In this document: in pieces, positions 1 to 64,000 of the stretch
How positions within the stretch are numbered: the first letter of the stretch is position 1
Layout of the letters: every line of letters begins with the position of its first letter
DNA from: a virus
Strand: one strand, 5' to 3'
Length of the DNA: 64,000 bases
IMG/VR virus record: IMGVR_UViG_3300029955_000024
Translations under genes and position numbers: made by a program
The notes under the pieces: model-generated
The model's input: only the letters and a program-made list of their open reading frames with translations
What the model was told of the DNA's origin: nothing
The model's database searches: none

Positions 1-236
1 TCCCTTTGAATACACTTTCTCATACTTATTAGGGCAAGGACACTGAATGAACCACACCATACTATCCAAAATATGTTCATATCATTCTTTCCACCACTCA
101 GGTTTAACCTTCGCTAAGATTAGCGCAAGTGTACTTGGATACACAACAGCATGGTCTGATAGGATATCGTGGTTAAAGGTTAAATAAGCTACTTCTTTAA
201 AGAAGATTCTTAATAATCTTAACTCTTCTTCTTCTG

Positions 237-503
237 TCATAACCCTACCTTATTGTGATATTTATTCTTATGGACATTTTCTTTCTGGTTACCTATATGA
301 TAATGCCCACAATCACAACCATAGACCAAGCACTTACAATCTGGGTCTTTCCTTAGCATCCCTCTCAGATGTGCTTTTGCTTGACCTATGGTATCGTGAC
401 AATGCTTGTGTAATTGACAACTACAGGAGGTATTCATAAACCCTCTTGATATGATTATTTCAAAGAACTTTGTGAGGCAGGGAATTTCCAACCATGCCCA
501 CAC
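237..503 (-). CDS. Cys/His-rich small protein, possible HNH/zinc-binding fold
   Basis: 88-aa ORF with clustered CxC...H...CxC..CxCGHYH motifs; overlaps 455..685 by 49 nt. Confidence 0.3.
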   Translation of the reverse strand: MWAWLEIPCLTKFFEIIISRGFMNTSCSCQLHKHCHDTIGQAKAHLRGMLRKDPDCKCLVYGCDCGHYHIGNQKENVHKNKYHNKVGL

Positions 504-685
504 TCAACCCACCAAGCTGGTGAAGTAAGGTATTTGTCTCCATCTTTTGATACTGAATATTTGGAGAGAATGGTTACTTCTTCTCCTATAGATGGATACT
601 TTACCTTATCGCCCACTTTCATTGTGCGAGTATTTACTTTGTTTTTCATTGAATCTCCAATCGGTAGAGCTTCCCGATTCTCCAA
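455..685 (-). CDS. hypothetical protein (76 aa)
   Basis: ORF track only; no recognisable motif. Confidence 0.3.
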   Translation of the reverse strand: MENREALPIGDSMKNKVNTRTMKVGDKVKYPSIGEEVTILSKYSVSKDGDKYLTSPAWWVECGHGWKFPASQSSLK

Positions 686-922
686 CTCTACATGGTTTTC
701 TGTCCTTTCGGACTGGGCCGTAACCCTCGAAGCTGAAAAACCTCGTGTTCAGGATGGAGTATCATCCTACGATTAGATTAGTGAGGTCGCATCAGAGCCC
801 TAATCTAATCTTCACTTAGCGTCTAATTTATTGATCGTATCTTTTCCGCCACGATTGGAGCATCTAAGGTGGAAATGTGAAAGCACATTTTATGGTTGAT
901 GAGACCAACCACCTAAGACATT

Positions 923-1153
923 TTACTTCTTCTTCTTCTTTTCTTCCAATGCAACTTCCCTGATACGCAACTCATTGGGTTTGGTCCCAACATCAGTGAT
1001 GTGGTCGCCAAGGTGCTTACGCAAGCCACTTCCCCTGCGCTTGGAATGAACCTGACCAGACGGATCAATCTTGCCACGATATTTCTTGTGGATCCCGTCA
1101 ACTTTTGCTTCGTTTCTTTCCTGCTTCGGGTTGAACAACGTCAAGTCGGACAT
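923..1153 (-). CDS. hypothetical basic protein with poly-Lys C-terminus
   Basis: 76-aa ORF, K/R-rich, ends EEKKKKK. Confidence 0.4.
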   Translation of the reverse strand: MSDLTLFNPKQERNEAKVDGIHKKYRGKIDPSGQVHSKRRGSGLRKHLGDHITDVGTKPNELRIREVALEEKKKKK

Positions 1154-1358
1154 AATTTCCCTTCTGTTGTTTAAAGTTTGTTGTAAAGGTTGTTTAAGGT
1201 TGTTATTTCTTCTTGAGCTGTGTGAGGCATCCCAATAAGATCTCTTAGTTCTCTTTCTTGTTTACATATTGGACAAGGTTGCCCCATAACGTAGCCATTT
1301 ATACATAGGCTACAATTGTGGTAGGATTCGAACTCAGAGCCCATAGACACCTCGTATT

Positions 1359-1435
1359 TGGTAGCTCCTCCTAGGGTCGAACTAGGCTATGCGGCTTATG
1401 AGACCGCCACTTTACCTACCATAAGTTAAAGAGCC
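1359..1435 (-). tRNA. tRNA with anticodon CAT (Met or Ile2/lysidine type), 77 nt, CCA encoded
   Basis: Hand-folded on the reverse complement. Acceptor GGCTCTT/AGGAGCT with two GU pairs; D-stem ACTT/AAGT; anticodon stem GCGGT/GCCGC with loop CTCATAA; T-arm CCTAG-TTCGACC-CTAGG; discriminator A + CCA. Confidence 0.7.
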
Positions 1436-1671
1436 ACGCTTTCACTTATTTCTGCTACTGGGGTAGTCGTAATAAGTCTAATATCAGTTCCTTCTGTAAG
1501 AGGAGGCCCCAAGATTTCTACTGGTTCGCCTATCTTAACATTCGAATGTGAGGTCATAACCCCGTCAGTAGTTCGTATGTTATATTTAGTATCGCCACCT
1601 CTTATCCAAGTTCCGACCTCTTCATTTAATGTGTATTCCGCTCCAGATTCAGTCTTGAATTTGATAATCAT
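1426..1671 (-). CDS. hypothetical protein (81 aa)
   Basis: ORF abutting Dps gene; 3' end overlaps tRNA by 10 nt. Confidence 0.4.
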   Translation of the reverse strand: MIIKFKTESGAEYTLNEEVGTWIRGGDTKYNIRTTDGVMTSHSNVKIGEPVEILGPPLTEGTDIRLITTTPVAEISESVAL

Positions 1672-1679
1672 AGTTTCCT

Positions 1680-2168
1680 TTAAGCGCGTAAACTTGCTTC
1701 CAAGAAATAGAGGAACTTTTCTAATCCTCTTACTAACCCAATATATACGTCTTGGGTTATTAGATCCCCATTCTCACTGGAGACTTTCATACCTTTCCTC
1801 ATTGCATTGGAAATGTCACTGATATAATCTGACATCTTTTCTATGTGGGTTCTACAATTGTCATCATAGATACCAGCGTAAGTAAAACCTTGACTATTGT
1901 TTGTAACCATCCAAGGTTTACCTTCTGGTACACCACCTAGAGCTGTTATTCGCTCGGCGATAGTATCGCTAGCATCTGCCATATAATCATAGATTTGATC
2001 AAATAGTAGATGTGTAGGATGAAATCCATCCCCTTTCACATTCCAGTGTGCAAATTTTATATCCATTTGTGCCAGCATGGTATTAGCAAGATTCACGTTT
2101 AGATTGTCGACGATTACCTTGATCTTATCTTCTGGCACGTCAATGCGCGTCGTATACAATTCACTCAT
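1680..2168 (-). CDS. dps: Dps-family DNA-protection/ferritin-like protein
   Basis: 162 aa. 'FAHWNVKGDGFHPTHLLFDQ...DTIAERITALGGVPEG' and 'DKFLYFLEASL' align to E. coli Dps ('AHWNMRGANFIAVHEMLD...DTMAERAVQLGGVALG', 'DKFLWFIESNIE'). Ferroxidase-centre His/His/Asp/Glu positions conserved. Confidence 0.85.
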   Translation of the reverse strand: MSELYTTRIDVPEDKIKVIVDNLNVNLANTMLAQMDIKFAHWNVKGDGFHPTHLLFDQIYDYMADASDTIAERITALGGVPEGKPWMVTNNSQGFTYAGIYDDNCRTHIEKMSDYISDISNAMRKGMKVSSENGDLITQDVYIGLVRGLEKFLYFLEASLRA

Positions 2169-2180
2169 CTTACTTTACCT

Positions 2181-2594
2181 TTATTCCTTAAGTGGATATA
2201 TTTGATGTGCTTCTGTAGTTCCTTTTATCAACATTCTTCCTAGATGCTCAGAACAACTCTCTGTAATCTTACGCCCCGTTGAATCAAGAACTTCGTATTC
2301 AGCTAACTGGTTACAAGGCAGTTGATCTGAATCAGTCCAGCGGCATAAGACCTGAGAGGAATTAGGGTAGCATCCACTTCCGTCATTCTGTTTACAGAGT
2401 AGTTCGTATAACCCTCTACAATTACGTAGTATCCCTGTATGAAAGTCTTCTCTTCCACAAGAGCTACATACTAGCTTTGTACGATAAGACGGGACAATAA
2501 CCTGCTCGATTACCTGTCCTTCTGGCTCTGTTTCTTTTATCTTCTGTTCTACTTCCTGAGGAAGTACTTCTTCGTTCTCCATCTTTCTCCACAT
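2181..2594 (-). CDS. Cys-rich hypothetical protein (137 aa)
   Basis: ORF with about 10 Cys, possible zinc-binding; no family recognised. Confidence 0.45.
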   Translation of the reverse strand: MWRKMENEEVLPQEVEQKIKETEPEGQVIEQVIVPSYRTKLVCSSCGREDFHTGILRNCRGLYELLCKQNDGSGCYPNSSQVLCRWTDSDQLPCNQLAEYEVLDSTGRKITESCSEHLGRMLIKGTTEAHQIYPLKE

Positions 2595-2619
2595 CTATTG
2601 ATATTGTTGGAATGTAAAT

Positions 2620-2694
2620 TGGTCGGCTCGGCTGGTGTCGAACCAGCGACCTAACCATTATGAGCGGTTGGCTCTACCGTTGAGCTACGAGCCG
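2620..2694 (-). tRNA. tRNA with anticodon CAT (Met or Ile2), 75 nt, CCA encoded
   Basis: Reverse complement folds canonically. Acceptor CGGCTCG/CGAGCCG; D-stem GCTC/GAGC; anticodon stem AACCG/TGGTT with loop CTCATAA; variable AGGTC; T-arm GCTGG-TTCGACA-CCAGC; discriminator A + CCA. Confidence 0.8.
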
Positions 2695-2745
2695 TTTCCT
2701 ATTTACATTATCACTTTAAATCACTAAGCTTCACGAGATCAGTAT

Positions 2746-3006
2746 TTACTTGAAATAAATAGCTCTATTTTCAGGTTGAATTTCTTCTTCTGGAATATCT
2801 AAACAATATCCTAATTCTTCTAGAGAATTACTTATGTCCAGCAGACGCTTTTTGTTATTTCCTACTCTTCCTCCTCCTCCAATTCTTCGGAGAATACCAG
2901 CTAAAACTTCAGCTTCTGCTGATGTTAAAAAAAGAGTAACACCTACTACTCTTTTTTCATATGTAGTTACTGGAACTTGTTCAATCATTCTTTCTGCTTT
3001 TGCCAC
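2746..3006 (-). CDS. hypothetical protein (86 aa)
   Basis: ORF track; Gly-run GGGGRVG; no family recognised. Confidence 0.4.
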   Translation of the reverse strand: MAKAERMIEQVPVTTYEKRVVGVTLFLTSAEAEVLAGILRRIGGGGRVGNNKKRLLDISNSLEELGYCLDIPEEEIQPENRAIYFK

Positions 3007-3018
3007 TTCTTATCTCCT

Positions 3019-3687
3019 CTAAATACCAACCATTTTCTGGACTTCTTCAGGAAGCATAGCAAGCCGCTCCTTGTTGATGGCTTCGTAGTCATACCCATCT
3101 TTGGTATCTGCCCAATGCAGAAGCCAGATAAAAGGCTGTTCCAACCAAGGATTGAGCAAAGTTCCGTGATTCCGTAGCTCTCGGATGTGGAATCGTAATG
3201 CTTCTCGCCCATCGAAATCACCCGAGAAATTGAGCTTATCAATTGGGTAACTTGAGCACTTAAGATCACATCGAGCTTTGCTCATAGCATCCACATCTTC
3301 ACAGTACAGATTGAACAACAATGTTGAGCTATTGATGCCCACGCCATAAGTGTCAAACCGAAGGAGCATGCCATCTGGGTGGTAGTACACAAAAAACTTA
3401 TCACCATCGTGAATAGAGCCACACTGTTCTGTTGATGGGATAGCTAGTTCCATCACCTTCTTGAACCCCTCCTCTTCAACAATCCGCTGGTAACGGTCCA
3501 GCTTATTGGAGAAAGTAGTATCATCAAGAGCTGTGAGCTCTTTTTCTAGCAAAGTGCTCTTTTTGCAGTACAAGAGGGAACCTATTGCTCTAGCCTTCCC
3601 ATCTGTCTTGTAGTCACCGCCGGTAATCTTCTCAGCAGCGCCAAGGGCATCGAATTCAAGTAATGCCTTCAAATCTTTGTCTTCCAT
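3019..3687 (-). CDS. hypothetical protein (222 aa)
   Basis: Long clean ORF packed against neighbours. Confidence 0.5.
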   Translation of the reverse strand: MEDKDLKALLEFDALGAAEKITGGDYKTDGKARAIGSLLYCKKSTLLEKELTALDDTTFSNKLDRYQRIVEEEGFKKVMELAIPSTEQCGSIHDGDKFFVYYHPDGMLLRFDTYGVGINSSTLLFNLYCEDVDAMSKARCDLKCSSYPIDKLNFSGDFDGREALRFHIRELRNHGTLLNPWLEQPFIWLLHWADTKDGYDYEAINKERLAMLPEEVQKMVGI

Positions 3688-3977
3688 GATAAGCCTCTTC
3701 CTCTAGCGCATAATCAGAATGATTATGATCCAAAACATCAGAGAAATTCCTGATGCTATGATTAAACCAGCAATTGAATTGCTAATCCTTGGATAACTCA
3801 TTTCAGTTTATTCCTAAACTCTTTTTCAAGCTCCAGAAGGTACGAAGCAGCATGTTCTCCAGTAAAGCCTTGATCCAGTAAGAAGTCCATAGCTGCAAGA
3901 TAGCTCAACCATTCAACTCCAAACCAGTATTGAAACCCTGTAGGAGTAGACATTGCTTTGTCCATAAACAAGACCTC

Positions 3978-4223
3978 CTAGTACCTGATTTTGATTGTGA
4001 TCACTTCCCCGGGAAGGAGCAAGCGAGCTCTGAGAGGGCAACTTCCTTCCCACACCTCAGATGGATCTGTAATAGACACTATGTCTCCACCATAGACTTT
4101 GGTGACAATATGCTTTCCACCACGGTAATTTTCAAGTAGGATCGCATACTGCCCTACTAGGAGAGAAGATGCATAAAAGTCTTCCTTCTTTGGTGCAGGC
4201 GTGAGTGTGATTTCATGATACAT
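3978..4223 (-). CDS. hypothetical protein (81 aa)
   Basis: ORF track; upstream region also holds two sub-60-aa ORFs (about 3700..3801 and 3797..3967). Confidence 0.35.
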   Translation of the reverse strand: MYHEITLTPAPKKEDFYASSLLVGQYAILLENYRGGKHIVTKVYGGDIVSITDPSEVWEGSCPLRARLLLPGEVITIKIRY

Positions 4224-4363
4224 GATATCTCTCCTATGATAAGGATACTTTCTTTTCGAATGTTTGACGTATTTTCAACCGATCTTCTTCTTTCTAGTAT
4301 AGTTATCCTATACTAAATAGTGATAGGAAGTAAGAAATAACTTCCCCTAGGAGAATTCAAACT

Positions 4364-5095
4364 ATGGCTATTGCCGCAAAAACTTTCGCTGGTAAGGTGA
4401 ATCTGGACAGTACTGCAAGTACGCTGAACGTCCCGTTCGTTACTGCCTCTGGTGACGCCGTTGTAGTTTACGTCGCCGTTAAATCGGCGAATGTCACAGT
4501 TCTAAGTGTTACAGATACCGCTGGAAACGTTTACGTTAAGAAAACATCAGGAACCTCTGAAAACGCTGTTCATGATTATAATAGCAATATAGCTGGTGAC
4601 ACCGTTGATGACTTAGTATCTTATGATGATGCTATAGACGCAGAAGCATGGGTAACAGTCGCTAGTGCTACAGCAGCTTCCTCGCTAACTGTAACCCTAG
4701 TAAGTGGTTCTACATGTGCTGTAGCAGTTCAGTCGTACACTGGCGCTAATGTCGCTGTCGCTACTGCTTTCCCACAAGCCGCTTTCGTTTCCTTAACAAA
4801 GGGGTCTACCCCTACAAATACTCTAACTGGAATGACTAGTACCAGTTACCTATCTGCTTGCTACGCATCTTGTGTTGGCTTGAACCAACTAACCCCCAGA
4901 GCAGGAACACTACGTCAAGAAGTAACTGCTTCTAGTGCAGACAAGTCTATCACACTTGTTGTGGTTGATAATATAGTTACTGGTACTTCTAGTACTGTTA
5001 CACTAGCTCCAGCTTCGGAAATAGATTCACCTGATGGAATTTCAGAACCAGTTCCAGAGGGAGTTGCTGTTTGCTGTGTTGAAGTTCACGTCTAA
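4364..5095 (+). CDS. Ala/Thr/Val/Ser-rich protein of unknown function (243 aa), the only plus-strand gene in the 48-kb minus block
   Basis: AGGAGA RBS 9 nt before the ATG. TATAGT/TATACT -10-like hexamers upstream. Followed directly by a strong intrinsic terminator. Almost no charged residues. Confidence 0.6.
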   Translation: MAIAAKTFAGKVNLDSTASTLNVPFVTASGDAVVVYVAVKSANVTVLSVTDTAGNVYVKKTSGTSENAVHDYNSNIAGDTVDDLVSYDDAIDAEAWVTVASATAASSLTVTLVSGSTCAVAVQSYTGANVAVATAFPQAAFVSLTKGSTPTNTLTGMTSTSYLSACYASCVGLNQLTPRAGTLRQEVTASSADKSITLVVVDNIVTGTSSTVTLAPASEIDSPDGISEPVPEGVAVCCVEVHV

Positions 5096-5113
5096 TTTTC
5101 TTCGTAATTAAGA

Positions 5114-5150
5114 CAAAACATCCTCAGACTTAATCTGAGGATGTTTTTTG
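5114..5150. terminator. bidirectional rho-independent terminator between convergent genes
   Basis: AACATCCTCAGA-cttaa-TCTGAGGATGTT 12-bp stem followed by TTTTTT on plus; A-run on the other side. Confidence 0.7.
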
Positions 5151-5162
5151 TGATAAAGATTA

Positions 5163-5417
5163 TTAGAATCGTGTTGGTATACCGTTTTGTACAGTTGTAC
5201 TCTCTTCATCTTCTAGCTCAATCCTTTGACCAGAGTCTAGGTTGATAATAGCTACTAGAATATTAATTTCACGATCGTCTTTACTAACTTCTCTCTCTAG
5301 GATAACTTGGACGGTATACCCCTGAGTAGTCCTATCTCTTATGGAAGTAATGTTAGTCCATCTACCGAGTACTGTATTTCCTAGACTGGTGTCTTTTAAA
5401 ACAAAAGTGTTATTCAT
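5163..5417 (-). CDS. hypothetical protein (84 aa)
   Basis: ORF track. Confidence 0.4.
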   Translation of the reverse strand: MNNTFVLKDTSLGNTVLGRWTNITSIRDRTTQGYTVQVILEREVSKDDREINILVAIINLDSGQRIELEDEESTTVQNGIPTRF

Positions 5418-5421
5418 CTAT

Positions 5422-5949
5422 TTACTCTTCTCTTGGAAGTGGAGAGTAAGCAAGTTCTTGCAACTCGTTCATATCTACCGCTTCGTTCTGTTCGGCGAAG
5501 TTTCCTTCGTCTATGATTTCAATATCCCCTTGTTTATCTTTCAATGTTTTACGCATTGAAGAACTTACATCTAACCACATCTTAACATATGTTTCTTCTC
5601 TAGATATCGCTGGTGGGTTCTCTCCAGCACACCAACGAGAACAAGCTTCCATAGCTACATTACGTTGTATAGAGATGTCTAGTTCTAATCCTCTTAGTTG
5701 TTTGAATGTCTCAAAAGAAACCGTTTCTAGACCCTCTGGAATAATTTTGATGGTCCACTCTTTGGCACGTTCATCTTCTATATACTCTTTACATATATCT
5801 TCTGCTGCTTCTTGAGCGTCTTTGCTAGTGCCGAATGTTAACCTAGAATCTAAATTCTGAGTTCTACGACCATCTGGATGTGAAGCGTCTACTATGAATC
5901 TCCAACGCCTCATCTTCCTTTTTGAGGCTTTACTCTTTGGTGTTGGCAT
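5422..5949 (-). CDS. hypothetical protein (175 aa)
   Basis: ORF with AGGAG RBS (caaatttaggagtatATG on the reverse complement). Confidence 0.5.
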   Translation of the reverse strand: MPTPKSKASKRKMRRWRFIVDASHPDGRRTQNLDSRLTFGTSKDAQEAAEDICKEYIEDERAKEWTIKIIPEGLETVSFETFKQLRGLELDISIQRNVAMEACSRWCAGENPPAISREETYVKMWLDVSSSMRKTLKDKQGDIEIIDEGNFAEQNEAVDMNELQELAYSPLPREE

Positions 5950-6222
5950 ATACTCCTAAATTTGGCTGGGATTGAAGGCTCCCAGCAAGCCCTTACTATT
6001 AGAATTAACTAGGATCAAATAGGTAATTGGCCTAATAGTAATAACTACACACATATTCCACGCTCTTGTTGGCGGCCCCGGAAATCTGGACGATGTTCCC
6101 TACAGCGTTGCGGTCCCCAAACCGCTGCCAAATCCCGGTGAAACCAGTGTGTAGCAAAAGGTTAATTAACATCTACCGCTGTTTCTCCTCTCCCTCGATT
6201 AGCGGTGTCATCGAGGGGCAGG

Positions 6223-6447
6223 TTAATCTGAACCTTTACACGTTGGCTTACTATCAATGATAACGAGATTGGTCCCTGCAGGGTGTTCGTGCTTTTCGAG
6301 TACGTACCCTGTAGGACATTGCCACGTCCCCCAGCCATAATTGGTGTTGGGAAGAATAGCAGGCATATCATCATGATAGTTAATCCATGTAGGTTCAACT
6401 GTTTGCTTGTCAATAATTTCACCATCTTCCATGCGGCGATTCCGCAT
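6223..6447 (-). CDS. hypothetical protein (74 aa)
   Basis: ORF track; sits beside a GC-rich 270-bp non-coding stretch (5950-6222). Confidence 0.35.
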   Translation of the reverse strand: MRNRRMEDGEIIDKQTVEPTWINYHDDMPAILPNTNYGWGTWQCPTGYVLEKHEHPAGTNLVIIDSKPTCKGSD

Positions 6448-6458
6448 ACTGAAGACTA

Positions 6459-7115
6459 TTACATATTCTTCAGCAAATCTTCTGCGGCTGCCGTTGTCTC
6501 AGGATCTTCAGATGTAGTGACAGCTCCCATGGCACGGTTCAACTTCTCTGTGGCTATATCATTCTGTGCTCGCATGCGCCCTTCAACATCATCGACAGAG
6601 ATATCTGCCCCACTGCCTACTAATCTACCCGCGTGCTCAAGAGCAGTTGCTGCATGAGTTTGAGCCTTCGAGGACTGATTTAGTGCCTCAAGTTCACGAA
6701 CTTTGCTCAACATCTCTGCATGCTTACTGGTAATATTGGCGACTGAAATGTCCATCTTGTTCGATGTTTCCGTCTCTGAAATCAACAAAGCCTGCTTGTT
6801 GGTTACTTCATTCTGTAACCGAACAATTTCCTTTGCTTTTTCCAAAGCCTGATCAGGATGCCCGTTGTTTTTCAGCTTCGTTGCTGTAATTCTGGAGGTC
6901 TCGATTTTTGCATTGAGATCGTCGATCTCACGCTTTGTCGTGTGAACTGTAGCTGCTGCTACCGCTGCTTCTCCACGTAGCTGGTCAAGAGCCTCTTCCA
7001 GATCCCTTACATACTGCCGAAGAGCAGATGGACTGTTAAGATCGATCACTTTGTCAAGTAGATCATGGGTCTCACCAAGTCCAATCGTTCTGAGCTTGCT
7101 AAAAATTCCTGTCAT
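6459..7115 (-). CDS. pspA: PspA/IM30/Vipp1-family protein (phage shock protein A homolog)
   Basis: From internal Met: 'MTGIFSKLRTIGLGETHDLLDKVIDLNSPSALRQYVRDLEEAL...' parallels E. coli PspA '[40 protein letters not shown]', then long coiled-coil. ATG at 7113-7115 sits 17 nt after the TPM gene stop. The upstream 75 codons of the ORF are the TPM gene's Gly/Ser tail read in another frame. Confidence 0.85.
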   Translation of the reverse strand: MTGIFSKLRTIGLGETHDLLDKVIDLNSPSALRQYVRDLEEALDQLRGEAAVAAATVHTTKREIDDLNAKIETSRITATKLKNNGHPDQALEKAKEIVRLQNEVTNKQALLISETETSNKMDISVANITSKHAEMLSKVRELEALNQSSKAQTHAATALEHAGRLVGSGADISVDDVEGRMRAQNDIATEKLNRAMGAVTTSEDPETTAAAEDLLKNM

Positions 7116-7131
7116 TGCCTTTCCCTTCTTC

Positions 7132-8472
7132 TTAGAAATCGCTACTACCACCGCCGCCGCTGTCGGAACTGCTGCTACTGTCAAAGCTGCTACTCCCGCC
7201 GCTGTCAAAGCTAGAACTGGAATCAGAACTACCCCAACTGGATGAGCCACCAGACTCGCTTTCACGATCTGGTTCTGGATCTGGAGCTCTGTACGTTGAT
7301 TCTTCTCGTCTTGGTTCTTCGCGACGAATCTCTTCCACACGTGGTCGATTGTTTATAGATTCGCCGATGAGAACACCAGTCAATAAATCATTGTTGGGAG
7401 TTGATGTCGGTGTTGGTTCATAAGTCGGTCTTTGTTCTATGTTATGGTGCTGGTGATGATGCCTAACTTGGTTGTATCCAGTGGTATCATTTACATCGGC
7501 AGTGTCAATGGGGGGTCCTTGTTCAGCCGGCTGTTCCGTTGCCATTGGGCTCTGTACATATTTGTGTGCTGAACGTAGAGACTCGAACTTATCGATGAGG
7601 ATTCGATATTCTTTGGTAATGGCTTGATAACCATCTTCTGTCATACTTTGTTTGGGGTCCATCGAGTCTGAGTTCTCCATATTGGAAAACTCTTCCATAT
7701 ACGTATCAAACATATCTTGAATGGATTTCTCTGGTGGATCACTCTGGAACGCTGATTTGAGGGTAAGAACTAGCGCAATACATTGATTCTTTGTAACTTG
7801 AGCTAACCTCTTCGCTTTTGCTTTGGCATCTCTTATTTCTGCCCAACGGGTGCAAGCGATATACCCTGCGGCAATAATGAAGATTAAGAACCCCAATCCA
7901 AGACACCATAGTAGTACAGTCCATAAACCTTTATAGTCCGTTGCTTGGACATTGGTTGTGTTCTGGACTGGGTGTAGAGCTTCATCTTTGGAAGCCGCTA
8001 ATCGAAGTGAGAATTGTTCGATACCAGTAGACATGCCAAGTGCATAGTTACCGTCTTTGAATCTTGGGATCATATAGGACGTCATGATCCGGTTCCAATT
8101 TCCGTCTAGTGCGGAATGCCAAGCGGAACCATACATTATTCCTACTTTATGATTCCCGGCTAACATAAAAACAATGAGTGTACTTTTACGTCCACCGCTG
8201 CCACTTTCCCAAGAGGCACATTGGTTCTCCATCTGTTTTTCTGTGATATCGAGGTTGGTGCTATACCCGACTGTCCTTATTCGGACATCAGCGCCTTGTT
8301 GAACCAACCTGTTCGCAGCGGTTTCTACTGTTGTAATACCTTTTCCAAACAGATTTGCTTGGTCAATGACAATGTTGTCACACAATAGAGATTGAGCCAT
8401 GACCCAACCTGACGTTGAAAACACCATCATCATAACCAACAACGTATACATTGTCAGCTTTGAACTTTTCAT
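7132..8472 (-). CDS. TPM-domain (TLP18.3/Psb32/MOLO-1, YgcG-like) membrane protein
   Basis: Signal peptide (MKSSKLTMYTLLVMMMVFSTSGWVMA). TPM motifs 'VIDQANLF', 'LIVFMLAGNHKVGIMYGSAWHS', 'IPRFKDGNYALGMSTGIEQ'. One TM helix, then Gly/Ser-rich C-tail typical of YgcG. GGAGGTGGAG RBS before ATG at 8472. Confidence 0.8.
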   Translation of the reverse strand: MKSSKLTMYTLLVMMMVFSTSGWVMAQSLLCDNIVIDQANLFGKGITTVETAANRLVQQGADVRIRTVGYSTNLDITEKQMENQCASWESGSGGRKSTLIVFMLAGNHKVGIMYGSAWHSALDGNWNRIMTSYMIPRFKDGNYALGMSTGIEQFSLRLAASKDEALHPVQNTTNVQATDYKGLWTVLLWCLGLGFLIFIIAAGYIACTRWAEIRDAKAKAKRLAQVTKNQCIALVLTLKSAFQSDPPEKSIQDMFDTYMEEFSNMENSDSMDPKQSMTEDGYQAITKEYRILIDKFESLRSAHKYVQSPMATEQPAEQGPPIDTADVNDTTGYNQVRHHHQHHNIEQRPTYEPTPTSTPNNDLLTGVLIGESINNRPRVEEIRREEPRREESTYRAPDPEPDRESESGGSSSWGSSDSSSSFDSGGSSSFDSSSSSDSGGGGSSDF

Positions 8473-8524
8473 ACACTCCACCTCCAAGTGGATCGGGAGG
8501 GTTGTTACACCCTCCCTTTACTAG

Positions 8525-8824
8525 TTAGTAGTCGTTGATTACGTCGTCGCCATCAAAGTTACCGATATCGGTGTCGTCGGGTTCGTTGACAGGGGTCTTC
8601 TCAGGGATCCCAACTGGTTCCGATGGAGGAGTAGCAATTGGAGGCTTAACCTCTGGGGCTACTGGCGCTCCTTTCACTTTCTTCTTCTCTAGCTTCTTGA
8701 CGCTCGGTTCTTTCACATCCGGTTTAACGGTCTCGACAACTTTCTTCGTTGTCTTCGGGACATCCTTCTTTACGACTTTCTTGGATGCCTTCTTCTTGGT
8801 GACTACTGCTTTCTTTTTGGGCAT
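8525..8824 (-). CDS. Lys-rich histone H1-like / nucleic-acid-binding protein with acidic C-tail
   Basis: 99 aa: KKKAVVTKKKASKKVVKK... (about 30% Lys, Pro/Val spaced) ending DDTDIGNFDGDDVINDY. Confidence 0.5.
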   Translation of the reverse strand: MPKKKAVVTKKKASKKVVKKDVPKTTKKVVETVKPDVKEPSVKKLEKKKVKGAPVAPEVKPPIATPPSEPVGIPEKTPVNEPDDTDIGNFDGDDVINDY

Positions 8825-8890
8825 TGCTTTCTCCGAAAGGACAAGATAAATTCCCTGTCTCTTTTTCAGCGCTTACAACTGAACTTAATA

Positions 8891-9151
8891 TTAGTTTTTT
8901 CTTTTATCTTTTGTTAATCTTCTAAAGTGTTGTGAAATAGTGGTTACAACTTCATCGATCACCACTATAACTAACACGATTAAGGCGAAGGGTATCGTTA
9001 TAACCCAACTTATATAGAAAGGGAGGAGTACTAACCACCAAGACCATGTAATTATATGACATAGTTTGAGTACAACAAAAACTATGCCTAATACCCCAAA
9101 TATTGGGTTTAGATTTACATGAACGGTTGAAACTCTCGATGCGTTAGGCAT
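8891..9151 (-). CDS. small membrane protein (86 aa, 2-3 TM)
   Basis: Strongly hydrophobic ORF. Confidence 0.4.
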   Translation of the reverse strand: MPNASRVSTVHVNLNPIFGVLGIVFVVLKLCHIITWSWWLVLLPFYISWVITIPFALIVLVIVVIDEVVTTISQHFRRLTKDKRKN

Positions 9152-9232
9152 TTCCTCCCCTTATACTACTTAGCTTTAGCAGGGTTCTGTTTAGTAGCGC
9201 ACCTATTGCTAAGTCCAAGTATTGGAACATAG

Positions 9233-9457
9233 TTAACGACTTGCTAAAGACTGTTCTCGTCTAATTTTCGCCCAAGCAACATATGCCGCCACGGCTTGTG
9301 TAGAAATACTAAATGCCTTACCAATATTTGTACAAGTATACCCCTTCTTGTGCAAATCTACCATCGTCTTCTTGTCTGTATTACTGATGGTCACTTTCTT
9401 GGTAGGCTTTTTGTTACCTAACTTCTTTGTGCTCATTATTTCCTCGTTACGCACCAT
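9233..9457 (-). CDS. small HTH DNA-binding protein
   Basis: 74 aa; 'GYTCTNIGKAFSISTQAVAAYVAWAKIRR' helix-turn-helix-like. Confidence 0.45.
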   Translation of the reverse strand: MVRNEEIMSTKKLGNKKPTKKVTISNTDKKTMVDLHKKGYTCTNIGKAFSISTQAVAAYVAWAKIRREQSLASR

Positions 9458-9918
9458 CCAAATGTATGCATGGTGTAAATACCACTCTTGTAAGAGAAGT
9501 TTATATCTTCTCCGAGATTGGTTAGTTCATAGCCACCGCATATGGCTAATCCTTTTACAACTAGATTTATCTCATCTCGCGAGAATTTCGGGTTGTAATA
9601 CCTATCGGAACCCATTGATGCCATAGTGCGGTCGGCAACTGTCATAAACAGCAGGGCTTCGTCAGATAATCTACGTCTATTAAATAGTAGTGTTAAATCC
9701 TCTACTATTTTCATACAAAAGTGACAGCAAAAGTCTAGATTAGCACCGTTAAACACTGTATCTGTTGTACGTATAAATTCGTTAAAACTTATCGGCTTGT
9801 CTGGTAGAACAGCGGAAAGATGATGAATATTTCTCTTCTTTTCCTCTAATCCACTCGATCTATTCTCGACGATGTGGACTCGTCCAAACAAGAGGGCGAC
9901 TTCGTCATAGTCGGACAT
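9436..9918 (-). CDS. hypothetical protein (start uncertain; overlaps upstream gene)
   Basis: 214-aa ORF 9436..10080 shares 235 nt with 9846..10625 in another frame. Internal ATG at 9918 chosen; a frameshift or fusion is possible. Confidence 0.3.
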   Translation of the reverse strand: MSDYDEVALLFGRVHIVENRSSGLEEKKRNIHHLSAVLPDKPISFNEFIRTTDTVFNGANLDFCCHFCMKIVEDLTLLFNRRRLSDEALLFMTVADRTMASMGSDRYYNPKFSRDEINLVVKGLAICGGYELTNLGEDINFSYKSGIYTMHTFGWCVTRK

Positions 9919-10625
9919 GTCGTCTGCTGCGAACCAGATATATTCACCTCTAGCAGACGATCGAAGAGCGGAGATATATCTAAGCCATCCAATTCTCGAA
10001 CGCCTTTTTCCGTCAGTATCGAGCTGCTCTCGTTGAGAACGCGTGCGCCGAAGACTACGTTCTCGAATATCGAGATCCATATCGCTCTTGCCTCCATTAA
10101 CTTTGGTTTAAGTTCTTTATGTAAAGACAAGAGTTTGTCTATTGAAACGTTCAGTTCTTTATCACCCTCTGGATGCTTCACCTTCTCGTTGTATTGATGA
10201 ACGTTAAGACCTAACAATGAGATTTCCTCACATAACTGATTATGTATGACATATCTCTTTTCTTTCTTGTCTTTGTTTGTTGTAAGTTTCTTACTCCCCG
10301 GGGTAACCAAGCGGAATTTCTTTCCCCGCTTCTCAATCTTGAACCCAGTTGGTATAGTTGGAATGAACCCTTCGTCAATACATATTCTCACGGCAGAGCG
10401 AATGGCACTAACACAAGCTTTGATAGTAGCCGCGCTCAAATGATTTGGGTCCCCAGTTCCTACTCTACAAGTGTTTGTGAATAAATCACAAGCCTTATCG
10501 AGCTCTGCTACGGAGAAATCAAAGCACTCTTTAGCATGGTTTTTAACCATATCAAGTTGAGCTTTGCTTTTTGGTTTCTTCCCAACTATATATTTATACA
10601 CATCAGCTAGTGTCTGCTCAGCCAT
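9846..10625 (-). CDS. hypothetical protein (259 aa)
   Basis: Clean ORF; no family recognised. Confidence 0.45.
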   Translation of the reverse strand: MAEQTLADVYKYIVGKKPKSKAQLDMVKNHAKECFDFSVAELDKACDLFTNTCRVGTGDPNHLSAATIKACVSAIRSAVRICIDEGFIPTIPTGFKIEKRGKKFRLVTPGSKKLTTNKDKKEKRYVIHNQLCEEISLLGLNVHQYNEKVKHPEGDKELNVSIDKLLSLHKELKPKLMEARAIWISIFENVVFGARVLNESSSILTEKGVRELDGLDISPLFDRLLEVNISGSQQTTCPTMTKSPSCLDESTSSRIDRVD

Positions 10626-10636
10626 ATGGACCTTCC

Positions 10637-12148
10637 TTACACGTCTTTTAGGACGGTGAATGAATCCTTTCGTTTCCTTCTATGACAATTTGTACACATT
10701 ATGAACTCTTTTGTATCATTTTTACAATTGTATTCTTCCCTGATAGTGGTTTTTACCATTCCATGAGGATAATTTATCTCATTACTGTTTTTATCCTTCA
10801 TCCTAACCCCAGTAGTGAACATCATAGTTCCTTTACATTTGGGGCACTTTGCTGCTATACGGATAACCTTGGATTGGTCGGAGAAGAATCCAGTTTTCAG
10901 AAGTCTATTGACATGTTTATACCAAACTTCACAGATTGCTTTCTTAATTGAATCTTTACCATAACTAGGGTTCTCTAGTTGATAGTCAAAAGCACGCTCC
11001 AACATTCTTTTATATTCATTACTGGGGGTGAATCCCCACTCGGTGAGATCGTCGCCAGTAACCAATGGTTTGGGGAATCCAAGAGTCTTAGCAGCAGTTA
11101 TATACCCTATGGTATTCTCCATATTTATAGAGATGATCTTAGCATTAACTAGAATCCATAGTAATTCTATAGCTCTGTTTATATTTGGCTTGTTGGCAAG
11201 CTTCCTTCTTTCACATAGTGAAGTAAGCCTATTAGACCTAAGATCAATTACTATTTGCACCATCTCTGAGATTGTATTTCTGTCTTCGTTAGAGAATTTG
11301 AGATATTTTAATACATCCCCAATATTCCAATATATACCAGTTGTATACAAAAGACAACACCATGCTAAGATTGGATCTTTAACTTGTCCAATCTTGTCGA
11401 AATTGACAGTTTGATCTACTATATTAAAAAGGGAATTTGGTTGTTGCTCATAGATTTTGGTGTATAAATTAGTTCTCTGAAGACAGAACAAAGCGTCACC
11501 GACGTGTTCCCCCGTTATGAGCTTTGTCATTTCGTCTCTAACACGTTCTCGCGAAACCCTAATCATCAAATTTGCATTATTACGAATTGCTCGTAATGTC
11601 TCAAATTCTATCTGAAACCCAAGTTGTGACACGAATCTAACAGCTCTTAACATTCGAAGAGGATCCTCTTGGAAACGAATGTTAGGGTCACCAATACAAC
11701 CAATCCTTCGTATTGATATATCATATTTACCACCAACATAATCAATAACTTCCATTGACTCTGGGTTCATCAATATCCCATTCATCCTAAAATCTCTACG
11801 ACCAGCGTCAATACATTCTTGATCAGTAAATATAACACTATCCGGTCTACGAAGGTCTGAATACTCAGTAGAATCACTTCTCAATGTAGCTACTTCTATG
11901 GAGTGATCTACACCATCTATATCAACAAGGACTTTTACAACTCCGAATTCTACTCCAATTGGAATATTGTGGGGAAATAGATCCATTACTTCATTGGGTT
12001 TAGCTGAAGTACATATATCAAAGTCTTTCGGTTCCTTGTTCATAAGAAGGTTTCTAACACACCTACCTACAAGGAAGACTTTGAAGTTATTTTGCTTTAA
12101 CGTCTTAGCTACTTTCCTAGCAGCTTCTAAACTACTTATCTCTGGCAT
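10637..12148 (-). CDS. cca: CCA-adding tRNA nucleotidyltransferase / poly(A) polymerase family, with C-terminal Zn-ribbon extension
   Basis: Head-domain motifs 'GRCVRNLLMNKEPKDFDI' (GGxVRDxLL..DxD), 'RRDFRMNGILMNP' (RRDFTIN), 'EDPLRMLRAVRF'. C-terminal CPKCKG...CTNCH. ATG at 12148 with AAGGA RBS; the track's 12163 start is TTG. Confidence 0.85.
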   Translation of the reverse strand: MPEISSLEAARKVAKTLKQNNFKVFLVGRCVRNLLMNKEPKDFDICTSAKPNEVMDLFPHNIPIGVEFGVVKVLVDIDGVDHSIEVATLRSDSTEYSDLRRPDSVIFTDQECIDAGRRDFRMNGILMNPESMEVIDYVGGKYDISIRRIGCIGDPNIRFQEDPLRMLRAVRFVSQLGFQIEFETLRAIRNNANLMIRVSRERVRDEMTKLITGEHVGDALFCLQRTNLYTKIYEQQPNSLFNIVDQTVNFDKIGQVKDPILAWCCLLYTTGIYWNIGDVLKYLKFSNEDRNTISEMVQIVIDLRSNRLTSLCERRKLANKPNINRAIELLWILVNAKIISINMENTIGYITAAKTLGFPKPLVTGDDLTEWGFTPSNEYKRMLERAFDYQLENPSYGKDSIKKAICEVWYKHVNRLLKTGFFSDQSKVIRIAAKCPKCKGTMMFTTGVRMKDKNSNEINYPHGMVKTTIREEYNCKNDTKEFIMCTNCHRRKRKDSFTVLKDV

Positions 12149-12273
12149 ATATTCCTTGTTCAATCTTATCCCAAGTACTCAGGACTAAAAGGGGGTAGTG
12201 TAAGTTATAAAGTAGTAAAGTACACTACCCTTCGTATTTGTCTACTTCTGACCACCAAACCATCATGGCTTGT

Positions 12274-13191
12274 CTACTTGTTTGGAATTCCAATCAGAAA
12301 GTTTCCACCCTTGTCACCACCGGATAGATACTCTGGCATACGACCATCCCAACGCCAAATAGCAGCATTCTGGTTATCCAGTGCTCTCATATTTAAGATG
12401 TTTGGTGTGATTGAAGCGTTCCTGATTCTATTGGCTTCCGCTTCACCAGTAGCCTTGGTAATCTGTGCCTTAGCTTCACCCTCAGACTGAGCAACTAGTT
12501 TAGCTGCATCAGCTTGCACCTGAATAAGCTCAATCTGCTTCTTCTGTGCAACTTGATTTGCCTGTGCCTTATTGTTGATAGCATCGATTACTGATTGAGG
12601 TGGCCTTGGTGCTCCGATGAACCCGAACTGAGTAAGCTCAGCTCCATACTCTAATACTTGGCTTTGAACGCATTTCTTGGTTTCTTCAATGAAAACTGCG
12701 TTATCACCCATAACTTGTTCGATGCCATACTTGCCGGCATGTTCATTGAAGCAGTCTCTTGCTATGTTTCTAAGGAACCCGTGAGTGAATTTCGTATCAA
12801 TTTCTTTTTCGTCGTGTGCCAAGAACTTTACATAGAAGTATGGAACTTTCTCTGCATGTAGGAAATAACTCAATGAGATATCAGCACCAATTACCATTGA
12901 ATCTTTGTTGGTAAAGGTGATACTCTCGTCGATTGGCTTGCCCTCGTTGGGGCTTGCAGTCCATTTCGCTGTCTGCATGGAGGTTGGGTATTCATACACA
13001 CTCTCGGTAATTGGGTTATAAAACACCCAGCCAGTACGAACAGGGGTATCCGTTACCCCTTTGCTTGAACCTGCCATGTTTACAACAATTCCGACATGTC
13101 CCGGTCCAACTGACGTCCAGCCACAACCGGTTAGGAGACAAGCGGATAAGATAGTAACAATCAAGCTAAGATTCGCTGTGTTTAGTTTCAT
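12274..13191 (-). CDS. SPFH/band-7 (stomatin/prohibitin-like, YqiK/QmcA-type) lipoprotein
   Basis: Signal + lipobox LLTGC. 'VGPGHVGIVVNMAGSSKGV', coiled-coil 'AQANQVAQKKQIELIQVQADAAKLVAQSEGEAKAQ' and 'AEANRIRNASITPNILNMRALDNQNAAIWRWDGRMPEYLSGG' match the SPFH C-terminal region. AAGGAG RBS before ATG 13191. Confidence 0.8.
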   Translation of the reverse strand: MKLNTANLSLIVTILSACLLTGCGWTSVGPGHVGIVVNMAGSSKGVTDTPVRTGWVFYNPITESVYEYPTSMQTAKWTASPNEGKPIDESITFTNKDSMVIGADISLSYFLHAEKVPYFYVKFLAHDEKEIDTKFTHGFLRNIARDCFNEHAGKYGIEQVMGDNAVFIEETKKCVQSQVLEYGAELTQFGFIGAPRPPQSVIDAINNKAQANQVAQKKQIELIQVQADAAKLVAQSEGEAKAQITKATGEAEANRIRNASITPNILNMRALDNQNAAIWRWDGRMPEYLSGGDKGGNFLIGIPNK

Positions 13192-13441
13192 TTTCGTTCT
13201 CCTTGTGATACTGAAGTTGTAGGTAATGATATGTTTCTCCAAACAATTTATAACTCCAAGAACTTGCGTACTTCCAACTGATGAACAAACTAATCAATAC
13301 AACAAACAGCCCAAAGAAAGCCAATAGAGTACTGGGAGCGGATAAGGCAACAAACCCCCAATTCATGACATATAACCCAGCGCATGTTACAACTACAATC
13401 TTGAGAGATTGTATAAGGAAGTGCCACCAGAATCTATTCAT
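13166..13441 (-). CDS. small 2-TM membrane protein, possible NfeD/YqiJ-like partner of the SPFH protein
   Basis: 91 aa, two hydrophobic helices, sits immediately upstream of the SPFH gene and overlaps it by 26 nt. Confidence 0.35.
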   Translation of the reverse strand: MNRFWWHFLIQSLKIVVVTCAGLYVMNWGFVALSAPSTLLAFFGLFVVLISLFISWKYASSWSYKLFGETYHYLQLQYHKENENETKHSES

Positions 13442-13525
13442 ACAATAATCTCCTTAGTTTCATCTAGCATCCCATTCGCTACAATGAATAGGTATTACTT
13501 TTATCTTATTTTCCCCGCCACGCTA

Positions 13526-14053
13526 TTAAAAGTCTTCGTCAACACAACGCACGGGAATGACTCTTACTCCTTCTCTTCTCCACATATCAACAACCCGTTT
13601 ACGATCCTCAATGGCGAACAGAATTTGATCTTTTCCTCTTGGTAATGAGTTAACTAACTCATTCAGAATTTCCTTTTTTACTACGTCGCCTGGTCTCTTA
13701 TCCCCTTCCCAACAGAAGAATATCCAAGAGAAAGGAATGTCATATTTTCTTAACCACTCTACGGACAGATCCCCTGTTGTGAAAGAAGGGCGGCCAGATA
13801 TGATGACGATACTACAATCTTGAGAGATTGTCCGTACCCAAGAAGCTATAATGTCCACTGGAAGGTCATTACACGCTTCTATGTGAAATTGTTTGAAGTT
13901 TTTAGGATGAGATTTAACGTAGTGTAGTCTATGACTACAGTCTGACAGTGTTCCGTCTAGATCAACAATCACTACTGGTTTTTCTCCCCATTCTATCTTG
14001 TTCTCCAGTAATAACACTCTGGACTTTTCAACACTGTTACGACATGGTTTCAT
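13526..14053 (-). CDS. HAD-family polynucleotide 3'-phosphatase, T4 Pnkp phosphatase-domain-like (no kinase domain)
   Basis: 'VVIVDLDGTL' DxDGT motif. C-terminal 'DVVKKEIL...FAIEDRKRVVDMWRREGVRVIPV' matches remembered T4 Pnkp 'DVVKEEIF...[22 protein letters not shown]'. No P-loop. Confidence 0.6.
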   Translation of the reverse strand: MKPCRNSVEKSRVLLLENKIEWGEKPVVIVDLDGTLSDCSHRLHYVKSHPKNFKQFHIEACNDLPVDIIASWVRTISQDCSIVIISGRPSFTTGDLSVEWLRKYDIPFSWIFFCWEGDKRPGDVVKKEILNELVNSLPRGKDQILFAIEDRKRVVDMWRREGVRVIPVRCVDEDF

Positions 14054-14242
14054 CCTTGCTTACAGCTTCCTCTTCATTCTTTCTGAACCAAGGTTATCAG
14101 GTTATTTGGTGACATCCTCAAACTCTTGACTCCCTACTCAAATGCCAGTTATTATAACCTGGCACAAAAGAATTACGCCAATGACAATACATGCCCATTT
14201 GACAATCTTTAGGACTCTTCTCATCTCTCCCTGCTTGGTTTA

Positions 14243-14554
14243 CTAGCTACCGTACGGTCTTAGATCTGTTTTGGGAGGTATTGGTGGCGTTAACTTTCTG
14301 CTCCAACTTATTTCGTCTTCTGCGTAGTTGATCAAATATGCCAGTCCAAACAAGGAAGCTACTAAAGCTAGCTTGTTTAGTTTGAGGATTAACAGCACGA
14401 TAGCAATTGGAAAGAATCCCCATTGCAGGGTATAACCCATCCAATTCTTCCGTCTTGGCATGCGAATCTCCTTACCTTCCATTACAATCCCAACCCGTGG
14501 GGATATGTGTGGGCGAATTGTTACCACAACAGCCTTTGTTTTAACTACTGCCAT
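14243..14554 (-). CDS. hypothetical membrane protein (103 aa)
   Basis: ORF with one central hydrophobic helix. Confidence 0.4.
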   Translation of the reverse strand: MAVVKTKAVVVTIRPHISPRVGIVMEGKEIRMPRRKNWMGYTLQWGFFPIAIVLLILKLNKLALVASLFGLAYLINYAEDEISWSRKLTPPIPPKTDLRPYGS

Positions 14555-14635
14555 ACCATTTACTCTTTCTGTGTTCGTACGACATTAACAGTGTTAACGT
14601 TTAGGGATTGTTGTCATTTAGGGTTGTTGTTTAGG

Positions 14636-14908
14636 TCATACCCCGGAGTACTTATCTTTCCAAGGCTTGTAGATTTGATACCAAAGTCTTAGGCCACCGT
14701 ATCCAAGAGGCAATAGAACTGCTCCAGTGGCTACGACAGCACTTGTTGATGCTACGAACCCAGCCATTTCTTTCTTCTCAGCAAATGTCATGGGTTCCCT
14801 GTGTTCAGGTTCTGGTATTGGTTTTCCCTTTGTTCTGAGAACTATTACAATACCAGAACCAAGAACAACTAAAAAGAGGATGTACATCAAAATGGATACA
14901 TCTCCCAT
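14636..14908 (-). CDS. small membrane protein
   Basis: Internal Met MGDVSILMYILFLVVLGSGIVIV chosen because the 5' part of the ORF overlaps 14911..15567. Confidence 0.4.
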   Translation of the reverse strand: MGDVSILMYILFLVVLGSGIVIVLRTKGKPIPEPEHREPMTFAEKKEMAGFVASTSAVVATGAVLLPLGYGGLRLWYQIYKPWKDKYSGV

Positions 14909-14910
14909 GG

Positions 14911-15567
14911 TTATTCCTCGGGTACCCCTTTTCCAACTTCTGATTCTTTTGGCTCTTCTGCCGTAACTTCTGCTACGTCCCCCTCTTTGGGCACCGGCCC
15001 GTCGCAACCTCCTGCCTCCCACGCCCCTCCAGCGGTCGAGCTGGGAGCGCCCGCAGCGTGCTCTTCCATGGTGGCGTTCAGCTCATCAGCGAAATCAATT
15101 GACTTCTGAAGTCTGATGAACAAGCGGAACAATGGATAAGACAGTTCGTTCTGGTGTTTGTCCAACCAACCTTCCAGAACTGCCCTGTTTATATCAACTT
15201 TGCTTTCCGCTTCTTCGAGGGTTGCAGGTTTTACCATGTCTTCAACTATCTTTTCCTTGAAGTCTTGACTTCTTTCGATGAGCTCTCCTAGCTCCGTTTC
15301 AGAGGGGTCTACCCCAAATAACTCGATCGAAAGAACCTTAACCAAATGTTCTGCCTCTTCTGGTTCAAGAGCAACCTGCAAAACCATTGGTTCAGTGTAC
15401 CCAGTGCTGTGATTTGGGACGAGACGCCAAGCTCTTAGGCAATAACCAATCGTCCCAAGCATCCTCTGGCTGAACTCGATCAGATCAATCTTATGGGTAG
15501 GCGTATCGAGTATACCTGCTAACTTCGTCTCGATCTCTTGTGTTGCACGGCTTCCACCTAAGCTCAC
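14911..15567 (-). CDS. hypothetical acidic protein (218 aa)
   Basis: ORF track. Confidence 0.45.
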   Translation of the reverse strand: MSLGGSRATQEIETKLAGILDTPTHKIDLIEFSQRMLGTIGYCLRAWRLVPNHSTGYTEPMVLQVALEPEEAEHLVKVLSIELFGVDPSETELGELIERSQDFKEKIVEDMVKPATLEEAESKVDINRAVLEGWLDKHQNELSYPLFRLFIRLQKSIDFADELNATMEEHAAGAPSSTAGGAWEAGGCDGPVPKEGDVAEVTAEEPKESEVGKGVPEE

Positions 15568-15734
15568 TTGTTCCTCCTTGATTTCCGGTTAAGTTAACTC
15601 TGAGAACTTCTCTCTCGATTGTGAGAGGGGTAGTCCGTTTCTCACATCGTTTACAGCGTCGGCACATTTCATACTAGCTGCAATAACGATTACTATCCAG
15701 AAAAATAAGCGGAGGACATTCAACAATACGCTCA

Positions 15735-16166
15735 TTATTCCTCCTGTTCTTCCTCTTCTACTTCGATTGCGTTGGCTACAGCAACGGTTGTTGGTCCAAC
15801 GTTGTTTTTGGCTATTGTTTCAGTCCGATGTACCGTTGCACTATACCCGGACTGACCTTCATAGACGTTCACGTATACCGTTTTTCTAACCCGTTTTGGT
15901 GCCATATACAACAATCCTGAGGTGCCAGAACTAATCCCATCCAAAGAGGAAGTTATTATTTTCCTTGATGCAGAGTGTAATTCCAACATAACTGGTCTAA
16001 CAGATAACAATACCCGAGTTAAGACATATACTGTAGTTCTGTCTTTCTCTAGGCAGACCGCATCAAGGCTTAGCACTCTCTTCAAATCAAACGGTTTCAG
16101 TGGCTTCTTCTCTCGTTCTTCCGCTGGCTTCTCGTCACCATTCTCCCCATTTGGGGTATCTGACAT
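15735..16166 (-). CDS. hypothetical protein, paralog A (shares C-terminal domain with next gene)
   Basis: C-terminus 'KTVYVNVYEGQSGYSATV...TTVAVANAIEVEEEEQEE' resembles C-terminus of 16173..16904. Confidence 0.45.
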   Translation of the reverse strand: MSDTPNGENGDEKPAEEREKKPLKPFDLKRVLSLDAVCLEKDRTTVYVLTRVLLSVRPVMLELHSASRKIITSSLDGISSGTSGLLYMAPKRVRKTVYVNVYEGQSGYSATVHRTETIAKNNVGPTTVAVANAIEVEEEEQEE

Positions 16167-16172
16167 GGTTCT

Positions 16173-16904
16173 TTACTCCTCTTCTTCTATTTCAATCTCC
16201 TGTGCTACTGCTACAGCAAGTTCCCCAGCGGTGTCGCTGGCCCTATTTGCTGTTAAATGAGAAACGAGCTTGTACCCGTTGTACCCAAAGGGATCTGGAT
16301 AGACATTCACATAAATCTTCTTCTTGATCTTCTTTTGAGCCATGCACAGGGAACCTTCACGCGTCATTCCTTTTGCATCTGAAGCTATGTGTGCACCACC
16401 CAAACGTGAGTGGTACTCCAAAACACATGAACAACTTCCAAGCAAGATACGAGTGAGGATAAATTCCACTCCTGTACATGGTAGAACCACTGAGTTACCG
16501 TTTACCACGTCTTCCAGACTAAACTGTTTCAGAGGTTTCTGTTCTGGCCGTGGAAACCGACTCCAATCAGCCGGGTGCAACGGGTTTGGCGTAGGCGTCG
16601 GTGGTGATTTCTCGAATGTCTTGTTTGGGGCGTCTGCCACGTCTTTCTCATCCTTTCCAAGGACAAACTCCATGCTTCTTCTCTCCTGTGCTTCATGTTC
16701 CATAGTTTTACATCCGTCCCGGATAGTTACGTTTACTAGGAAGCTTGTGCAGAGGGGTTTACACGACGGACATAGATAGATATTCGTGTCTGGGTTGTGT
16801 AAATGAAGCATAGCACGGTCGAGCTTACCTAAGCTCCATTCTTTCCTCTTAGTACTTGCTACGCTTCGGAGGCAACCTGAGCATTTTGATACTTTTCTAG
16901 GCAT
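16173..16904 (-). CDS. hypothetical protein, paralog B
   Basis: C-terminus 'KKIYVNVYPDPFGYNGYKLV...LAVAVAQEIEIEEEE'. Internal ATG 16904 avoids overlap with 16921..17307. Confidence 0.45.
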   Translation of the reverse strand: MPRKVSKCSGCLRSVASTKRKEWSLGKLDRAMLHLHNPDTNIYLCPSCKPLCTSFLVNVTIRDGCKTMEHEAQERRSMEFVLGKDEKDVADAPNKTFEKSPPTPTPNPLHPADWSRFPRPEQKPLKQFSLEDVVNGNSVVLPCTGVEFILTRILLGSCSCVLEYHSRLGGAHIASDAKGMTREGSLCMAQKKIKKKIYVNVYPDPFGYNGYKLVSHLTANRASDTAGELAVAVAQEIEIEEEE

Positions 16905-16920
16905 TGCCCTCACTTTCAGA

Positions 16921-17307
16921 TTAGCCTTTGAATGTTCCCCAAATCTTCTTATCTTGTGGAAGGTACAGTTCCCACTTCTCATCGAAGTAACAATTACTTG
17001 GTGCGTTCTCGAACATCTTTGCCATGTCTTGGTCACGTAGTCTTGCTCGTCCACAACCTATACGAGTTACTTGGAACTCTCTCTTTTGCTGGTTAATAGC
17101 AAAAGATATGAAGTTCTCTACGTAGACATTTATCTCTTTGAGTGTCAATGTCCTTAGGGACCCATCCTTCGTGGGAATAGCATAACTATTCCCGTGGAAA
17201 CCCATATGACCTTCCACTCCTAATATTGCTCCATATTCTCTTAGCGCTGTTAACGCCGCGCCGGCTCCGTGGCGACCCCCGAGGTTAGAACCGAAGACAA
17301 ATATCAC
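16921..17307 (-). CDS. hypothetical protein with Gly-rich Rossmann-like N-terminus
   Basis: 'IFVFGSNLGGRHGAGAALTA' resembles nucleotide-binding loops of SLOG/macro-type folds but the protein is only 128 aa. Confidence 0.4.
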   Translation of the reverse strand: MIFVFGSNLGGRHGAGAALTALREYGAILGVEGHMGFHGNSYAIPTKDGSLRTLTLKEINVYVENFISFAINQQKREFQVTRIGCGRARLRDQDMAKMFENAPSNCYFDEKWELYLPQDKKIWGTFKG

Positions 17308-17322
17308 TTTTGTTACTCTCTT

Positions 17323-18576
17323 TCATTTTAAGATACCTTTGAAGGACTCAACTGACATTCTGTCCTCGAACCTTGGTCCAAACGAGATTGTGTTGATAGT
17401 CGGTTCCAACAAATTCTTTAGAACAGACAAGTAAGTGCTTAGACTCGGGGGTTGTATAAACAAACCCTTCTCTGAGTCGATTATCTTCAGATAGTCTGTC
17501 CACCTGTCCAAATGGGACAAAGCTATTTCATCTACGCCTTTACAAATCTTAATGGACTTATTGACAAGCCCAATGTCCAAGTGTCCCACCCGAAACTCCC
17601 CTTGATACTCGCCTTTCTGGTTATGATTTTCTGGCAGTAAACCAGTTAATCTCATATCCTCGGTTGGGAATGGACCCACTCCGTGACGAGTGGCGTAGGT
17701 TCTTATACAGCCAATTCTGACTCTGTTACCAATGAACCCAGAAATGTTGAGCAAATCATCAGCATTCCTGAAAGTTGTGTTGGTCCATGAGTTATACGGA
17801 TAGGTCCCATACCACTCATCTAACATTACTCCTTGTGCCCCCTCGAACACAGATGCAGTGGATTTTGATAGCAAATCAGAAAGGAACTCTTGTGGCTTTA
17901 CCTGAGCGTTCCATTTGCTATATATCCGACTGTGCCATTCAGACCAGTCTTCATTACTATCTACTATGATGTCGTAGTCCTTTTTCCACTGGTCCACTGG
18001 TATCTTTTCCAATGTCGGAAGCAGCTCTTTCAGCTTGGCGAGGTACACCTTGTGAAGGAAGCTCAATTTGCTACGTGTTACCTCTTCTGATTCTATGTCT
18101 TTAGCAAATAGGACGTTGTTCCCATATTCAATGGAATCACTACGAGTTTGTCCTATTCCTTGTCCACAGCTACCGTGTCTGTTCTTCCCTCTGGCAATTT
18201 CTCTCAACCTTCCAAAAGCTATTTGGAAGGGAGTGACTACCAAGCAATCCCCATCAACAAATGTTCTGTCCCATATATCAGTTATCCCAAGGGACATTAG
18301 ATGAGCTGCTTCTCTCATCATGTAGAATGGATTGACCAATGTAAACTTGGACAAGTAAGTCTTCACATTGGGTTGTAGCATCCCACTACCAAACTGTTGG
18401 AAGGTATGGCTTCTCGATAATTCAACAACGTTATGTGCAGCTTGTGGCCCACCGTTGTATCGAACTATCAAATCAGCTTTGTGAGTACGGGTTAGATACT
18501 CTACGTGGGCTCCTTTTGCGCAATCGCCCCATAGCATCCCAGCAACGAGATATGCTATACCCATTAGTACCTCCAT
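17323..18576 (-). CDS. adenylosuccinate synthetase family protein (divergent PurA/PurZ-like)
   Basis: 'WGDCAKGAHV' (P-loop GDEGKGK), 'GGPQAAHN', 'GSCGQGIGQTR', 'FEGAQGVMLDEWYGTYPY', 'TRHGVGPFPTE' parallel PurA motifs. The TGRRRR region is diverged. Confidence 0.75.
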   Translation of the reverse strand: MEVLMGIAYLVAGMLWGDCAKGAHVEYLTRTHKADLIVRYNGGPQAAHNVVELSRSHTFQQFGSGMLQPNVKTYLSKFTLVNPFYMMREAAHLMSLGITDIWDRTFVDGDCLVVTPFQIAFGRLREIARGKNRHGSCGQGIGQTRSDSIEYGNNVLFAKDIESEEVTRSKLSFLHKVYLAKLKELLPTLEKIPVDQWKKDYDIIVDSNEDWSEWHSRIYSKWNAQVKPQEFLSDLLSKSTASVFEGAQGVMLDEWYGTYPYNSWTNTTFRNADDLLNISGFIGNRVRIGCIRTYATRHGVGPFPTEDMRLTGLLPENHNQKGEYQGEFRVGHLDIGLVNKSIKICKGVDEIALSHLDRWTDYLKIIDSEKGLFIQPPSLSTYLSVLKNLLEPTINTISFGPRFEDRMSVESFKGILK

Positions 18577-18655
18577 CTCTATTTGAGTTTGTGCTGTAAT
18601 ACTTACATGGATGAAGCATTCCTGATTACTTAGTTAAGCACAAGAAGTTGACGTT

Positions 18656-18880
18656 TCACCTCTCGATTTTCTTATCTAACCATTCAGTGAACACCATGAA
18701 ACTATCTCTTGGTGTTAACATTGACACTACAAGGGTGATAGGGCCTAACAGAACAAATATGACCAAACCGACTACGAATAACAAAGTTCGGTTCCTACGA
18801 TCACACTGTTCTGTATAGGCCCATATCCAAGGTAGTGCCATAACAAGACCGAACGCTACCCAGATTTCCACCAAATGCAT
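18656..18880 (-). CDS. small membrane protein (74 aa)
   Basis: Two hydrophobic helices. Confidence 0.4.
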   Translation of the reverse strand: MHLVEIWVAFGLVMALPWIWAYTEQCDRRNRTLLFVVGLVIFVLLGPITLVVSMLTPRDSFMVFTEWLDKKIER

Positions 18881-18882
18881 GG

Positions 18883-19806
18883 TTAAGACTCTTCTCTGAA
18901 GAACTCTCCACCACTTGCAGTTGCTGTGGAGGCTTTCTCCTTGTCTGTCGCTTCAGCTTTCTCCATCTCTGAGGCAACGACTTCGATTAGATGCTTTGGA
19001 CTCTGAACGGTGATAACGTTGTTATCACCAACCAGTTTTACATACTGCTCTCTGGCCTCTGTCTGTCCACTGGTAGGCCAAAGGAACATTAGATGATACT
19101 TTGCTTGAACTTCTTTGACGATCTCCTCAATGGGGATGTCAGCTTGGATGTGATCGTCGAAAACATATTCCACATGTTTCGCGCTCACTTTACTGAACAC
19201 TGGCTCGTCGGCATAGAGGAACATGTACCCTTTCTTTCCTCTCTTATCCAGTGAGTCAAGCTTCGTCTTGCGAGCGGCGCAGTACAACAGTAGATCGTAA
19301 GACTCTCCCGGGTTAGAGCCGCCCCGTCCAATTAACCAAGTTGCACGTATCGAGTCGTCGATACGATTGTCTGATTCAAAATCGGACACCTGAATACAGG
19401 ATGGACCTGAAGTCAGGTAATCATCGTTTGACCAGACAGCAACTTGTGGATTGGGTATCACTTTCAGCAGTCGTGCCATCAGAGTTGGCAGCTCCTTTTG
19501 TGCGATGACAGCGTTGCTGTAGTTTGATCCAGTTACATCAAACGTGAGAATGACAGGCAAAGATTCAGGGTGTTCTGTACTGTCACAACTCTCCAGAACC
19601 CCCATTGCTTTCTTGTTGATCCGAAGAGGATCAAGCATCTGATTAACCTTTTGTGTCTTTTCTGCCTCCTCGGTGTAAGCGAAATCCTTTACCCCTGATT
19701 TGGAACGTAATGCTCTTGCCGTTCCATAACTCGCTTCTGAAAATGTTCCTCCTCCGATATAGCTAACCCATCCCTTTCCTAAGATTGAGTTTGGCAAATT
19801 CTCCAA
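18883..19806 (-). CDS. von Willebrand factor A (vWA)-like protein
   Basis: 'ILTFDVTGSN' fits the MIDAS DxSGS motif, in the context of a 307-aa alpha/beta-looking protein. Confidence 0.5.
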   Translation of the reverse strand: MENLPNSILGKGWVSYIGGGTFSEASYGTARALRSKSGVKDFAYTEEAEKTQKVNQMLDPLRINKKAMGVLESCDSTEHPESLPVILTFDVTGSNYSNAVIAQKELPTLMARLLKVIPNPQVAVWSNDDYLTSGPSCIQVSDFESDNRIDDSIRATWLIGRGGSNPGESYDLLLYCAARKTKLDSLDKRGKKGYMFLYADEPVFSKVSAKHVEYVFDDHIQADIPIEEIVKEVQAKYHLMFLWPTSGQTEAREQYVKLVGDNNVITVQSPKHLIEVVASEMEKAEATDKEKASTATASGGEFFREES

Positions 19807-19847
19807 ACTCGGCTAAGGCAGCCTTGGCTGCTCCAATTTGTTACTTG

Positions 19848-20237
19848 TTAAACTTCGTTCCAAACTTTTCCATACCCTCGCTCCCAGTATGGTTCTAGAG
19901 ACTTCCCAGTGATTTCGTCTTCTAGCATAGACATTTGCTGTCGGTGCTGGTCTCTGGACTGTTCTAACCGGAAATGGAATGAACTACCCTCCCGAAGCGT
20001 TATCAGAGGGACATAATCAATGTTCCCAATCTTCCTGAGCTTTAGCTTACAGGCTACATATTCATGTAGATGATATGTATACTGTCTCTCTAGATCGGTA
20101 ACAGGACTAGCTTGTCTTCGCCTTATGCGACGTAGCCTGCTTGCTATGACAAGAGCCTGAGCTTTGGACAACACTTCCATTGTGAAGAGCCCAGCTTCCT
20201 CGTGAGCGCTTGCTCGAAGCTCTTCCAAGATGCTCAT
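19848..20237 (-). CDS. hypothetical protein (129 aa)
   Basis: ORF track. Confidence 0.4.
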   Translation of the reverse strand: MSILEELRASAHEEAGLFTMEVLSKAQALVIASRLRRIRRRQASPVTDLERQYTYHLHEYVACKLKLRKIGNIDYVPLITLREGSSFHFRLEQSRDQHRQQMSMLEDEITGKSLEPYWERGYGKVWNEV

Positions 20238-20239
20238 AC

Positions 20240-20794
20240 CTATTCCTTCTTCCGCCCCTCGTTCCCCTTGTTACTGTTGGAGACGATCTCACTGATCTGC
20301 GTAAAGTCATTCTCCTCCAACCCACGCTGCAACGCCTTCTGGAGTTTCGTGTGTTCTTTGAGCAGATTCTCCATTAGCGCTGCTTGCTCGGGATCGAACA
20401 CAGGTTGACCGACTACTTTCTTGTTTCCATTCTCATCGAACGAGAAACCTGCTGGTTTCGGTTTGATACGCTTCCGCTCATGCTCGTTCTTCTCGATGAG
20501 TTCAAGAATGAGAGCAGTGGCATGAACGTTCTTCTCGACTTCCTTCGCTGCCAAACCGTCAATGACAGCTTTCCTGACTACATCGCCGGTAGCTATCTTC
20601 TTGACTTCTTGGCGAACCGAAATAGACGGAAGAACTGATTTGACAGCTTCGGTAATTCTAATGTCAGCCTTGTACGCCTTAACTTCAGACTGAGGTTCAG
20701 AAGAGGTAACTTCGTTACCAAGGGTCTCTGGGACTGGTTCATTCTGAGTCCCTTCTACTTCGGGAGATGGCTGATCCTTATCCTCTCGTCCCAT
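20240..20794 (-). CDS. hypothetical protein (184 aa)
   Basis: ORF track; acidic N-terminus. Confidence 0.45.
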   Translation of the reverse strand: MGREDKDQPSPEVEGTQNEPVPETLGNEVTSSEPQSEVKAYKADIRITEAVKSVLPSISVRQEVKKIATGDVVRKAVIDGLAAKEVEKNVHATALILELIEKNEHERKRIKPKPAGFSFDENGNKKVVGQPVFDPEQAALMENLLKEHTKLQKALQRGLEENDFTQISEIVSNSNKGNEGRKKE

Positions 20795-21195
20795 TAAATT
20801 GTTCCTTTCGTGGGTAAAGGTTTAATCTTCCTTTGTTTGGACTTCTTCCTTTTCGTAGGCTTCCTGACGCACTGCTTGATACTTGCTTTGTCAGTCCCTT
20901 TCTCTTTGACTGGCTGTTCTTCAACACAAGGCTTCTTACCACGTTGCTTCTCACGATAGAACGCAATAGCTGCCTCCACTACATCAATCTTTGAGTCCCA
21001 GTATTGTGCAGCAACTGGTTCATAAGCTTCTCTCCACAATAAGTACTTCGGTGTAACAAATTCTGGTACTGATGGTCTTTCTATGTGTAACTTTTCGATT
21101 TTCCTTAGTAGGTTTATATGATTCCCAACTACCTCCAAGAATGACTCTTCAGCCTTATTAGATACTTCTATTTGGCTGTCTTTTCCGCTCTTCAT
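20794..21195 (-). CDS. hypothetical protein (133 aa) with basic C-tail
   Basis: ORF track; ATGA-type overlap with downstream gene. Confidence 0.4.
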   Translation of the reverse strand: MKSGKDSQIEVSNKAEESFLEVVGNHINLLRKIEKLHIERPSVPEFVTPKYLLWREAYEPVAAQYWDSKIDVVEAAIAFYREKQRGKKPCVEEQPVKEKGTDKASIKQCVRKPTKRKKSKQRKIKPLPTKGTI

Positions 21196-21236
21196 CTACT
21201 CTAACCTTCTTTTCTATTACTACCACTTTGCACCTT

Positions 21237-21770
21237 CTAGAAGATGCTACTACGATTCCAAGTAGTGTTTGGCACATCAAAACGATGCAAAATATCTAGT
21301 TCCTCACTGTAACAATTACATATGCGAACGAACTTGTCCAAGGCCGTGTTGAACTCCCTCAAAGCTTTGTCACACCGCTTCGAGGGCAGAGTCCATATAT
21401 CTTTCTCTTGATCTTGGCACGTCTTACAGTGATCTCTGTTAGCTTCAATCACTTCTAGATTAGCATCACTGAAAGACTTACCCTTTTCAATCACTTCTAC
21501 GGGTAAAGCAGAGAAAACTGGACGAAAGTTATTTATCCTTACCACTATCTCCACTTTGGGTTTGTTAGCAAGGATATACTGAATCCGTTCTTCAGGAGGA
21601 GCAGTTAGTGGTTCACACGGGATAGTATGGTGAACGTTCCATCCCCAAGTTTCCCCAACTTTCCATTCTACTGTGCTCCATGCCTTTTGCCATTCTTCAA
21701 TTGCTTCTTTTATCCTTTTTTCCCGTTCTGCCAGATAAAAGTTGTTTGCTAGACCCACACGCAGATTCAT
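21237..21770 (-). CDS. hypothetical protein (177 aa)
   Basis: ORF track. Confidence 0.45.
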   Translation of the reverse strand: MNLRVGLANNFYLAEREKRIKEAIEEWQKAWSTVEWKVGETWGWNVHHTIPCEPLTAPPEERIQYILANKPKVEIVVRINNFRPVFSALPVEVIEKGKSFSDANLEVIEANRDHCKTCQDQEKDIWTLPSKRCDKALREFNTALDKFVRICNCYSEELDILHRFDVPNTTWNRSSIF

Positions 21771-21815
21771 ACAAGTCCTCCGGGTTCAATCTCTTTTCTG
21801 TATCTCCTTATCCAA

Positions 21816-23462
21816 TTAGCTCGCCCTGTGCCACCCCTTGGCAGATTTCAGGGCAAAAAGAATGTTCTTAGCTTCTGCTGAGTCTCCTCCAGCCAAACTT
21901 TCAGTGTACATTAACATTGCAGCTTCAGTGTTTCCCTTGTCTGGGTGAAAATCAAGGAATACACCAGCCCTTGGGACTTGTCTATCAGTTAGATTCTGGG
22001 CTTTTATCTTTGCCACCGCTCCAATTAGTTGGTCTCTGTGGTCCCAGATCCACTGTCTCTTCTCATCAGTAATACTGAAGCTACCAATTTCTCCCCTAGC
22101 CCCGTTAGCAGGGTTCTCAACAACCATCCTGCCAACGGAACCTGAGTACTTACCTGATCCTTCAAGGATCTCCACAACAGGTAGATCAAAAGGATCCGTG
22201 TTCTTTACTTTGAACCAATTACCCTCGCCGACTTTACTATCAACAGACTTGGCGACAATTCCTTCACCATATGGCATTGGTTGAGCAATAACCATATCGT
22301 AGAACTCTTCTGGTGACTGGTATCGCCCTTTCTCAGCACTCACGTACCAGTGCTTGTTGAAAATCCTAACTTCGGCAATGGTATCCTTAAGTAGCGCACG
22401 CCGCTCTCCGTATGGCAACTTTGATACGTCCCTACCACGGTACTTGAGAATATCCCAAGCAACAAAGGTGGCCTCACCACGGAGCGCCTGAATTTGGCGA
22501 GCCTTTTCCGGATAAGCATTTAGGATCCCTCCTATTCTCCCAGGGCCATCGGGATGGACTAATTCACCTCTTACAAGGGATCCACGTAAATTTGGACCTC
22601 TGAACAACTTTCTGGAAGACCACAAATTTGATGTGTTACTTATATGCTCCAACTGTGGAAGCCTGTCGTAATATGTCTCCCCTTCTTCTCTATGGCTTCT
22701 AAAGGTAGCATAGTTGTCCATGATGAGTACGTTAGAAAGTGAACCATCATACTTCTGTTCAAATACGTACTCATCTGGGTTGACGGTTTTTAGCCAGTTT
22801 CTCAGCTTCGTTCTGTAAGCTGGTTTTGGTATTACCATGCCTTCGTCTTTCATCGGGACTATAAGCTTTCCCTTCGGAGTGGTCACAAAGGCATAGCGCC
22901 CCTTGAATTCGCCAGATGGTATGTTAAGTTCCCACTGCTCTGTTCCAGGAGGTACCCCCTCAACGACAAGGTCGTAATGCAAGCCAGCTCTGATTGCATT
23001 ATGAGAGTGGTAATTAATTTTGGCGGGAAAGGTCCTTTCACCAATCTTAACAATACCGACCTTAGAAAGAAGCAGTGTTTTAATTCCTTTACCGTAACCT
23101 TCCTCGATTTCCCCAGAGAAGTCTGTGATAAAGTGCGGATCATTCTCGATCGCAAGCGCACGCTTGCCACTGATCGGTAAACCCTTCGGAATCGCGTACT
23201 TGGCAAACGCCGGATTAGGCGTGAATTCATTAAGGGTAGCTCCATCTACTGACCTCGTAGGATACCATCTAGAAGTGTACAATCTAGAACGGGGATACTT
23301 AGGTAACAACATAGCATGAAGATTGTTTTGAACTCTTGGCTGTATAACAGAACCAAAAGTATCAAGTCCGATGTCTAATCCAGTCCTGAGTAGGGCTTTC
23401 GATATCGTTTTTACCCATCTCCAAACTTTGCTTTTCATGTTGTCACTCCCGGTATTTTCCAC
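21816..23462 (-). CDS. ATP-dependent polynucleotide ligase (DNA/RNA ligase nucleotidyltransferase superfamily)
   Basis: Motif I 'KYDGSL', motif IV 'EGIVAK', motif V 'WFKVK', motif III-like 'FVAWDIL'. No Arg after motif I Gly (present in many DNA ligases). Confidence 0.75.
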   Translation of the reverse strand: MENTGSDNMKSKVWRWVKTISKALLRTGLDIGLDTFGSVIQPRVQNNLHAMLLPKYPRSRLYTSRWYPTRSVDGATLNEFTPNPAFAKYAIPKGLPISGKRALAIENDPHFITDFSGEIEEGYGKGIKTLLLSKVGIVKIGERTFPAKINYHSHNAIRAGLHYDLVVEGVPPGTEQWELNIPSGEFKGRYAFVTTPKGKLIVPMKDEGMVIPKPAYRTKLRNWLKTVNPDEYVFEQKYDGSLSNVLIMDNYATFRSHREEGETYYDRLPQLEHISNTSNLWSSRKLFRGPNLRGSLVRGELVHPDGPGRIGGILNAYPEKARQIQALRGEATFVAWDILKYRGRDVSKLPYGERRALLKDTIAEVRIFNKHWYVSAEKGRYQSPEEFYDMVIAQPMPYGEGIVAKSVDSKVGEGNWFKVKNTDPFDLPVVEILEGSGKYSGSVGRMVVENPANGARGEIGSFSITDEKRQWIWDHRDQLIGAVAKIKAQNLTDRQVPRAGVFLDFHPDKGNTEAAMLMYTESLAGGDSAEAKNILFALKSAKGWHRAS

Positions 23463-23656
23463 AAATCTAGGTTACATTTATACTCCGGGTAGCGCTTCAT
23501 CAGAAGAAGAATACTTGGTAATATAATTGCGTAGTTCTCTTTATCTGTACTAATTATAGCTTGAGCCATAGCTGTTAAGAAGTCTTCAGCGTTATAGGGC
23601 TCAGCGTAAAGGATACCGTAGGCCCATATCAAAACGTTTCGGTCCTTCTCAGGCAT
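23435..23656 (-). CDS. hypothetical protein (73 aa)
   Basis: ORF track. Confidence 0.3.
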   Translation of the reverse strand: MPEKDRNVLIWAYGILYAEPYNAEDFLTAMAQAIISTDKENYAIILPSILLLMKRYPEYKCNLDLWKIPGVTT

Positions 23657-24358
23657 TTACTTACCTCTTTCCATACGCCAAAATTCCTGTGGTAAGTCTT
23701 CTTCATTGACTCGGACAAATTGCTTATCACGATTTACATACTTTACAATAGGGCAAACACTATCAATGTGAGCTCTTACTACACACAATTGTTCAGCGTC
23801 ACAAGAGTCTAACTGTCCAACTTCGCTGGCTTCTTTCATAAATGGTTGATCTTCTATACCCGTGGAGACGAATGGGTGTTCTTTCCACCAAGACTTCAGA
23901 TACATTTGACTTGTTCCACAAGCATAAAACTCGCTTGGTGGATGGACAAATAGATCATGGTAGAACTTAAAGCATTCCTCGTTATCTGTGTCAAAGAACA
24001 GGATGTTATGCCAACCTGTTACAGCTTTGCCTGTCTGAGCCAGTCTATCAACTTGAGCCTGAATACGATTGTCTGCGAACCAATCATCACAGTCCCAAGT
24101 AACACAGATTTCACCGGTTGCATGTAGCGTTCCTAAGTTGCGTAAGGCCCCCACAGGCCGCTTTTCACATTGTATATAAACAATCCTTGGGTCATTGATA
24201 GGAAGAAGATGTTGAATCTTCTTATCGTTAGGGTTGTTATCGACTACAATGAGTTCTCGGTTCTCATAGGTCTGGTTTAGGAAACATTGAATTGCTATTT
24301 TTGCAATGTCCCCATAGTAAGCAGGCATTACACAAGAAACTTTTAACATGATTGACAT
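23657..24358 (-). CDS. family-2 glycosyltransferase (GT-A fold)
   Basis: 'VSCVMPAYY', 'IVVDNNPND', DxD motif 'DCDDW'. Confidence 0.7.
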   Translation of the reverse strand: MSIMLKVSCVMPAYYGDIAKIAIQCFLNQTYENRELIVVDNNPNDKKIQHLLPINDPRIVYIQCEKRPVGALRNLGTLHATGEICVTWDCDDWFADNRIQAQVDRLAQTGKAVTGWHNILFFDTDNEECFKFYHDLFVHPPSEFYACGTSQMYLKSWWKEHPFVSTGIEDQPFMKEASEVGQLDSCDAEQLCVVRAHIDSVCPIVKYVNRDKQFVRVNEEDLPQEFWRMERGK

Positions 24359-24379
24359 TTATCCTTTGACACTACAAAA

Positions 24380-24976
24380 TCAATAAGTAAAGAGCGTTAT
24401 CAAGGTAATGATAGCTATTAAAGCTATTGCTACCCCGTGGTACTCCCTTGGGCTAATATAGTAGTTACTACCAACGTACTCAGCGATTTTATAGTCCCTT
24501 ATCTTTTTACCTTTGTCGTTGTAGTGCTCACCAATAACTACGGACCTAGTCATACACGTTTTCTTATATGACCATAGCCAAATTGATAGGGAAACAACCA
24601 TGAACAGTAATCCCATTGATATATGTACCAATATACCAATAAGACTATCGCCTATCAACTTCCATACTACTACAATAGCAGTTAATTTGCCAACTGGTGT
24701 CTGGGCAAAGTTGTTGGCTTGAATGTTAATAGCAGACATAGAATCATTGATTGCTACCCCAACTTCTTTTCCTACCCCCACCCAACTGTGAACTTCCGTC
24801 TTCACATCCGTCTTCTGGACTTGCTGTAGTTGATATTCTGTCAACAGACTTTTTGGGACTACTACGTGGTCTGTATCCTGACCTTGGCTCATCGTAGGTG
24901 TCAGTAGTAGCATTGATACGAACACCAAGGTTATCATTAGCCTTAGGCTCAATAACCTCTTCCTTAACTGGTTCAT
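24380..24976 (-). CDS. membrane protein (start uncertain)
   Basis: N- and C-terminal TM helices; 5' part overlaps 24744..25331. Confidence 0.4.
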   Translation of the reverse strand: MNQLRKRLLSLRLMITLVFVSMLLLTPTMSQGQDTDHVVVPKSLLTEYQLQQVQKTDVKTEVHSWVGVGKEVGVAINDSMSAINIQANNFAQTPVGKLTAIVVVWKLIGDSLIGILVHISMGLLFMVVSLSIWLWSYKKTCMTRSVVIGEHYNDKGKKIRDYKIAEYVGSNYYISPREYHGVAIALIAIITLITLFTY

Positions 24977-25331
24977 TTTCTCCCCTTATTCTCCACAACT
25001 CAGTCGCTTGACAAACATGGCCAAGCTGGCCAAATATATCACTTAGACCTGAAGCTTGTTTCAACACTAACAAAAGCTCAGGGTTCTCAGCGATGTACTC
25101 ATCCCATAACTGTGAGTACAATTTGGTAACAGCTTCCATGTTTACTGCTTGTCTTCCTTTTGCTTGTCTCCAAGACAACCCAGTTGTCCCATCCTCGAAG
25201 ATCTTGGCTGCTTGGTAAATTTCTTCAATGGGCTTGTTACCACGACTTCGGATTCTAGCCCAGAACGCACTGAGCCTTTTGAAACCACGAGTTGAGCATT
25301 CTATAAATGGTGGATTACCATGTTTTACCAA
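24744..25331 (-). CDS. hypothetical protein (195 aa)
   Basis: ORF track; 'GFKRLSAFWA' vaguely ParB/Srx-like GxxRLxA but not convincing. Confidence 0.35.
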   Translation of the reverse strand: MVKHGNPPFIECSTRGFKRLSAFWARIRSRGNKPIEEIYQAAKIFEDGTTGLSWRQAKGRQAVNMEAVTKLYSQLWDEYIAENPELLLVLKQASGLSDIFGQLGHVCQATELWRIRGENEPVKEEVIEPKANDNLGVRINATTDTYDEPRSGYRPRSSPKKSVDRISTTASPEDGCEDGSSQLGGGRKRSWGSNQ

Positions 25332-25343
25332 CTCTCTTCCTCC

Positions 25344-25604
25344 TCAAAGATTCTTGTAAGCACGACGGAGTATAAACCAACCCTCTTCGTCTGAGACACC
25401 ATCCAGCTCGTCTCCAAGCAACTCCATTGAAGCAACTACTTTCTCGTGAGCTTCCTGATAAGTTTCTGAATCTTCTGCATGGAAGTTTTTGGCAAATCTA
25501 CGGAAGGCAGAGACATCTCTGAGATCTGCGTCTGGTCTGCTCTTTTTTATTTCACGCAGTAGTTCAGCATCTGACATGTTACTAATCATCTTGACTTTCT
25601 CCAT
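25344..25604 (-). CDS. hypothetical acidic protein (86 aa)
   Basis: ORF track. Confidence 0.4.
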   Translation of the reverse strand: MEKVKMISNMSDAELLREIKKSRPDADLRDVSAFRRFAKNFHAEDSETYQEAHEKVVASMELLGDELDGVSDEEGWFILRRAYKNL

Positions 25605-25624
25605 TCGGGAGCTTCAACCTTTAG

Positions 25625-25888
25625 CTAAAAATGTCCGCCAAAGGTTTCCTCTGTTCCTTGAACCAACTCATGTCTTTTCACACAGCCACCAGTACCAAAC
25701 CTACATATACCACTAGAGTGACCATATACAACACACTCATCACCCGGTTTTCTTGGCATTGATTTCTTTATGAAGGAGAGTTCAGTCATAAGTGCGTTAC
25801 ACCTGTACTTATGGTCTTCGAGGATCACGAAGCTACATACACACATCAAAATGATTAGTGTAATGAAGCCAATAAAGATAAGATTCAT
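25625..25888 (-). CDS. small membrane protein (87 aa)
   Basis: N-terminal TM; AAGGAG RBS. Confidence 0.4.
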   Translation of the reverse strand: MNLIFIGFITLIILMCVCSFVILEDHKYRCNALMTELSFIKKSMPRKPGDECVVYGHSSGICRFGTGGCVKRHELVQGTEETFGGHF

Positions 25889-26412
25889 TGTAAGTCTCCT
25901 TGATCTAAGATGTGCCTAGCAAGTATCGAACCTTGCATCCCCCCATTAAAAATGGCAAGGACTAATAGACAATGCATATCTATTAGCCGGTATCTTCCCT
26001 GTTAGTAAGTATGTCTAGAAAGGCTTACTAATTAGACGATAGGCACATCACGCCCAAATAAGTTAAGTAAAAGGTACTCTTACTTAACCATAGTGATTGT
26101 AACGATTTCCCATTGGAAATCCTCCTTGGCCAACCAGCGCGCATCGTGCGCAAACAAGATTTACAACCTTGCCAAGTTCGGAGGGTGGGATTAGCCTGAA
26201 CGCTACCCTCTGTACGTTCCCAGCCCATGTTCTATATGTCCGCTGAAGTCCAGAGCATGGTCAACTTCAACGTTAGCCACCGTCCCACGAACTGTCTTGT
26301 TCTAAAGGCTTCGTGACCGTGGCTTGCGGGTTGCTGGCTAGGCTAAGGGCACCTGAGTACAATGGAACAGGCTTACTGTGGTAGCCACCACGCCCCTTCT
26401 CCGCAATCTCTT

Positions 26413-26868
26413 TTATCTTGGTTCCAATCCTCTCTCTTTTAGGAGGACTCTCCAGCGAATTGATTCAATTGGATCAACGTAGGTAACGTTACACTCGCTA
26501 CAAACACCTACTTTGGCGTTTTTCACAGTGAACAATACCCCGTTCTTAGCTGTTATCTCATATTCAGGAAGCACTCTTTCTATTATGTTTCCTCTGAAAC
26601 ATTCTAGGCAGAAGCCACCCCAAATATGTATCTGTGGTTGGTTCGATTCGTTGGTTGGTGTTCCTTCCACTGCTGATGTACATACCTTCAGATCGTCTTC
26701 ATCGAAGACGTACTCCGAGATAGCATAGGGAGGGCCATTGTACCAGCTTGGGTTATCACTCCTATCCAGTGGAATACCAATTATTACTCTTGTCCCGATG
26801 TCTGTGCATCTGAATGGGTTGTTATCACAGTAGAATGTTTCACCAATCTTGAAGTCAGAGAGTATCAA
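26413..26868 (-). CDS. Cys-rich hypothetical protein (151 aa)
   Basis: ORF track; several CxxC pairs. Confidence 0.45.
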   Translation of the reverse strand: MILSDFKIGETFYCDNNPFRCTDIGTRVIIGIPLDRSDNPSWYNGPPYAISEYVFDEDDLKVCTSAVEGTPTNESNQPQIHIWGGFCLECFRGNIIERVLPEYEITAKNGVLFTVKNAKVGVCSECNVTYVDPIESIRWRVLLKERGLEPR

Positions 26869-26880
26869 TATTACCTCCTG

Positions 26881-27369
26881 CTAATCTTCTCGGGAGGTGA
26901 ATAGGCTATCAAGCCCATCACCATAGATCATCTTTGCTTCTATCTGTTGTAGCTCAGCAGGAGTGAATTTGACGAAGGATTCAGTCTCCACTTTCTTGTC
27001 TTGAACCGCTTTGCTATACAAAACAGATTTAAGCTTCGTCTTTCCACCTGCTACAGCTTTACCATCTACCATGAAAACATAGGAGTCGGCGCTGTAGTCA
27101 GATGTTGGTGAATGAACAATCAGTTTAATCTTTCCTGACTTGCCACCGGTTATACTATCGGAGTGGTACTCACGATTGTAACCGTTTGCACATTTCTTTC
27201 TGTTATCCCTTTTCCAATCTTCACTACGTTTCATCCGTAGTTTCAGATCTCCCTTGAGGACCTTTCCTCCAGTTTTCTGATACTCTGGGTAAATCAAATC
27301 CATTAAGCCGTCGTCTACCCACGTTGATACATGGTTCCTTACTGATTCACTGATTCCTTTTCCACTCAA
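26881..27369 (-). CDS. hypothetical protein (162 aa)
   Basis: ORF track. Confidence 0.45.
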   Translation of the reverse strand: MSGKGISESVRNHVSTWVDDGLMDLIYPEYQKTGGKVLKGDLKLRMKRSEDWKRDNRKKCANGYNREYHSDSITGGKSGKIKLIVHSPTSDYSADSYVFMVDGKAVAGGKTKLKSVLYSKAVQDKKVETESFVKFTPAELQQIEAKMIYGDGLDSLFTSRED

Positions 27370-27378
27370 ATCCTTCTC

Positions 27379-27663
27379 CTAGTTCTGATTACTTTCATCT
27401 GCTGCTTCTGATATCGTTCTCATCATTGTTGCACCTTCAAACGAAGTTATGAACTCTATGCTTTTCTTCATAACTTCCCAGTAACCAAGGTCAGGGTGAA
27501 CAGAAGCAACGGACAAGGAAAGGTAAAAGAATAAGTTGTTGTAAGCTTCACTACCAATCGTTAGCTCTACAACAGATTCGAATAGTGATAACTTCTCACC
27601 GCTCAAGTATTCCCTTGCTTTCGCAATAACCTGTTCCTTGGCACCCTCGTTATTTTTATCCAT
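27379..27663 (-). CDS. hypothetical protein (94 aa)
   Basis: ORF track. Confidence 0.35.
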   Translation of the reverse strand: MDKNNEGAKEQVIAKAREYLSGEKLSLFESVVELTIGSEAYNNLFFYLSLSVASVHPDLGYWEVMKKSIEFITSFEGATMMRTISEAADESNQN

Positions 27664-27952
27664 TGTTCTCCTCTTCCTTGTTCTCCTTATCTGCGCTCCT
27701 GCTCAATAAGACAATGGCGAACCTAACACATTCCCAAAAAGATGTGTTTGGTTCAGTAATCCCAATTGCAAACATAGATAGCAGAAGCTGTCGAGAGATT
27801 ATAGCAGAAGGAAACGCGTGTTTCCTACATATTGCTAACATTTCCAACTGGTCGGTAGACAGAGCTTCAAGGATAAAACCTTCTACCCTTGCTTCTGCTA
27901 ACTCCTTTTTGACAGTTTCGTCAGCTTTCTCCACTTTATCTCCTATTACCAA
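27656..27952 (-). CDS. hypothetical protein (98 aa)
   Basis: ORF track. Confidence 0.35.
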   Translation of the reverse strand: MVIGDKVEKADETVKKELAEARVEGFILEALSTDQLEMLAICRKHAFPSAIISRQLLLSMFAIGITEPNTSFWECVRFAIVLLSRSADKENKEEENNG

Positions 27953-28149
27953 GGAAGGTTGTCAGTTACATCGATCTCAGGTGTTGGTACAACAACTTGG
28001 ACTTCCTTCTGAATGATCTGTCCATTGATAACACTTTCCACTATAACCGTGGAGAGTGTGTCAACATTGACATCATCAGAATTATCAAGTGGTTGGTTTT
28101 CAGATGATTGGGCCATCGACTGTGGATAGTATCTGTTTGTACCACACAT
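27946..28149 (-). CDS. hypothetical protein (67 aa)
   Basis: ORF track. Confidence 0.3.
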   Translation of the reverse strand: MCGTNRYYPQSMAQSSENQPLDNSDDVNVDTLSTVIVESVINGQIIQKEVQVVVPTPEIDVTDNLPW

Positions 28150-28510
28150 TGTCCTTACTCCTCTCTGCCAATTCTATTAACACATCTCCATGGCAACTCA
28201 AAGGAAAGCACCAGCATCCAAGAGTCTTATCTTGTAATTGGGTTAGTTGAGAAAGTATATTTTTCCTCATTACTTCCCAACTATTCTGCCAAAGGGCCGG
28301 GAAACGATTGTATACCCAGTCTTCCTTTAACAACCAAGCTCTGTAACAGTCCACAGACTCTTGTCTACTATCCACTTGGAAAGTAGCAAAAGTCTTGTTA
28401 ACGTCTAGATGAGTGAACGGATTACCAAGCTCGGTTGTTCTATCTATCCGAATATCAAATTTACCCCTCTTCAGATGGACAACTCTCCCTGGCATCTTTT
28501 CTCCCTTCAT
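28100..28510 (-). CDS. DUF4326-like protein
   Basis: 'LGNPF...YRAWLL...LGCWCFPLSCHGDVL' pattern recalled for DUF4326 phage proteins. Confidence 0.4.
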   Translation of the reverse strand: MKGEKMPGRVVHLKRGKFDIRIDRTTELGNPFTHLDVNKTFATFQVDSRQESVDCYRAWLLKEDWVYNRFPALWQNSWEVMRKNILSQLTQLQDKTLGCWCFPLSCHGDVLIELAERSKDNVWYKQILSTVDGPII

Positions 28511-28672
28511 TACGCCGTGCTCTGAACATCATTGACGATATGAATGTATATACTTTTACAAGTATATACTCAACCGTGTTTGCTAGCCAAATTATCGATG
28601 CAATTATAAAGACTACAACCAAACCGTCTAGGTTTACACTTGATGGATGAAACATCTAACCTTTCTCCGAGG

Positions 28673-29206
28673 TTACGAACTAACCGGTTTTTCTATTAAC
28701 TCTCTTAGACAAGTTACAAGAAATTTGTCCACAGTCAAAGTTGTACTTGGTAACACAGTTACCACTTTTATACCTAAACCAGTGGCAATCCGAATGCCTT
28801 GTCTTGTCCCACCGTTGCCATCTTCTTGTGGAAATGCACACACAAGACAAGATCCTTCGATAATACCGAAGTTACGAGCATGAAGCTTAAACGCTCCCTG
28901 TGTTAGAAAACTTGGATTCGGATGGTATTGTATAACTGAATCTCTCCAATCCAGATGAACCAACTCATCATACACAATCTTGTGTGTACAGTCTCTCGGT
29001 ATAATCCCCGAGTTGTATGAGTACCAAGGCAAATACACTCGTAGATTCTTGGGTGTAGCGTTTAGCATGGCTGCGTGATCAATTCCCATTGCTGCTCCAG
29101 TAGCGATTACATAGTCGAGGAAGGAGAATTTTCTCGCTGCAGCTGCAGCTAATACAAGTTGTCGTTGACTGGGGTTACGAGTGCCAATAATGGCAATCTT
29201 GCTCAT
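28673..29206 (-). CDS. DprA/Smf-like Rossmann (SLOG superfamily) protein, paralog 1
   Basis: 'IAIIGTR...ATGAAMGIDHAAM...GNGGTRQGIRIATGLGIKVVTV' follows the DprA pattern (vaIVGSR...SGlArGIDaaAH...SGslITA..A). Confidence 0.6.
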   Translation of the reverse strand: MSKIAIIGTRNPSQRQLVLAAAAARKFSFLDYVIATGAAMGIDHAAMLNATPKNLRVYLPWYSYNSGIIPRDCTHKIVYDELVHLDWRDSVIQYHPNPSFLTQGAFKLHARNFGIIEGSCLVCAFPQEDGNGGTRQGIRIATGLGIKVVTVLPSTTLTVDKFLVTCLRELIEKPVSS

Positions 29207-29223
29207 TACTTATCTCCAATGTA

Positions 29224-29532
29224 TCACTTCTTCGGTGTCAAAGTTCCGAGAGAACGTGTGTAGCAGAGAACTTTACCGTCTACTGCTACACCAACATAGT
29301 TTCCATTCTCTCGGAACTGGACGACCTCATGTCCTTCTCTAGCTAACTTCCCCCAGAGGCTTGGCTTGTTTGGATTTTGTTCAATTGCAAGGACAGGTTT
29401 TCCACCGGTGTCCCTGAAAAACGCGGTACGAAGACCACTAATTGATGTCCTCTTGATAGTTAGTGACTTACCACTCTTCGTTATCCCCGTGAACAATGCT
29501 CTTGCTATTGCTTTGAACAGAGTTCCATTCAT
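29224..29532 (-). CDS. hypothetical protein with P-loop-like motif (102 aa)
   Basis: 'TGITKSGKS' fits GxxxxGKS but the protein is too short for a standard kinase or ATPase; overlaps next gene by 65 nt. Confidence 0.3.
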   Translation of the reverse strand: MNGTLFKAIARALFTGITKSGKSLTIKRTSISGLRTAFFRDTGGKPVLAIEQNPNKPSLWGKLAREGHEVVQFRENGNYVGVAVDGKVLCYTRSLGTLTPKK

Positions 29533-30061
29533 ATTCCCTCCGTTGGCTTTGTTCTCTCAACCGTTCGATACACAGAGCCATTAGCTCACCTTTGCTAATA
29601 GCAGACTCTGGTTCGATAGGGATCACAGGAATGTCGTAGTAGGTTGCCATCTTTATTGCTATGGCAGTGGCACCATTCCCACCGGACTGTGGGAATGCAA
29701 CTAACAGCTCACTACCTACGACGGCACCGTAGGTACAAGCATGGATTGCAATTGCCCCTTTACTTAACACTGACGGGTTAGGGTGGAAAGCGAACACAGC
29801 ATCTCTCCATGCTGGGTCCCTAAACTCATCGTACAAATAAATGTTTGCATGAGATGGGAGCATATCTTGGGCATAGCTCAACCATGGAATTACAACATTT
29901 AACTTTGGTTCCTTGCAGTTCATCATTACTGATTGATCAACGCCTCTAGAGCCTCCAGTGAATATATCAAAACCCTTTCCCGAGAATTCTTTTGCTACAA
30001 CCGCAGCTAGATACAACTGGGTTGTTACTGGCCTACGGGTTCCCAGTACTGCTATCTTCAT
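29468..30061 (-). CDS. DprA/Smf-like Rossmann (SLOG superfamily) protein, paralog 2
   Basis: 'IAVLGTRRP...TGGSRGVDQSVM...GGNGATAIAIKMATYYDIPVIPI'; clearly paralogous to 28673..29206. Confidence 0.6.
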   Translation of the reverse strand: MKIAVLGTRRPVTTQLYLAAVVAKEFSGKGFDIFTGGSRGVDQSVMMNCKEPKLNVVIPWLSYAQDMLPSHANIYLYDEFRDPAWRDAVFAFHPNPSVLSKGAIAIHACTYGAVVGSELLVAFPQSGGNGATAIAIKMATYYDIPVIPIEPESAISKGELMALCIERLREQSQRREYEWNSVQSNSKSIVHGDNEEW

Positions 30062-30073
30062 ACGTCTTCTCCT

Positions 30074-30493
30074 TTACATCTCAAGGGGACTATTCGTTCT
30101 TCGTTCATTATATTTCTCCTCAGTCCACTGCTGTCTGATATACCCGAGAAATCCACAATTCCCTGTGATTATGTCGACACTGAACACACTCACAAGGGCA
30201 AGAACTTCCAAAGCACTTATACTTATGGAATTAAACAGCATACCAACGAAGACAGCCACCGTGATCTTCATGTTGTGTGATGTTATTGGTCTAACCACGA
30301 GGTTAACTGCCCATGCTACGAGTAAAACAGGAAGTTTCCAAGACAAAAAACTAATGATAGACCAGTCACAGATGCTCTTAAAGAGCTTAAACTTCAGTGA
30401 TTTACGTCGATAGGCTAGGCAATTTTTACAGAGCACCGCTGCAAATAGAGCAGTTAACAACAGAGCAATGTAACGATGGAATGCTTTCACCAT
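30074..30493 (-). CDS. membrane protein (139 aa)
   Basis: Multiple TM helices. Confidence 0.4.
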   Translation of the reverse strand: MVKAFHRYIALLLTALFAAVLCKNCLAYRRKSLKFKLFKSICDWSIISFLSWKLPVLLVAWAVNLVVRPITSHNMKITVAVFVGMLFNSISISALEVLALVSVFSVDIITGNCGFLGYIRQQWTEEKYNERRTNSPLEM

Positions 30494-30496
30494 AGG

Positions 30497-30766
30497 TCAC
30501 TTCCCTATTGGACTGTTTCTGACAGCCTCGATGAAGGGATTTGTATCGGTTGGGTATAGCATACCGGTATCTTCATGTCTTACTACCCAACCTTTTTCCA
30601 TTGCTTGGGCTCCGTTTTCATACCCACGGGTGAAACAAACGTTACCAACAACAGTTAACAAGCAGAATCCAACCCATGATGCCAAACCTGTCATATTACG
30701 TTTGGCGAGTTGAACCATGGTGTAGATACCAACCAACCCTGCACAAGCTACCAGCCAAAACTTCAT
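30497..30766 (-). CDS. membrane protein (89 aa)
   Basis: Two TM helices. Confidence 0.4.
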   Translation of the reverse strand: MKFWLVACAGLVGIYTMVQLAKRNMTGLASWVGFCLLTVVGNVCFTRGYENGAQAMEKGWVVRHEDTGMLYPTDTNPFIEAVRNSPIGK

Positions 30767-30768
30767 GA

Positions 30769-31065
30769 CTACCCCCGTGTTGCAGATGGTAAAGTTGTTT
30801 CCTTCCGTCCTGCTCCACCAGTTTTAGATTCCTTTGCCAAGACAGGAACGTTAACAACTGGTTCAATCGGTGCGTGTATAGCAGACTTCACAGACACTAA
30901 GTCCTGTACATCAAAGGACTCAGTTGCTATCGGTCTACCATCCTTGTCCAATTTCTCAGGGGTAACCTGAACACGTACACAACCATTCAGGTATACTGTC
31001 ACTGCTGTGACAATACCAGTGAAACCGGTTACTCGATCCTTAGCTCGGTCGCCCAGCTTAACCAT
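30769..31065 (-). CDS. hypothetical protein (98 aa)
   Basis: ORF track. Confidence 0.4.
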   Translation of the reverse strand: MVKLGDRAKDRVTGFTGIVTAVTVYLNGCVRVQVTPEKLDKDGRPIATESFDVQDLVSVKSAIHAPIEPVVNVPVLAKESKTGGAGRKETTLPSATRG

Positions 31066-31558
31066 TTTCTATCTCCTTTTCCTCGGCTGATTGCCTTGTC
31101 TTGATGTAGTTATATCTTATCTGAACTTTTAAAGCATTGGTCTGCAACAGCAGGATCTCTTTCGTATCAGCAGGATAGAACATATCCAGTATAGCCTTTG
31201 GTGCTTTCCAATGAATTTCAAGCATCTCAACAAGGCTACCAGAAGAATCCTTAACCTTTACTTTGTCCATACTGGTACGTTCCCAACCGGAGCTCCTTAG
31301 GAACTCTAACCTTTCGTATGGTTTACCCTTCATACGATTACGGTACTCGTTTGTTACCCAAGCTTCCTGTAGGTCGAGTTCCTGCCTTACCTTGAGAGCT
31401 TTATCTACAGCTTCTTTCCTTGCTGCTTCTAAAACTCTATCATATTCTTGTTGTTGGATACAGCGAGGACAATAATGTCCATCAAAGCCGCACTCACGAA
31501 CGTTCAGACGCCCGTTTATTGATAACACCACTTTGTGGAAAAATTGACAAGGCATCAT
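31058..31558 (-). CDS. hypothetical protein with N-terminal Cys cluster (166 aa)
   Basis: ORF track. Confidence 0.45.
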   Translation of the reverse strand: MMPCQFFHKVVLSINGRLNVRECGFDGHYCPRCIQQQEYDRVLEAARKEAVDKALKVRQELDLQEAWVTNEYRNRMKGKPYERLEFLRSSGWERTSMDKVKVKDSSGSLVEMLEIHWKAPKAILDMFYPADTKEILLLQTNALKVQIRYNYIKTRQSAEEKEIENG

Positions 31559-31853
31559 ATCTCCTGTGAAACAAGATCAGGTTTCATCAGGTGCCCATGA
31601 GGTACCTTATGTCCTGTACAAATTCAATCTTCTACTGAGTTTCTTCTTGGCCATTTAACTCTGTCCAGAAGTACTAGACTTTCGTGAATGGATTGGTACG
31701 GTACCATACCTAGGTTTATCGTTAATATCATAACGAATGTCGGAAGCTTCCAATAAGGAGTCACACATTAAACATAAAATTGTGTGACCATCTTCTTGCA
31801 ACCCCCCAAAACTCAGAGATCCAGGGCAACTCTCTTTCACAGCTTCCATGTGG

Positions 31854-32105
31854 TTAACCTCCAGAGTTAATACGCTTTGCCCATCTGAACCTTTGGTTCG
31901 TCGCGTCGTGGAAAGATTCCTTTATATTGTAATACAAATACGCAAGAAAGAAAGTCCCCATTGGAGTTACTCCAATGGCGAAGAACGCCCACATAAACAT
32001 TCCGAAGTTGCTACATCTGTTCCGTCTGACATACCAGAGTAGCAGTATCAACATAAGAGATGGGTAAATGTAGTCTATGAAGAACAACCAATTAGGATTG
32101 GGCAT
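31854..32105 (-). CDS. small membrane protein (83 aa)
   Basis: ORF track. Confidence 0.35.
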   Translation of the reverse strand: MPNPNWLFFIDYIYPSLMLILLLWYVRRNRCSNFGMFMWAFFAIGVTPMGTFFLAYLYYNIKESFHDATNQRFRWAKRINSGG

Positions 32106-32335
32106 TATCCACCGTTACTTCTTTGTACAGCAGAGCAAGTCTTACTATAACCCGTTCAGTTTCATTCAGTTTATAGTAAGCCTGCTTTAAACCTTTGAGC
32201 AGTGTCGCGGCTTCTTCACGCGAACAAATGGGATCAGTTGCATTCATTCTATTTTCCTTTTACTGTACAAAAAGGCCCTCTTGATAAACAACTATCAAGA
32301 GGGCGAATTATCAGGTTAACAGGATAATGCATGAG

Positions 32336-33115
32336 CTACGGTTTGTCCGCGTGCGCCCAGACAATCTCTTCGTATTTCTTCTCGTCCCAGACTTCGACGT
32401 AGTAAGACTCTGAACCATTGATCACTACGAGGAACGGGTCCGGTTCAATAACCTCTAGAGCCTTTTGCCCTTTTGTCTCTACCAAAGCTTCTACGAGCAA
32501 TTGTGCTGTAGGACAAGCACGACTTATCTCCAAGGCTTTTTCCAAGACAAATGGTTCTATGTCCTTGTCAAACGTACTCAGGGTGAACAACTTCCAATGC
32601 CGTTCAACTCTTTCACCTCTTCCCCATTGAGAGCTATCGCTAGGGATCAGCCAGGTCACAGCAGTTAACAACGCTATTGCGTTCAACGCGGTCAAGACGA
32701 CCGTTAACACTAATCCACTCTCAGAGATTAGTGCAGGCTGAAGAAACTCTTGATATTTCGGTGGTAGCCTGACTACCCAATCGAAACCATCGTACCAATT
32801 GATGATGTTCAAAACTAATGGGAAAATCAGTACCACTGCTATCGCCAAGTACTTCAACTTTTCTTTTGTTCCTGACCACATTCCAATGTACTCTTGACTT
32901 TTCTTGTAAGCTTTGACATCCTCGATATCAAAAGGAGTGATATCGATTCCTTTCAAAGCTTTAAGAAGCGGTTTTGCTGGTGGGGTCCTCACAGCAACCA
33001 AAAGTCTGGAGTAGCCAAGCTCGTCTTGAACTTTCTTGGCAAACTCCACACTGGAAGTATCAGCCTCTTGAACAGCTGGTATCTCCATGCTCATTCTTCT
33101 CAGGACGTTTCCCAT
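32336..33115 (-). CDS. membrane protein (259 aa, 2 central TM)
   Basis: ORF track. Confidence 0.45.
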   Translation of the reverse strand: MGNVLRRMSMEIPAVQEADTSSVEFAKKVQDELGYSRLLVAVRTPPAKPLLKALKGIDITPFDIEDVKAYKKSQEYIGMWSGTKEKLKYLAIAVVLIFPLVLNIINWYDGFDWVVRLPPKYQEFLQPALISESGLVLTVVLTALNAIALLTAVTWLIPSDSSQWGRGERVERHWKLFTLSTFDKDIEPFVLEKALEISRACPTAQLLVEALVETKGQKALEVIEPDPFLVVINGSESYYVEVWDEKKYEEIVWAHADKP

Positions 33116-33572
33116 CTCATCCTTCTCCTTGTGACAATACTACGTAGTTTCAGGGTGCCGTTCCCATCCAAGAGAACGGCACCAAGAAGTTACTGGATTG
33201 GGGTTGTTGGCGTCTGTTCTGTGTGGAACAACTTACTCGCATAACCCTTGGTGGCGTCAATGCCGTTCATCAATCCATCAGAAACGGATTGATAATCTGC
33301 CAGCCGTTGTTCCCTTGAACGCAGGCTGAAGTAAGCACCGGTGCCAATGGCACCTATGCTAAGTATTCCGAGGAACCATCTCAACATGATCTCAACTCCT
33401 TATTGGCCAAAGCCGGAGGGTTTTGTTCGTAGTGTTTTTCAACGTCTTAGTGCCTTCTTCAAGGTTTCCCAACAGATGACAATCAAAACGAGAGAACACA
33501 GGAATACAGCCACCAAAAAAACTAGATGGCATATAGTACCCAAAGTGACAATTAACACAGCGAGCATGTTTT

Positions 33573-33923
33573 TCATGCCACATCCTTTAGCTGAATGGAC
33601 TTTCCACGCAGTTTGTTCAATGGCCATATAACACAGAAGATAACGATTGCATTCACAATCGTAGCTCCTCCTGCGAACGTAACTGCGTTAGGATTGTCGA
33701 TACCGGTATGCCCATAGTTCAGACACTCGGTAGTCAAAAGGGTGAGCACTTTGTGATTGGCAACCCAGTTGAAAAACTTCCCTTGGTTGACCCAACGACT
33801 TAGTTTAAATACTTCGGCTATTGCATCCAAATGGGATAGCATCAGCCAAGATAGAGCAGACAACCCCATGCCTGCTATGAAACTGGATCTAGCAGTGGGA
33901 GTTAACGAACTTATTCCTGCCAT
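33573..33923 (-). CDS. membrane protein (116 aa)
   Basis: Hydrophobic. Confidence 0.4.
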   Translation of the reverse strand: MAGISSLTPTARSSFIAGMGLSALSWLMLSHLDAIAEVFKLSRWVNQGKFFNWVANHKVLTLLTTECLNYGHTGIDNPNAVTFAGGATIVNAIVIFCVIWPLNKLRGKSIQLKDVA

Positions 33924-33931
33924 ACTCTCTC

Positions 33932-34258
33932 CTACGTTTCTAAGCTAACGTCACTGTCCAATTCTTCGTCTGCTCGGAACTTGGAGTTGTGGTTCACTAC
34001 GTTGGCTACCCCTAACTCGAACAGCCTTGTATTCACCACTGTTCTAGTTAGCTTTACAATCTGTTTAGTAGCAATCTCTTCAACCTTGTTTGGTTCACCA
34101 GCTTGTCCAGCTAGCAAACTATCCAGAATTGGTATACTGATGGGATCTTGATCAGTCCCATCAAGCAAACGTTTCCTCTTGCGATAGGAAACAAATACCC
34201 AGACACCACCAACTTCAGCTAGCTTCATTCCGACAGCTGCCAACAGAAGGTTCAGCAT
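33932..34258 (-). CDS. hypothetical protein (108 aa)
   Basis: ORF track. Confidence 0.4.
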   Translation of the reverse strand: MLNLLLAAVGMKLAEVGGVWVFVSYRKRKRLLDGTDQDPISIPILDSLLAGQAGEPNKVEEIATKQIVKLTRTVVNTRLFELGVANVVNHNSKFRADEELDSDVSLET

Positions 34259-34264
34259 GACGCC

Positions 34265-34588
34265 TCACTTTCTGGCTTCTACAAAGTTTTCTACAAAGTT
34301 AGCGTTGCCACTGGAAGGTGAACTGGAGGACACTGATTGCTTGGTGACTTTCTCACCAAGAGCAAGTGCCATGGAACTTTCCTTCTGTACGCAGGTAGCC
34401 CCGCATATAGGACGAGACCCAGAGATGTGTAGGATAGCCGGATCCCAACTGGATAGTAGGATCCCTTCCTTCGTTGGAACGGATACTAACCAAGTGTTAG
34501 TTTCACCCTTGGTGGTGCCACAGACGGCACACTTATACCCAATGTAAACGTATGGATTCGAAGCGTGGAATTCCATTACCACCCCCAA
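34265..34588 (-). CDS. hypothetical Cys-containing protein (107 aa)
   Basis: ORF track. Confidence 0.4.
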   Translation of the reverse strand: MGVVMEFHASNPYVYIGYKCAVCGTTKGETNTWLVSVPTKEGILLSSWDPAILHISGSRPICGATCVQKESSMALALGEKVTKQSVSSSSPSSGNANFVENFVEARK

Positions 34589-35025
34589 TGTCCGGAAACG
34601 ATCAAATGATTCAGTCTTACTAATAGCCCTGAATACATTGACCAGAAGATGGTTATAACGAAGAACGCTGGTACCACAACAAACGCTACGTGTTTGGTGT
34701 TCTCCGTATAACGCTCTATCTTCTTGGCTTCCGGTTCCGGTTCCTTCGAGAGTTTAAGCAGTCCCTGTAAACCGGGGACTTGCATATAAACCTTGTCCTG
34801 TTCGCATTCGTAAGTTGCGCAGAACTCACAGATTGCAGATTCGCAGTCTAACCAAAGTCTCTGGAAGATAACATCTCCCTGTTTGAGACCTGCTGCTTTG
34901 TGCTTCTTCGCTAGCTCAATGTTTCTGGCTAGCCTTTTGGACAGAGAATGTAAAGCTGTCTTGCGAACGACAGTAAGTTTCTTATCATCGTACCAGCTCC
35001 CCATTCTTTCCAGAATATCCAGCAT
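34576..35025 (-). CDS. hypothetical protein with C-terminal TM (149 aa)
   Basis: ORF track. Confidence 0.4.
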   Translation of the reverse strand: MLDILERMGSWYDDKKLTVVRKTALHSLSKRLARNIELAKKHKAAGLKQGDVIFQRLWLDCESAICEFCATYECEQDKVYMQVPGLQGLLKLSKEPEPEAKKIERYTENTKHVAFVVVPAFFVITIFWSMYSGLLVRLNHLIVSGHWGW

Positions 35026-35162
35026 GAGCCAGCTCCTTTCCTATACTAATGATGAAGACAAATTGTTGGTACGCTAAGTACCAACAATTTAATCTCCATC
35101 CGTATTGGATGGTCTAACAGACAACAAAACATCCCCGTAGGATTGCTCCTACGGGGAGTCTA

Positions 35163-35861
35163 CTACTTGATGCGGGTCGCGTTCGGGATGGTGGAAACGA
35201 TCTCGGACGTACCGTCCTTGTACTTGACTTCCAACATCTCAACGCGGAGGCTGTGCTGCCCTTCCAACTGCTGTTGAACAGCGGCATTGCCTACACGTAG
35301 TGCTGCAGCGCGTGCCGCCCTGCTGTACATCGGCTGACCGATAACGTTCAGACTCAGAACCTCCTCGTTGTCGGCGATCGATCTGAGCACATCTTCGTCC
35401 GGACCGAATCCGTTCAGACGAATCGTTTCGCCCTTACGGAATCGACCGATCAAAGAGATGTAAGGCTCACCGGTTTCCGTGTAGCCTTTCTCCGTGCGAC
35501 CGCGATAACGCTGGATACGCCCGCCAACGTTCACTTCCTGAGCTGCCCGTGGAGCAGCGGTAACGTCGCGAACGATCTGAATGCCGGTGCAAACATCCAA
35601 ACGGATCTGCCGTTGGAAAGTCCCGCCCAATGCTGACTCCGAGATATTGAAGACAGCCTGACCGGGGTAGTACTCACCGGACACTTCGAGGTCAATTGGC
35701 CGAGCCGACCTTGCAGGACTCGGTGCGCCCACTGGGGCCGTACGACTGGAATGAGCAGCTGGTACTGCCGGCGCTGCCGTTGTTGGCTGGTTCTGATTGG
35801 CTTGTTCCATTGTATTATTCTCCGCGACTGAGTCGCTAAGTTCATCGATCTCTTTTCCCAT
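35163..35861 (-). CDS. hypothetical protein encoded in a GC-rich island
   Basis: 232-aa ORF; local GC visibly higher than flanks; Ala/Pro/Arg-rich N-terminus. Confidence 0.45.
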   Translation of the reverse strand: MGKEIDELSDSVAENNTMEQANQNQPTTAAPAVPAAHSSRTAPVGAPSPARSARPIDLEVSGEYYPGQAVFNISESALGGTFQRQIRLDVCTGIQIVRDVTAAPRAAQEVNVGGRIQRYRGRTEKGYTETGEPYISLIGRFRKGETIRLNGFGPDEDVLRSIADNEEVLSLNVIGQPMYSRAARAAALRVGNAAVQQQLEGQHSLRVEMLEVKYKDGTSEIVSTIPNATRIK

Positions 35862-35961
35862 GAACCTCCTTACATAATGGGTGTATACCCATTTACACCT
35901 GCTTTAGCAGGGAATGAAGGGGTGATAGAACCAGTAACTTATACAGTCACCCTAGTCAATC

Positions 35962-36438
35962 CTACCCACTATTGTGGGCCCCGGAGACTACAGATTCTAC
36001 CACCACCACTTGTTTAAGCTGTTTGTCCCGAGCTGCTAAATAGCGCTCACGTAAGGTCAAACTACGCTTGATCTCTTGTTCTGGATCTCTTGTTCTGGTC
36101 CAAGCCACACATCTATAACAGTATGGATGGAATGGTTCAGGGCTCTCACCACTTTCACAGTACACACATCCCTGTTGACAACTACATGGTGAGTATTCAG
36201 AGCACAGCTCTTTCATACGTTCCTTGGTTTGGTCAGTGTGAATCTCCCATCCGGGCGATTTACTCTCTACCTTATCAACAGACTTGTCAAACCTGTATAG
36301 CAAAGTAGTATCTTTGCTAAAACGGTTTAACTTCCAGCTTAACCTCTCCTTCTCCTCCATCATTGCTCCTTGTAACAAGAACCGGTGCCGTTTCCATGGG
36401 ACCATATATTCTGGAATAGTAGCCCCTGCGTATGCCAC
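35962..36438 (-). CDS. Cys-rich hypothetical protein (158 aa)
   Basis: 'CSCQQGCVYCESGESPEPFHPYCYRCVAW'. Confidence 0.45.
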   Translation of the reverse strand: MAYAGATIPEYMVPWKRHRFLLQGAMMEEKERLSWKLNRFSKDTTLLYRFDKSVDKVESKSPGWEIHTDQTKERMKELCSEYSPCSCQQGCVYCESGESPEPFHPYCYRCVAWTRTRDPEQEIKRSLTLRERYLAARDKQLKQVVVVESVVSGAHNSG

Positions 36439-36532
36439 CCCTTAGAAACGGTAGTGGCCTTAGTACCGTGTCGCCGTCTAGACGTTGACACGGTTCCGGC
36501 TTAGGCTGTGCCCGATAACGGCCAAACTTGTG

Positions 36533-37672
36533 TCAACCAACGTTGTTGGTTGGTTGTTGTGTCTCCTCTGTTGAGGAGTTTGATGGGAGAATCCTCCCAT
36601 ATACTCCTTTGTCGATGGCCTTGATGTAACCTCTGTCCTTTAACGATTGGACAGTGGCATATATCGGTTGCTTTCTTGTACCGATGTCCATGCCACGACT
36701 GGCGAGTAGTTTGATGAGAGCCAGAACATCGAATGTTTTCTCTGGTTCTTTCTCCCATTCCTCCATAATCGTCCTTACCATATCCGTTGGCTTGTAAGGA
36801 CTCAGTATGCGGGAATGTGTTTGTTTCTTTGGCTCGGTAGCCTTCGCTAAAGCTTGTTTCTGGAAGACAGACAAGAATGGTTCTACCTTCTTGCTCTCTT
36901 CCATGGCTAGGTCATACCAGTTTAACAACTCGTTGACCATTGACATTTGTTGGACTGCCTCAGCCTTAACAGCTTCGGCAGTATCGATTATTCGCCGGGC
37001 TTCCGCGAACTGCTCCTCACAGCGAATAATCCGCCGCTCTAAATCCTGCTTGAGTTCGCGAGCGCCGGCTATTCTTAAATCCAGAATACTCGGCATCTCT
37101 TCACTCCCCTTCGTTGGTTTAACAGTATTCACTTCACCCAACTCACGTTGTTCTGCCAAGTAGGCGTTCATTGCTGGCATCCCGTTTTCGTTACGAATGC
37201 GGGCTGCTTCAGCAAGAACTTCTTGTTTATAAGTGAACACTTGACCTTTGGGTTTACTCTCCCGAACCTTCCGTATTGGATGATACACCAATACTTCTGG
37301 TTCCGTCTCCACCTTGGGTTTTGGCACAAGCTTGGCCAACTCCTCAAGATTACGTAGAGCTTGCTCTTCCACAGCAGACTTGCTAACAACTAGCAACTGC
37401 TTGTGTACAGATTTCTTCGCCTTCTTCTTTACCACTTTGGCGACCAAGGTTACTGCCTTGTAAGGTTTCGCCTTTGGCTTGATGCCAAGCATCCCCTTTA
37501 ACTCAGCCAAGTGGTTAGCGTATGACCTATACGCTGAAGGCGTCTTTGACAAAACGAATGTTTCGCCGTTGGATAGCGTGTATACATAGTGCTTCTTCTG
37601 CCTTACGCAGGTAGCACCATCCCGCTTTAAGATAGCTTCGATTTGGTCCTTAGGCGGCTTAACTGTTGACAT
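36533..37672 (-). CDS. putative DNA-binding protein with C-terminal winged-helix
   Basis: 379 aa; C-terminal 'LALIKLLASRGMDIGTRKQPIYATVQSLKDRGYIKAIDKGVY' is winged-helix-like. Confidence 0.45.
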   Translation of the reverse strand: MSTVKPPKDQIEAILKRDGATCVRQKKHYVYTLSNGETFVLSKTPSAYRSYANHLAELKGMLGIKPKAKPYKAVTLVAKVVKKKAKKSVHKQLLVVSKSAVEEQALRNLEELAKLVPKPKVETEPEVLVYHPIRKVRESKPKGQVFTYKQEVLAEAARIRNENGMPAMNAYLAEQRELGEVNTVKPTKGSEEMPSILDLRIAGARELKQDLERRIIRCEEQFAEARRIIDTAEAVKAEAVQQMSMVNELLNWYDLAMEESKKVEPFLSVFQKQALAKATEPKKQTHSRILSPYKPTDMVRTIMEEWEKEPEKTFDVLALIKLLASRGMDIGTRKQPIYATVQSLKDRGYIKAIDKGVYGRILPSNSSTEETQQPTNNVG

Positions 37673-37678
37673 ACCACC

Positions 37679-37981
37679 TCACAGTTGACAGATTGTTTTG
37701 TTCTTGTAGCCCGGATCTCTGAGATAACTTACGATCCGGCGTAGCAAGCCCTTCCAAACGATGTTCGCAGTTGGGCTGCATGTATCACAGCATCTACGTA
37801 GAACATCCCAGTGTCTGTAACAAACGAGCCGATCACAATGTTCACAAACGTATTCCATGGGTAATTTACAATCACCCATCTTTTGCACTGGCGTAACCAG
37901 TCGGAATTCCATTCCTTTTGGCACGTTACCAGTGTAAAAACCTGTTGTCTTCCCATCCGTTCCAACTAACAATTGAGCCAT
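37679..37981 (-). CDS. Cys-rich hypothetical protein (100 aa)
   Basis: ORF track. Confidence 0.4.
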   Translation of the reverse strand: MAQLLVGTDGKTTGFYTGNVPKGMEFRLVTPVQKMGDCKLPMEYVCEHCDRLVCYRHWDVLRRCCDTCSPTANIVWKGLLRRIVSYLRDPGYKNKTICQL

Positions 37982-38110
37982 TGCTCACCTCCAGCTTTGT
38001 CCCTTCCAAATGAAATAGGAGGGCTAAGACAGTATGTACATGGTATAGTTTGGTAGGCTGTCTTAGCCAGTTTATGAAGGAGGAGCCCTACCACCAAAAT
38101 CGCGTGTTTG

Positions 38111-38902
38111 CTAAGCTTTCAGGTTGAGCACCTCTGCTTGGTCCACTCGGAACTTGCCACATTCGAGGCTTCGTACGCTGCCGAGTCCACAGTTGCTACT
38201 CATGGCGAGAATACTGAGGATGTCATCCTCATTGACCTTGCCCGGAACGAATCGGTACACGAAGTGAATGCGACTTCCTTCTGGAGCCACTTCACTGTCA
38301 TGGACGATTGATGCCGCGCCTTTGGGTGTTTGAACACGACCCATGAACGTCTCGAAGTGCGTTTTCACTGGTTCGCCGGCTGGCGTTACCATGTAGACAT
38401 GGTTCGGATGGTCGCTGTCGATCAACGATTGACCGACTGCTCTGACACGCCCACCTTCGGAGAAGTTACCCTTGGTGCCGATTTTGCCCTTGAATAAGCC
38501 TGTTCTGCTGGCTGCCTGCTTGAGCATGGCCTTCATCATCCAGTCACCAAGCCAGACGCCCTTGTCGCTGTGCCGTAACACGTTGACGCCGTAAGATTCC
38601 ACTTCGACAATCTCTGGCGCTGCCGCCGTTACCGAAGCTTCACTGCTTGGGTCAACCTGAATGGTTGGTTTCTTCTCACCAACCTCTTGTTTGAGTATAC
38701 GCCTAACGGCCTCCTCGAACAAGATTTTCTGTTCTTCCGTTTCCTGCGGTAGCTTCATCTGAAAGGCGACGAATGCTCGTACACCTTCTTCACCGCCGGG
38801 TTGTCCACCGACAACCTTCGTTAAGAATGTTGCGTGAATTTCCAATGATGCAGTGAGGCCTATAAAGCGTCCCTCCACATCGTCCGATGTAAATGTAGCC
38901 AT
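38111..38902 (-). CDS. hypothetical protein (263 aa) immediately downstream of iteron array
   Basis: ORF track. Confidence 0.5.
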   Translation of the reverse strand: MATFTSDDVEGRFIGLTASLEIHATFLTKVVGGQPGGEEGVRAFVAFQMKLPQETEEQKILFEEAVRRILKQEVGEKKPTIQVDPSSEASVTAAAPEIVEVESYGVNVLRHSDKGVWLGDWMMKAMLKQAASRTGLFKGKIGTKGNFSEGGRVRAVGQSLIDSDHPNHVYMVTPAGEPVKTHFETFMGRVQTPKGAASIVHDSEVAPEGSRIHFVYRFVPGKVNEDDILSILAMSSNCGLGSVRSLECGKFRVDQAEVLNLKA

Positions 38903-38939
38903 ATAGGCCCCCTTGATTGTAAAACTGTTGAGATGGAAG

Positions 38940-39330
38940 CGGTGTCACGATGTTTTGCCGCCTCGAAGTATCAGATCACGAGTCGTCAAGTTTTGCTGCT
39001 CAGTTCAGTCTTGTAGCGTCTCATCTTACCTTGCCACCACGTCTCGTTGAGCCTTGTCTCAACTTGCCACTATGTGGAATTTTGTAATGTCGAGCTGCAA
39101 TGTTACATGTAATGGAATGTAACCTTGCCGCCGCGTCCCATACCGCTTTGCATCGGCAGATGTTATCTTGCCGCCAAGTTATACTCTGTGATGTCTAGCC
39201 GCTAAGTTAGAACTTAACTCGACATGTTCTGCCGCTTCGATATATGACATCTTGGATTGCCACTACATACGGAAGAATCACATAACGGACTGCCGCTGTG
39301 TATTGACATGATGTATACAGCTTCGGTTTG
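38940..39330. repeat. array of eight yTGCCRCy iterons in a 480-bp non-coding region
   Basis: TTGCCGCC, TTGCCACC, TTGCCACT, TTGCCGCC, TTGCCGCC, CTGCCGCT, TTGCCACT, CTGCCGCT spaced about 30-70 bp apart. Confidence 0.6.
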
Positions 39331-39420
39331 CCTCTTAGTTCTGGGGGCACCTAGCCCCTGTACTACGGTAGTACTAACCAACTTTGTGATGATCAAACGA
39401 ATCTCTGCTTATCCCTCCTC

Positions 39421-39744
39421 CTAAACCGTGTTTTTAATACGGTCTTCGTCGTCCATGATTTCACACTTGCTACACCTTGCTTGGGAAGCAGTGTAAATAC
39501 CACAGAATTCACAGGTGAACTCGATATCACCAGGGTGATCGTGGGTAAAGCCACATACACAAGGGAACCCGAATTCTGGATTACCACAAGCACAAGGCAT
39601 TGTCTCCCTTTCTGGGTTCCATGATAACTCGACCGCCTCCTTACAAATGGGGCAGCACTCGTGTGTTACCCAATGAACTGGTCCATCTACTTCTTTAACG
39701 AATCGTTTGCACCAGCCACATAGAACAAGCACAAAGATCTCCAA
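39421..39744 (-). CDS. zinc-finger-like Cys-rich protein (107 aa)
   Basis: 16 Cys in CxxC and CxC arrangements. Confidence 0.45.
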   Translation of the reverse strand: MEIFVLVLCGWCKRFVKEVDGPVHWVTHECCPICKEAVELSWNPERETMPCACGNPEFGFPCVCGFTHDHPGDIEFTCEFCGIYTASQARCSKCEIMDDEDRIKNTV

Positions 39745-40141
39745 AGACTAAATCTTATTCCATTTGGAACCAGTCCAAACGTAAGAACTGTCACTTCCCT
39801 GCTTCCAGAAGTCAAGTGCTTTCAAAGCACCATGACCATAGCCCGCTTGATTCAGGGCATCGTTAACACTCTTACCAATGAGCATCTCACGGGTTCCGTC
39901 CAGCCAATAGAAAGTAAACAGTTCCATTACTCACCTTCCTTTTGCTTTGTAGCTGTTACCATGTCAATCCACGGCTGCAACCGGGGGCCGGACGCTTTGG
40001 CCACTCTCTTAGCAGACAGACGTAGACAATATGTTTGTCCAAGCAGAAACCATACAGGGTTGTGAACCATTTAACTTTGAAAACTGACCAATGGTCGCCA
40101 GAGAGATTCTTGACAATTTCTAACTTTGGTACAATCATACC

Positions 40142-40357
40142 TTATTCCTTTGGCCAGAAGATCTTTATTTCACTGGGCATAAACCATACACCCAGATCTT
40201 CGGGGCCGGCAGGATAAAGACCATAAACTTCAACAGCATGCTGGTTAGTTGTAGCAGATTGGACATGCTCCAGCTTAGCAAACCCAAACCGATCTTTGAA
40301 TTGAGATTTTGCTGTGACAATCACAACAACTTCACCCGGTTTAATTGATCTTGGCAT
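40142..40357 (-). CDS. hypothetical protein (71 aa)
   Basis: ORF track. Confidence 0.35.
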   Translation of the reverse strand: MPRSIKPGEVVVIVTAKSQFKDRFGFAKLEHVQSATTNQHAVEVYGLYPAGPEDLGVWFMPSEIKIFWPKE

Positions 40358-40370
40358 TATCCCACCTCCT

Positions 40371-40604
40371 CTACCAGTACTTGATTACAAAGTTGTCACC
40401 CTCTTTGAGGGCTTCATCTCGTAGTAACTGTCTTGCTAGTTCGTTGGCAGGAATTGTTGACCAATGCTCAGGTAGCTCATCACCAACCGTAAGTCCCATA
40501 CCTTCTGGAGGGGCCTCAACAAAGTAGCACTTACCATTTATTTCTCTAACTAGTCCCCCACCCTGAGTACCAAATACTGGAAACTTGTATTCTTCTGGGT
40601 TCAT
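40371..40604 (-). CDS. hypothetical protein (77 aa)
   Basis: ORF track. Confidence 0.35.
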   Translation of the reverse strand: MNPEEYKFPVFGTQGGGLVREINGKCYFVEAPPEGMGLTVGDELPEHWSTIPANELARQLLRDEALKEGDNFVIKYW

Positions 40605-40693
40605 GAACCTTCTCCTTTGGGCACATTCGATTGGGAGCTATACATAAGCGCGCTCAACCAGAATCGTGAGACTAAGATATATCGATAGATCTG

Positions 40694-40939
40694 TTACAAC
40701 CGAATTGGAGAGCCATCTTGTTCGATGACATATTCCTCATCAGGTAGGTGATCCTGTTCACAATGTTGCACCGTGCAAACAGTCCCACTAGTAAGACTGA
40801 GATTCTTTACAAGCTGTTGAATAGTTAGGAAGTTGCGGTTGTAAACATACGTCTTCCCCTCCACTTTCAGCAAGGTCATTGTCTTTCTCCTTATTGAAAC
40901 ATTAAACAGTCGCTTGGAAGCAGCCAGACCGGCGCTCAA
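40694..40939 (-). CDS. hypothetical protein (81 aa)
   Basis: ORF track. Confidence 0.35.
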   Translation of the reverse strand: MSAGLAASKRLFNVSIRRKTMTLLKVEGKTYVYNRNFLTIQQLVKNLSLTSGTVCTVQHCEQDHLPDEEYVIEQDGSPIRL

Positions 40940-41110
40940 CCAAGAGCTACTAGTTATATCCTGTTAATACCAATAGATAATACCAATAACACTAGGATAG
41001 AGATAACCCTGTTAATCCTGATAACACTTTAACAGTGTAACACTTTAACAGTAACAGTGTAACCCTGTTAATACTTAACTCTGATAACCCTGTTAATACT
41101 AGGTCTCTCC
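40940..41110. repeat. AT-rich tandem and dispersed direct repeats (CCTGTTAATAC x4-5; 16-bp GTAACACTTTAACAGT x2)
   Basis: Read directly from sequence; no ORFs. Confidence 0.55.
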
Positions 41111-41553
41111 ATCCTAATACACCGATATCATCTCGTGTGTAAAGACTTTAAGGTTTGTGGTGGTATATTCACACCACTAATCCCAGCTACTCACAGCTGT
41201 AAGCTGTTGTAATTGTTGATGTTGCTTCACAAGTACACTGGTCTTGGGCCCGTAGCATGTACCGGAAGATAGGCCCTCACGGGACGCTACCGACTCTCAT
41301 CGGGGTGAGCGAGACTCACCTACTATACAAGCTTGGACACTTGTATAGTTTCGAATTATCATCTATTCACTAGATATTGGACAATCTAGCTACTGTTTAT
41401 CCTATACTATATAATAGTAAGGGGACAAAAGAATCGCCCCTACAGGTAGACAGCAAGGAAGCATCCCTACTGAACACCGACTACGCCTAACAGACGGCTC
41501 ATACTATTATGGTAGTACCTATGGATCGGTACAATATGACCTCTTTGTCTCTT

Positions 41554-44500
41554 TTATCCCACCTCATCAGGATTAGGTTCTTCGAATGCCTCATAATTCT
41601 TCTGAGGCAACAAAGACTCGTGTGATTCTCTCAGAATCACCATTCCATCTTCCATTGTGAAGCCACCGAACTCTATCCCCTCGTCCTCTAGCCTTACAGG
41701 GATAGTTCCAATAGCTTCCATAGTGCTTAACCGATACACAATACCAGCCTCCTTGATCACAACATCAACCTTAGCTTCGCCAAGGTCATAAGCAAACTCC
41801 TCGTCCAAATCCACTGGTACTACAAGCCCAGTTATTGGACGCAGCTTACGAGTCTTGATATCCATATACTTGATATCCCGACTCGCCTGAATAATCGCAT
41901 TACCCATGCGCTTAGTCCACAACATACCATCTGGGAAGCTCTTTCGCTTCCCCATCTCCTCTCCCTCAACAACATACTGAGCATCTGCGTAGATGGTGTG
42001 ATACAGATAGCAGAGCAGCTCTACAGCCATCTGCTTAACAGTGTCATCATCAAACTGTGCCAGATACTCAGCACAATCATTCTCTACCTTCTTATACGCT
42101 TCGTTAAGACCCTCTCTGGTCATTGGATTACCAGCGCCAAGGATAGCTTTCCAGCCACCTCTCCACACCTGTATATAACCAGGCGCATCTTCACGCTTCC
42201 GACCGGGATTGGAACCGAGATAGACAGCGATGTCCGGGCTATGCCCACCCATCTCAAACACAAATGCTTCATCGGCAGGAGCTACTGATATCCACTCACG
42301 CAGCTTCAGACGATCTATCAACACATCACGTTTATGTGTTAAGTCTTTCAGACTCTTACACATAAGCGAGTCATAAATGTGATAATCAGCCTTAGCTACC
42401 TTAGTGGTGGGGATTCTAAGGGTATCCTTCCCACTAATACGCTTACCCATAGTAGCAATATATGGATAGATCAGAGTCCCTTCCAATCCAATGTTCTCAA
42501 CAGGTTCTCTACCTTCCTGTAAGCCACTATGGAACTGACGTACAGCATCGCTAACGTTACCAAGTTGAACCAAGATGTTTGCATCCAGAACAACGCCATC
42601 AATGACATGTTCCAGATTAGTTTCAAACTTCCTCATCTGATAAAGAGGTCTCATCACAAACCACTCACGGGTTGCTTCGAGGTCAGCAATCTTAGCAAGG
42701 TTACCAAACCTCTTAGCTTCAGCGATTTCAGCATCGAGCTGTTCAAACATATATGCCCGATCCGCTGCATTGGACAACCTATTGTCAATCATATTTGCAT
42801 TAACAACAGGTCCAATTCCAGCACCGCTCCTCTGCTTCCTATCAATCTGATAAGCAAAGTGCCGATTGTTATACCATTCCTTCACGCCGCGACCGGGGAT
42901 TTTATAACCTTCAGCTTCTGCTTCTTCATCAAACTGACGACGAAGCACAGCTCCTGACTTCTTGATCTTAGCAGTTTCTGGATACGGGTTATCGTTCAAT
43001 TCCTTGAACTTGTTAACCCAGAATTCATCAAATACTACGATGAAGCGATCATCCAGATCACCACCACCTAATCTGGCTAACACTTTGTTACAGCCAGCGC
43101 CGAGAATGATAATACCTTTCCCAGCGAACCTAGCATAACGCTGATGGTGGATATTCTTGAGAATCACGAATGCATTCTGATTCTCATTTGGTTGTCTATA
43201 ACAGGCAACCAAAATACCAGCAGGGATGTCCATCATACAGCACTCATCTTTACCAATGAGCTCATCCTCAATTGGTAACAGATTCCCTTCCGTATCATGC
43301 ATATACGGGTCATGGATACAATATCCACTAACAGCTACCTTATCCAATGGGATACGTCCACGCTCCATTTGCATGACACGATACATCATGAAGTTGTTAA
43401 CCCTACGACCCAATCCCGGGTACTTAAGAGCAGACCATCCATTGATGACCGCTTCTCTCAGCACCCAAGCATCCCAATCAATCATTGAGATCCCATCATT
43501 GTAGTAATGCTCATCATCACGTACACTGTTGATATACTTAACCAACAGCTTCGTGATTTCCTTGTTATCCATCGTCTTGTTCCAATAATCCAGACGGAAC
43601 AGCTGAGCTTGATAATCAATCATGCCCGGACGCTCAAAGCGGAAGTTATCCCAGCTTTGCATATCACTGAACGGCATGATCTTCTTCAGCTTACCAAAAC
43701 AGCCGAAGTAGAACCGCTCATTCTTAATCATAGTCTTGGACCCATACACTACGAAGTCATACTCCAAATCCTCCTTATAGACGAAGTTACCCTTCGGCAT
43801 ACCTACATACCTCTCACCAATAGTGCACTGCCATGCATCTCCAATACGTGGATGCTTGCTAAGTCCAACAGACTTTGCACCATGTTCTCCTACCAAGCCG
43901 CCACCATCCAACCGAGCAGCGTCATCATCTGTCAGTCCATCGATGCTATTAAACTTCACGGTAATGATGGCACCGTTATCCAAACGATACACACCAATAC
44001 CAGCGACAACATCGAACTTAACCGGTTTACCTAACGCATGCACCCAAGTTGGTGCCATCTCACGGTTTAAATACTTACCCGCTTTCAGGCATTTCTCCAA
44101 ATCATTGAGCTCAATCCAGATCCCAACACTTCTCAAATCCACTAAATTTGTCATGGCATCAGGAACGAGATAAGCAGTAGCCCTGTCATCTCTCTGATAA
44201 CCAAACAAACACTTATAGTGGATTCCCTCGTATTGATACCCACTGTTCATAACTCGCTCTGCTACCGCAGAGTCATCAGTTACAAACTCTATGTAGGTAC
44301 AGTCTAATGCGTCTTCCAACAGCCATGGAACTTCCGCATACGGCCCATAAGCTCTGAAGAACTTAGGATCATCGTCAAGTTTTGACCCAAACTTAACTTT
44401 ATTACGACGATGAGCCTCTGTATACGGAGTCCGAGTAACAAGCTTCTTGTTACTCTTCATCCATTCAACAACAGCGATCTTCTTTACTCCTCCATCATCC

Positions 44501-45339
44501 ATCTTTACTACCTCCTTTACAACATCCTTCTTAACCGGTTCAGTAGGAACCGGAGGATTCAATTTAGTCCAGAGCTGCTCAGGGCTAATACGCACCATAG
44601 GTGCATTAACCCGAAGGCAATAACGCCATCTGTTGTTAACAGACTCATACATCACACACCAACCACTCGTTAGATACCAAACAGTATCTAACGCATTAGG
44701 TTGGAGTGCTCCCTTAACCTTCTCATTCAAGAAGGCAAATAGTCTCTCCTTAACAGGTACCTCAATAACCGGTACCTTCTCAACAACAGGTTCAATCCGA
44801 GGCTCACCAAGCTTGGTAAATGCCTCATCCACCACGGTATCAGAGACATATTGGTCGCCAAGCAGTTTCTTTACAATCACATCCTGAGATACCTCGTTCA
44901 ATTGCTTATCAGCAATAGAACGCATACCCCAGCGATTCGCATCAATGTTATGAGCGACAAACGTTGTGCCAATGTCCCAACTCTGGAACCCCGGCATAGA
45001 CAAAGAAGGCTTACCCACTTCCTTATTTAGGTAATCCAACAAATTGATTACCTTAGGAGTTTCAGCCTTCTTCTCCACAACTGGCTCAGCCGGCTGAGAT
45101 ACAGGTACCTTCACCAACGCCTTCTCAGCTTCCAATAGAAGTGTTACCTTAGTCACATTGGACCGGATCCACTTCTTAGCCTCCTCATTCCTAACCGCCC
45201 AGATATCGGTATTTTCATAGAACATCACCGACAAACCACCGATGACAAACAAAGTCTTGTTACCATCCTGTTTGTCCGCAGAAGCACCCATAGCAGCAAA
45301 CAACGCAACCAACGTATTAGAATCCATAACACACTCCAT
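41554..45339 (-). CDS. 1261-aa protein, candidate non-canonical single-subunit RNA polymerase (YonO / cellular RdRP-like two-barrel) - tentative
   Basis: 'LGGGDLDDRFIVVFDEF' resembles the (S)GGDLDGD catalytic loop of RdRP/YonO-type polymerases. No DNA Pol A/B motifs and no Walker A were found. Confidence 0.35.
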   Translation of the reverse strand: MECVMDSNTLVALFAAMGASADKQDGNKTLFVIGGLSVMFYENTDIWAVRNEEAKKWIRSNVTKVTLLLEAEKALVKVPVSQPAEPVVEKKAETPKVINLLDYLNKEVGKPSLSMPGFQSWDIGTTFVAHNIDANRWGMRSIADKQLNEVSQDVIVKKLLGDQYVSDTVVDEAFTKLGEPRIEPVVEKVPVIEVPVKERLFAFLNEKVKGALQPNALDTVWYLTSGWCVMYESVNNRWRYCLRVNAPMVRISPEQLWTKLNPPVPTEPVKKDVVKEVVKMDDGGVKKIAVVEWMKSNKKLVTRTPYTEAHRRNKVKFGSKLDDDPKFFRAYGPYAEVPWLLEDALDCTYIEFVTDDSAVAERVMNSGYQYEGIHYKCLFGYQRDDRATAYLVPDAMTNLVDLRSVGIWIELNDLEKCLKAGKYLNREMAPTWVHALGKPVKFDVVAGIGVYRLDNGAIITVKFNSIDGLTDDDAARLDGGGLVGEHGAKSVGLSKHPRIGDAWQCTIGERYVGMPKGNFVYKEDLEYDFVVYGSKTMIKNERFYFGCFGKLKKIMPFSDMQSWDNFRFERPGMIDYQAQLFRLDYWNKTMDNKEITKLLVKYINSVRDDEHYYNDGISMIDWDAWVLREAVINGWSALKYPGLGRRVNNFMMYRVMQMERGRIPLDKVAVSGYCIHDPYMHDTEGNLLPIEDELIGKDECCMMDIPAGILVACYRQPNENQNAFVILKNIHHQRYARFAGKGIIILGAGCNKVLARLGGGDLDDRFIVVFDEFWVNKFKELNDNPYPETAKIKKSGAVLRRQFDEEAEAEGYKIPGRGVKEWYNNRHFAYQIDRKQRSGAGIGPVVNANMIDNRLSNAADRAYMFEQLDAEIAEAKRFGNLAKIADLEATREWFVMRPLYQMRKFETNLEHVIDGVVLDANILVQLGNVSDAVRQFHSGLQEGREPVENIGLEGTLIYPYIATMGKRISGKDTLRIPTTKVAKADYHIYDSLMCKSLKDLTHKRDVLIDRLKLREWISVAPADEAFVFEMGGHSPDIAVYLGSNPGRKREDAPGYIQVWRGGWKAILGAGNPMTREGLNEAYKKVENDCAEYLAQFDDDTVKQMAVELLCYLYHTIYADAQYVVEGEEMGKRKSFPDGMLWTKRMGNAIIQASRDIKYMDIKTRKLRPITGLVVPVDLDEEFAYDLGEAKVDVVIKEAGIVYRLSTMEAIGTIPVRLEDEGIEFGGFTMEDGMVILRESHESLLPQKNYEAFEEPNPDEVG

Positions 45340-45423
45340 GCCCAGAAGGGCATCTCCGTTAGTGGTATGCTTTTCACATCCACGTTTAAGCGTATCTCGT
45401 ATAACAATACGAGACAGATGTTT

Positions 45424-45669
45424 CTAGAGGTTGTTCATCCAATAACCAATAGCAGTTAATACTTCTTCCTTAGTGCCAACGCATACATTCAAAGGCACCG
45501 CTATCTTGCTTCCGCCCTCTTCAATAAATAGGGCACGGTATTCACCACTCTGTTTATCACGAGCAATGGTGACACGTTGGGAGAAGAACACCCTTCGTAC
45601 ATCAATATCAGACAACGACATTCTATTCCTCCTTGTTACAGAGCTACCTCTTATAGCAGGTATGCTCAA
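45424..45669 (-). CDS. hypothetical protein (81 aa)
   Basis: ORF track. Confidence 0.35.
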   Translation of the reverse strand: MSIPAIRGSSVTRRNRMSLSDIDVRRVFFSQRVTIARDKQSGEYRALFIEEGGSKIAVPLNVCVGTKEEVLTAIGYWMNNL

Positions 45670-45714
45670 AGAGTAATACTAGGGACATAACCTAGTATTA
45701 AACTCTCAGCATAT

Positions 45715-46176
45715 CTAGTTCATGTATTTAGAAGCTTCAGATACGGAGTTTTCATCCATATCCACACCGCCCCTCAAGTTAAGCATAGAGGATAAATCCA
45801 CTACTTGGATATCCCCTTGTGGTACGTTGTACATCTGCTTAAGAGCATACAAAGTGCTCCTAAGTACATGCGCCACTGTCCATTCCCTTCTGGGCAAACG
45901 ACCCAGATAACGGGCAAGTATCCAAGGATACTTGAACTTACCTCCCCAAAAGCCCATCTCACGACGAGCTTTCTTGGTAAGTTCGTTATACTGCAGAGTC
46001 GTACCCTCCCCAGAAGAGAGGGTATACTCCAAGAAACGACCCAATGCCTGAGCACAAGGCTTAGGGAACGCTGTGTATATCAATATAGGCATACTTCCTC
46101 CAATAGAACATATCTTCAATAGCAGATATGCCCAAAGGACTAGGTATACTGTCACTATACCTAGAACTCTCGACAT
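45715..46176 (-). CDS. hypothetical protein with N-terminal TM (153 aa)
   Basis: ORF track. Confidence 0.4.
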   Translation of the reverse strand: MSRVLGIVTVYLVLWAYLLLKICSIGGSMPILIYTAFPKPCAQALGRFLEYTLSSGEGTTLQYNELTKKARREMGFWGGKFKYPWILARYLGRLPRREWTVAHVLRSTLYALKQMYNVPQGDIQVVDLSSMLNLRGGVDMDENSVSEASKYMN

Positions 46177-46178
46177 AA

Positions 46179-46415
46179 CTACATCTTGATCTTGGACAGC
46201 TCCTTTACTGCCCTATACATCCAGTAAGTCTCTAAAACAAGTGCTCCAACAACCAAAGCAGTCCTAAGACTCTTCGGTCTCACAGGTGCGAGTACTCCAC
46301 ACATCACCCACTCCCCAAAGCTGCACTTCTTCTGTTCTTTCATGACTATATTTCCTCCGAGATATGGATGGTATACGTCGTCCATCCAATTGTTAACACA
46401 ACAACAAACTCGCAC
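46179..46415 (-). CDS. hypothetical protein (78 aa)
   Basis: ORF track. Confidence 0.35.
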   Translation of the reverse strand: MRVCCCVNNWMDDVYHPYLGGNIVMKEQKKCSFGEWVMCGVLAPVRPKSLRTALVVGALVLETYWMYRAVKELSKIKM

Positions 46416-46534
46416 ATCACAGTTGCATACGCACCATAACGTGGGAGCTCAACAGCGGCGAGCATATAATAATACACACTCGCCGCCAAAATGGTTACCA
46501 CCACACCAAAGAGCGAATGGATAAACCTATTCAT
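46346..46534 (-). CDS. small membrane protein (62 aa), translationally coupled to an upstream 43-aa ORF
   Basis: Its ATG overlaps the stop of an unlisted 43-aa ORF (about 46529..46660, GGAGG RBS) in an ATGAATAG arrangement. Confidence 0.4.
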   Translation of the reverse strand: MNRFIHSLFGVVVTILAASVYYYMLAAVELPRYGAYATVMCEFVVVLTIGWTTYTIHISEEI

Positions 46535-46758
46535 TGGCTACCTTAATTAATTCCAATATCGTCTCCAAAGCCTTGTCTTCCAACCCCTTGAGACGGGCAT
46601 CTTCCGCCTTGAGGCGGGCTTCATCTACCAAATTGTCGATTATCATCTCCAAAGACATATACTTCCTCCTAGAACATCCCCTAAAGCAGTTATGTTCTAT
46701 CCCAGATACGGAGGGACTAACCCCGTATCAAGGGAGAATATAACTACTGTTGAACATA

Positions 46759-47061
46759 TTACCTAACTACAGACGTATCAATAGTCTTGGTATACCCCCT
46801 CACAGCAGCAGCCAATGCCTGCTTCTTGGTCATAATACGTGTGTTACCCATATACGTATTGAAGTAATGACGCACAGTCTGTTCTGGTATGGTACCGAAC
46901 GACACTGACATCAACTCCGCCTGAAGCTCTGCAAACAACTGTTTGCGACCTTCTTCCCTAAGTGCCAACACAATGCTCAGAGTAGATGGAACAACCACCT
47001 GCTTCTGCTTATTGATGTTAATGGTACGAGCGGTGGCGAGCTTAGACCCAAATACGGTCAT
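46759..47061 (-). CDS. hypothetical protein (start at second Met of MYM)
   Basis: AAGGAG sits 6 nt before the ATG at 47061; leader shared with 47192..47407. Confidence 0.45.
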   Translation of the reverse strand: MTVFGSKLATARTININKQKQVVVPSTLSIVLALREEGRKQLFAELQAELMSVSFGTIPEQTVRHYFNTYMGNTRIMTKKQALAAAVRGYTKTIDTSVVR

Positions 47062-47191
47062 ATACATCTCCTTGTGAGCTATACAAGCTCCTTTGATAAC
47101 AGACATTACATAGCCTGCATCCTTCCATACACATAATACTTAGGTGTACAGAAGGATACAGGCCCTCCCTAAGGAGGACCTATATACATAA

Positions 47192-47407
47192 CTACACATG
47201 CTGACAATGTCCACCATGTAAACCCTTTGCAGGATATTCACATGGTGAATACGCCTCTATCCCCTCATTAATACATTTAGGACAGCGATTGTCTGTATAG
47301 AGCGCCTTTGGGTAATAGCAATCACAAGTTACGCATTCATACATGTTTTCACAGCGATTAAGCTCTACCAATGCGTCCCAAACAACAGCTTTATCAAGCT
47401 TAGCCAT
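47192..47407 (-). CDS. Cys-rich small protein (zinc-ribbon-like)
   Basis: CxxC...CxxC; same conserved leader/RBS as 46759..47061. Confidence 0.45.
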   Translation of the reverse strand: MAKLDKAVVWDALVELNRCENMYECVTCDCYYPKALYTDNRCPKCINEGIEAYSPCEYPAKGLHGGHCQHV

Positions 47408-47537
47408 ATACATCTCCTTGTGAGTCATACAGACTCCTTAGTGCAAGGTATTACCTAACCTGCACTCTTAAACGTATGTGTTACACAGGTATACGCTTAA
47501 GAGCACAGGCCCTCCCACTTAAGGGAGGACCTATATC

Positions 47538-47825
47538 CTATTTCATGTTGTTCGGATCCAGCATACGTTCCTGAGCGAAATCGCAAAACTCCCTGTATTC
47601 AATACAGGTAATCTCACCATCTCTCTCACCAAGAAGATGTTCAATAGCGTGTTGTAAGAACACATATACACCCGGAGCTAGCACTTGGGTGTATACTATT
47701 TCAGCTAATAACTTCGTAGCGGGAATAGCTGCAATGGCATCCTGTCTAGCTTGCCATACGGCAAGCTCCTTCTTCCAGTGATTGTGAGACATACTGCCTC
47801 CTTGTAGCAACCGAAAGCTACACAT
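47538..47825 (-). CDS. hypothetical protein (95 aa)
   Basis: ORF track. Confidence 0.4.
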   Translation of the reverse strand: MCSFRLLQGGSMSHNHWKKELAVWQARQDAIAAIPATKLLAEIVYTQVLAPGVYVFLQHAIEHLLGERDGEITCIEYREFCDFAQERMLDPNNMK

Positions 47826-47906
47826 TACGTGGGACCCATCTTGTAAATGGGTCTTGTCGGTTAACTATGTGGTTATCCCACATAGCTACTCCCGATTAAT
47901 ACCGAA

Positions 47907-48107
47907 CTATAACCACGTCACTGGGTTTTCAGCAAAGACGTGTCTCACGTCTTTACCTTTTAACCAACACGCGTGGTCCAGCTCCGCCGCCTCGTTGGGT
48001 GACCTCCACCGAGTACAGAGAATTACTGGGGTTCCGCTGGAAAGGTCTACTACATTGTATAAATAAGACCGTTCCGACAGATTGGCGAAGAACGACGAGT
48101 TATTCAT
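47907..48107 (-). CDS. hypothetical protein (66 aa)
   Basis: ORF track. Confidence 0.3.
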   Translation of the reverse strand: MNNSSFFANLSERSYLYNVVDLSSGTPVILCTRWRSPNEAAELDHACWLKGKDVRHVFAENPVTWL

Positions 48108-48255
48108 TTACTTCCTCCTTCTAGAATAAGGCTCTAGATAACCAACCTCACTACTAATAGAGTCCTCTTAGAAAGGACTCTTGTGGGTTATCACGAGACT
48201 ATCCTCGTGATCTTCCCCTGTTAAAGGGGAGTAGTTTCCTACTCCCCCATGTTTA

Positions 48256-48621
48256 CTACCTTGGCGGCAGGACGATCCCCTGTCCTGACTTCTCCGCCAA
48301 CCTCGCTGCCAAGTTGTCATCCCATTCCTGGGATGTGGCGACAAGCTTGTTAAGTGTCGCGTCAACGGCGTCCTTCGCCCTTGATGTAAAGGGATCGATA
48401 ATGATCCCTGCCACGAGCACACTTACAAGGACGTGACCTGCTCCGTTCTCGATCGATTGCTCGATCGCTTTCGCCCCGTTGTGAAGGGACTTCAGCATTC
48501 TGTACTTTGCAACGGCAGCTGCTGCTCTTTCTCCGTGAGTCATTGTAATTCCTCCTGGTGATTTATTTAATGAAGGGGTGGGCTCGAATGTATCTGTCGA
48601 ATCCTTCTCCTTCATAATCAC
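48256..48621 (-). CDS. first gene of leftward early block, hypothetical (121 aa; true start may be an internal Met)
   Basis: ORF adjacent to the divergent promoter region. Confidence 0.4.
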   Translation of the reverse strand: MIMKEKDSTDTFEPTPSLNKSPGGITMTHGERAAAAVAKYRMLKSLHNGAKAIEQSIENGAGHVLVSVLVAGIIIDPFTSRAKDAVDATLNKLVATSQEWDDNLAARLAEKSGQGIVLPPR

Positions 48622-48738
48622 CTATACTATCAATCCATTACACTTTCTGGGTGGCTATAAGACTTTATCCAGTACGTCTATACTAAATATATTTATAGAT
48701 CCTTTGGATATTTCTAGTTCTGATGGTATAATAAAGAC
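48622..48738. promoter_or_regulatory. divergent promoter region at strand-switch point
   Basis: 117-bp AT-rich gap between divergent genes. On plus: TTGGAT-17 nt-TATAAT ending 6 nt before ATG 48739 (possibly leaderless). Confidence 0.45.
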
Positions 48739-49101
48739 ATGAGAACTTCATCAATATCTATGAACGGGGTCCCCGCGATGATGTATAAAGACATCCCCTA
48801 TATAAACCAGAAGAATTGGTCCTCGTATGTAGACTTTAAAAGGATCGGTCGCATGCAGATTTGGTCTGCTCCTTTACCTATACCAGAGTCTATTTCTCCT
48901 ATAGTTATAGTTTCTCCAGGAGAATTATATGATCATGAAGCTAAAAAACTTATCCGGTCTGGGAAGTTATTAGCTCAGGCCCATGCTGCTTATCTTCTCC
49001 GATATTGGGGGCTAACCATACATAATTCTTTAACTACTGCGTTAATAAATTGTGTTTATGAAGAGACTAGAAAGGGTTTCGAAGATGATCAAATTTTCTA
49101 G
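48739..49101 (+). CDS. hypothetical protein (120 aa), first rightward gene
   Basis: ORF directly after promoter. Confidence 0.45.
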   Translation: MRTSSISMNGVPAMMYKDIPYINQKNWSSYVDFKRIGRMQIWSAPLPIPESISPIVIVSPGELYDHEAKKLIRSGKLLAQAHAAYLLRYWGLTIHNSLTTALINCVYEETRKGFEDDQIF

Positions 49102-49615
49102 GGTTACAGTGATAGAAGTATTACCACACCACTGTTGGCACGAAGAAGCTGGAAATATTAAATGCTGTTATTGCGGGCTACTAGATACATTCCTCCCCAG
49201 CGAGGCTGCTGGAGGACATGGCCGATATGCTATAAAGAATTCAATTAGAATTTATGAAAAGACGTTGTGTTCCGCCAGAATGACGGAAGAACAGAAGAAG
49301 CAACAACTCTTTGAGGATTGCTTAGTACAGTCTATTAACCCACAGCTTATAACTAATCCATTTATTAGTTATACTCAACCTTATCAACAATTTATTTATA
49401 GTTCACCACAAGTTACTACTACTGAGGGTTTACTAACTTATGTACCTTACCTAACCGGCCAAGTGGAGTCTACTTTTACTGGAAACACAGAGAGTTTAGT
49501 ACAGTACTTTTATACTTCTGGACTAGGAAACTCAATGTCTGGTGGGACAGCCTCATCAAACTTAGCATATAATCCAATCTATAATTTGGAAGCTAACGTT
49601 ATAGACAATAAGTAA
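49085..49615 (+). CDS. Cys/His-containing protein with Q/Y/S/T-rich C-terminus
   Basis: Internal ATG 49085 chosen; 'HHCWHEEAGNIKCCYCG' then a low-complexity polar tail. Confidence 0.4.
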   Translation: MIKFSRVTVIEVLPHHCWHEEAGNIKCCYCGLLDTFLPSEAAGGHGRYAIKNSIRIYEKTLCSARMTEEQKKQQLFEDCLVQSINPQLITNPFISYTQPYQQFIYSSPQVTTTEGLLTYVPYLTGQVESTFTGNTESLVQYFYTSGLGNSMSGGTASSNLAYNPIYNLEANVIDNK

Positions 49616-49640
49616 TAAACGAATAGAGCACGGAGAATAG

Positions 49641-49994
49641 ATGTTTATCCTAAGTGGAGATAATATGACTATCAAGTATAGCAGGCGCGGCATATACAAT
49701 CGGTTATACGGCTATCATTGTCCTATCTGTAGCGGTACCGGTAAGAAATTGGAATATGCACCGGATGAAGCATTAAATAATAATGGGGACACCTTTACTA
49801 CTTATATTATGAAGCCATGCCCTTGTTACGCTTGTGAGGGAACTGGAACTATAAGAAGTCAGACCCCTCCGAAGTTAACTCTGGAATCACCGAAGTTAAC
49901 TCCTGAGGACACTCCATTTATAACAGGGATGCGTGCGCTTCGGATGGTTCGCGCCCAGCATGCCGCTGCTCTTGCCAGCCAGGTGCCTGAATAG
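49641..49994 (+). CDS. zinc-ribbon protein (117 aa)
   Basis: CPICSG...CPCYACEG. Confidence 0.45.
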   Translation: MFILSGDNMTIKYSRRGIYNRLYGYHCPICSGTGKKLEYAPDEALNNNGDTFTTYIMKPCPCYACEGTGTIRSQTPPKLTLESPKLTPEDTPFITGMRALRMVRAQHAAALASQVPE

Positions 49995-49996
49995 AA

Positions 49997-50260
49997 TTGC
50001 GTAAGAATAGAACAAACATATTTAATACTATTCCCTCTAATGTTAAAAGATGGACATATAGGTATGAGAAGAATGGCTATAATCTTGAACGACATTCAGA
50101 TACTCTTATAGATTTAGTAACTATAGCTGTGGACGATTTGGAACAGAATAGAGCCATTCCTTTATCTATTCGGGCGGACTCAGTAGAGATAATGAATACA
50201 CAGGACATAGCACTTGCTTGGTCAGATAAATACTTAGAGGGAAGAAAACTCTCCTATTAA
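49997..50260 (+). CDS. hypothetical protein (87 aa)
   Basis: ORF track. Confidence 0.4.
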   Translation: MRKNRTNIFNTIPSNVKRWTYRYEKNGYNLERHSDTLIDLVTIAVDDLEQNRAIPLSIRADSVEIMNTQDIALAWSDKYLEGRKLSY

Positions 50261-50280
50261 CGTATACTAATAAGGTTTGT

Positions 50281-51018
50281 ATGGATAACGATTCAAAAAC
50301 ATCAGATAAAATAATCACTACTGATACTAAAGCTCTAACTAGTTCAGCTTTTGATCTTCTTCCTATTAAACATATATCGCTTACATTAGAAGAAACAGAT
50401 CGTGTTCAGAAACTACAAACAGCCTTATTAGTATTAGGTCCAGCTGGAGGAAGTTGCCTTGTATGCCCCGGAAACCAGATAAACACACCACAAGATGAAA
50501 GATGCCCTTATTATTCTAAGTGTGAATTATTAAAGATGAGAAAGGCTCCTCAAGGTGAGCTCTGCCCAATAGAAGCTAATTATATAGCCACTCGTTTTAC
50601 TGATTGGGCAAAAGAACTTAATAGGACTGTCGATCAACTAACAGAAACAGAAAGATGCTTTGTATCTGATCTAACTTGGATAGATACCCAAGCATTACGT
50701 TGTAACTCCATTGTGTCTGAAGCTGAAGCATCTAGATTAACACAATTAGACCCGAAGGAAACCCACCCAGAAACCGGTGAGATATTATCGTGGCAAAGAG
50801 TAGTACACGCTAATATGGCAAGATTAGATATGTTAGTAACACAAAGAAGGATGCTTCTAAAAGATTGGATGTTGACCCCAGAACAGAAAGCAAAGCAAGC
50901 TAAATGGGAAGGGCGTACCGTAGGAAATGATATTAGCAAGAAACAATCAGCCACTGCCGATAAGTTACGAGACTTAGGTATGACGATTGTTAATCAAGAA
51001 GAAAAAGAAGAAGAATAA
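50281..51018 (+). CDS. hypothetical Cys-cluster protein (245 aa)
   Basis: ORF; CLVCPGN...CPYYSKC...CP; followed by the GGTCAGG-gtat-CCTGACC hairpin at 51031-51047. Confidence 0.45.
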   Translation: MDNDSKTSDKIITTDTKALTSSAFDLLPIKHISLTLEETDRVQKLQTALLVLGPAGGSCLVCPGNQINTPQDERCPYYSKCELLKMRKAPQGELCPIEANYIATRFTDWAKELNRTVDQLTETERCFVSDLTWIDTQALRCNSIVSEAEASRLTQLDPKETHPETGEILSWQRVVHANMARLDMLVTQRRMLLKDWMLTPEQKAKQAKWEGRTVGNDISKKQSATADKLRDLGMTIVNQEEKEEE

Positions 51019-51114
51019 GTTCCCCACTAGGTCAGGGTATCCTGACCGATGTACCCAGCCCAGGGTCAAAGCATCGATCCTGGGAATAATTTAAATAATA
51101 TCATTAGAGGTGAT

Positions 51115-52287
51115 ATGGAACGTCAAAGCATCGAAATGAATATGAATGCTATGTTAGAGGATTCTAAGACTCTAGAAATCTCTGAGCTAGCTACAAAGTA
51201 TGGTGTTTCTATACCTACAATGTACGCTTTCCTACAAGAATCTAAACCAGAAGTATTTAATTCTCACGTAATACAAGAGGCATCCCAAGTAATTAACACA
51301 CCAAATATAACAGCTCCAGTACAATCTACTGGGGTATACAAGTTTGGTACACCAGCGGGAACAAGAGGGGATAACCTCAAGAAAAAGAAGCCAATTAACT
51401 TATATACAGATAGTGACTTTGACGTTTATTATAAACAGTATCGTGACTGGTTAGGTTGGTTCAAAGAACCCTCTCCAAAGGTGGTTCATCCAGTATCAAG
51501 TAACCAGTCGGAGTTAACAATTATAATTGGTGACTTACACGTTCCATATCATCACGAAGAAGCATTAAAGTGGGCTATCAGTCGTACTAGCAAGAGAGCT
51601 AATAGACTTATCATAGGCGGGGATCTAGCAGATATGTTCTGGTGCTCTAAGTATATGAAGTTCGATCAGCATTTTACTCCAGTAGAAGAAATGAAGAGAG
51701 TTCAGGCTGTGCTAGTAGCGTTAAGTGAAGCTTACGAAGAGGTCATTCTAATGCGGGGCAACCATGATGATAGATTTATTAAATATTTACTAAGACAGGG
51801 TATTAAGCCAGAGGCTATGGAAGTATTCAAATACATCTATGGTGCACACGCTATGCATCCTATTTATGTATTAGCGCACGGCTTACCTAATGTAAAAGTA
51901 ATTGAACCATTAAATAAAGACTACGCAGAGTTTAGTTATTTGTACCAGCATGGCGATTGTGTTGTAAGTCACGCTGAGAAGTTTTCACAGCAACCTAACA
52001 AAGTGGCAGAAGACATGATTAAGACATTAATGAGCTATCATGTTCCTGCTGGTATTATCAAACCATTTAACGTAGTAGTTCAATGTCATACACACATGGC
52101 AGGAAAGACTTGGGGAGACTTTGGTAAGATTGGTATCGAGAACGGTTGTATGGCAATGATACCAGATTACTCAGGTAACGCCAAATTACTTCCTCGCCGT
52201 CCACCAGTATTAGGCTATACAGAATTATGGCAATACGCCGGCATCTCGGATTTAGAGAGAACCAACTTTGTACCATATCAAAGATAG
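51115..52287 (+). CDS. calcineurin-like metallophosphoesterase
   Basis: 'IIGDLHVPYHH', 'GGDLADMF', 'RGNHDD', 'CHTHMAG'. ORF opens at 51049 but ATG 51115 has a GAGGTGA RBS. Confidence 0.7.
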   Translation: MERQSIEMNMNAMLEDSKTLEISELATKYGVSIPTMYAFLQESKPEVFNSHVIQEASQVINTPNITAPVQSTGVYKFGTPAGTRGDNLKKKKPINLYTDSDFDVYYKQYRDWLGWFKEPSPKVVHPVSSNQSELTIIIGDLHVPYHHEEALKWAISRTSKRANRLIIGGDLADMFWCSKYMKFDQHFTPVEEMKRVQAVLVALSEAYEEVILMRGNHDDRFIKYLLRQGIKPEAMEVFKYIYGAHAMHPIYVLAHGLPNVKVIEPLNKDYAEFSYLYQHGDCVVSHAEKFSQQPNKVAEDMIKTLMSYHVPAGIIKPFNVVVQCHTHMAGKTWGDFGKIGIENGCMAMIPDYSGNAKLLPRRPPVLGYTELWQYAGISDLERTNFVPYQR

Positions 52288-52297
52288 AGGAGAATAA

Positions 52298-52573
52298 GTG
52301 TCATCAAATCCAAATTTATCACTTCAGACTTTATTGCTAGAACAAATGGCGGCAAAGAATATCTCGTCAGATTCAGCACAAGGTAAAGCTTACCTATCTC
52401 AATTAGGTTTACTACAAACACCGTCAGGTGGTGGTGTACCTATTAACCCAGATGATGGGGAAACTACGATTAGTAGCACCGTTGTTAAGATGACGAGTCT
52501 ACCAGTAGAAGATCCAAAAGTAGTCGGACAATTGTGGAATAACTCAGGTGTCTTAACCGTATCAGCCGGCTAA
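52298..52573 (+). CDS. hypothetical protein (91 aa)
   Basis: ORF track. Confidence 0.4.
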   Translation: MSSNPNLSLQTLLLEQMAAKNISSDSAQGKAYLSQLGLLQTPSGGGVPINPDDGETTISSTVVKMTSLPVEDPKVVGQLWNNSGVLTVSAG

Positions 52574-52587
52574 ATAGGAGGTGGATT

Positions 52588-52947
52588 ATGATAGATCCAC
52601 CAGTAACAAGATGTAAAGTCTCTAAGATACCAAAAGAAATTAAAGTAGGGGCTCACGTATATAAAATTCGCTTAGTAGCAGGGTTAGAAGAAGAAGGGGT
52701 CAAAGCTAACGGTATGTTAGATTCTGACGCCTGTGAAATTCTGCTACTAAGAAGCCTTACTCATACAAAGATGCAAGAGATACTTTTACACGAAACTCTG
52801 CATGCTATATTCTACGCCATTCCAAACAAATCAAACATACTTGAAGAAGAGGAGTTTGTCACCCACGCATCTCCTCATCTATTACAGGTATTACAAGAAA
52901 ATCCTAAGCTAGTAGAATACCTTTCTACTAAATCATCCTTTCTATAA
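52588..52947 (+). CDS. mini zinc-metallopeptidase-like protein (HExxH)
   Basis: 'LLHETLHAIFYA' HExxH motif in a 119-aa protein; GGAGG RBS. Confidence 0.45.
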   Translation: MIDPPVTRCKVSKIPKEIKVGAHVYKIRLVAGLEEEGVKANGMLDSDACEILLLRSLTHTKMQEILLHETLHAIFYAIPNKSNILEEEEFVTHASPHLLQVLQENPKLVEYLSTKSSFL

Positions 52948-52956
52948 GGGACTACT

Positions 52957-53889
52957 TTGTTCAAATCAGAAAATAAGCAGCAGTCTACACAGACTAGGTC
53001 TCAATACTTCTGGGGTAAGTTTGAAGTATTTGAACCTTTTACTGCCGTGGCTGAATTGGCTCACGACTTCTTCTCGCATTTACATGGTGAAGAAAGCACC
53101 TTAGGAGGAATGCTTAAAAGTCAAGCTATTGCAGCTGGGGTAACTCTTGGTGCGGCTGCTCTTACAACTGCTGTCTTTTATAATAAGGACAAAGTAGTAA
53201 ACAGCCATAAACAGAAGAATATAGCAAGAGCTGCTGCTGCAGGTATAGTTGTTGCTGGTGGGGCTGCTACCTATTACTATTTAACACATAAAAAAGATAA
53301 ATCATCTTCATCTTCGTCTCGTCCATTTTCTTCTAATAACGGCGTTGTAATACCCCCTCCACCAAAACCATCAGCACCTAGTAGTCCTAATACAACACAA
53401 ACAATACAAGGTGAATGGAAAGAAGCTCCATTTGAAAAACCACCTATAAGGTTACTAGAACCTCCAAAACCTACTATAGTAAGCCCTACTATAGGAGGAG
53501 GAACTATAGCAGCAGCTCAAGAAGATACTAACTTCTTCGGGCAGGCTCAAGCAGAATTCAAAGAAACATATTCTTCTAGAGTAGCTAAGAGGGCACAAGA
53601 ATTAAAAGAATTACATACACTTCGAAAATCAAGAGTATTACATAAGCCTTCAGTATTCACTTCTATTGACGAAGCAGGTTTAATGACTGCTAAGTCTATT
53701 GCTAGGGAGGCCCATCTAGCTCCGGGCCGTGGGCGCACCAAAACTGATATTATTGCTGCATTCAAACAAGCCAAAGATTCAGCAGTTGTTAAAGCTTCAA
53801 TGAAGAACGGTGAGACTGCTTCAAGAGTAGGAACGGGTATAAGGAATTTAATAACTAAAGGCTCTCGCGTATTAAAAGGTCTGTTATAA
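52957..53889 (+). CDS. membrane-anchored Pro/Ser-rich protein (310 aa)
   Basis: TM helices then a PPPPKPSAPSSP linker. Confidence 0.45.
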   Translation: MFKSENKQQSTQTRSQYFWGKFEVFEPFTAVAELAHDFFSHLHGEESTLGGMLKSQAIAAGVTLGAAALTTAVFYNKDKVVNSHKQKNIARAAAAGIVVAGGAATYYYLTHKKDKSSSSSSRPFSSNNGVVIPPPPKPSAPSSPNTTQTIQGEWKEAPFEKPPIRLLEPPKPTIVSPTIGGGTIAAAQEDTNFFGQAQAEFKETYSSRVAKRAQELKELHTLRKSRVLHKPSVFTSIDEAGLMTAKSIAREAHLAPGRGRTKTDIIAAFKQAKDSAVVKASMKNGETASRVGTGIRNLITKGSRVLKGLL

Positions 53890-53918
53890 CTGTATACTAA
53901 ACAGAACAAAGGAACATA

Positions 53919-54755
53919 ATGGCAAATTGGTTTACAGCACTTCCTGAATTAGTGAAACCTCTGAAAAACCCATATATGTGGGGCGCTTTGGCCGGTACAA
54001 CGGCTGGGGTATTTATGGGTGCGAGTAAAACAGATGAAGACGGTAAGCCATTAGGTCTAGTTGGAAAAGCAGCAAATGCAACAGTCACTGGGCTTGCTAT
54101 GGGTGCTGTAGCAACCGCTGGTGTATTTGCTTTTAAGCATCGTCCGACATTTGAAGGACAAAGCTCAGCAGCTGTAGCTATGAACCGTCCGTTTCCTATG
54201 GTAGATGTTAAAATGCCTAATATGGAGGGGAAAACCTTCGAAGAATCTATTGATGCGATAAATGGGGCAGCGAAAAGGGCACGAACCGTTGCTAATCGTA
54301 TGGCATCTAATAGTAAAGTAGGTATTACTTATAATCAAGCTTTAAAAGAAGCTACTAGTCCAATAGCATCTAGGTTAGGTAGGTCTTCTTCTATGTTTGC
54401 TATGGCAGGAATTGGAGCTGGAATTGGTGCTTTAGTTGATAAGAAAGATAGAGGTAGAGGGGCGGCAATTGGGGCTGTAGCGGGTGCTGGCTTATCTTTA
54501 GCAGCTAGAGGAGCAGCGAATATGAAAGTTATGCCACGAATCCAAAAGACTGTAGTGAAAGGTGGTTTGCTTGCAACAGCTTTATTATTGGGGGCAGGGG
54601 CTATACTTTCACGTTCGATGAGTAATAGGGCTCCTGTATCACAAGAAGCATCACAAGAGGAATCAGAGGAATACAACTATTCCAGAAGATTACAAACTAT
54701 AAACGCCACTGGCAGTATAGTAATGGGTTTACACGGAGGTAGACATGGCAGCTAG
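53919..54755 (+). CDS. Gly/Ala-rich multi-TM membrane protein (278 aa)
   Basis: Repeated GAxxG hydrophobic segments. Confidence 0.45.
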   Translation: MANWFTALPELVKPLKNPYMWGALAGTTAGVFMGASKTDEDGKPLGLVGKAANATVTGLAMGAVATAGVFAFKHRPTFEGQSSAAVAMNRPFPMVDVKMPNMEGKTFEESIDAINGAAKRARTVANRMASNSKVGITYNQALKEATSPIASRLGRSSSMFAMAGIGAGIGALVDKKDRGRGAAIGAVAGAGLSLAARGAANMKVMPRIQKTVVKGGLLATALLLGAGAILSRSMSNRAPVSQEASQEESEEYNYSRRLQTINATGSIVMGLHGGRHGS

Positions 54756-55350
54756 TCCTTTTCCAAAACCACCAATTAGACCAGATAGCGCAGCAGAGCG
54801 CGAAGCATTAAATATCCCGTATAGTTCAGCAGAGTTAGAAACACTCAATGTTTGGAAGTACGACCCACGAATAGGTATGAGTGGATTCGGCAAGCTGAAG
54901 TATGGTGCAAAGAGGGGTTGGCGTATGGGAGCTATGGGCGGTGGTTTAATGAACACTGCGATGATTGGCTTACAAATGGCGACTGCTCAGAGGGGAGAGG
55001 TTATCCCAACTCTTACTACAGGTGTAGTAGGTATTGTTACATATGGTGTCATATCTTCAATGATAACTGCTGGATTAATGTTGATCCCCGGGATTAATGT
55101 AGGTGTAGCTACTTACTTAGCATTAGGTTTAGCTATCCCTCCAGAAATGAAGCTAGAAGCTAAGATGATGAATGGTATGAAATTTCTTAGTGGAGCGGGT
55201 CAACAGATAAGAGCTTTACACATGGGTGGTGGGTACAATGACACCGATAACGCAATCGGACGTCGTAGAGAAGCTATTATGGAAATGAGCGGAGCGTCAA
55301 TGCCCTACAGACGTTATTTAGGACAAGAAGCTAAATTTCTACACAGATAA
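54745..55350 (+). CDS. membrane protein (201 aa)
   Basis: Multi-TM. Confidence 0.45.
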   Translation: MAASPFPKPPIRPDSAAEREALNIPYSSAELETLNVWKYDPRIGMSGFGKLKYGAKRGWRMGAMGGGLMNTAMIGLQMATAQRGEVIPTLTTGVVGIVTYGVISSMITAGLMLIPGINVGVATYLALGLAIPPEMKLEAKMMNGMKFLSGAGQQIRALHMGGGYNDTDNAIGRRREAIMEMSGASMPYRRYLGQEAKFLHR

Positions 55351-55365
55351 AACAAAAGGAGCAAC

Positions 55366-55848
55366 ATGCCAAGCAATAGTAATTCAATTAATCCAAAAAC
55401 TCTTACACACTCCCCGAGTCCGATATATGGTATTCCTTATGGATTCAATATATCTGACCTACCTAGTGTTGGTTTGGCTCAACCTATACCAACTCTAGCT
55501 GCTGTTAGCACAGCTACAGTATCTGCTGAATTAAATATACAAGCAAGATCTATTGAAATAGATGTAGCATTTAGTGCACCATTAGCTACCTGTCAGATTG
55601 ATGTATATTCTGCTGCTGATGGTTATACACAATCCCTATTTACTGCGACGGCTTCACAAGTAGAGAAACCAGCTACAGGAACAAATTTGGACCCATTACC
55701 CCCAGATAACACAGATAACTTATTGCCTTCAACTACTATATTTGTAGGCAACTTCGAAAATATAAATCTTAATGGGGCGCCTGTTAAGATAAAGGTATCT
55801 AATGTTTCAGCTGGAACAGTAACTGTAGCCTATCGTCTAACGAGTTAA
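55366..55848 (+). CDS. hypothetical protein (160 aa) upstream of terminase
   Basis: ORF; stop 3 nt before terL ATG. Confidence 0.45.
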   Translation: MPSNSNSINPKTLTHSPSPIYGIPYGFNISDLPSVGLAQPIPTLAAVSTATVSAELNIQARSIEIDVAFSAPLATCQIDVYSAADGYTQSLFTATASQVEKPATGTNLDPLPPDNTDNLLPSTTIFVGNFENINLNGAPVKIKVSNVSAGTVTVAYRLTS

Positions 55849-55850
55849 TT

Positions 55851-57878
55851 ATGAGTGAGAAAGTAGATATAACTTTAGATAGTTTCTTATCTGAGGTTAA
55901 TAAAAGAAATACAAACAAGGATGGAAGCGAGAGAGACCCTAGATTGCTCGAACGCTTCCAGAACCCTATATGTCAGGATTGTCACGCCCGATATAAAGAG
56001 AAGTACCCGGGTATTCCGTTCAAGATTAAGTGTAATGGTGTTTATGATGATCCCGATTATGTAATTATAAGGGAGAAGTGGAAAGAAACTTATCCAGATG
56101 AGGAACCACCAGATTTAGAGACTATTAAAGAAATTACTGATCCGTCTTACTGGGCGAGAAAACATATCTATAGAAAAGATCATAGAGGTGACTTGGTTCC
56201 TTTCGTTCCTCGTTGGTATCAGGAATGGATTCTTCGTTGTACAGCAATGCAGAAAGTTGATAGATGTGGTAGGGGCACCGGGAAAACTACTGTAGGTGTA
56301 ATTGAAGAATTACATAAAGCTATCACTAGAAAGAATTATGATATCCTTGTTGTAAGCCCTGCTGATTCACAGTCAGAAAAATGGTTCACTGAGATTCTAG
56401 TGCAAGTAGAAAACTCTCCATCATTGAGAGAAGCTCTAGCCCAGAAGAAGCAACAGCCTTATAAAATATTTAGATTTAATAATGGGTCTACTATCTCCAT
56501 CTTCACTGCGGGTTCCGCTTCAGGTCGTGGTGCTGATTCTATTCGTTCTCAATCGCCTAGACGTGTTCGTTGCGAGGAGCAGGACTATCTAGCAGAAAAA
56601 GATTGGGGAGCGATAGAACCTCTTCTAAATAGATATTCAGATTCTGAGTTCCATGGAGCTTCAACCCCTACTGGTTCACGTAATAAGTTCTGGAACATGT
56701 GTACCAAATATCCTAGATATAAAGAATTCTATTTCCCAGTTACTGTTCTTCCAGACTGGAGTCCAGAGAAAGAAGAACAGTGTATTTTAGAAGCTAAAAC
56801 CATGGATAGATATCGCCATGAATATTTAGCTGAATTTGGTGACCCCACACAAGGTGTATTCAAAGGCATCTTCGTAGATAGAGCAAAAGGGGTATATGAA
56901 GACCCACAACATCCACACACTAAAGGATATGATACTTGTCAGTATGACCCAAACCTAAGGTACTTTATGGGCGTGGATTGGAATGGTGAAGGTACTGGTA
57001 CCCGTATACGTGTATTGTCTTATGACACAATTAGTAGAATAAGACGTTGTGTAACAGCACATACTGTAGATGAAGCTACTTGGACAGTTAATAAGTCTAT
57101 TGATGCTATTCAGATATTAAATAAGAAGTGGCATTGTGAAAAGGTATTTATAGACAGGGGTTATGGTCAGGCACAAGACGAAATGATTCGTATGCGAGGA
57201 GTAACAGCTCCCCCAACTGATGCAGATACCCGTAGACTTCGAGATATAATAGCCATAGACTTCGGTGCTAAATTAATAACTAATAAACTTGTTCCATTAA
57301 GAGATCCTAACTCTAAGTACTTACCCGAAGACAAGAATGAACTAGAACGCCCAACTAAGCCGTTTATGGTTGAAGGCGCTGTAATGGCTATAGAAACAGG
57401 TCTTGTTACATTCTGGCAAGGGGACTCTTTATTGGATGAACAATTAAGAGCTTACAGAGTAAAGAACTGGTCAGCACACGGGTATCCGTCTTCTTATGAA
57501 GTAGAAGGAGACTGTGGAGACCACGATTTAGACGCGTTCATGCTGGCACTCCTAGCAATTGAAATGACGTATGGTATGTTCAAGACTCCAGAAGAATTAA
57601 AGAAGTGGACTCAAATTGTATATGTTGGAAACTTCGGAGCTAATATGGGATTCGGTAAGTCCTCTTCTGATCCAATGAATAAGAAGAGAGAAGACGCAGG
57701 CATCCCTAACAGAACACAACCAACAACTACTTCTCCGAAAGATGAATATAGATTAATGTATCTAATGAAGAGTGGGTCTTTAATTGCCCCCGCTAGAAGT
57801 AGTTCTGGTAGAATGCAAACAGGATCGAGAACAAGCATATTTAGAAAATCCCCAGGTAATAAAGATAGGAATTATTAA
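55851..57878 (+). CDS. terL: terminase large subunit
   Basis: Walker A 'CGRGTGKTT', ATPase then RNaseH-like nuclease region ('FMGVDWNGEG', 'IDRGYG', 'DCGDHDLDAF'); 675 aa. Confidence 0.85.
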   Translation: MSEKVDITLDSFLSEVNKRNTNKDGSERDPRLLERFQNPICQDCHARYKEKYPGIPFKIKCNGVYDDPDYVIIREKWKETYPDEEPPDLETIKEITDPSYWARKHIYRKDHRGDLVPFVPRWYQEWILRCTAMQKVDRCGRGTGKTTVGVIEELHKAITRKNYDILVVSPADSQSEKWFTEILVQVENSPSLREALAQKKQQPYKIFRFNNGSTISIFTAGSASGRGADSIRSQSPRRVRCEEQDYLAEKDWGAIEPLLNRYSDSEFHGASTPTGSRNKFWNMCTKYPRYKEFYFPVTVLPDWSPEKEEQCILEAKTMDRYRHEYLAEFGDPTQGVFKGIFVDRAKGVYEDPQHPHTKGYDTCQYDPNLRYFMGVDWNGEGTGTRIRVLSYDTISRIRRCVTAHTVDEATWTVNKSIDAIQILNKKWHCEKVFIDRGYGQAQDEMIRMRGVTAPPTDADTRRLRDIIAIDFGAKLITNKLVPLRDPNSKYLPEDKNELERPTKPFMVEGAVMAIETGLVTFWQGDSLLDEQLRAYRVKNWSAHGYPSSYEVEGDCGDHDLDAFMLALLAIEMTYGMFKTPEELKKWTQIVYVGNFGANMGFGKSSSDPMNKKREDAGIPNRTQPTTTSPKDEYRLMYLMKSGSLIAPARSSSGRMQTGSRTSIFRKSPGNKDRNY

Positions 57879-58708
57879 TGGCAATTAACATTCCAGGTCT
57901 TACTGATATTAATGGTATATCTATACCTATTGTTTCCAAAGCCTCTCAATGGAGAGGTCAACAACAATTACAGTATGCCTCTATAATAAATTATATCAAG
58001 AATGATTTCCATGGGTTAAGCGACTTCCAAACGGAGATGACTATATATTCATCTACGCATCCAATACTCGCTAAAGCGTGGAGTACCATATCTAGTATGG
58101 TTCCTGTTAATGCTCAAGTATCTTTACAAATGTACTATGATATACTGATGGGACCAGTTGGTAACGCCTTCTTGAATATGATTGGATTTGGGACGGTGTT
58201 TGCGGCTTCACCGTTAACACAAATCACTAATGAAGCAACTAATACAGTGTCTAGTGTAGTAAGTAGCGCGGCTAGTACAGCTTCTAGTAGTGGTTCAACT
58301 GGATCAACACTTGGAGTAGTAGCTAGCACAGCAGCTCAATTAGCACCTGCTGCTTCTATTATTGGATCGGCACCTTCTGCGATCAACGCACCAGTTCCAG
58401 TAGCAGGTATAACCTCACCAACTGATACTGGTACAGGTATGGGCGGAACAACTTCTACCACTTCTCCAATAAATGCTAATCAAGTAGCTGGTGTACCTAT
58501 CAGTGGGGTACCAACTACAGCTGGGCAATATCTAGGTTATACCGGACAACAGCTTTCTTGGACTAATCCGATAACAATATTACCAATAACTACTGGTGCC
58601 CCAACAACTCCCGCTCCACAGGTAGGCAGTATGATGTTAGATACCTCTGGAAATTACATTTGGGTATATGCCAATAGTGCTTGGAAAAAAGTGGAGCTGA
58701 CTTCTTAG
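57878..58708 (+). CDS. Ser/Thr/Ala-rich virion-associated protein candidate (276 aa)
   Basis: Low-complexity S/T/A/G tracts; start overlaps terL stop (ATGA-type). Confidence 0.4.
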   Translation: MAINIPGLTDINGISIPIVSKASQWRGQQQLQYASIINYIKNDFHGLSDFQTEMTIYSSTHPILAKAWSTISSMVPVNAQVSLQMYYDILMGPVGNAFLNMIGFGTVFAASPLTQITNEATNTVSSVVSSAASTASSSGSTGSTLGVVASTAAQLAPAASIIGSAPSAINAPVPVAGITSPTDTGTGMGGTTSTTSPINANQVAGVPISGVPTTAGQYLGYTGQQLSWTNPITILPITTGAPTTPAPQVGSMMLDTSGNYIWVYANSAWKKVELTS

Positions 58709-58715
58709 AGAATCT

Positions 58716-60284
58716 ATGTCATTCGAACCAATTAAGTTTATATATAACCCGCCTAGGACTATTGAAGCCCCTTTACCTGAGGCATCGTCTTATGTTCCTA
58801 ATACGACGACGAATAACCCGAATGTTTATCCAGTAAGCACTGCTACTAATGCTGCTACTAGCTTTGCTGTGTCTTTGATATCTAGGTATAATGGACTAGC
58901 TGCAACTTCTAGTTATCTACAGCAAGTTATATTACAGCAGACACAAGATACACCTATAACTATAGATTTTGATGTGGATCCTGATGCTTCTAGAGCTATG
59001 ATAGGGTTGTTTGGTACCCCAAATCCTTCGAACACAGTAACGGTAAAAACATATTCACAGATGTTAGATTCACAATTGGGTGCCACAATGGCAGATATGC
59101 AATTGGGCAGTAATAGCCCTTTCGTGACTAGTCCATATCAGAACGCTAATATACTGACGCTAACTCAGTCTATAGAACAGAATCTACAGAGTCAAGGCAC
59201 GTATTCTTCTATATTACCAACGATGCTACGTAATCTTAAGGGTGACCAAGTTATATTCCAAAGCATAGCACAAACATTACAGAGTTATCCTGTAGTACAA
59301 TACGATCAATATCAAGCTTCCCAATTGGCGAATCCAAGTACTAACACCTCTATTATACCTGCATCGAGTTTAGATGTGTCGCCCCCTCTTAATTCATATT
59401 TAAATGATTATGCTGATAGATACTCCACAGCTTACGCTGGGACATATCAACTTGTATCTGGCATAAATGCTGTAGAGGGCGATATAAACAATGTATTGTC
59501 ACAGTATTTTAATACTGCCATTTCTGAATTAAATATGATAACATCTTTATTAAGTGCTGCTCAAACACTGACGAGTTTGACTAGATTACAGGATATGGCT
59601 GATGATTTATTAGGGTTTGCTTTCGTAAGATTACAATGCGAAGCTTTTACATTTATGAGTTTATTTAATAGACTTATGAATATAACTGTTATTCCATTTC
59701 AACAAGCTAATGGCATTCTTCATAAATTATCTTCTGCAATATCAGGCATCGCTTCAAAGTTAGGCACACAAACAGTAGGTGGATTAAAGGGGATGATTCA
59801 AGGGAGTAGCTGTTCCACCAGATCTAATTCTTCTGTTTACGCGCAAGTAAGGGGCTTACAAATCCCGGGGCTACATAACGTCACAGCTGGGTTAGCATCC
59901 TTAGGTTCACATTTAGCTTGGGCTGAATCAGAGGTAATGAAGGGCGAAGAAGAACTTATGAAACAGTTCCGTAGGTTATGTGAACGTAGAATAAATGCTT
60001 CTGGTGATATGTTAGAGCTAATGTGTTCACTTAAATCTATACAAACATTAGTATCCTTTGGTAAGGCTATCGCCTCTCAACCACAAAGTTTAGCGCCAAC
60101 CCAACAAACACAACCTAGCACAATAACTAATATACTATCTAATATTAGTGTAGGTACCGGAACTACATATAGTGTTAGTAATGGGTCAGTTATAGCTTCT
60201 CCACCAAACGTGCCCCCAATACCACCAACTGTCGCTTCTGTGTTCGCAACCGGTGGATTAAAACAGCTAAATCTGTCTAGTTAG
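58716..60284 (+). CDS. hypothetical structural protein (522 aa)
   Basis: Long ORF between terL and portal; S/T/Q/N-rich. Confidence 0.45.
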   Translation: MSFEPIKFIYNPPRTIEAPLPEASSYVPNTTTNNPNVYPVSTATNAATSFAVSLISRYNGLAATSSYLQQVILQQTQDTPITIDFDVDPDASRAMIGLFGTPNPSNTVTVKTYSQMLDSQLGATMADMQLGSNSPFVTSPYQNANILTLTQSIEQNLQSQGTYSSILPTMLRNLKGDQVIFQSIAQTLQSYPVVQYDQYQASQLANPSTNTSIIPASSLDVSPPLNSYLNDYADRYSTAYAGTYQLVSGINAVEGDINNVLSQYFNTAISELNMITSLLSAAQTLTSLTRLQDMADDLLGFAFVRLQCEAFTFMSLFNRLMNITVIPFQQANGILHKLSSAISGIASKLGTQTVGGLKGMIQGSSCSTRSNSSVYAQVRGLQIPGLHNVTAGLASLGSHLAWAESEVMKGEEELMKQFRRLCERRINASGDMLELMCSLKSIQTLVSFGKAIASQPQSLAPTQQTQPSTITNILSNISVGTGTTYSVSNGSVIASPPNVPPIPPTVASVFATGGLKQLNLSS

Positions 60285-60291
60285 GAAATCA

Positions 60292-62592
60292 ATGAGTAAT
60301 AGTAAAACAGCAAATACATTAGATATTGAAAAAATAGGACGTCAACAGCGTTTAGAAAATTGGTTAGAAAGAGACCAATCTAAATCTATTTCGTCCTTCA
60401 AACGCCGTATAAACGGAAAGACATTAGAGCCCTTTGTGGAAGGTTTAGGAGATAGGTCCAAGATGAAGATGCCTCTTCCTTGGAGACCTATGTCTACCCG
60501 TTCTGTAGAAGATGAAAAAGCAGCAGATGGTGGAAGGGCTATTGACCCTTCATCAGCTTCTATTAAGCTAGCCAAGGCTAGTGATTATATGGGTACTTAT
60601 CATGGCCACAATGGAATCTTACGTCCAGAATATGACATGTTAGAACCATTCGTTATTGCTGATACCGAGGTATACGTCAAGCAAGCAATCGTTCGTAGAC
60701 AAGCTTTAATGTTCCGGAATGGGTTTGAATTAGTTAGTGACTTTGACAAGGATACACAACAAGGACAAAAGAATGTAGATTATATACAGGCTCGTTTTGA
60801 TGTAATGGAGTATGTGACAAATAGGGCCACAGAGATCTTTCTAAAAGACATTTTGTATAATCTTGAATTATGTTCTAATTGTTTTCTGCGGAAGATTCGT
60901 GATGAGAAAGCATCGCCCGGTGTAAAGCAAGATAATAATAATAAAAGAATTCCTGTTGCTGGGTATCAAATCATTCCAGCACATCAAATAATGCCTTATC
61001 TAAAGAGTGGTGTTATTATTAAGTGGCGCAGATACTTCGATACCGGTATGCCATTCGAAGACATCCCTCTTGAAGATATTATACATTTGAAGTGGGATGT
61101 TAAGCCAAGTCACATCTTTGGCACTCCACGTACAATTGGGGTTAGAGATGATATATTTGCGCTTCGCCGGTTGGAAGAGAACATAGAGCTCTTATTTATA
61201 AACCATCTATTTCCTTTATTCCATGTAAAAGTTGGTAATGAAAAAGCTCCGTGTACTTATACTTCAGACGGTAACTCAGAAATAGATCTAATCCGATATC
61301 AGATCGAAGCCATGCCAAAAGAGGGTATCTTCGTTACTGATGAAAGAGTTGAGATAGAAGCCGTTGGTGCTAGCGGGGAATCTCTTGATACTAAGGACAT
61401 CATTACCCATTTAAAGGGAAGGGTGTTTACAGGTCTAGGGGTATCCCCTTTAGACATGGGCGAAGGGGACTCGGCTAATAGAGCTACCGCTGATAATATC
61501 TCCCAGAATCTGAAAGATGCTATAAAAGCGGATCAGGAAACATTTGCCCATTTAATTCGTATCTGGATATTTAAAGAGTGGTTTCTAGAAGCTCCTTATT
61601 CATTGTCTGTTCAAAGAGCTGTGGCATCTACTCATCTAGCGTTCCATGAGATAGATTTGGATAACCTGATTAAAGAACAGAATCATATTATCCAGCTATA
61701 CACCAACCATCTTATTACCGAAACAGAAGCTCGTAAGAAGATACATAAGAAGCCTATGGATAACTCCATGCGTAAAGAAACCCATTACAAGCAGCACATC
61801 GTTGACTTGGTATGGGAAGAAGCTGAAGCTAAAGCTGATGCCCAGATTAAGATTACCGAAGCTCAAACTGAACAACAGAAGGCTTTACTTACCCATCAGA
61901 CTAAAGAAACAGAAAAGGGTGCTTCAACTCAAATGTCTCTATTAAAGGCCGAAGCCGAAGCAGAAGGAAAGAAAGCACAGGCCCAAGTAATAAAGGCGGA
62001 AGCTCAGCACAAAGTCTTGAAAGCTAAGACTGCCCATGCTATAGCTACTGGTGGTGGGAAGGCTGTGAAGAAAGCCACACCATCAGCTAAGACAACTAAG
62101 AATAAGAATATGCCTACTAACCAACATGGTACTAACCCCGGACCAACGAAGGCTAAAAGCTCTCTGGAATTCATGAAACTCCTAAAAGATAGGCTAACAG
62201 AGCTTCGATCTAACGTAATTAACCTTGAACAATGGTCAGTAGTATCAGCAAAAGTGATAGATGATTTAAATTTGGAATTTGAGGACTCCCAAACCATTGA
62301 TGACACAGAGAATTCCTATACTAATCAGATACGAACGGGATTAGATAGACTAAAGAATATAGTTGGACTAACCCACGACCCAGAAATCTTAAGTATCTTG
62401 TTAGACAGCTGGCTTGAATCAGAGGAATTAGAAGATGTCGAACACACAGCGGTGGAATCAGTTACCGGAAGGCTGGAGGACAGTGAAGCACCCAACAACG
62501 AGAGTGCCATTGGACCAAGCAATTCAGAACCCAGCGATAATCCCACGAGAGGGAAGACCAACAACGAAGACTCCCTTACCACAGTCGAATAG
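60292..62592 (+). CDS. portal protein (probable)
   Basis: 766 aa after terminase; AGGAA RBS; long C-terminal K/E/A coiled-coil and acidic tail as in podovirus portals. Confidence 0.6.
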   Translation: MSNSKTANTLDIEKIGRQQRLENWLERDQSKSISSFKRRINGKTLEPFVEGLGDRSKMKMPLPWRPMSTRSVEDEKAADGGRAIDPSSASIKLAKASDYMGTYHGHNGILRPEYDMLEPFVIADTEVYVKQAIVRRQALMFRNGFELVSDFDKDTQQGQKNVDYIQARFDVMEYVTNRATEIFLKDILYNLELCSNCFLRKIRDEKASPGVKQDNNNKRIPVAGYQIIPAHQIMPYLKSGVIIKWRRYFDTGMPFEDIPLEDIIHLKWDVKPSHIFGTPRTIGVRDDIFALRRLEENIELLFINHLFPLFHVKVGNEKAPCTYTSDGNSEIDLIRYQIEAMPKEGIFVTDERVEIEAVGASGESLDTKDIITHLKGRVFTGLGVSPLDMGEGDSANRATADNISQNLKDAIKADQETFAHLIRIWIFKEWFLEAPYSLSVQRAVASTHLAFHEIDLDNLIKEQNHIIQLYTNHLITETEARKKIHKKPMDNSMRKETHYKQHIVDLVWEEAEAKADAQIKITEAQTEQQKALLTHQTKETEKGASTQMSLLKAEAEAEGKKAQAQVIKAEAQHKVLKAKTAHAIATGGGKAVKKATPSAKTTKNKNMPTNQHGTNPGPTKAKSSLEFMKLLKDRLTELRSNVINLEQWSVVSAKVIDDLNLEFEDSQTIDDTENSYTNQIRTGLDRLKNIVGLTHDPEILSILLDSWLESEELEDVEHTAVESVTGRLEDSEAPNNESAIGPSNSEPSDNPTRGKTNNEDSLTTVE

Positions 62593-62619
62593 AATAGTTA
62601 ACCCATTTAAGGAAAAGTA

Positions 62620-64000
62620 ATGTCTTGGATCCGTATGAGGGACTTTGTTAGTGGTCCCACAAAGAAGATAATTAGAGTTGATAACCATAAAGTAATGGAT
62701 TCAGAGAGTAAATCAGAATCATTACTTATCTATGTAGCAGCTACACATGCTGGCATAGTTAATGGTAACTCTCGCTTTTATCGTCCCGACAGGATGCAGG
62801 AAAGCACAACATCTTGGTTGCCTAAGAATAGATTTCCAAAGCCAGTACTAATAGGACATAACGAAGACGGTCAGGTTCTCGGACGTGTAATGTCAGCAAG
62901 ATATGTCGACGAAAGTCATAAATATGTTGTTGATTTTCCTACCGTTCGAGATTCTGTATTTTATAAATCAGCAGCAGATAAAAGAGTTGGTTTATACGAG
63001 TCTATAGATTGGATAGTTGATAACCTACAAGAGCAGGATGAATACGCAGGCTTAGGTTATATAGAATTAGGATCAAAGATTACTAATCCAGAGGGTATTC
63101 AAAGAGTTCTTCGTGATGAGTACCTTACAGTCTCAGTAGGTTTCAAAACAGATTCTGCTATTTGTAGCATTTGTCACACTGATTGGGCGCAAGAAGATAA
63201 ATGCGAACACAAAATGGGCGAATTATACGATAAGAAGAAAATGTTTATTATCAGCGGTAGATTTGAATACGACGAGCTATCGTTTGTGAATTTCCCTGCT
63301 GATCCATTTGCTGGCGTAGTCTCTAAGGATAAGCTGGCTGATAGTCTATCGAAGTATTCACGAGAATCGTGTTTCTTCATGGGCCTCTCCACAAAGGAAC
63401 GTAAGTCCTTAGGTGGAGTTAAGATGACCGACAGTTTGTTAGGTCATGATATCGAATTCGAGGAAGACATGGCTATTTCAGTAGTGGAAGTAAATAATAT
63501 CGATCCGGTTACCTTCGAAGCTGAAATTAAGGACGATGGGTTGGTTTCAGAGAAAGCTCAAGAGCTGAAGAAGAAGCTTCAAACATGGGAGCCAGAGACT
63601 GATGAATTAAAGACTAAGAAACGTTCCTTAATTTCAACATTGAACGCAAGAATTAAGAAGAACAGCTGGGATAAGAAAACAGTAACTGAGACACCAACTA
63701 CAACAGCTCAACAAAGCGGAGAAATTGAAGCAGCTTTGTCTGAATGTAAAGCCTGCCACACCACAGATACAGATAATGATACACCACCAGAATGGAATAT
63801 GGACGAGTTAACTGAAGAAGATAAGTTATTCTTTAGTGACGTCGATGGTATCTATGCTGAGATGGAAGTCGAGATGGACGCGGCTCTTGCTGACGGCGAA
63901 TTAACAGATATAAAAGACGCCAAGCTTAGTTCTGAATCACGTAACAAGTTAAAGGGCGGTTCATTCTGCGGTCCAAATCGTAGCTTCCCGGTTCCAGATT
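62620..64000 (+). CDS. head-morphogenesis protein (scaffold/protease-like?), 5' partial within window
   Basis: Open frame from ATG 62620 (AAGGA RBS) to the window end with no stop; not in ORF track because it has no stop in the window. Confidence 0.4.
   Translation, partial: MSWIRMRDFVSGPTKKIIRVDNHKVMDSESKSESLLIYVAATHAGIVNGNSRFYRPDRMQESTTSWLPKNRFPKPVLIGHNEDGQVLGRVMSARYVDESHKYVVDFPTVRDSVFYKSAADKRVGLYESIDWIVDNLQEQDEYAGLGYIELGSKITNPEGIQRVLRDEYLTVSVGFKTDSAICSICHTDWAQEDKCEHKMGELYDKKKMFIISGRFEYDELSFVNFPADPFAGVVSKDKLADSLSKYSRESCFFMGLSTKERKSLGGVKMTDSLLGHDIEFEEDMAISVVEVNNIDPVTFEAEIKDDGLVSEKAQELKKKLQTWEPETDELKTKKRSLISTLNARIKKNSWDKKTVTETPTTTAQQSGEIEAALSECKACHTTDTDNDTPPEWNMDELTEEDKLFFSDVDGIYAEMEVEMDAALADGELTDIKDAKLSSESRNKLKGGSFCGPNRSFPVPD

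Follow-up and report, generated by a model that had tools for sequence, protein, structure and literature searches.

The window analysed here is a 64,000-nucleotide stretch of DNA (IMG/VR virus record IMGVR_UViG_3300029955_000024), which carries on its minus strand a dps-like gene encoding a 162-aa protein of the Dps family of mini-ferritins (Table 1). The gene is the middle one of three open reading frames (ORFs) of 137, 162 and 81 aa that are located between two tRNA(CAU) genes of the same strand. An earlier note on this DNA, made from the sequence without database searches, had described the dps gene as lying between two tRNAs; the tRNA genes do flank it on the same strand, but the description is loose, as the space between them holds three ORFs. 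The upstream ORF and dps are separated by 12 nt, and the stop codon of dps is followed after 8 nt by the next ORF. No minus-strand terminator-like site was found between the flanking tRNAs; therefore, the three-ORF block probably forms one transcription unit, in which the upstream 137-aa ORF is probably co-transcribed with dps. Judging from the SD-like site, the tight co-directional spacing and the lack of a terminator-like site between the tRNAs, dps is likely to be expressed. We claim no promoter, as a promoter scan gave no more sites than were obtained after shuffling of the sequence.

Table 1. Coordinates, in the window, of the dps-like gene, its codons of interest and the other features discussed in the text.
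Feature	Coordinates	Strand	Remarks
dps-like gene, Dps-family mini-ferritin	1680..2168	-	ATG start, 162 aa, TAA stop; DNA re-translated
SD-like site (AAGG)	2178..2181	-	9 nt 5' of the dps ATG, overlapping the stop codon of the upstream ORF
Upstream co-directional ORF	2181..2594	-	Cys-rich; 137 aa by the longest start (133 aa as called on other contigs)
Downstream co-directional ORF	1426..1671	-	81 aa
tRNA, CAU anticodon, upstream edge of the three-ORF block	2620..2694	-	ARAGORN; Rfam RF00005, 60.8 bits
tRNA, CAU anticodon, downstream edge of the three-ORF block	1359..1435	-	ARAGORN; Rfam RF00005, 46.1 bits
Inter-subunit ferroxidase centre (predicted) and flanking residues, codon span	1953..2057	-	
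K38 codon	2055-2057	-	Read from DNA
H41 codon	2046-2048	-	Read from DNA; CAC (2048-2046) verified
W42 codon	2043-2045	-	Read from DNA
H53 codon	2010-2012	-	Read from DNA; CAT (2012-2010) verified
D57 codon	1998-2000	-	Read from DNA; GAT (2000-1998) verified
D68 codon	1965-1967	-	Read from DNA; GAT (1967-1965) verified
E72 codon	1953-1955	-	Read from DNA; GAG (1955-1953) verified
D135-D140 codons	1743..1766	-	Start of helix D, conserved acidic residues
CCA-adding enzyme	10637-12163		
PurA/PurZ-like adenylosuccinate synthetase	17323-18576		
ATP-dependent DNA ligase	21816-23462		
Terminase large subunit	55851-57878		
Portal	60292-62592		

Neither of the two ORFs that flank dps has a match in Pfam or PHROG, and the sole such match among the four neighbours of dps is that of a 222-aa ORF (3019-3687) to phrog_36907, a family of unknown function. 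A multi-gene module consisting of dps, its two flanking ORFs and the next two ORFs upstream was considered and rejected, as a tblastn comparison with 26 related loci matched Dps alone. Since the neighbours of dps in the window are absent from the related loci, we read dps as a gene that acts on its own. Likewise, because no neighbouring ORF travels with Dps in related phages, the tRNA-flanked position has no demonstrated functional meaning.

The protein matches the Ferritin-like family of Pfam (PF00210) over residues 21-160 with an E-value of 1.4e-18 and a score of 67.6 bits, the gathering cutoff being 24.5, so the check proposed in the earlier note has a positive outcome. It also matches PHROG 3636 ('DNA binding protein') at 1.2e-27 over the full length of its 162 aa. 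The score against the NCBIfam Dps model NF006975 (E-value 8.6e-32, 110.5 bits) is narrowly under the equivalog cutoff of 114, so that the protein is, as judged from its sequence, a member of the Dps family and not, by the NCBIfam standard, an equivalog of the enterobacterial (E. coli) Dps. A phmmer search of the PDB returned 71 distinct sequences, essentially all of the Dps family, with a few engineered Dps fusions among them; the best matches are the Dps proteins of Brucella melitensis (3ge4, 2.8e-20) and A. tumefaciens (1o9r, 3.4e-20), and those of Salmonella (1.1e-17) and E. coli (~1e-16) were also found. The resemblance of the predicted protein to Dps is far beyond chance, and with the Pfam, PHROG and PDB matches in agreement, the identification as a phage-borne Dps is upheld.

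The residues of the ferroxidase centre were claimed to be intact, including both His, the Asp and the Glu, and the alignments bear this out. K38, H41, W42, H53, D57, D68, E72 and R73 correspond to K48, H51, W52, H63, D67, D78, E82 and R83 of E. coli Dps, respectively, with an offset of 10. When aligned by HMMER with Salmonella Dps, a protein equal in length to E. coli Dps and near-identical to it in the catalytic region, the query runs without gaps from its residue 3 to past residue 80, at the same offset of 10. The register is the same in a MAFFT alignment with E. coli Dps among its sequences, and this speaks against a misalignment of the ferroxidase residues; the E. coli sequence used there is consistent with the PDB alignments. 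H41, W42, H53, D57, D68, E72 and R73 are conserved at 100% in the 131 aligned Dps sequences (E. coli Dps included), and the column of K38 holds K in 130 of the 131 and R in the remaining one. L54, which follows the second His and corresponds to E64 in E. coli, was considered as the mark of an altered site and dismissed, since bacterial Dps proteins vary at this position too (L in 52, E in 44 and K in 12 of 113). D135 and D140 align with E. coli D141 and D146; the former is invariant in alignment A1 and conserved to 90% or more in alignment A2, and the latter to 90% or more in both. From published Dps structures, these two residues may be placed at the acidic 'ferritin-like' three-fold pore through which iron enters. 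Furthermore, R73, R124 and E150 align with E. coli R83, R133 and D156, which are assembly hot spots; the columns of R124 and E150 are at least 90% conserved, D being the usual residue where the phage protein has E150. These residues lend indirect support to the dodecamer proposed below.

A monomer model was built with AlphaFold2 on a 119-sequence alignment, and has a mean pLDDT of 96.9 and a pTM of 0.91. It consists of helices A (residues 13-43), B (49-76), BC (85-91), C (105-132) and D (136-161), with the chain ending at residue 162, and thus forms a four-helix bundle with a short BC helix and without the fifth, E helix of the maxi-ferritins. This topology is that of Dps, as the earlier note had anticipated in suggesting a structure prediction. 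All 50 matches listed in a Foldseek search of the PDB are Dps-family structures, and none of them represents a different four-helix-bundle family; the TM scores are 0.93 for A. tumefaciens Dps (1o9r), 0.92 for Brucella Dps (3ge4) and ~0.87 for E. coli Dps, with an rmsd of 1.4-1.8 Å. In the model, one end of the bundle carries H41 and H53, and D68 and E72 are found towards the opposite end of helix B. As the two pairs lie at opposite ends of the monomer, the metal site could presumably form only across a two-fold dimer, as it does in Dps, where a ferroxidase site so placed is a hallmark that distinguishes the family from the maxi-ferritins.

E. coli Dps binds and condenses DNA by means of a flexible Lys-rich N-terminus (residues 1-10, with K5, K8 and K10), and the Dps of M. 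smegmatis uses a basic C-terminal tail for DNA. The phage protein has neither. Its first residue corresponds to residue 11 of E. coli Dps, so that the Lys-rich N-terminal tail is absent, and it ends right after helix D. Its first 25 residues contain three K/R and five D/E, R8 being the sole basic residue in the first 12, and the whole protein has a pI of 4.86 and a net charge of about -8 at pH 7, against 5.72 and -4 for E. coli Dps. The subclade of relatives described below has N-terminal segments of 4-9 residues (15 in two members), C-terminal extensions of 0-1 residue and pI values of 4.4-5.0; the tail-less pattern, i.e. a net-acidic N-terminus and no C-terminal extension, is found in 16 of its 18 members. 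Since both basic tails are missing and the pI is acidic, DNA condensation of the E. coli type appears unlikely, and the nucleoid compaction proposed in the earlier note finds no backing in these features. As a caveat, DNA binding by way of surface charge or cation bridging occurs in some tail-less Dps proteins, so that the missing tails make DNA binding less likely rather than impossible.

The window is confirmed as phage DNA by its genes for the large terminase subunit, the portal and members of other phage families; its further genes include those for PspA/IM30, TPM, SPFH/Band 7, PNKP-phosphatase, glycosyltransferase and DprA-like proteins. From position 1 to ~47 kb, the ORFs are almost all on the minus strand and make up a non-structural arm, within which dps is located; from ~49 kb they are on the plus strand, and the block from ~49 to 62.6 kb carries the terminase and portal genes. 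Megablast of window positions 1-6000 against 50,697 phage records returned no match, and the nearest cultured relatives of the terminase, Moorella MTATph1, Bacillus 0305phi8-36 and Acinetobacter ME3 (jumbo, 177-235 kb), are 23-29% identical to it. The identical 162-aa protein is encoded on 19 metagenomic contigs, the longest of which is 215 kb. In six metagenomic contigs carrying it, dps and its flanks are 100% identical in nucleotides, leaving no synonymous variation by which purifying selection could be gauged. The source is an uncultured, deeply divergent phage, and probably a jumbo phage. Among the ~40 window ORFs scanned, no iron-dependent or oxidative-stress partner gene was found; therefore, the genomic context gives no support to a physiological rationale for Dps.

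Relatives of the protein were taken from a collection of 5.8 billion proteins. Next to the identical copies, there are two relatives on short contigs (67% and 65% identical), followed by a series at 41-51%. All the relatives at 44-50% identity whose context was examined (P0006, P0007, P0009, P0010, P0014 and P0016) lie in phage contexts. Five of these (P0009, P0010, P0014, P0007 and P0016) share most of a gene order consisting of a T4-type RNA ligase, NADAR, RlaP (in four of the five), two small ORFs and Dps, which is followed in most of them by a lipase or glycosyltransferase and then by DUF7873; a CCA-adding enzyme is found upstream of the ligase in two of the five. A third background is that of P0006 and of the 143-kb UViG L012 of IMG/VR, where an HMUDK-type helical-domain protein is found together with a giant PolA. 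The first relative with an unmistakably bacterial context among those looked up is P0025 (41% identical), which is accompanied by UvrA, two-component systems, P450 and MscS. When 131 sequences were arranged in a tree by neighbour joining, all the phage-context relatives grouped with the window protein in one 18-tip clade, outside which are placed P0025, P0040 and P0098 (the latter two annotated as proteins of Pirellulaceae and Blastocatellia MAGs) and six of the other IMG/VR copies. As this tree carries no bootstrap support, the monophyly of the phage subclade is provisional. Its members are known from metagenomic contigs alone, most of which have a phage-type gene context and some of which exceed 100 kb. 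The phage-context relatives, which occur in at least three genome backgrounds, are closer to the window protein (44-50%) than the nearest relatives with a clearly bacterial context or a bacterial annotation are (40-41%), which suggests a long residence in phages. Our reading is that this Dps subclade has long been resident in phages and that other phages probably acquired Dps independently. The retention of the catalytic residues at overall identities of 44-67% argues for selection on the activity.

Dps homologs were detected by tblastn in 212 of 50,697 GenBank phage records (~0.4%), including 92 Escherichia, 65 Streptomyces, 13 Lactobacillus and 10 Aeromonas phage records. Among the matches listed, these homologs are at most ~32% identical to the window protein, and many are annotated as 'DNA binding protein' or even 'integrase'. 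About 20 viral models with the Dps fold are present in BFVD, including those of Lactobacillus phages Semele and LP65, Bacillus phage G (gp346) and E. coli phage SU10. Genes of the DPS family have been described from gut 'Gratiaviridae' as well as from 36 further phage genomes, with a proposed role in the protection of the anaerobic host from oxidative stress (Benler et al. 2021, PMC8008677); the copies of Lactobacillus phages have also been discussed (Kyrkou et al. 2019, PMC6669764). The statement in the earlier note that phage-encoded Dps is uncommon is therefore right as to its frequency in the phage records, but overstated as to rarity and novelty, given these reports, the many BFVD folds and a PHROG family of its own. 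In the searchable literature, we found genomic mentions of phage Dps and no experimental characterisation of any of them. A further lead, in which 'DPs' were mentioned for jumbo phages, was discarded, as the term there stands for decoration proteins. Phage-borne Dps, its fold, its chemistry and its proposed role are already known; what is new here is a further data point and a divergent subclade resident in phages.

In our view, the gene probably encodes a functional mini-ferritin of the Dps type, which an uncultured jumbo phage would produce in the course of infection and which would protect by chemical means without binding DNA. The activity, oligomeric state and expression of the protein are here predicted from homology. 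According to this proposal, each ferroxidase site would be built by two subunits related by a two-fold axis, with H41, H53 and D57 contributed by one subunit opposite D68 and E72 of the other, and such dimers would assemble into a hollow dodecamer with the 23 symmetry of the Dps family. Fe2+ would enter through the acidic three-fold pores (the D135/D140 region), be oxidised at the inter-subunit sites with H2O2 as the preferred oxidant, and be stored as a ferric core, so that both Fenton reagents would be removed at once. In this way, the phage DNA under replication and the machinery of the host would suffer less damage from hydroxyl radicals, and the infected cell would stay productive until lysis. 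The protection would be chemical, through the scavenging of iron and peroxide, rather than a physical coating or condensation of DNA, which may be compared with the A. tumefaciens Dps, whose tail is immobilised.

Several other roles have to be weighed against such chemical protection. The protein might instead be a DNA-binding nucleoid protein, which coats or compacts either the host DNA, as a means of shut-off, or the phage DNA, for its protection, in the manner of E. coli Dps in stationary phase. It shares the fold of the DNA-binding E. coli protein, and both PHROG 3636 and many of the homologs in GenBank phages bear the label 'DNA binding protein'; however, this label goes back to the name of the family and not to experiments, the A. 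tumefaciens Dps, which ranks among the two best structural matches, is described as protecting DNA without binding it, and the acidic, tail-less chain provides neither the Lys-rich N-terminus nor the C-terminal tail of the M. smegmatis type. We regard such a role as unlikely. A comparably low probability is given to the idea that the protein serves the phage as an iron store or chaperone, capturing host iron early and releasing it to iron-dependent phage enzymes (such as ribonucleotide reductase, Fe-S enzymes or dioxygenases), or carrying iron linked to components of the virion. Dps cages store up to several hundred Fe atoms, and as the 64 kb inspected are part of a genome that reaches 215 kb, the remainder may encode iron enzymes; on the other hand, none was detected among the window ORFs scanned, and in the related phages the gene is not linked to iron enzymes, its neighbours there being the CCA-adding enzyme, RNA ligase, NADAR, RlaP and lipase.

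A further alternative is that dps was captured from a host in recent times and has no adaptive role, being a passenger or 'moron' heading for decay. Phages appear to have acquired Dps several times independently, as other IMG/VR copies fall outside the 18-tip clade, and the bacterial homologs are only slightly more distant than those in phages. Yet the latter remain the closer ones over at least three phage genome backgrounds, the ORF is intact with all its catalytic residues kept, and the model is confidently folded, all of which makes a decaying passenger very unlikely. A role as virion cargo or internal protein, by analogy with the ferritin-like cargo of encapsulins and with the fusions of a Dps fold to a prohead protease in some uncultured phages, can be given hardly any weight. 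BFVD does contain Dps-fold domains within proteins of 333-763 aa annotated as prohead protease, but the identity to these fusions is at most 18-20%, and the phage protein is a stand-alone Dps of 162 aa with neither an extra domain nor a targeting extension. In addition, dps is ~47 kb away from the start of the terminase/portal block, on the opposite strand and among genes of nucleotide and RNA metabolism.

A more speculative reading, which we think improbable, is that the tail-less acidic Dps is a takeover tool of the phage, stripping labile iron from the host, for instance to starve its iron-dependent defences or metabolism, or to feed phage enzymes. As an observation that touches on this reading, the gene seems to have been retained for long in large environmental phages, and in one lineage adjoins, in a conserved neighbourhood, genes of tRNA and RNA repair (CCA-adding enzyme, T4-type RNA ligase, NADAR and RlaP). 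If it held true, dps would be a dedicated viral module of iron management and not simply a gene for the protection of the host. More generally, stress genes carried by phages reveal the weaknesses of the host that limit viral yield. Under the preferred reading of chemical protection, the maintenance of a Dps predicted to be ferroxidase-competent in very large uncultured phages suggests that Fenton damage may constrain the long infections by large phages.

Phage Dps proteins on record comprise those of PHROG 3636, of the Kuravirus-type E. coli phages (SU10, NJ01 and ES17), of ~130-kb Streptomyces phages, of the Lactobacillus plantarum myophages Semele and LP65, and of the gut 'Gratiaviridae'. 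Like the window protein, they are stand-alone Dps or ferritin-like proteins, and protection from oxidative damage has been proposed for them; unlike them, the window protein belongs to a separate subclade, and its identity to them is at most ~32% for those in GenBank and at most 24% for those in BFVD. The E. coli Dps (1dps and 1f30) has the same fold as the phage protein (TM score 0.87) and is ~30% identical to it, with an ungapped catalytic region and all the ferroxidase residues matched, but possesses in its first 10 residues the DNA-binding and -condensing lysines that the more acidic phage protein (pI 4.86 versus 5.72) lacks. The best matches in both sequence and structure are the A. tumefaciens (1o9r) and Brucella melitensis (3ge4) Dps proteins, with E-values of 3e-20, 30-32% identity and TM scores of 0.92-0.93 at an rmsd of 1.4 Å over 161 residues. 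The phage protein differs from these two in that the identity is only ~30%, its N-terminal segment is even less basic (with R8 alone in the first 12 residues), and it is encoded by a phage and not on a bacterial chromosome under stress regulation. Like the phage protein, the A. tumefaciens Dps has 162 aa, matching ferroxidase residues and no free Lys-rich tail, and the title of its PDB entry describes it as 'a member of the family that protect DNA without binding'. Overall, the phage protein is a genuine mini-ferritin of the Dps family and comes closest to the non-DNA-binding type represented by that of A. tumefaciens.

The window phage encodes a set of proteins of the bacterial membrane-stress type, namely a PspA/IM30 protein, a TPM-domain protein and an SPFH/Band 7 protein (see the table below), which, together with the Dps gene, suggests that this phage carries several host stress-management genes. 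The arm of the window in which Dps lies also encodes three proteins of the tRNA/RNA-repair type, i.e. a CCA-adding enzyme, a PNKP phosphatase domain and an ATP-dependent ligase. Five loci of the related phage lineage (L007, L010, L011, L029 and L030) have most of one gene set in common, and Dps lies downstream of it at a distance of a few genes; each of the five encodes a T4 Rnl1-type RNA ligase and NADAR, four encode RlaP and two a CCA-adding enzyme. Furthermore, contig L001, which belongs to the same phage and extends beyond window position 1, encodes a TROVE/Ro60 protein with a vWA domain; this RNA quality-control factor resembles bacterial Rsr and is uncommon among phages.

Features of the window phage and Dps-related proteins of other phages
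Feature	Location	Strand	Remarks
tRNA(CAU)	window 1359-1435	-	
tRNA(CAU)	window 2620-2694	-	
PspA/IM30 protein	window 6459-7340	-	5e-15
TPM-domain protein	window 7132-8487	-	1.6e-10
CCA-adding enzyme	window 10637-12163	-	
SPFH/Band 7 protein	window 12274-13242	-	5.7e-24; PHROG 200 'lipoprotein'
PNKP phosphatase domain	window 13526-14053	-	
Adenylosuccinate-synthetase homolog	window 17323-18576	-	phrog_1211 (phage PurZ PHROG) 1e-61; Pfam PF00709 4e-55
ATP-dependent ligase	window 21816-23462	-	
ORF, 177 aa	window 28673-29206	-	DprA/DNA_processg_A profile
ORF, 197 aa	window 29468-30061	-	DprA/DNA_processg_A profile
Largest ORF, 1261 aa	window 41554-45339	-	
TROVE/Ro60 + vWA protein, 566 aa	L001 12155-12489 (outside window)		same phage
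Dps homolog annotated 'integrase'	MN508615.2 (Escherichia phage ES17) 44948-45418		
Dps-fold proteins annotated prohead protease	A0A6J7XDU5, A0A6J7WPK9, A0A6J7WIS1 (BFVD, outside window)		TMq 0.63-0.85 to window Dps model

The two tRNA(CAU) genes that flank the Dps block differ in sequence, and both lack the hallmarks of bacterial initiators, as the anticodon stem of neither contains a run of three G:C pairs, and G1:U72 and C1:G72 replace the C1:A72 mismatch. They may represent an elongator tRNA-Met in one case and a tRNA-Ile2 (lysidine) type in the other.

Judging by its match to the PurZ PHROG, the adenylosuccinate-synthetase homolog could indicate a 2-aminoadenine (Z) genome, but this reading is weakened by its N-terminal P-loop (WGDCAKG), which retains the PurA-type Asp, and by the lack of a recognised DatZ- or MazZ-like neighbour among the flanking ORFs scanned. 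Two neighbouring ORFs match one common short segment (positions 46-98) of the DprA profile and have the appearance of tandem paralogs, each with part of a DprA-like (Rossmann) domain. The largest ORF had no match in PHROG or Pfam at E<=1e-5.

In many Kuravirus-type E. coli phages (GenBank phage records H9-H35), the Dps homolog is annotated as 'integrase', which looks like a propagated mis-annotation. Several uncultured Caudovirales proteins of 333-763 aa annotated as prohead protease contain a Dps-fold domain in their BFVD models; this recalls the ferritin-like cargo of encapsulins, and phages may here put the fold to a separate use that is targeted to the capsid.

Follow-up and report, generated by a model that had tools for sequence, protein, structure and literature searches.

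A two-gene TPM-PspA cassette on phage contigs, and a separate SPFH lipoprotein unit in the same tailed-phage genome

Why does a phage carry genes for a PspA-type protein and a TPM-domain membrane protein, with an SPFH lipoprotein encoded a few kilobases away? The window, by which we mean the whole stretch of 64,000 nucleotides from IMG/VR virus record IMGVR_UViG_3300029955_000024, comes from a tailed phage, with genes for a large terminase and a portal protein. A preliminary description had proposed that the PspA, TPM and SPFH genes, together with that of a small membrane protein preceding the SPFH gene, form a single membrane-stress module that was new to phages; all lie on the minus strand, and the coordinates agree with those first given (Table 1). 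The assumption that proteins of these three kinds are joint membrane factors is borne out in Bacillus subtilis, where PspA, TPM and SPFH proteins of pspA-ydjGHI belong to one network (Ravi 2024 PMC11237479; Scholz 2021 PMC8581546). The three-part combination, as supposed, was not found in the deposited phage genomes, PHROGs or the literature searched. The unit that is conserved is smaller than the one originally envisaged, however, being a two-gene TPM-PspA cassette.

Table 1. Features of the cassette, the SPFH unit and their surroundings in the window.
Feature	Position	Strand	Size or residues	Basis or remarks
PspA/IM30 (ESCRT-III superfamily) gene	6459..7115	-	218 aa	Pfam, profile, AF2 model
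TPM-PspA spacer	7116..7131	-	16 nt	between TPM stop and PspA ATG; SD-like GAAGGGAAAGG inside
TPM-domain single-pass membrane protein (YgcG-like)	7132..8472	-	446 aa	Pfam, model, hydropathy
Disordered tail of TPM protein	7135..7551	-	aa 308-446	AF2 pLDDT below 50
Predicted cytoplasmic helical domain of TPM protein	7552..7851	-	aa 208-307	conserved
Transmembrane helix of TPM protein	7852..7926	-	aa 183-207	hydropathy scan; AF2 helix from residue 181
TPM domain, predicted extracytoplasmic	7975..8376	-	aa 33-166	AF2 pLDDT 94-97
N-terminal signal-like hydrophobic segment of TPM protein	8395-8472	-	aa 1-26	by eye from sequence
Spacer 5' of TPM gene	8473..8524	-	52 nt	two hairpins
TPM-SPFH interval: Lys-rich protein, membrane protein, HTH-like ORF, two overlapping ORFs without assigned family				
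CCA-adding/poly(A)-polymerase-family enzyme			508 aa	also inside TPM-SPFH interval
SPFH/Band_7 lipoprotein	12274..13191	-	305 aa	lipobox LTGC; signal peptide
Small 2-TM protein	13166..13441	-	91 aa	two hydrophobic segments; 26-nt overlap with SPFH start
Large terminase	55851-57878			
Portal	60292-62592			

The identification of the first gene product as a PspA/IM30 homologue is secure. It matches PF04012 (PspA_IM30) over residues 3-170 with 58.1 bits against a curated cut-off of 33.9 (E 1.3e-15), and the domain is present in all but two of the 57 proteins found in a search for homologues, many of them encoded on contigs of 85-216 kb. The AF2 model (pLDDT 79) comprises helices 4-26, 29-83, 87-167, 174-197 and 205-217, forming an α1-α2/3 helical hairpin followed by α4 and α5, as in the solved structures of PspA and Vipp1. 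Foldseek comparison with the PDB returns Vipp1 or PspA for at least 13 of the best 15 matches (ranks 1-13 and 15-17), with CHMP, CdvB and Snf7 below them. The best structural and profile match, over the full length, is to the Vipp1/IM30 proteins of cyanobacteria and chloroplasts, and a profile of the phage family aligns end to end with Nostoc Vipp1 (6zvr; E 1.9e-4), although the phage protein lacks the C-terminal extension of Vipp1 and the identity is only ~20%. It belongs to a divergent PspA/IM30 subfamily, most of whose members come from phage contigs: among 1.84 billion cluster representatives, only 585 match it at E <= 1e-3, and no PspA model of any kind in NCBIfam does so. Translation starts at the ATG at 7115, which gives an N-terminus common to 22 homologues and agrees with the Shine-Dalgarno (SD) sequence. 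A strongly amphipathic helix α0 that binds the membrane on its own is an expected feature of PspA/IM30 proteins. In the phage protein, residues 4-26 are a predicted helix of low AF2 confidence, and its hydrophobic moment, by a simple and crude measure, is ~0.2, not above that of shuffled sequence; on the same crude scale α0 of Nostoc Vipp1 reaches 0.54-0.61 and that of E. coli PspA, from an approximate sequence, 0.42-0.49. So weakly amphipathic a helix would fit a dependence on a membrane receptor.

The neighbouring gene encodes a TPM-domain protein of the YgcG type, again as first described. The match to PF04536 (TPM_phosphatase) scores 41.5 bits (curated cut-off 22.1, E 1.6e-10), homologues carry the JGI label 'uncharacterized membrane protein YgcG', and the ten best Foldseek matches in the PDB are all TPM domains, among them 2kw7, 5anp, 7tbr, 3ptj and 4oa3, with TM-scores of 0.55-0.70 on the target. 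One member of the family, TLP18.3, is reportedly a phosphatase; to our knowledge there is no agreed catalytic motif for such activity in PF04536. Judged by eye from the sequence, the TPM domain, which follows the signal-like segment and with its approach carries two invariant cysteines (C31 and C85), is predicted to be extracytoplasmic. A conserved ATDxxGLW motif, in which D179, G182, L183 and W184 are invariant, leads into the transmembrane helix. The segment beyond it, together with an extension of that helix, is modelled as a three-helix bundle (helices 181-244, 249-267 and 279-307; AF2 pLDDT 95-98) with invariant residues A224, P273, Y282 and Y289, and we regard residues 208-307 as a candidate PspA-binding surface. 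The protein ends in a Ser/Gly/Asp-rich tail, ...SSDSGGGGSSDF, whose C-terminal motif is kept in 26 homologues. Upstream of the gene, the spacer RNA has a predicted folding energy of -24.4 kcal/mol (z = -3.6), its second hairpin pairing part of the SD sequence GGAGGUGGA; promoter and terminator scans gave no informative signal for expression timing.

It is the pairing of these two genes that recurs. In the window they are separated by one nucleotide fewer than the 17 first reported, with an SD sequence in the gap, and they are probably co-transcribed. When neighbourhoods were compared for the 26 distinct loci that carry this PspA subfamily, a TPM gene adjoined PspA in 25, the exception lying at a contig end, and a scan started from TPM found PspA adjacent in all seven viral loci recovered. 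Both gene orders occur, mostly TPM then PspA, and most related loci have a spacer below about 120 nt. The two proteins diverge in step from locus to locus (correlation of their pairwise identities, Mantel r = 0.77, p = 2e-4), and no third gene family is shared around the pair across the 26 loci. Most of these loci are on phage contigs of 30-360 kb; a PspA identical to that of the window is also present on a contig of 215,488 bp. A few are on contigs of bacterial MAGs, where the same pair includes a TPM protein of ~800 aa and the neighbours are copper-resistance, oligopeptidase F or LUD genes. The GC and GC3 of the PspA and TPM genes equal those of the rest of the window, and the pair has therefore not been inserted recently.

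The nearest parallel is the pspA-ydjGHI (samGHI) system of B. subtilis, in which pspA likewise stands beside the gene for a membrane protein, YdjH, whose TPM domain is extracytoplasmic. Two-hybrid assays show that YdjH interacts with PspA, and deletion of ydjH abolishes the membrane foci of PspA (PMC8581546). The phage protein resembles YdjH in its build, with a TPM domain, a transmembrane helix and a low-complexity tail, the likeness being one of architecture and adjacency (PMC11237479). The phage systems differ in being carried on phage genomes, in their predominant gene order, in an α0 that appears weakly amphipathic, and in having neither sigma-W regulation nor a YdjG-like zinc-ribbon membrane protein conserved across loci. 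The Psp system of Proteobacteria (PspF-PspABCDE) shares the PspA/IM30 effector with its ESCRT-III-like fold and, presumably, a membrane-integral receptor; Pfam searches found no PspB, PspC or PspF among ten neighbouring proteins of the window, and we propose that the TPM protein takes the place of PspBC. That the two genes adjoin and diverge together, and that their B. subtilis counterparts interact, suggests that the TPM protein and PspA are in contact, and that the TPM protein probably anchors phage PspA at the membrane.

The explanation that we favour, with moderate confidence, is therefore a two-gene phage-borne Psp-type system (6459-8472), in which PspA reaches the membrane via the TPM protein, with a separate SPFH unit at 12274-13441. 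The TPM protein would be exported by its signal sequence, and its disulfide-containing TPM domain would therefore face the periplasm or the cell exterior; a single helix would cross the membrane, leaving the three-helix domain and the disordered tail in the cytoplasm. PspA, as a cytoplasmic ESCRT-III-type protein whose own N-terminal helix appears weakly amphipathic, would depend on this cytoplasmic part for access to the membrane, as PspA of B. subtilis does on YdjH. Once there it may polymerise on damaged or leaky patches, so that the host inner membrane stays sealed and energised, and the cell would thereby last long enough for a large phage to complete its long replication cycle ahead of lysis. 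The small 2-TM protein and the SPFH lipoprotein would sit on the outer face of the cytoplasmic membrane, where they may cooperate with the TPM ectodomain, although the cassette would not require them.

Could the damage that is repaired be inflicted by the host itself? The cassette might seal inner-membrane lesions made by abortive-infection effectors, such as the transmembrane effectors of CBASS or Thoeris, gasdermins or Rex-like channels, until progeny mature. Four loci (L001-L004) have the pair directly after NUDIX and NAMPT genes, an arrangement that resembles NARP2, a proven anti-defence pathway of Nampt and the adenylyltransferase Nmnat (bioRxiv 10.1101/2024.02.11.579819). The same loci also hold RNA ligases, PNKP, Thg1, NADAR and PTH2, while the window cassette lies amid a CCA-adding enzyme, a PNKP-type phosphatase and tRNA genes, all of them functions that mend damage done by the host. 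The link is by association alone, however, and elsewhere the pair adjoins DNA polymerase, RecA, methylases or genes without an assigned family; a PADLOC scan of eight proteins of the region gave no meaningful match. We regard a role in counter-defence as possible but unlikely.

The SPFH protein is itself well identified, with a Band_7 score of 85.7 bits (cut-off 23.6, E 5.1e-24), and the HMM searches proposed for the locus (PspA_IM30, TPM and Band_7) were thereby significant for all three proteins. It is an ordinary member of the phage family phrog_200 ('lipoprotein', 2.4e-61; 'prohibitin family protein'), sharing the lipobox and the small upstream hydrophobic ORF, and its gene, with an AAGGAG SD sequence ahead of the ATG at 13191, is of a type found in 718 phage records by tblastn. 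A small hydrophobic ORF occupies the same position beside SPFH in L021, in L045 and in three cultured phages, Vibrio phage CKB-S1, Desulfovibrio phage ProddE and Escherichia phage PhiR41_1. The arrangement was likened to NfeD-SPFH operons such as YuaF-FloT and YbbJ-QmcA; it does share with them a small membrane-protein gene immediately before and overlapping the SPFH gene, but the partner in the window has no match in Pfam (NfeD included), PHROG or NCBIfam, and its SPFH protein is exported and lipid-anchored rather than TM-anchored. We conclude that the 2-TM protein and the SPFH lipoprotein make up a unit of their own, common among phages and distinct from the PspA cassette. The intervening 3.8 kb contain six or seven unrelated ORFs, of which only the Lys-rich and membrane proteins had been listed before, the HTH-like ORF, the overlapping ORFs and the CCA-adding-family enzyme having been passed over.

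Might the SPFH and TPM proteins on the outside and PspA on the inside nevertheless make up one stress machine? In B. subtilis, PspA and the SPFH protein YdjI are both bound by YdjH (PMC8581546), and the phage SPFH protein is predicted to share the extracytoplasmic side with the TPM domain. As a lipoprotein it would be separated by the membrane from PspA, which weakens the case; YdjI, in contrast, is cytosolic. Of the 26 loci, 4 have an SPFH gene no more than 10 kb from the cassette, in three non-orthologous architectures: a lipoprotein of ~300 aa (L021 and the window), a protein of 408 aa that has an N-terminal TM segment and is encoded directly upstream of TPM (L008), and a 628-aa protein (L049). 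The recurrence is suggestive and makes a looser functional link plausible. The remaining 22 loci have no SPFH gene in their flanks, however, four of five close viral relatives of the SPFH protein have no PspA-TPM pair within 10 kb, and the 718 phage records with an SPFH of the window type have no detectable PspA or TPM. The background for that type is ~0.006 per 20 kb, so that 0.16 cases would be expected in the other 25 loci; the single one observed there does not differ significantly from this. The anticipated co-occurrence in phages holds for TPM and PspA and is loose for SPFH, and we consider a tripartite complex, with the unrelated ORFs lying between its supposed parts, to be distinctly doubtful.

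Two other roles can be envisaged. Membrane-potential collapse triggers holin firing, and the pair could delay it in the manner of an antiholin or of rI/rII; alternatively a periplasmic TPM domain could block entry of competitor DNA. In bacteria, PspA works against the loss of proton-motive force (PMC5333519, PMC7577978). The jumbo phage ME3 carries rIIA/rIIB, showing that large phages can have membrane-protection genes; its large terminase is distantly related to that of the window (27% identity). The TPM domain and SPFH lipoprotein would be accessible at the point where the DNA of an incoming phage passes through the envelope. No lysis genes are seen beside the pair in any locus, however, and nothing links TPM domains to exclusion; control of lysis timing or superinfection seems improbable, and it is compatible with our main explanation, with which it overlaps. 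Membranes are tubulated and fused by PspA and Vipp1, and a phage PspA that buds or tubulates host membrane for an intracellular compartment or assembly platform is conceivable, as is a decoy role towards PspA-dependent host systems, for example a Bacillus CBASS cyclase kept inactive by conjugation to host PspA (PMC11153139), but no genes for compartments or shells lie near the pair, the subfamily has diverged very far from host PspA, and a decoy role would not explain why PspA is so strictly coupled to a TPM protein that is exported, making these the least credible readings, and very improbable ones.

How widespread is the cassette among known phages? Of 50,697 deposited phage records, none was confirmed to encode a PspA detectable by sequence, and no TPM-PspA cassette from a cultured phage was found among them. 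A pspA-like gene is transcribed within an operon of the Jug (jumbo gut) phages, whose predicted hosts are Bacteroides or Phocaeicola (PMC12880540); it is set apart by its description, lying beside terD genes with no TPM partner described.

For a phage with a PspA-TPM pair of this kind, the benefit would be maintenance of the host membrane during infection, given what PspA does in bacteria, and the pair suggests that the phage tends that membrane while it replicates. On a bolder view, which we hold to be unlikely, PspA with a TPM receptor in place of amphipathic-helix targeting would be a portable, minimal ESCRT-III repair kit, offering broad counter-defence against abortive-infection effectors that form pores or depolarise the membrane. 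If that were true, the kit would parallel the genes for NAD+ reconstitution and tRNA repair, its neighbours in several loci, in undoing the self-sabotage of the host.

The genes encoding the PspA/IM30 and TPM proteins are inherited together, as a two-gene cassette that has moved between unrelated phage genomes. Loci holding this PspA subfamily were gathered by a homologue search (57 proteins), contig look-ups, an IMG/VR scan (11 loci) and a scan of prokaryotic genomes, one for each species (6 loci); removal of duplicates left 26 distinct loci. The pairing is strict. A TPM homologue lies beside PspA in 25 of the 26, the exception being a locus where PspA begins 41 nt from the contig end, and a collection scan from the TPM side, using a 12-sequence subset profile because the full TPM alignment is too variable, found seven viral loci, all with PspA adjacent. 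The gene order is TPM-PspA in most loci and PspA-TPM in four, with a gap mostly below 120 nt and one to four small unrelated genes between in occasional loci; in the window the spacer is 16 nt, corrected from 17 nt in the preliminary description. The two proteins have also diverged together, their pairwise identities being correlated (Mantel r = 0.77, p = 2e-4). The neighbours vary wholly by locus (NUDIX, NAMPT and RNA ligases; DNA polymerase A and RecA; methylases), and clustering of all flanking ORFs gave no other gene family common across the loci. It is this combination of pairing, variable neighbours and correlated identities that defines the cassette. Neither gene stands out from the rest of the window in GC or GC3, which gives no sign of recent transfer. 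The four-gene module proposed in the preliminary description, with an SPFH protein and a small TM partner, thus contains a real conserved unit, but one of two genes.

Features of the window, with positions, strands and database matches
Feature	Position	Strand	Remarks
tRNA-Met gene	1359-1435	-	
Dps/ferritin-like protein	1680-2168	-	phrog_3636 'DNA binding protein', 1.2e-27; Pfam Ferritin on identical contig
tRNA-Met gene	2620-2694	-	
PspA (PspA_IM30)	6459-7115	-	Pfam 58.1 bits (cut-off 33.9)
TPM protein (TPM)	7132-8472	-	Pfam 41.5 bits (cut-off 22.1)
Spacer before TPM gene	8473-8524	-	52 nt; two hairpins, -24.4 kcal/mol, z = -3.6
Lys-rich protein	8525-8824	-	99 aa; histone-H1-like Lys-rich N-terminal half, acidic tail; no family hit
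Trp-rich membrane protein	8891-9151	-	86 aa; phrog_1374, 6.8e-20
HTH-like ORF between TPM and SPFH genes			
Long ORF, overlapping the next	9436-10080	-	No family hit
Long ORF, overlapping the preceding	9846-10625	-	No family hit
CCA-adding/poly(A)-polymerase-family nucleotidyltransferase	10637-12163	-	508 aa; Cys-rich C-terminal extension
SPFH lipoprotein (Band_7)	12274-13191	-	Pfam 85.7 bits (cut-off 23.6); phrog_200 'lipoprotein', 2.4e-61
2-TM protein	13166-13441	-	91 aa
PNKP-type HAD phosphatase	13526-14053	-	
Adenylosuccinate-synthetase-like protein	17323-18576	-	417 aa; phrog_1211, 1e-61
Long ORF	41554-45339	-	1261 aa; no PHROG match
Strand and GC-skew switch	~47000-49000		
Large terminase	55851-57878	+	
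Portal	60292-62592	+	

Both cassette proteins are members of the families to which they had been assigned, with Pfam scores above the cut-offs. The AlphaFold model of PspA (pLDDT 79) shows helices alpha0-alpha5 in the expected layout. Among PDB entries it resembles Vipp1 and PspA most closely and, after them, ESCRT-III proteins of eukaryotes and archaea; the family profile aligns end to end with Nostoc Vipp1. The start is the ATG at 7115, set by an N-terminus common to 22 homologues and by a Shine-Dalgarno sequence; a longer ORF from 7340 was rejected because it reads the Ser/Gly-rich TPM tail out of frame. PspA is most conserved over residues 25-40 (DLNSPSALRQYVRDLE), where alpha0 meets alpha1. 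The N-terminal helix has a hydrophobic moment of ∼0.2, no better than shuffled sequence; Nostoc Vipp1 reaches 0.54-0.61 and a provisional E. coli PspA sequence 0.42-0.49. An exhaustive profile search of 1.84 billion cluster representatives matched only 175 at E <= 1e-30 and 585 at E <= 1e-3, which marks this as a small, divergent PspA branch.

For the TPM protein, the model matches ten solved TPM domains. Its N-terminus is a signal-like segment, and the TPM domain carries two invariant cysteines, which would fit an oxidising extracytoplasmic location. A motif, ATDxxGLW, runs into a single TM helix (residues 183-207), and beyond this is a confidently modelled three-helix domain, to residue 307, that is predicted to be cytoplasmic and in which A224, P273, Y282 and Y289 are invariant; a disordered stretch and a conserved Ser/Gly/Asp tail ending GGSSDF complete the protein. 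MIT domains bind ESCRT-III tails, and a Foldseek match between the TPM model and an MIT domain (2dl1) was considered; at E = 1.9 and a probability of 0.23 it is far too weak. Two hairpins form in the folded spacer ahead of the TPM gene, the first a perfect GGGAGGG/CCCTCCC stem with no U-tract. The other, in which part of the Shine-Dalgarno sequence of TPM is base-paired, might be a control on TPM translation.

Nearly all long ORFs of the window lie on the minus strand between ∼1.6 kb and 47 kb and on the plus strand from 49 kb on, and the terminase and portal genes in the plus block identify it as part of a tailed phage. Where the coding strand switches, GC skew also flips sign, dividing non-structural from packaging and structural genes. 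An identical PspA is found on a 215,488-bp metagenomic contig, which implies a jumbo phage. Moorella phage MTATph1, Bacillus phage 0305phi8-36 and Acinetobacter phage ME3 encode no more than distant relatives of the terminase, and megablast of window positions 6000-14000 against 50,697 deposited phage records gave no match. The adenylosuccinate-synthetase-like protein matches phrog_1211, the PurZ family of 2-aminoadenine (Z-genome) phages; no DatZ or MazZ partner was found among ten other window ORFs scanned. An Adenylsucc_synt gene also lies two genes downstream of PspA in a related locus (L052). Promoter and terminator scans gave sites inside coding sequence only, near shuffle expectation.

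Viral contigs of IMG/VR or phage-like contigs, 30-360 kb long, carry most of the cassette loci. Only six loci were found in 185,579 species genomes, all on MAG contigs and from unrelated phyla; at least two of these look cellular, with CopC/CopD, oligopeptidase F or a LUD-domain gene, and one carries integrases. The TPM protein is ∼800 aa in those MAG loci where its gene was found (L022, L023, L025-L027). Searches of deposited phage genomes by tblastn with PspA and with TPM matched neither, PHROGs has no family for either protein, a PspA search of plasmids gave no match, and NCBIfam and PADLOC searches gave no informative match. With Nostoc Vipp1 as query, the phage collection yielded only two 'UNVERIFIED Bacteriophage sp.' scaffolds. 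The one of these that was inspected (MT835668.1) encodes a canonical PspA (PF04012, 138 bits) flanked by genes for a class I (Trp/Tyr-type) tRNA-synthetase domain, Trp repressor, PcrA/UvrD and a tRNA methyltransferase, and was therefore rejected as bacterial DNA rather than a source of phage PspA. A Foldseek comparison of PspA with viral structures had no match at E <= 0.001; at E = 0.06 it listed a 'PspA/IM30 family protein' of 229 aa from the Acinetobacter jumbo phage ME3. No ORF in the whole ME3 genome matched the phage PspA profile, the TPM profile or Vipp1, and the sole 229-aa coiled-coil candidate, ME3_238, was rejected (no Pfam PspA hit; hhalign probability 1%). It lies between small membrane proteins and beside a 481-aa AAA+ ATPase (ME3_236-239, positions 33400-36144) and may be the protein named in UniProt, a name without support from any sequence method used. 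The new element, we conclude, is a PspA-TPM cassette of a divergent subfamily that is conserved, mobile and carried by phages, yet absent from deposited phage genomes and from cultured phages.

A bacterial precedent for the pairing already exists. The ydjF(pspA)-GHI operon of B. subtilis has been described by Ravi et al. (PMC11237479); loss of ydjG or ydjH removes the membrane foci of PspA and YdjI (Scholz et al., PMC8581546), and in two-hybrid assays the TPM protein YdjH interacts with both PspA and YdjI, a soluble SPFH protein (PMC8581546). The phage cassette is a stripped-down, phage-borne counterpart. It differs in having neither a YdjG-like partner nor a cytosolic SPFH protein, in the weakly amphipathic alpha0 of its PspA and in being a distinct sequence subfamily. 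No description of a phage TPM-PspA pair was found in the literature searched, the nearest mention being a pspA-like gene beside terD in Jug phages (PMC12880540).

What might the cassette do? We envisage that the TPM protein would be oriented in the membrane so that the TPM domain faces outwards and the helical domain and tail face the cytoplasm, and that this cytoplasmic part would recruit PspA, whose own membrane-targeting helix looks weak. PspA could then polymerise on the stressed membrane and curb proton leakage, an effect that PspA, LiaH and Vipp1 have in cells, and the gain for the phage would be a host kept energised through a long infection. Taken as a whole, the proposal that TPM-recruited PspA keeps the host membrane sealed and energised during infection seems to us rather probable.

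A sharper version of this proposal is that the cassette counters abortive-infection effectors that puncture the membrane. Several loci have NUDIX and NAMPT neighbours, like the NARP2 NAD+-reconstitution pathway, and several have RNA ligases, PNKP, Thg1, NADAR or PTH2. In four related phage contigs of 159-216 kb (L001-L004, ∼6400-15700) the TPM-PspA pair comes directly after NUDIX and NAMPT (NARP2-like NAD+ salvage), with PNKP and a second RNA ligase upstream and a T4-type RNA ligase, Thg1 (L001/L002 only), NADAR and PTH2 (L003/L004) downstream, surroundings that look like a 'repair and counter-defence' neighbourhood. The window has a CCA-adding enzyme, a PNKP-type phosphatase and tRNA-Met genes nearby, together looking like a tRNA-repair set. 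All of this is association only, and we consider a dedicated counter-defence role unlikely. A protein family of 143-206 aa with no Pfam hit and the motif DALETLGTII...GRDAIHLAVEP is found 10 kb or less from the cassette at three independent loci (L014 9156-9587, L019 7946-8542 and L049 340-960), in one of them between TPM and PspA.

A true tripartite complex of the cassette with SPFH is less likely. There is nothing unusual in the SPFH unit, and its association with the cassette is no more than loose. The lipoprotein was correctly recognised, with a Band_7 score above the cut-off and a lipobox, LTGC, and by tblastn 718 phage records, spanning many hosts, contain relatives. Of the claimed NfeD-SPFH arrangement, the small 2-TM gene does precede the SPFH gene, but its product has no match to NfeD or any other family. 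An ORF of 65-90 aa with two hydrophobic stretches overlaps or abuts the start of the SPFH gene in Vibrio phage CKB-S1, Desulfovibrio phage ProddE and Escherichia phage PhiR41_1, exactly as in the window, and in two of the compared loci (L021 and L045); the pair is thus a separate, widespread unit. Asp at +2 keeps a lipoprotein in the inner membrane in E. coli. The PhiR41_1 protein (L030 1486-2316) has Asp at +2 after the lipid-modified Cys, and the window protein has Gly; the Asp suggests that the SPFH lipoprotein would lie on the outer face of the cytoplasmic membrane, opposite PspA and on the same side as the TPM domain.

Four of the 26 loci have a Band_7 gene within 10 kb of the cassette, and three architectures are represented. 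The window and L021 share the lipoprotein type (55% identical), L008 has a TM-anchored protein of 408 aa encoded immediately upstream of TPM, and the type in L049 is 628 aa long. Seen from the SPFH side, the cassette is nearby in just one of five close viral relatives, L021 itself. Against a background of ∼0.006 window-type SPFH genes per 20 kb (719 places in 2.3 Gb), the one further case in 25 loci, with 0.16 expected, is not significant. The recurrence of non-orthologous SPFH proteins is suggestive of a link, the background estimate covering the window type only. In L021 (2000-3821) genes for endonuclease VII and for a TROVE/Ro60-vWA protein separate the TPM gene from the 2-TM and SPFH pair, and in L049 (1-3372 of a 105-kb contig) a protein with a major-vault-protein shoulder domain, of SPFH-like fold, accompanies the 628-aa protein 3.5-7 kb upstream of TPM. 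The Lys-rich and membrane proteins placed between TPM and SPFH in the preliminary description are both there, but with further ORFs; the phrog_1374 membrane protein is not conserved beside the cassette in other loci. Two of these ORFs share 235 nt in different frames, and on identical DNA (L005 and L006) gene callers picked one or the other. The overlap could be genuine, could reflect a programmed frameshift or could mean that one of the ORFs is spurious.

Roles in lysis timing or exclusion, and in membrane remodelling or as a decoy, are also less likely than the sealing of the membrane by TPM-recruited PspA. PspA was named for a bacterial response to phage proteins, and a phage lineage with its own PspA and a proposed dedicated receptor reverses this usual picture, implying that some large phages take an active part in maintaining the membrane of their host. 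So compact a two-protein cassette could reveal how a TPM-domain protein recruits an ESCRT-III polymer, a point that is unclear for B. subtilis YdjH. If the cassette does protect against membrane-targeting abortive infection, it would represent a new class of generic anti-defence function, with a bearing on the choice and engineering of phages against defence-rich hosts.

Follow-up and report, generated by a model that had tools for sequence, protein, structure and literature searches.

The locus and its setting

The window analysed here, a 64-kb stretch of DNA, belongs to a tailed phage with a genome of approximately 215 kb, which is represented by the contigs k141_2073559 (ENA ERZ27250126) and k141_4752672 (ENA ERZ27249030). 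It carries a 175-aa HAD phosphatase whose ORF spans exactly 13526..14053 on the minus strand, the strand having been left unstated in the first-pass annotation (Table 1). In all 10 metagenomic contigs that were retrieved, each from a different sample, the gene is nucleotide-identical and called as 175 aa, and no near-identical DNA was found among GenBank phages. GTG starts at codons 13 and 28 were considered and rejected, the latter lying two residues before the DxD and the metagenomic gene calls all being ATG. The protein is laid out as a low-confidence N-terminal extension (residues 1-24) and a phosphatase domain (residues ~27-167). A promoter and terminator scan around the gene gave counts near the shuffled expectation and no useful signal, and an 11-mer search found no recurring motif in the intergenic region upstream of it.

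Table 1. Features of the phosphatase gene and of its surroundings in the window
Feature	Position	Strand	Basis or remark
Gene for the 175-aa stand-alone Pnkp-type HAD (DxDxT) phosphatase	13526..14053	-	ATG-initiated ORF
Motif I, DLDGT (residues 31-35); D31 predicted phospho-acceptor nucleophile (T4 Asp165), D33 predicted general acid/base (T4 Asp167)	13949..13963	-	T4 alignment
Motif II, S86-G87-R88 (T4 Ser211-Gly212-Arg213)	13790..13798	-	Alignments
Cys114, at the T4 Arg246 position	13712..13714	-	Alignments
Gly122, at the T4 Asp254 position	13688..13690	-	Alignments; Asp comes next at residue 123
String DVVKKEIL (residues 123-130)	13664..13687	-	
Motif III, Lys126 (T4 Lys258)	13676..13678	-	Invariant in all relatives
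String AIEDRKRVVDMWRREGVRV (residues 147-165)	13559..13615	-	
Motif IV, E149-D150-R151 (T4 Asp277-Asp278-Arg279); D150 predicted Mg2+ ligand	13601..13609	-	Alignments
Class II CCA-adding enzyme, 503-508 aa, without HD domain, with C-terminal CxxC...CxxC extension	10637..12163	-	Pfam PolyA_pol + PolyA_pol_RNAbd + tRNA_NucTran2_2
ATP-dependent DNA ligase, ~8 kb from the phosphatase, same strand	21816..23462	-	DNA_ligase_A_M + DNA_ligase_OB_2
tRNA-Met, 3' CCA encoded	1359..1435	-	
tRNA-Met, 3' CCA encoded	2620..2694	-	

The phosphatase gene is directly flanked by genes for small membrane proteins and for an SPFH/Band 7 lipoprotein, with no nucleic-acid enzymes among them. At a distance of 1.4 kb is the gene for the CCA-adding enzyme, in the same orientation, which weighs little because the genes from approximately 1.7 to 47.8 kb all share one strand. 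Its product falls in the PHROG group of tRNA nucleotidyltransferases, scores 242 bits against the NCBIfam CCA model and has the bacterial CCA-adding enzymes 6ibp and 1miv as its best PDB matches; it has no Pfam HD match and fits NF008137 by its head domain only, the HD phosphohydrolase domain of E. coli Cca being absent. No match to this enzyme was found in IMG/VR, hence there are no close relatives for synteny. The differing gene calls downstream of it, of 259 and 214 aa, do not reflect sequence variation and proved to be two overlapping ORFs in identical DNA. The phage has five tRNA genes, every one with its own encoded CCA, and for that reason the CCA-adding enzyme is more likely to serve repair. 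A Ro60/TROVE gene lies 4-6 kb past the window edge; a search for a Y RNA near it produced no Rfam match, either at the gathering threshold or with E<=1. The RNA-related setting of the phosphatase, made up of the CCA-adding enzyme, the five tRNA genes and Ro60/TROVE, is real.

The ligase of the window, which had been counted as part of an RNA toolkit, matches DNA-ligase models only: it is an 'ATP-dependent DNA ligase' in PHROG, its PDB and NCBIfam matches are DNA ligases without exception, and the Pfam RNA_ligase model, with a cutoff of 27 bits, scores no more than 22. At 3.3 kb from the phosphatase there is a divergent PurA-like gene. Its PHROG label suggested PurZ and a Z-genome, but a canonical PurZ was rejected: the best PDB match is a bacterial PurA, and among the NCBIfam models those for PurA score 147 bits, whereas the one for PurZ (cutoff 300) reaches 28 bits.

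Family assignment

All the sequence strings quoted in the first-pass annotation for a HAD protein with a DxDGT motif and a T4 Pnkp-like C-terminal block were found in the translation, and profile, PDB and fold comparisons agree with its reading. The protein matches Pfam PF25109 (HAD_PNKP) with 71.4 bits (E=1.1e-19; curated cutoff 27.6 bits) over profile positions 3-139 of 143, as well as PHROG 415 (E=2.9e-29) and PHROG 505 (E=7.7e-25). By phmmer against the PDB, the best match is Pnkp1 (4xrp, E=7.7e-9), followed by the T4 Pnkp phosphatase domain (5uj0, E=1.6e-7) and by full-length T4 Pnkp (1ltq), whose residues 157-293 align with E=3.5e-7, so that the T4 sequence block on which the annotation drew was essentially right. 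The AF2 model has a pLDDT of 89.1 and a pTM of 0.85, with a confident core and residues 1-9 below 50. When it was compared with the PDB by Foldseek, the top 13 matches were all Pnkp1 or T4 Pnkp (Pnkp1 best, E=6.3e-10), and the next ones, lipin/Pah and class B/C acid phosphatases, had E-values about two to four orders weaker than most of these 13; the TM-score, normalised to the isolated T4 phosphatase domain 5uj0, is 0.82. Pfam also gives a second, weak match, with the NT5C 5'-nucleotidase family (E=0.0057), which stays under the cutoff of that family. Judged by sequence, the likeness to T4 Pnkp goes far beyond chance, and, with the predicted fold, it places the protein among the T4 Pnkp-type DxDxT HAD phosphatases ahead of every other HAD family. 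An unrelated HAD subfamily, the possibility against which the annotation had to be checked, is thus not what the profile, sequence and fold comparisons returned.

With the phosphatase domain of T4 Pnkp/PseT (residues ~148-301; 1ltq, 2ia5, 5uj0) the window protein has in common PF25109, the fold, the DxDxT nucleophile/acid pair, the Ser/Lys phosphate contacts and the Asp Mg2+ ligand; its C-terminal block (DVVK.EI ... AI[DE]DR..VV.MWRR.GV) also closely resembles that of T4. It differs in the absence of the N-terminal P-loop kinase domain, in an extra 24-residue N-terminal extension of predicted low order, in the lack of an adjacent RNA ligase, in Cys for Arg246 and Gly for Asp254, and in overall sequence, the identity being approximately 26-27%. 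The same HAD phosphatase module is found in Pnkp1 of the Pnkp1-Rnl-Hen1 complex of Capnocytophaga gingivalis (4xrp, 4xru), a bacterial RNA repair complex (PMC4411300), but there the module is fused to a kinase, and the fusion protein works in a heterohexamer alongside an RNA ligase and Hen1, none of which was found near the window gene.

Catalytic residues and two unusual substitutions

In T4 Pnkp, Asp165 is the nucleophile and Asp167 the general acid/base, Ser211 contacts the phosphate, Lys258 stabilises the transition state and Asp278 is a Mg2+ ligand (PMC3592404); all the catalytic residues named in that work are kept in the window phosphatase, as D31, D33, S86, K126 and D150, and the T4 R246 and D254 positions are conserved family features that lie outside the catalytic motifs it names. 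The Asp pair of motif I is invariant in 62/62, 201/202 and 145/147 relatives in three alignments, and Glu occupies the first acidic position of motif IV in 58 of 202 relatives. The family-specific set of Arg and Asp residues (T4 R176, D187, R213 and R279) is also kept, as R42, D63, R88 and R151. At the T4 Arg246 position, Arg is present in all 200 other relatives, and a second set has 145 Arg and one Lys; Cys is found there in the window copy alone among approximately 345 relatives. The T4 Asp254 position is Asp in 195/202 and 143/147 relatives, with Gly in less than 3% of the approximately 345. No sub-clade with the Cys114/Gly122 pair was found among these relatives, and the nearest one, at 47% identity, keeps Arg and Asp at both positions. 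Arg246 of T4 helps bind the penultimate phosphodiester of a polynucleotide and reportedly helps hold the substrate backbone, and Asp254 is said to be essential in T4, the D254A mutant being inactive. Because Cys114 and Gly122 sit at the positions with these roles, the activity or the polynucleotide specificity of the window enzyme may be lowered.

Kinase-less copies among phages

As the first-pass annotation had it, the phosphatase lacks a P-loop kinase domain, with no Walker-A string anywhere in the protein. No Pnkp-type kinase was found elsewhere in the window with a profile derived from 19 fused relatives, using their kinase halves (best E=1.7, filters off), nor with the same profile in the two flanks (~17 kb); the only two Walker-A strings in the window are both spurious, one of them near the terminase C-terminus. 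Families of RNA ligase, RtcB, Hen1 and Tpt1 are likewise missing from the window ORFs of at least 90 aa and from the flank genes. For a separate 5'-kinase, and for the RNA ligases Rnl1, Rnl2 and RtcB, the search of the window and flanks was thus negative over approximately 81 kb of the ~215-kb genome.

The kinase-less state had been regarded as noteworthy, an impression that the survey of relatives corrects. Of the 80 nearest viral relatives 71 are stand-alone copies, as are 74 of the 146 best cluster representatives and about 100 of 120 database matches, which makes stand-alone copies at least as common as fused ones. With 1,854 phage records matching the window phosphatase and 5,826 HAD_PNKP cluster representatives, the kinase-less Pnkp-type phosphatase is an abundant class of phage gene, of which the window gene is an ordinary member. 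A literature search found no biochemical characterisation or activity data for any stand-alone member.

The gene neighbourhoods of these relatives are mostly made of DNA and nucleotide-metabolism genes. The commonest neighbour of the stand-alone copies is the thymidylate synthase ThyX (16/71 loci), with dUTPase and dNMP kinase also seen, and a DnaQ-like exonuclease is frequent (10/71). In two phages of 138-149 kb the homologue lies between DnaB and a DnaG zinc-ribbon, with RecA, a Mre11-like Metallophos protein, an SbcC-like ATPase and PolA adjacent; a T7-like Klebsiella phage has it flanked by a metallophosphoesterase and a dNMP kinase, close to endonuclease VII, an exonuclease and DNA polymerase, and another homologue adjoins a PD-(D/E)XK protein. 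A separate Pnkp-type kinase ORF occurs within 10 kb of 12 of the 71 stand-alone viral relatives, and a Rnl1-type RNA ligase is among the four nearest genes in 6/71. A CCA-adding enzyme is near the phosphatase in one of 80 related viral loci, and a homologue of the window DNA ligase within 10 kb in none of the 80; the pairing of phosphatase and CCA-adding enzyme is no general feature of the family.

Possible function and alternatives

For the activity, substrate and partner enzymes of the phosphatase we infer, by homology and from its gene context, a stand-alone Mg2+-dependent 3'-phosphoesterase of the T4 Pnkp/Pnkp1 (DxDxT, HAD) family. In such an enzyme Asp31 would attack the 3'-phosphate (or 2',3'-cyclic phosphate) at the terminus of a nucleic acid to form an aspartyl-phosphate intermediate, with Asp33 as general acid/base, the transition state would be stabilised by Ser86, by Lys126 and by a Mg2+ ion whose ligands are Asp31, Asp150 and the carbonyl of Asp33, and hydrolysis would then free the phosphate and leave a 3'-OH end. 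Because it would work without a fused kinase, only the 3' side of a break would be healed. The likeliest users of the 3'-OH would be the neighbouring CCA-adding enzyme, which would restore damaged 3' ends of tRNAs, or else the DNA ligase or polymerase of the phage. Given its placement by profile, PDB and fold, its conserved catalytic residues, the local RNA context and the fact that the isolated T4 phosphatase domain has been solved as a stand-alone structure (5uj0), we consider it on balance probable that the protein is catalytically active and works as a polynucleotide 3'-phosphatase with no kinase dedicated to it. That RNA or tRNA ends specifically are its substrate is a good deal more doubtful. 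T4 Pnkp strips 3'-phosphates from RNA as well as DNA and opens 2',3'-cyclic phosphates (PMC3592404), and a review of jumbo phages counts PKN-HAD phosphatases, CCA-adding enzymes and ROT/TROVE proteins as parts of phage RNA repair (PMC7824862). Against the 3'-phosphatase reading, the tRNA role included, stand the Cys114/Gly122 pair, the immediate neighbours that do not act on nucleic acids, the single related locus with a CCA-adding enzyme and the DNA and nucleotide-metabolism flanks of the relatives. The end-healing toolkit for RNA and tRNA proposed at first thus survives in part: the CCA-adding enzyme, the tRNA genes and Ro60/TROVE fit it, while the ligase is of the DNA type and the CCA pairing is confined to one of 80 loci.

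The classical role of such an enzyme would be a counter-measure against tRNA restriction, in which the phosphatase heals the cyclic-phosphate end of an anticodon-cleaved tRNA, the opposite end is treated by a separate 5'-kinase, and the break is sealed by an RNA ligase encoded elsewhere, which is just what T4 Pnkp does with Rnl1 (PMC3592404). Split arrangements of this kind are known from the relatives with a separate kinase (12/71) or a Rnl1-type ligase (6/71) close by, jumbo phages often combine RNA ligases, kinases, HAD phosphatases, CCA-adding enzymes and TROVE proteins (PMC7824862), and approximately 134 kb of this genome lie outside the searched part. However, the 5'-kinase and the RNA ligase that a defence against host anticodon nucleases requires are both absent from the ~81 kb covered, the best kinase-profile match in the window has E=1.7 and the two Walker-A strings there are spurious, RtcB, Hen1 and Tpt1 are missing as well and the sole ligase is a DNA ligase, and we regard this proposal of the first-pass annotation as unlikely. 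Somewhat less so, though still rather improbable, is a role in cleaning DNA 3' ends, where blocking 3'-phosphates would be removed from phage DNA, or from recycled host DNA, for a polymerase or the ATP-dependent DNA ligase. It is favoured by the homologues amid DnaB, DnaG, RecA and PolA genes in the two 138-149-kb phages, by the Klebsiella phage copy near endonuclease VII, exonuclease and DNA polymerase, by the neighbouring PD-(D/E)XK and DnaQ-like proteins at other loci, by the co-oriented DNA ligase gene at a distance of 8 kb and by the hydrolysis of DNA 3'-phosphates by T4 Pnkp in vitro (PMC3592404); yet the window gene does not lie within a replication module, close to membrane proteins and the CCA-adding enzyme, and the ligase homologue accompanies the phosphatase in 0/80 loci.

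The substrate might also be mononucleotides (e.g., 3'-(d)NMPs released by nucleases) or some other small phosphoester instead of polynucleotide ends. The ThyX, dUTPase and dNMP kinase genes around the relatives, the PurA-like gene at 3.3 kb, the sub-threshold NT5C match and the loss of Arg at the position with a polynucleotide-binding role in T4 would all suit a nucleotide-pool phosphatase, but the ThyX association holds at the family level and may stem from a few over-sampled lineages, Arg151 (T4 Arg279), Arg42 and Arg88 are kept, and both sequence and fold are clearly nearest to polynucleotide phosphatases, which makes this role quite unlikely. Least probable of all, in our estimation, is a relic that is catalytically weakened or inactive, crippled by the two substitutions at near-invariant positions. 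Cys114 is unique and Gly122 rare among the relatives, the pair defines no sub-clade, the closest sequence is 47% identical and D254A of T4 is reportedly inactive; nevertheless, the ORF is intact, the residues directly involved in the chemistry are all conserved, the AF2 model is confident across the core, the gene is unchanged on all ten contigs from different samples and Asp123 might stand in for the missing Asp.

A narrower form of the 3'-phosphatase reading, in which the phosphatase and the HD-less CCA-adding enzyme would act together in tRNA 3'-end repair independent of kinase and ligase, is speculative, and we give it a low probability. Once a nuclease had trimmed the acceptor end, the phosphatase would remove the 3'- or 2',3'-cyclic phosphate remaining there, and the tail would then be restored by the CCA-adding enzyme; since the phage tRNA genes already encode CCA, the two proteins would serve repair exclusively, possibly together with the Ro60 orthologue, and the unique Cys114/Gly122 combination could be a substrate site retuned for the tRNA acceptor end. 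The HD domain of the E. coli CCA protein is reported to act both as a 2',3'-cyclic phosphodiesterase and as a phosphatase, which could allow it to unblock the 3' ends of tRNAs ahead of CCA repair. The comparison is one of functional analogy only: a phosphatase beside an HD-less CCA-adding enzyme would follow the same two-step logic, as suggested by proximity, but HD and HAD proteins are related neither in fold nor in chemistry, and the two steps would here belong to separate proteins. If true, the two enzymes would provide a simple route for the repair of tRNA acceptor ends during infection.

The main result is the correct annotation of a kinase-less Pnkp-type phosphatase, and the survey adds that stand-alone copies are at least as frequent as fused ones, with an RNA ligase or kinase adjacent in only about one in ten; given these frequencies, the role of the stand-alone proteins is probably not simply that of T4 Pnkp. 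The window phosphatase's own group is that of the single-domain phage HAD_PNKP proteins of PHROG 415 (~140-215 aa), with examples in Klebsiella phage K59PH2 (CAK1256776.1) and Phaeobacter phage MD18 (QJA43112.1), from which it differs by an identity of at most 47%, by its unique Cys114/Gly122 pair and by its gene neighbourhood. The proteins of PHROG 415 are often annotated as 'polynucleotide kinase' or 'HAD-superfamily hydrolase', and for stand-alone HAD_PNKP proteins the first of these labels is a routine error.

Identity of the phosphatase and its active site

The phosphatase ORF matches exactly, on the minus strand, the position at which the first-pass annotation had placed it, every motif quoted there was found (see table), and the proposal of a phosphatase lacking a P-loop kinase domain is upheld by the absence of a Walker-A string from its 175 residues. 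Its likeness to the phosphatase of T4 Pnkp was also borne out by three independent lines. Pfam PF25109 (HAD_PNKP) matched over almost the entire model (E=1.1e-19, 71.4 bits, cutoff 27.6). Two PHROG families labelled 'polynucleotide kinase' also matched, 415 (E=2.9e-29) and 505 (E=7.7e-25), the latter through the C-terminal half of its 295-position profile, i.e., the phosphatase half of full-length Pnkp. The top PDB sequence match was Pnkp1 (4xrp, 7.7e-9), followed by the phosphatase domain of T4 Pnkp solved on its own (5uj0, 1.6e-7) and by residues 157-293 of T4 Pnkp (1ltq, 3.5e-7). The first 13 fold matches of the AlphaFold2 model (pLDDT 89.1, pTM 0.85) were all Pnkp1 or T4 Pnkp (TM 0.82 normalised to 5uj0), followed by lipin/Pah and class B/C acid phosphatases with E-values about 2-4 orders weaker than most of the 13. 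Because profiles, PDB sequences and fold agree, the protein is a T4 Pnkp-type HAD phosphatase and not a member of an unrelated HAD subfamily.

Residues were placed in T4 numbering by HMMER alignment, and their roles taken from the literature: D31 corresponds to the nucleophile Asp165, D33 to the general acid/base Asp167, S86 and K126 to the phosphate contacts Ser211 and Lys258, and D150 to the Mg2+ ligand Asp278 (PMC3592404). Together with the conserved family residues R42, D63, R88 and R151 (T4 Arg176, Asp187, Arg213 and Arg279), these are invariant or nearly so across three overlapping sets of 62, 202 and 147 relatives. E149 replaces T4 Asp277, a position where Glu is common (58/202 relatives) and where the T4 mutant D277E is fully active. 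Two other positions depart from the family. Cys114 occupies the position of T4 Arg246, which is Arg in 200/200 other relatives and, among 146 further cluster representatives, Arg in 145 and Lys in one; Gly122 occupies that of T4 Asp254, which is Asp in 195/202 relatives and in 143/147 of the set of cluster representatives. The nearest homologue retains 'MR...RPDD' across this region, and no sub-clade with the Cys114 and Gly122 pair was found among the relatives compared. In T4 Pnkp, Asp254 is essential and architectural, and Arg246 and Arg279 hold a sulfate in the place of the substrate's penultimate phosphodiester, which fits the title of PDB 2ia5, 'with bound sulfate and magnesium'. With the core residues conserved and the Arg246 and Asp254 positions changed, the chemistry-bearing residues are intact, and the substrate grip or activity of this copy may be altered.

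Kinase-less copies and their gene context

The family is widespread, with relatives in 1,854 of 50,697 GenBank phage records (tblastn); an exhaustive search of cluster representatives gave 5,826 matches with a limit of E<=1e-3 and 1,535 with one of E<=1e-10. The kinase-less architecture is not unusual: among the best 120 word-indexed matches about 100 were single-domain proteins (128-238 aa) and about 20 carried an AAA_33 kinase domain, the best 146 cluster representatives comprised 74 of <=210 aa and 71 with a kinase domain, and the nearest 80 IMG/VR loci held 71 stand-alone and nine fused copies. In only 12 of those 71 did another ORF, no more than 10 kb away, encode a Pnkp-type kinase. The window protein thus has the commonest phage architecture of a known family (PF25109/PHROG 415). 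Some fused relatives (~305-318 aa) carry the HAD phosphatase N-terminally and the kinase C-terminally, the opposite of the domain order of T4 Pnkp.

The classical arrangement is seen in Gordonia phage Bantam, with a fused Pnkp and an RNA ligase 4 kb upstream. Stand-alone copies have other surroundings. Two phages of 138-149 kb carry one between DnaB and the DnaG zinc-ribbon, with RecA, PolA, a Mre11-like Metallophos protein and an SbcC-like ATPase nearby. In a T7-like Klebsiella phage the copy is flanked by a metallophosphoesterase and a dNMP kinase; others lie beside a PD-(D/E)XK protein and, with Rad52 and SSB, in the early region of a temperate phage. Among 263 genes that flank the 71 stand-alone viral copies, Pfam identified, in raw counts that may include redundant lineages, ThyX thymidylate synthase (16), short-chain dehydrogenase (12), RNase_T exonuclease (10), AAA_33 kinase (7), DUF6378 (7) and Rnl1-type RNA ligase (6). 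The window's CCA enzyme had a homologue within 10 kb of the phosphatase in only 1/80 loci, where the Pnkp is fused.

Candidate partners for RNA repair

The first-pass annotation had joined the phosphatase, a ligase and a CCA enzyme into an RNA/tRNA end-healing toolkit, of which the CCA enzyme stands and the ligase falls. The former (10637-12163) is indeed a CCA-adding enzyme, of class II and lacking an HD domain. The latter matched DNA_ligase_A_M and DNA_ligase_OB_2 in Pfam, with RNA_ligase under cutoff, bears the PHROG label 'ATP-dependent DNA ligase', and had exclusively DNA ligases as PDB and NCBIfam matches. Pfam searches of every window ORF of at least 90 aa found no RNA ligase, RtcB, Hen1, Tpt1 or nucleic-acid kinase; a profile search for a Pnkp-type kinase domain in the window, filters off, found nothing (best E=1.7); and the same RNA-repair and kinase families were absent from the flanks (8.6 kb past the high end, 7.4 kb past the low end). 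The suggested search for a separate 5'-kinase therefore found none in ~81 kb of a ~215-kb genome.

All five tRNA genes found encode the 3'-terminal CCA despite the phage-borne CCA-adding enzyme, which more plausibly serves repair than maturation for that reason. The C-terminal extension of this enzyme (~100 residues, 10637-10960, minus strand) has two CxxC pairs (KCPKCKG ... CTNCHRRKRK), looks like a zinc ribbon and falls outside the enzyme's alignment with its best matches of solved structure, which are bacterial CCA enzymes. A Ro60/Rsr orthologue stands between the tRNA-Asn, tRNA-Val and tRNA-Trp genes. Upstream of it is a gene-free 1-kb gap (L101 15157-16157), a conceivable place for a Y-RNA-like partner, in which an Rfam search gave no match.

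Features of the window, its low-end flank and fused relatives (positions in the window unless a contig or protein is named; L101, contig of this phage reaching beyond window position 1; other L-handles, retrieved viral loci; P-handles, cluster representatives)
Feature	Position	Strand	Remarks
Phosphatase ORF	13526..14053	-	ATG start, 175 aa
DLDGT	phosphatase residues 31-35
DVVKKEIL	phosphatase residues 123-130
AIEDRKRVVDMWRREGVRV	phosphatase residues 147-165
ATP-dependent DNA ligase	21816-23462		Pfam, PHROG, PDB, NCBIfam
Phage tRNA genes	1359-1435; 2620-2694	-
tRNA-Asn, tRNA-Val, tRNA-Trp	L101 14813-14889, 18149-18223, 18605-18678		low-end flank
Ro60/Rsr orthologue	L101 16158-17858		TROVE + vWA_Ro60, 566 aa; ~4-5.7 kb beyond window position 1
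Ferritin-like protein	1680-2168	-	162 aa
PspA/IM30	6459-7340	-
TPM-domain protein	7132-8487	-
SPFH/Band 7 protein	12274-13242	-	N-terminus resembles lipoprotein signal (LLTGC)
Small hydrophobic ORFs	13166-13441; 14243-14554
Adenylosuccinate-synthetase-like gene	17323-18576	-	divergent, 417 aa; 3.3 kb from phosphatase
Terminase large subunit	55851-57878	+
Portal	60292-62592	+
HAD-first fused relatives	L029 849-1805; L030 9614-10570; L090 9452-10408; L093 9992-10942; also P0164, P0192, P0199, P0211

Probable function

We lean towards an active polynucleotide 3'-phosphatase that acts without a kinase of its own. Such an enzyme would be a Mg2+-dependent 3'-phosphoesterase with Asp31 as phospho-acceptor, and its reaction would leave 3'-OH ends with no need of a fused kinase. 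The Cys114 and Gly122 changes could also be those of an inactive relic, which is improbable beside the retained catalytic core. A full T4-like pathway of kinase and RNA ligase, with its partners encoded elsewhere in the genome, is unlikely, neither partner having been found in the ~81 kb searched.

As to the substrate of an active 3'-phosphatase, a specific action on RNA or tRNA ends is a tentative proposal. The local context (CCA repair enzyme, tRNAs and Ro60) favours RNA and fits the jumbo-phage RNA-repair repertoire, already published, that combines HAD phosphatases, CCA-adding enzymes and TROVE proteins (PMC7824862). Across the family as a whole, the neighbourhoods speak more for DNA or nucleotide metabolism; of these, the cleaning of DNA ends, as the DnaB and RecA neighbourhoods would suggest, is somewhat doubtful, and a role in the nucleotide pool, for which the ThyX and dNMP kinase neighbours may speak, is decidedly unlikely. 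Equally unlikely is that the phosphatase and the CCA enzyme, as a pair and with no kinase, would repair the acceptor ends of tRNAs. The idea of the RNA-repair combination is not new; what sets this locus apart is that the 81 kb searched held neither a kinase nor an RNA ligase, that an HD-less CCA enzyme lies nearby, and that the Cys114/Gly122 pair is unique.

The phage and the surrounding genes

The terminase and portal genes mark a tailed phage. Two contigs of 215.4-215.5 kb have different end points, which suggests that the genome is complete at about 215 kb and circularly permuted. The samples share a nearly clonal population: three contigs from independent samples (L001, L100 and L101) share 99.97-100% identity with the window over 12-20 kb, and the phosphatase gene is nucleotide-identical, and called as 175 aa, on 10/10 retrieved contigs from ten different samples.

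Metabolic, tRNA and small genes occupy the minus strand from 1.7 to 47.8 kb, and the metallophosphoesterase, terminase and portal genes the plus strand from 48.7 to 64 kb; the sign of the GC skew also reverses at this strand switch (~47.8-48.7 kb). Genes of membrane or envelope-stress type (6459-8487 and 12274-13441, minus strand) surround those of the CCA enzyme and phosphatase. The adenylosuccinate-synthetase-like product carries a PurZ-type PHROG family label, yet its best PDB match is a bacterial PurA, and NCBIfam gave 147 bits to PurA models vs 28 to PurZ, all below curated cutoffs. Its P-loop reads WGDCAKGA, the canonical PurA P-loop being GDEGKGK. It probably does not mark a Z-genome and is an unusual relative of PurA. 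The 1,261-aa ORF at 41554-45339 (minus strand) had no Pfam, PHROGs or NCBIfam match, and the minus-strand ORFs of 2.1-34.6 kb include two DprA-like (DNA_processg_A) proteins and one DUF4326 protein. At 9436-10625 (minus strand), overlapping ORFs of 259 and 214 aa in different frames, neither with a family match, are called alternately by contig on identical DNA, and their difference is a gene-calling ambiguity.
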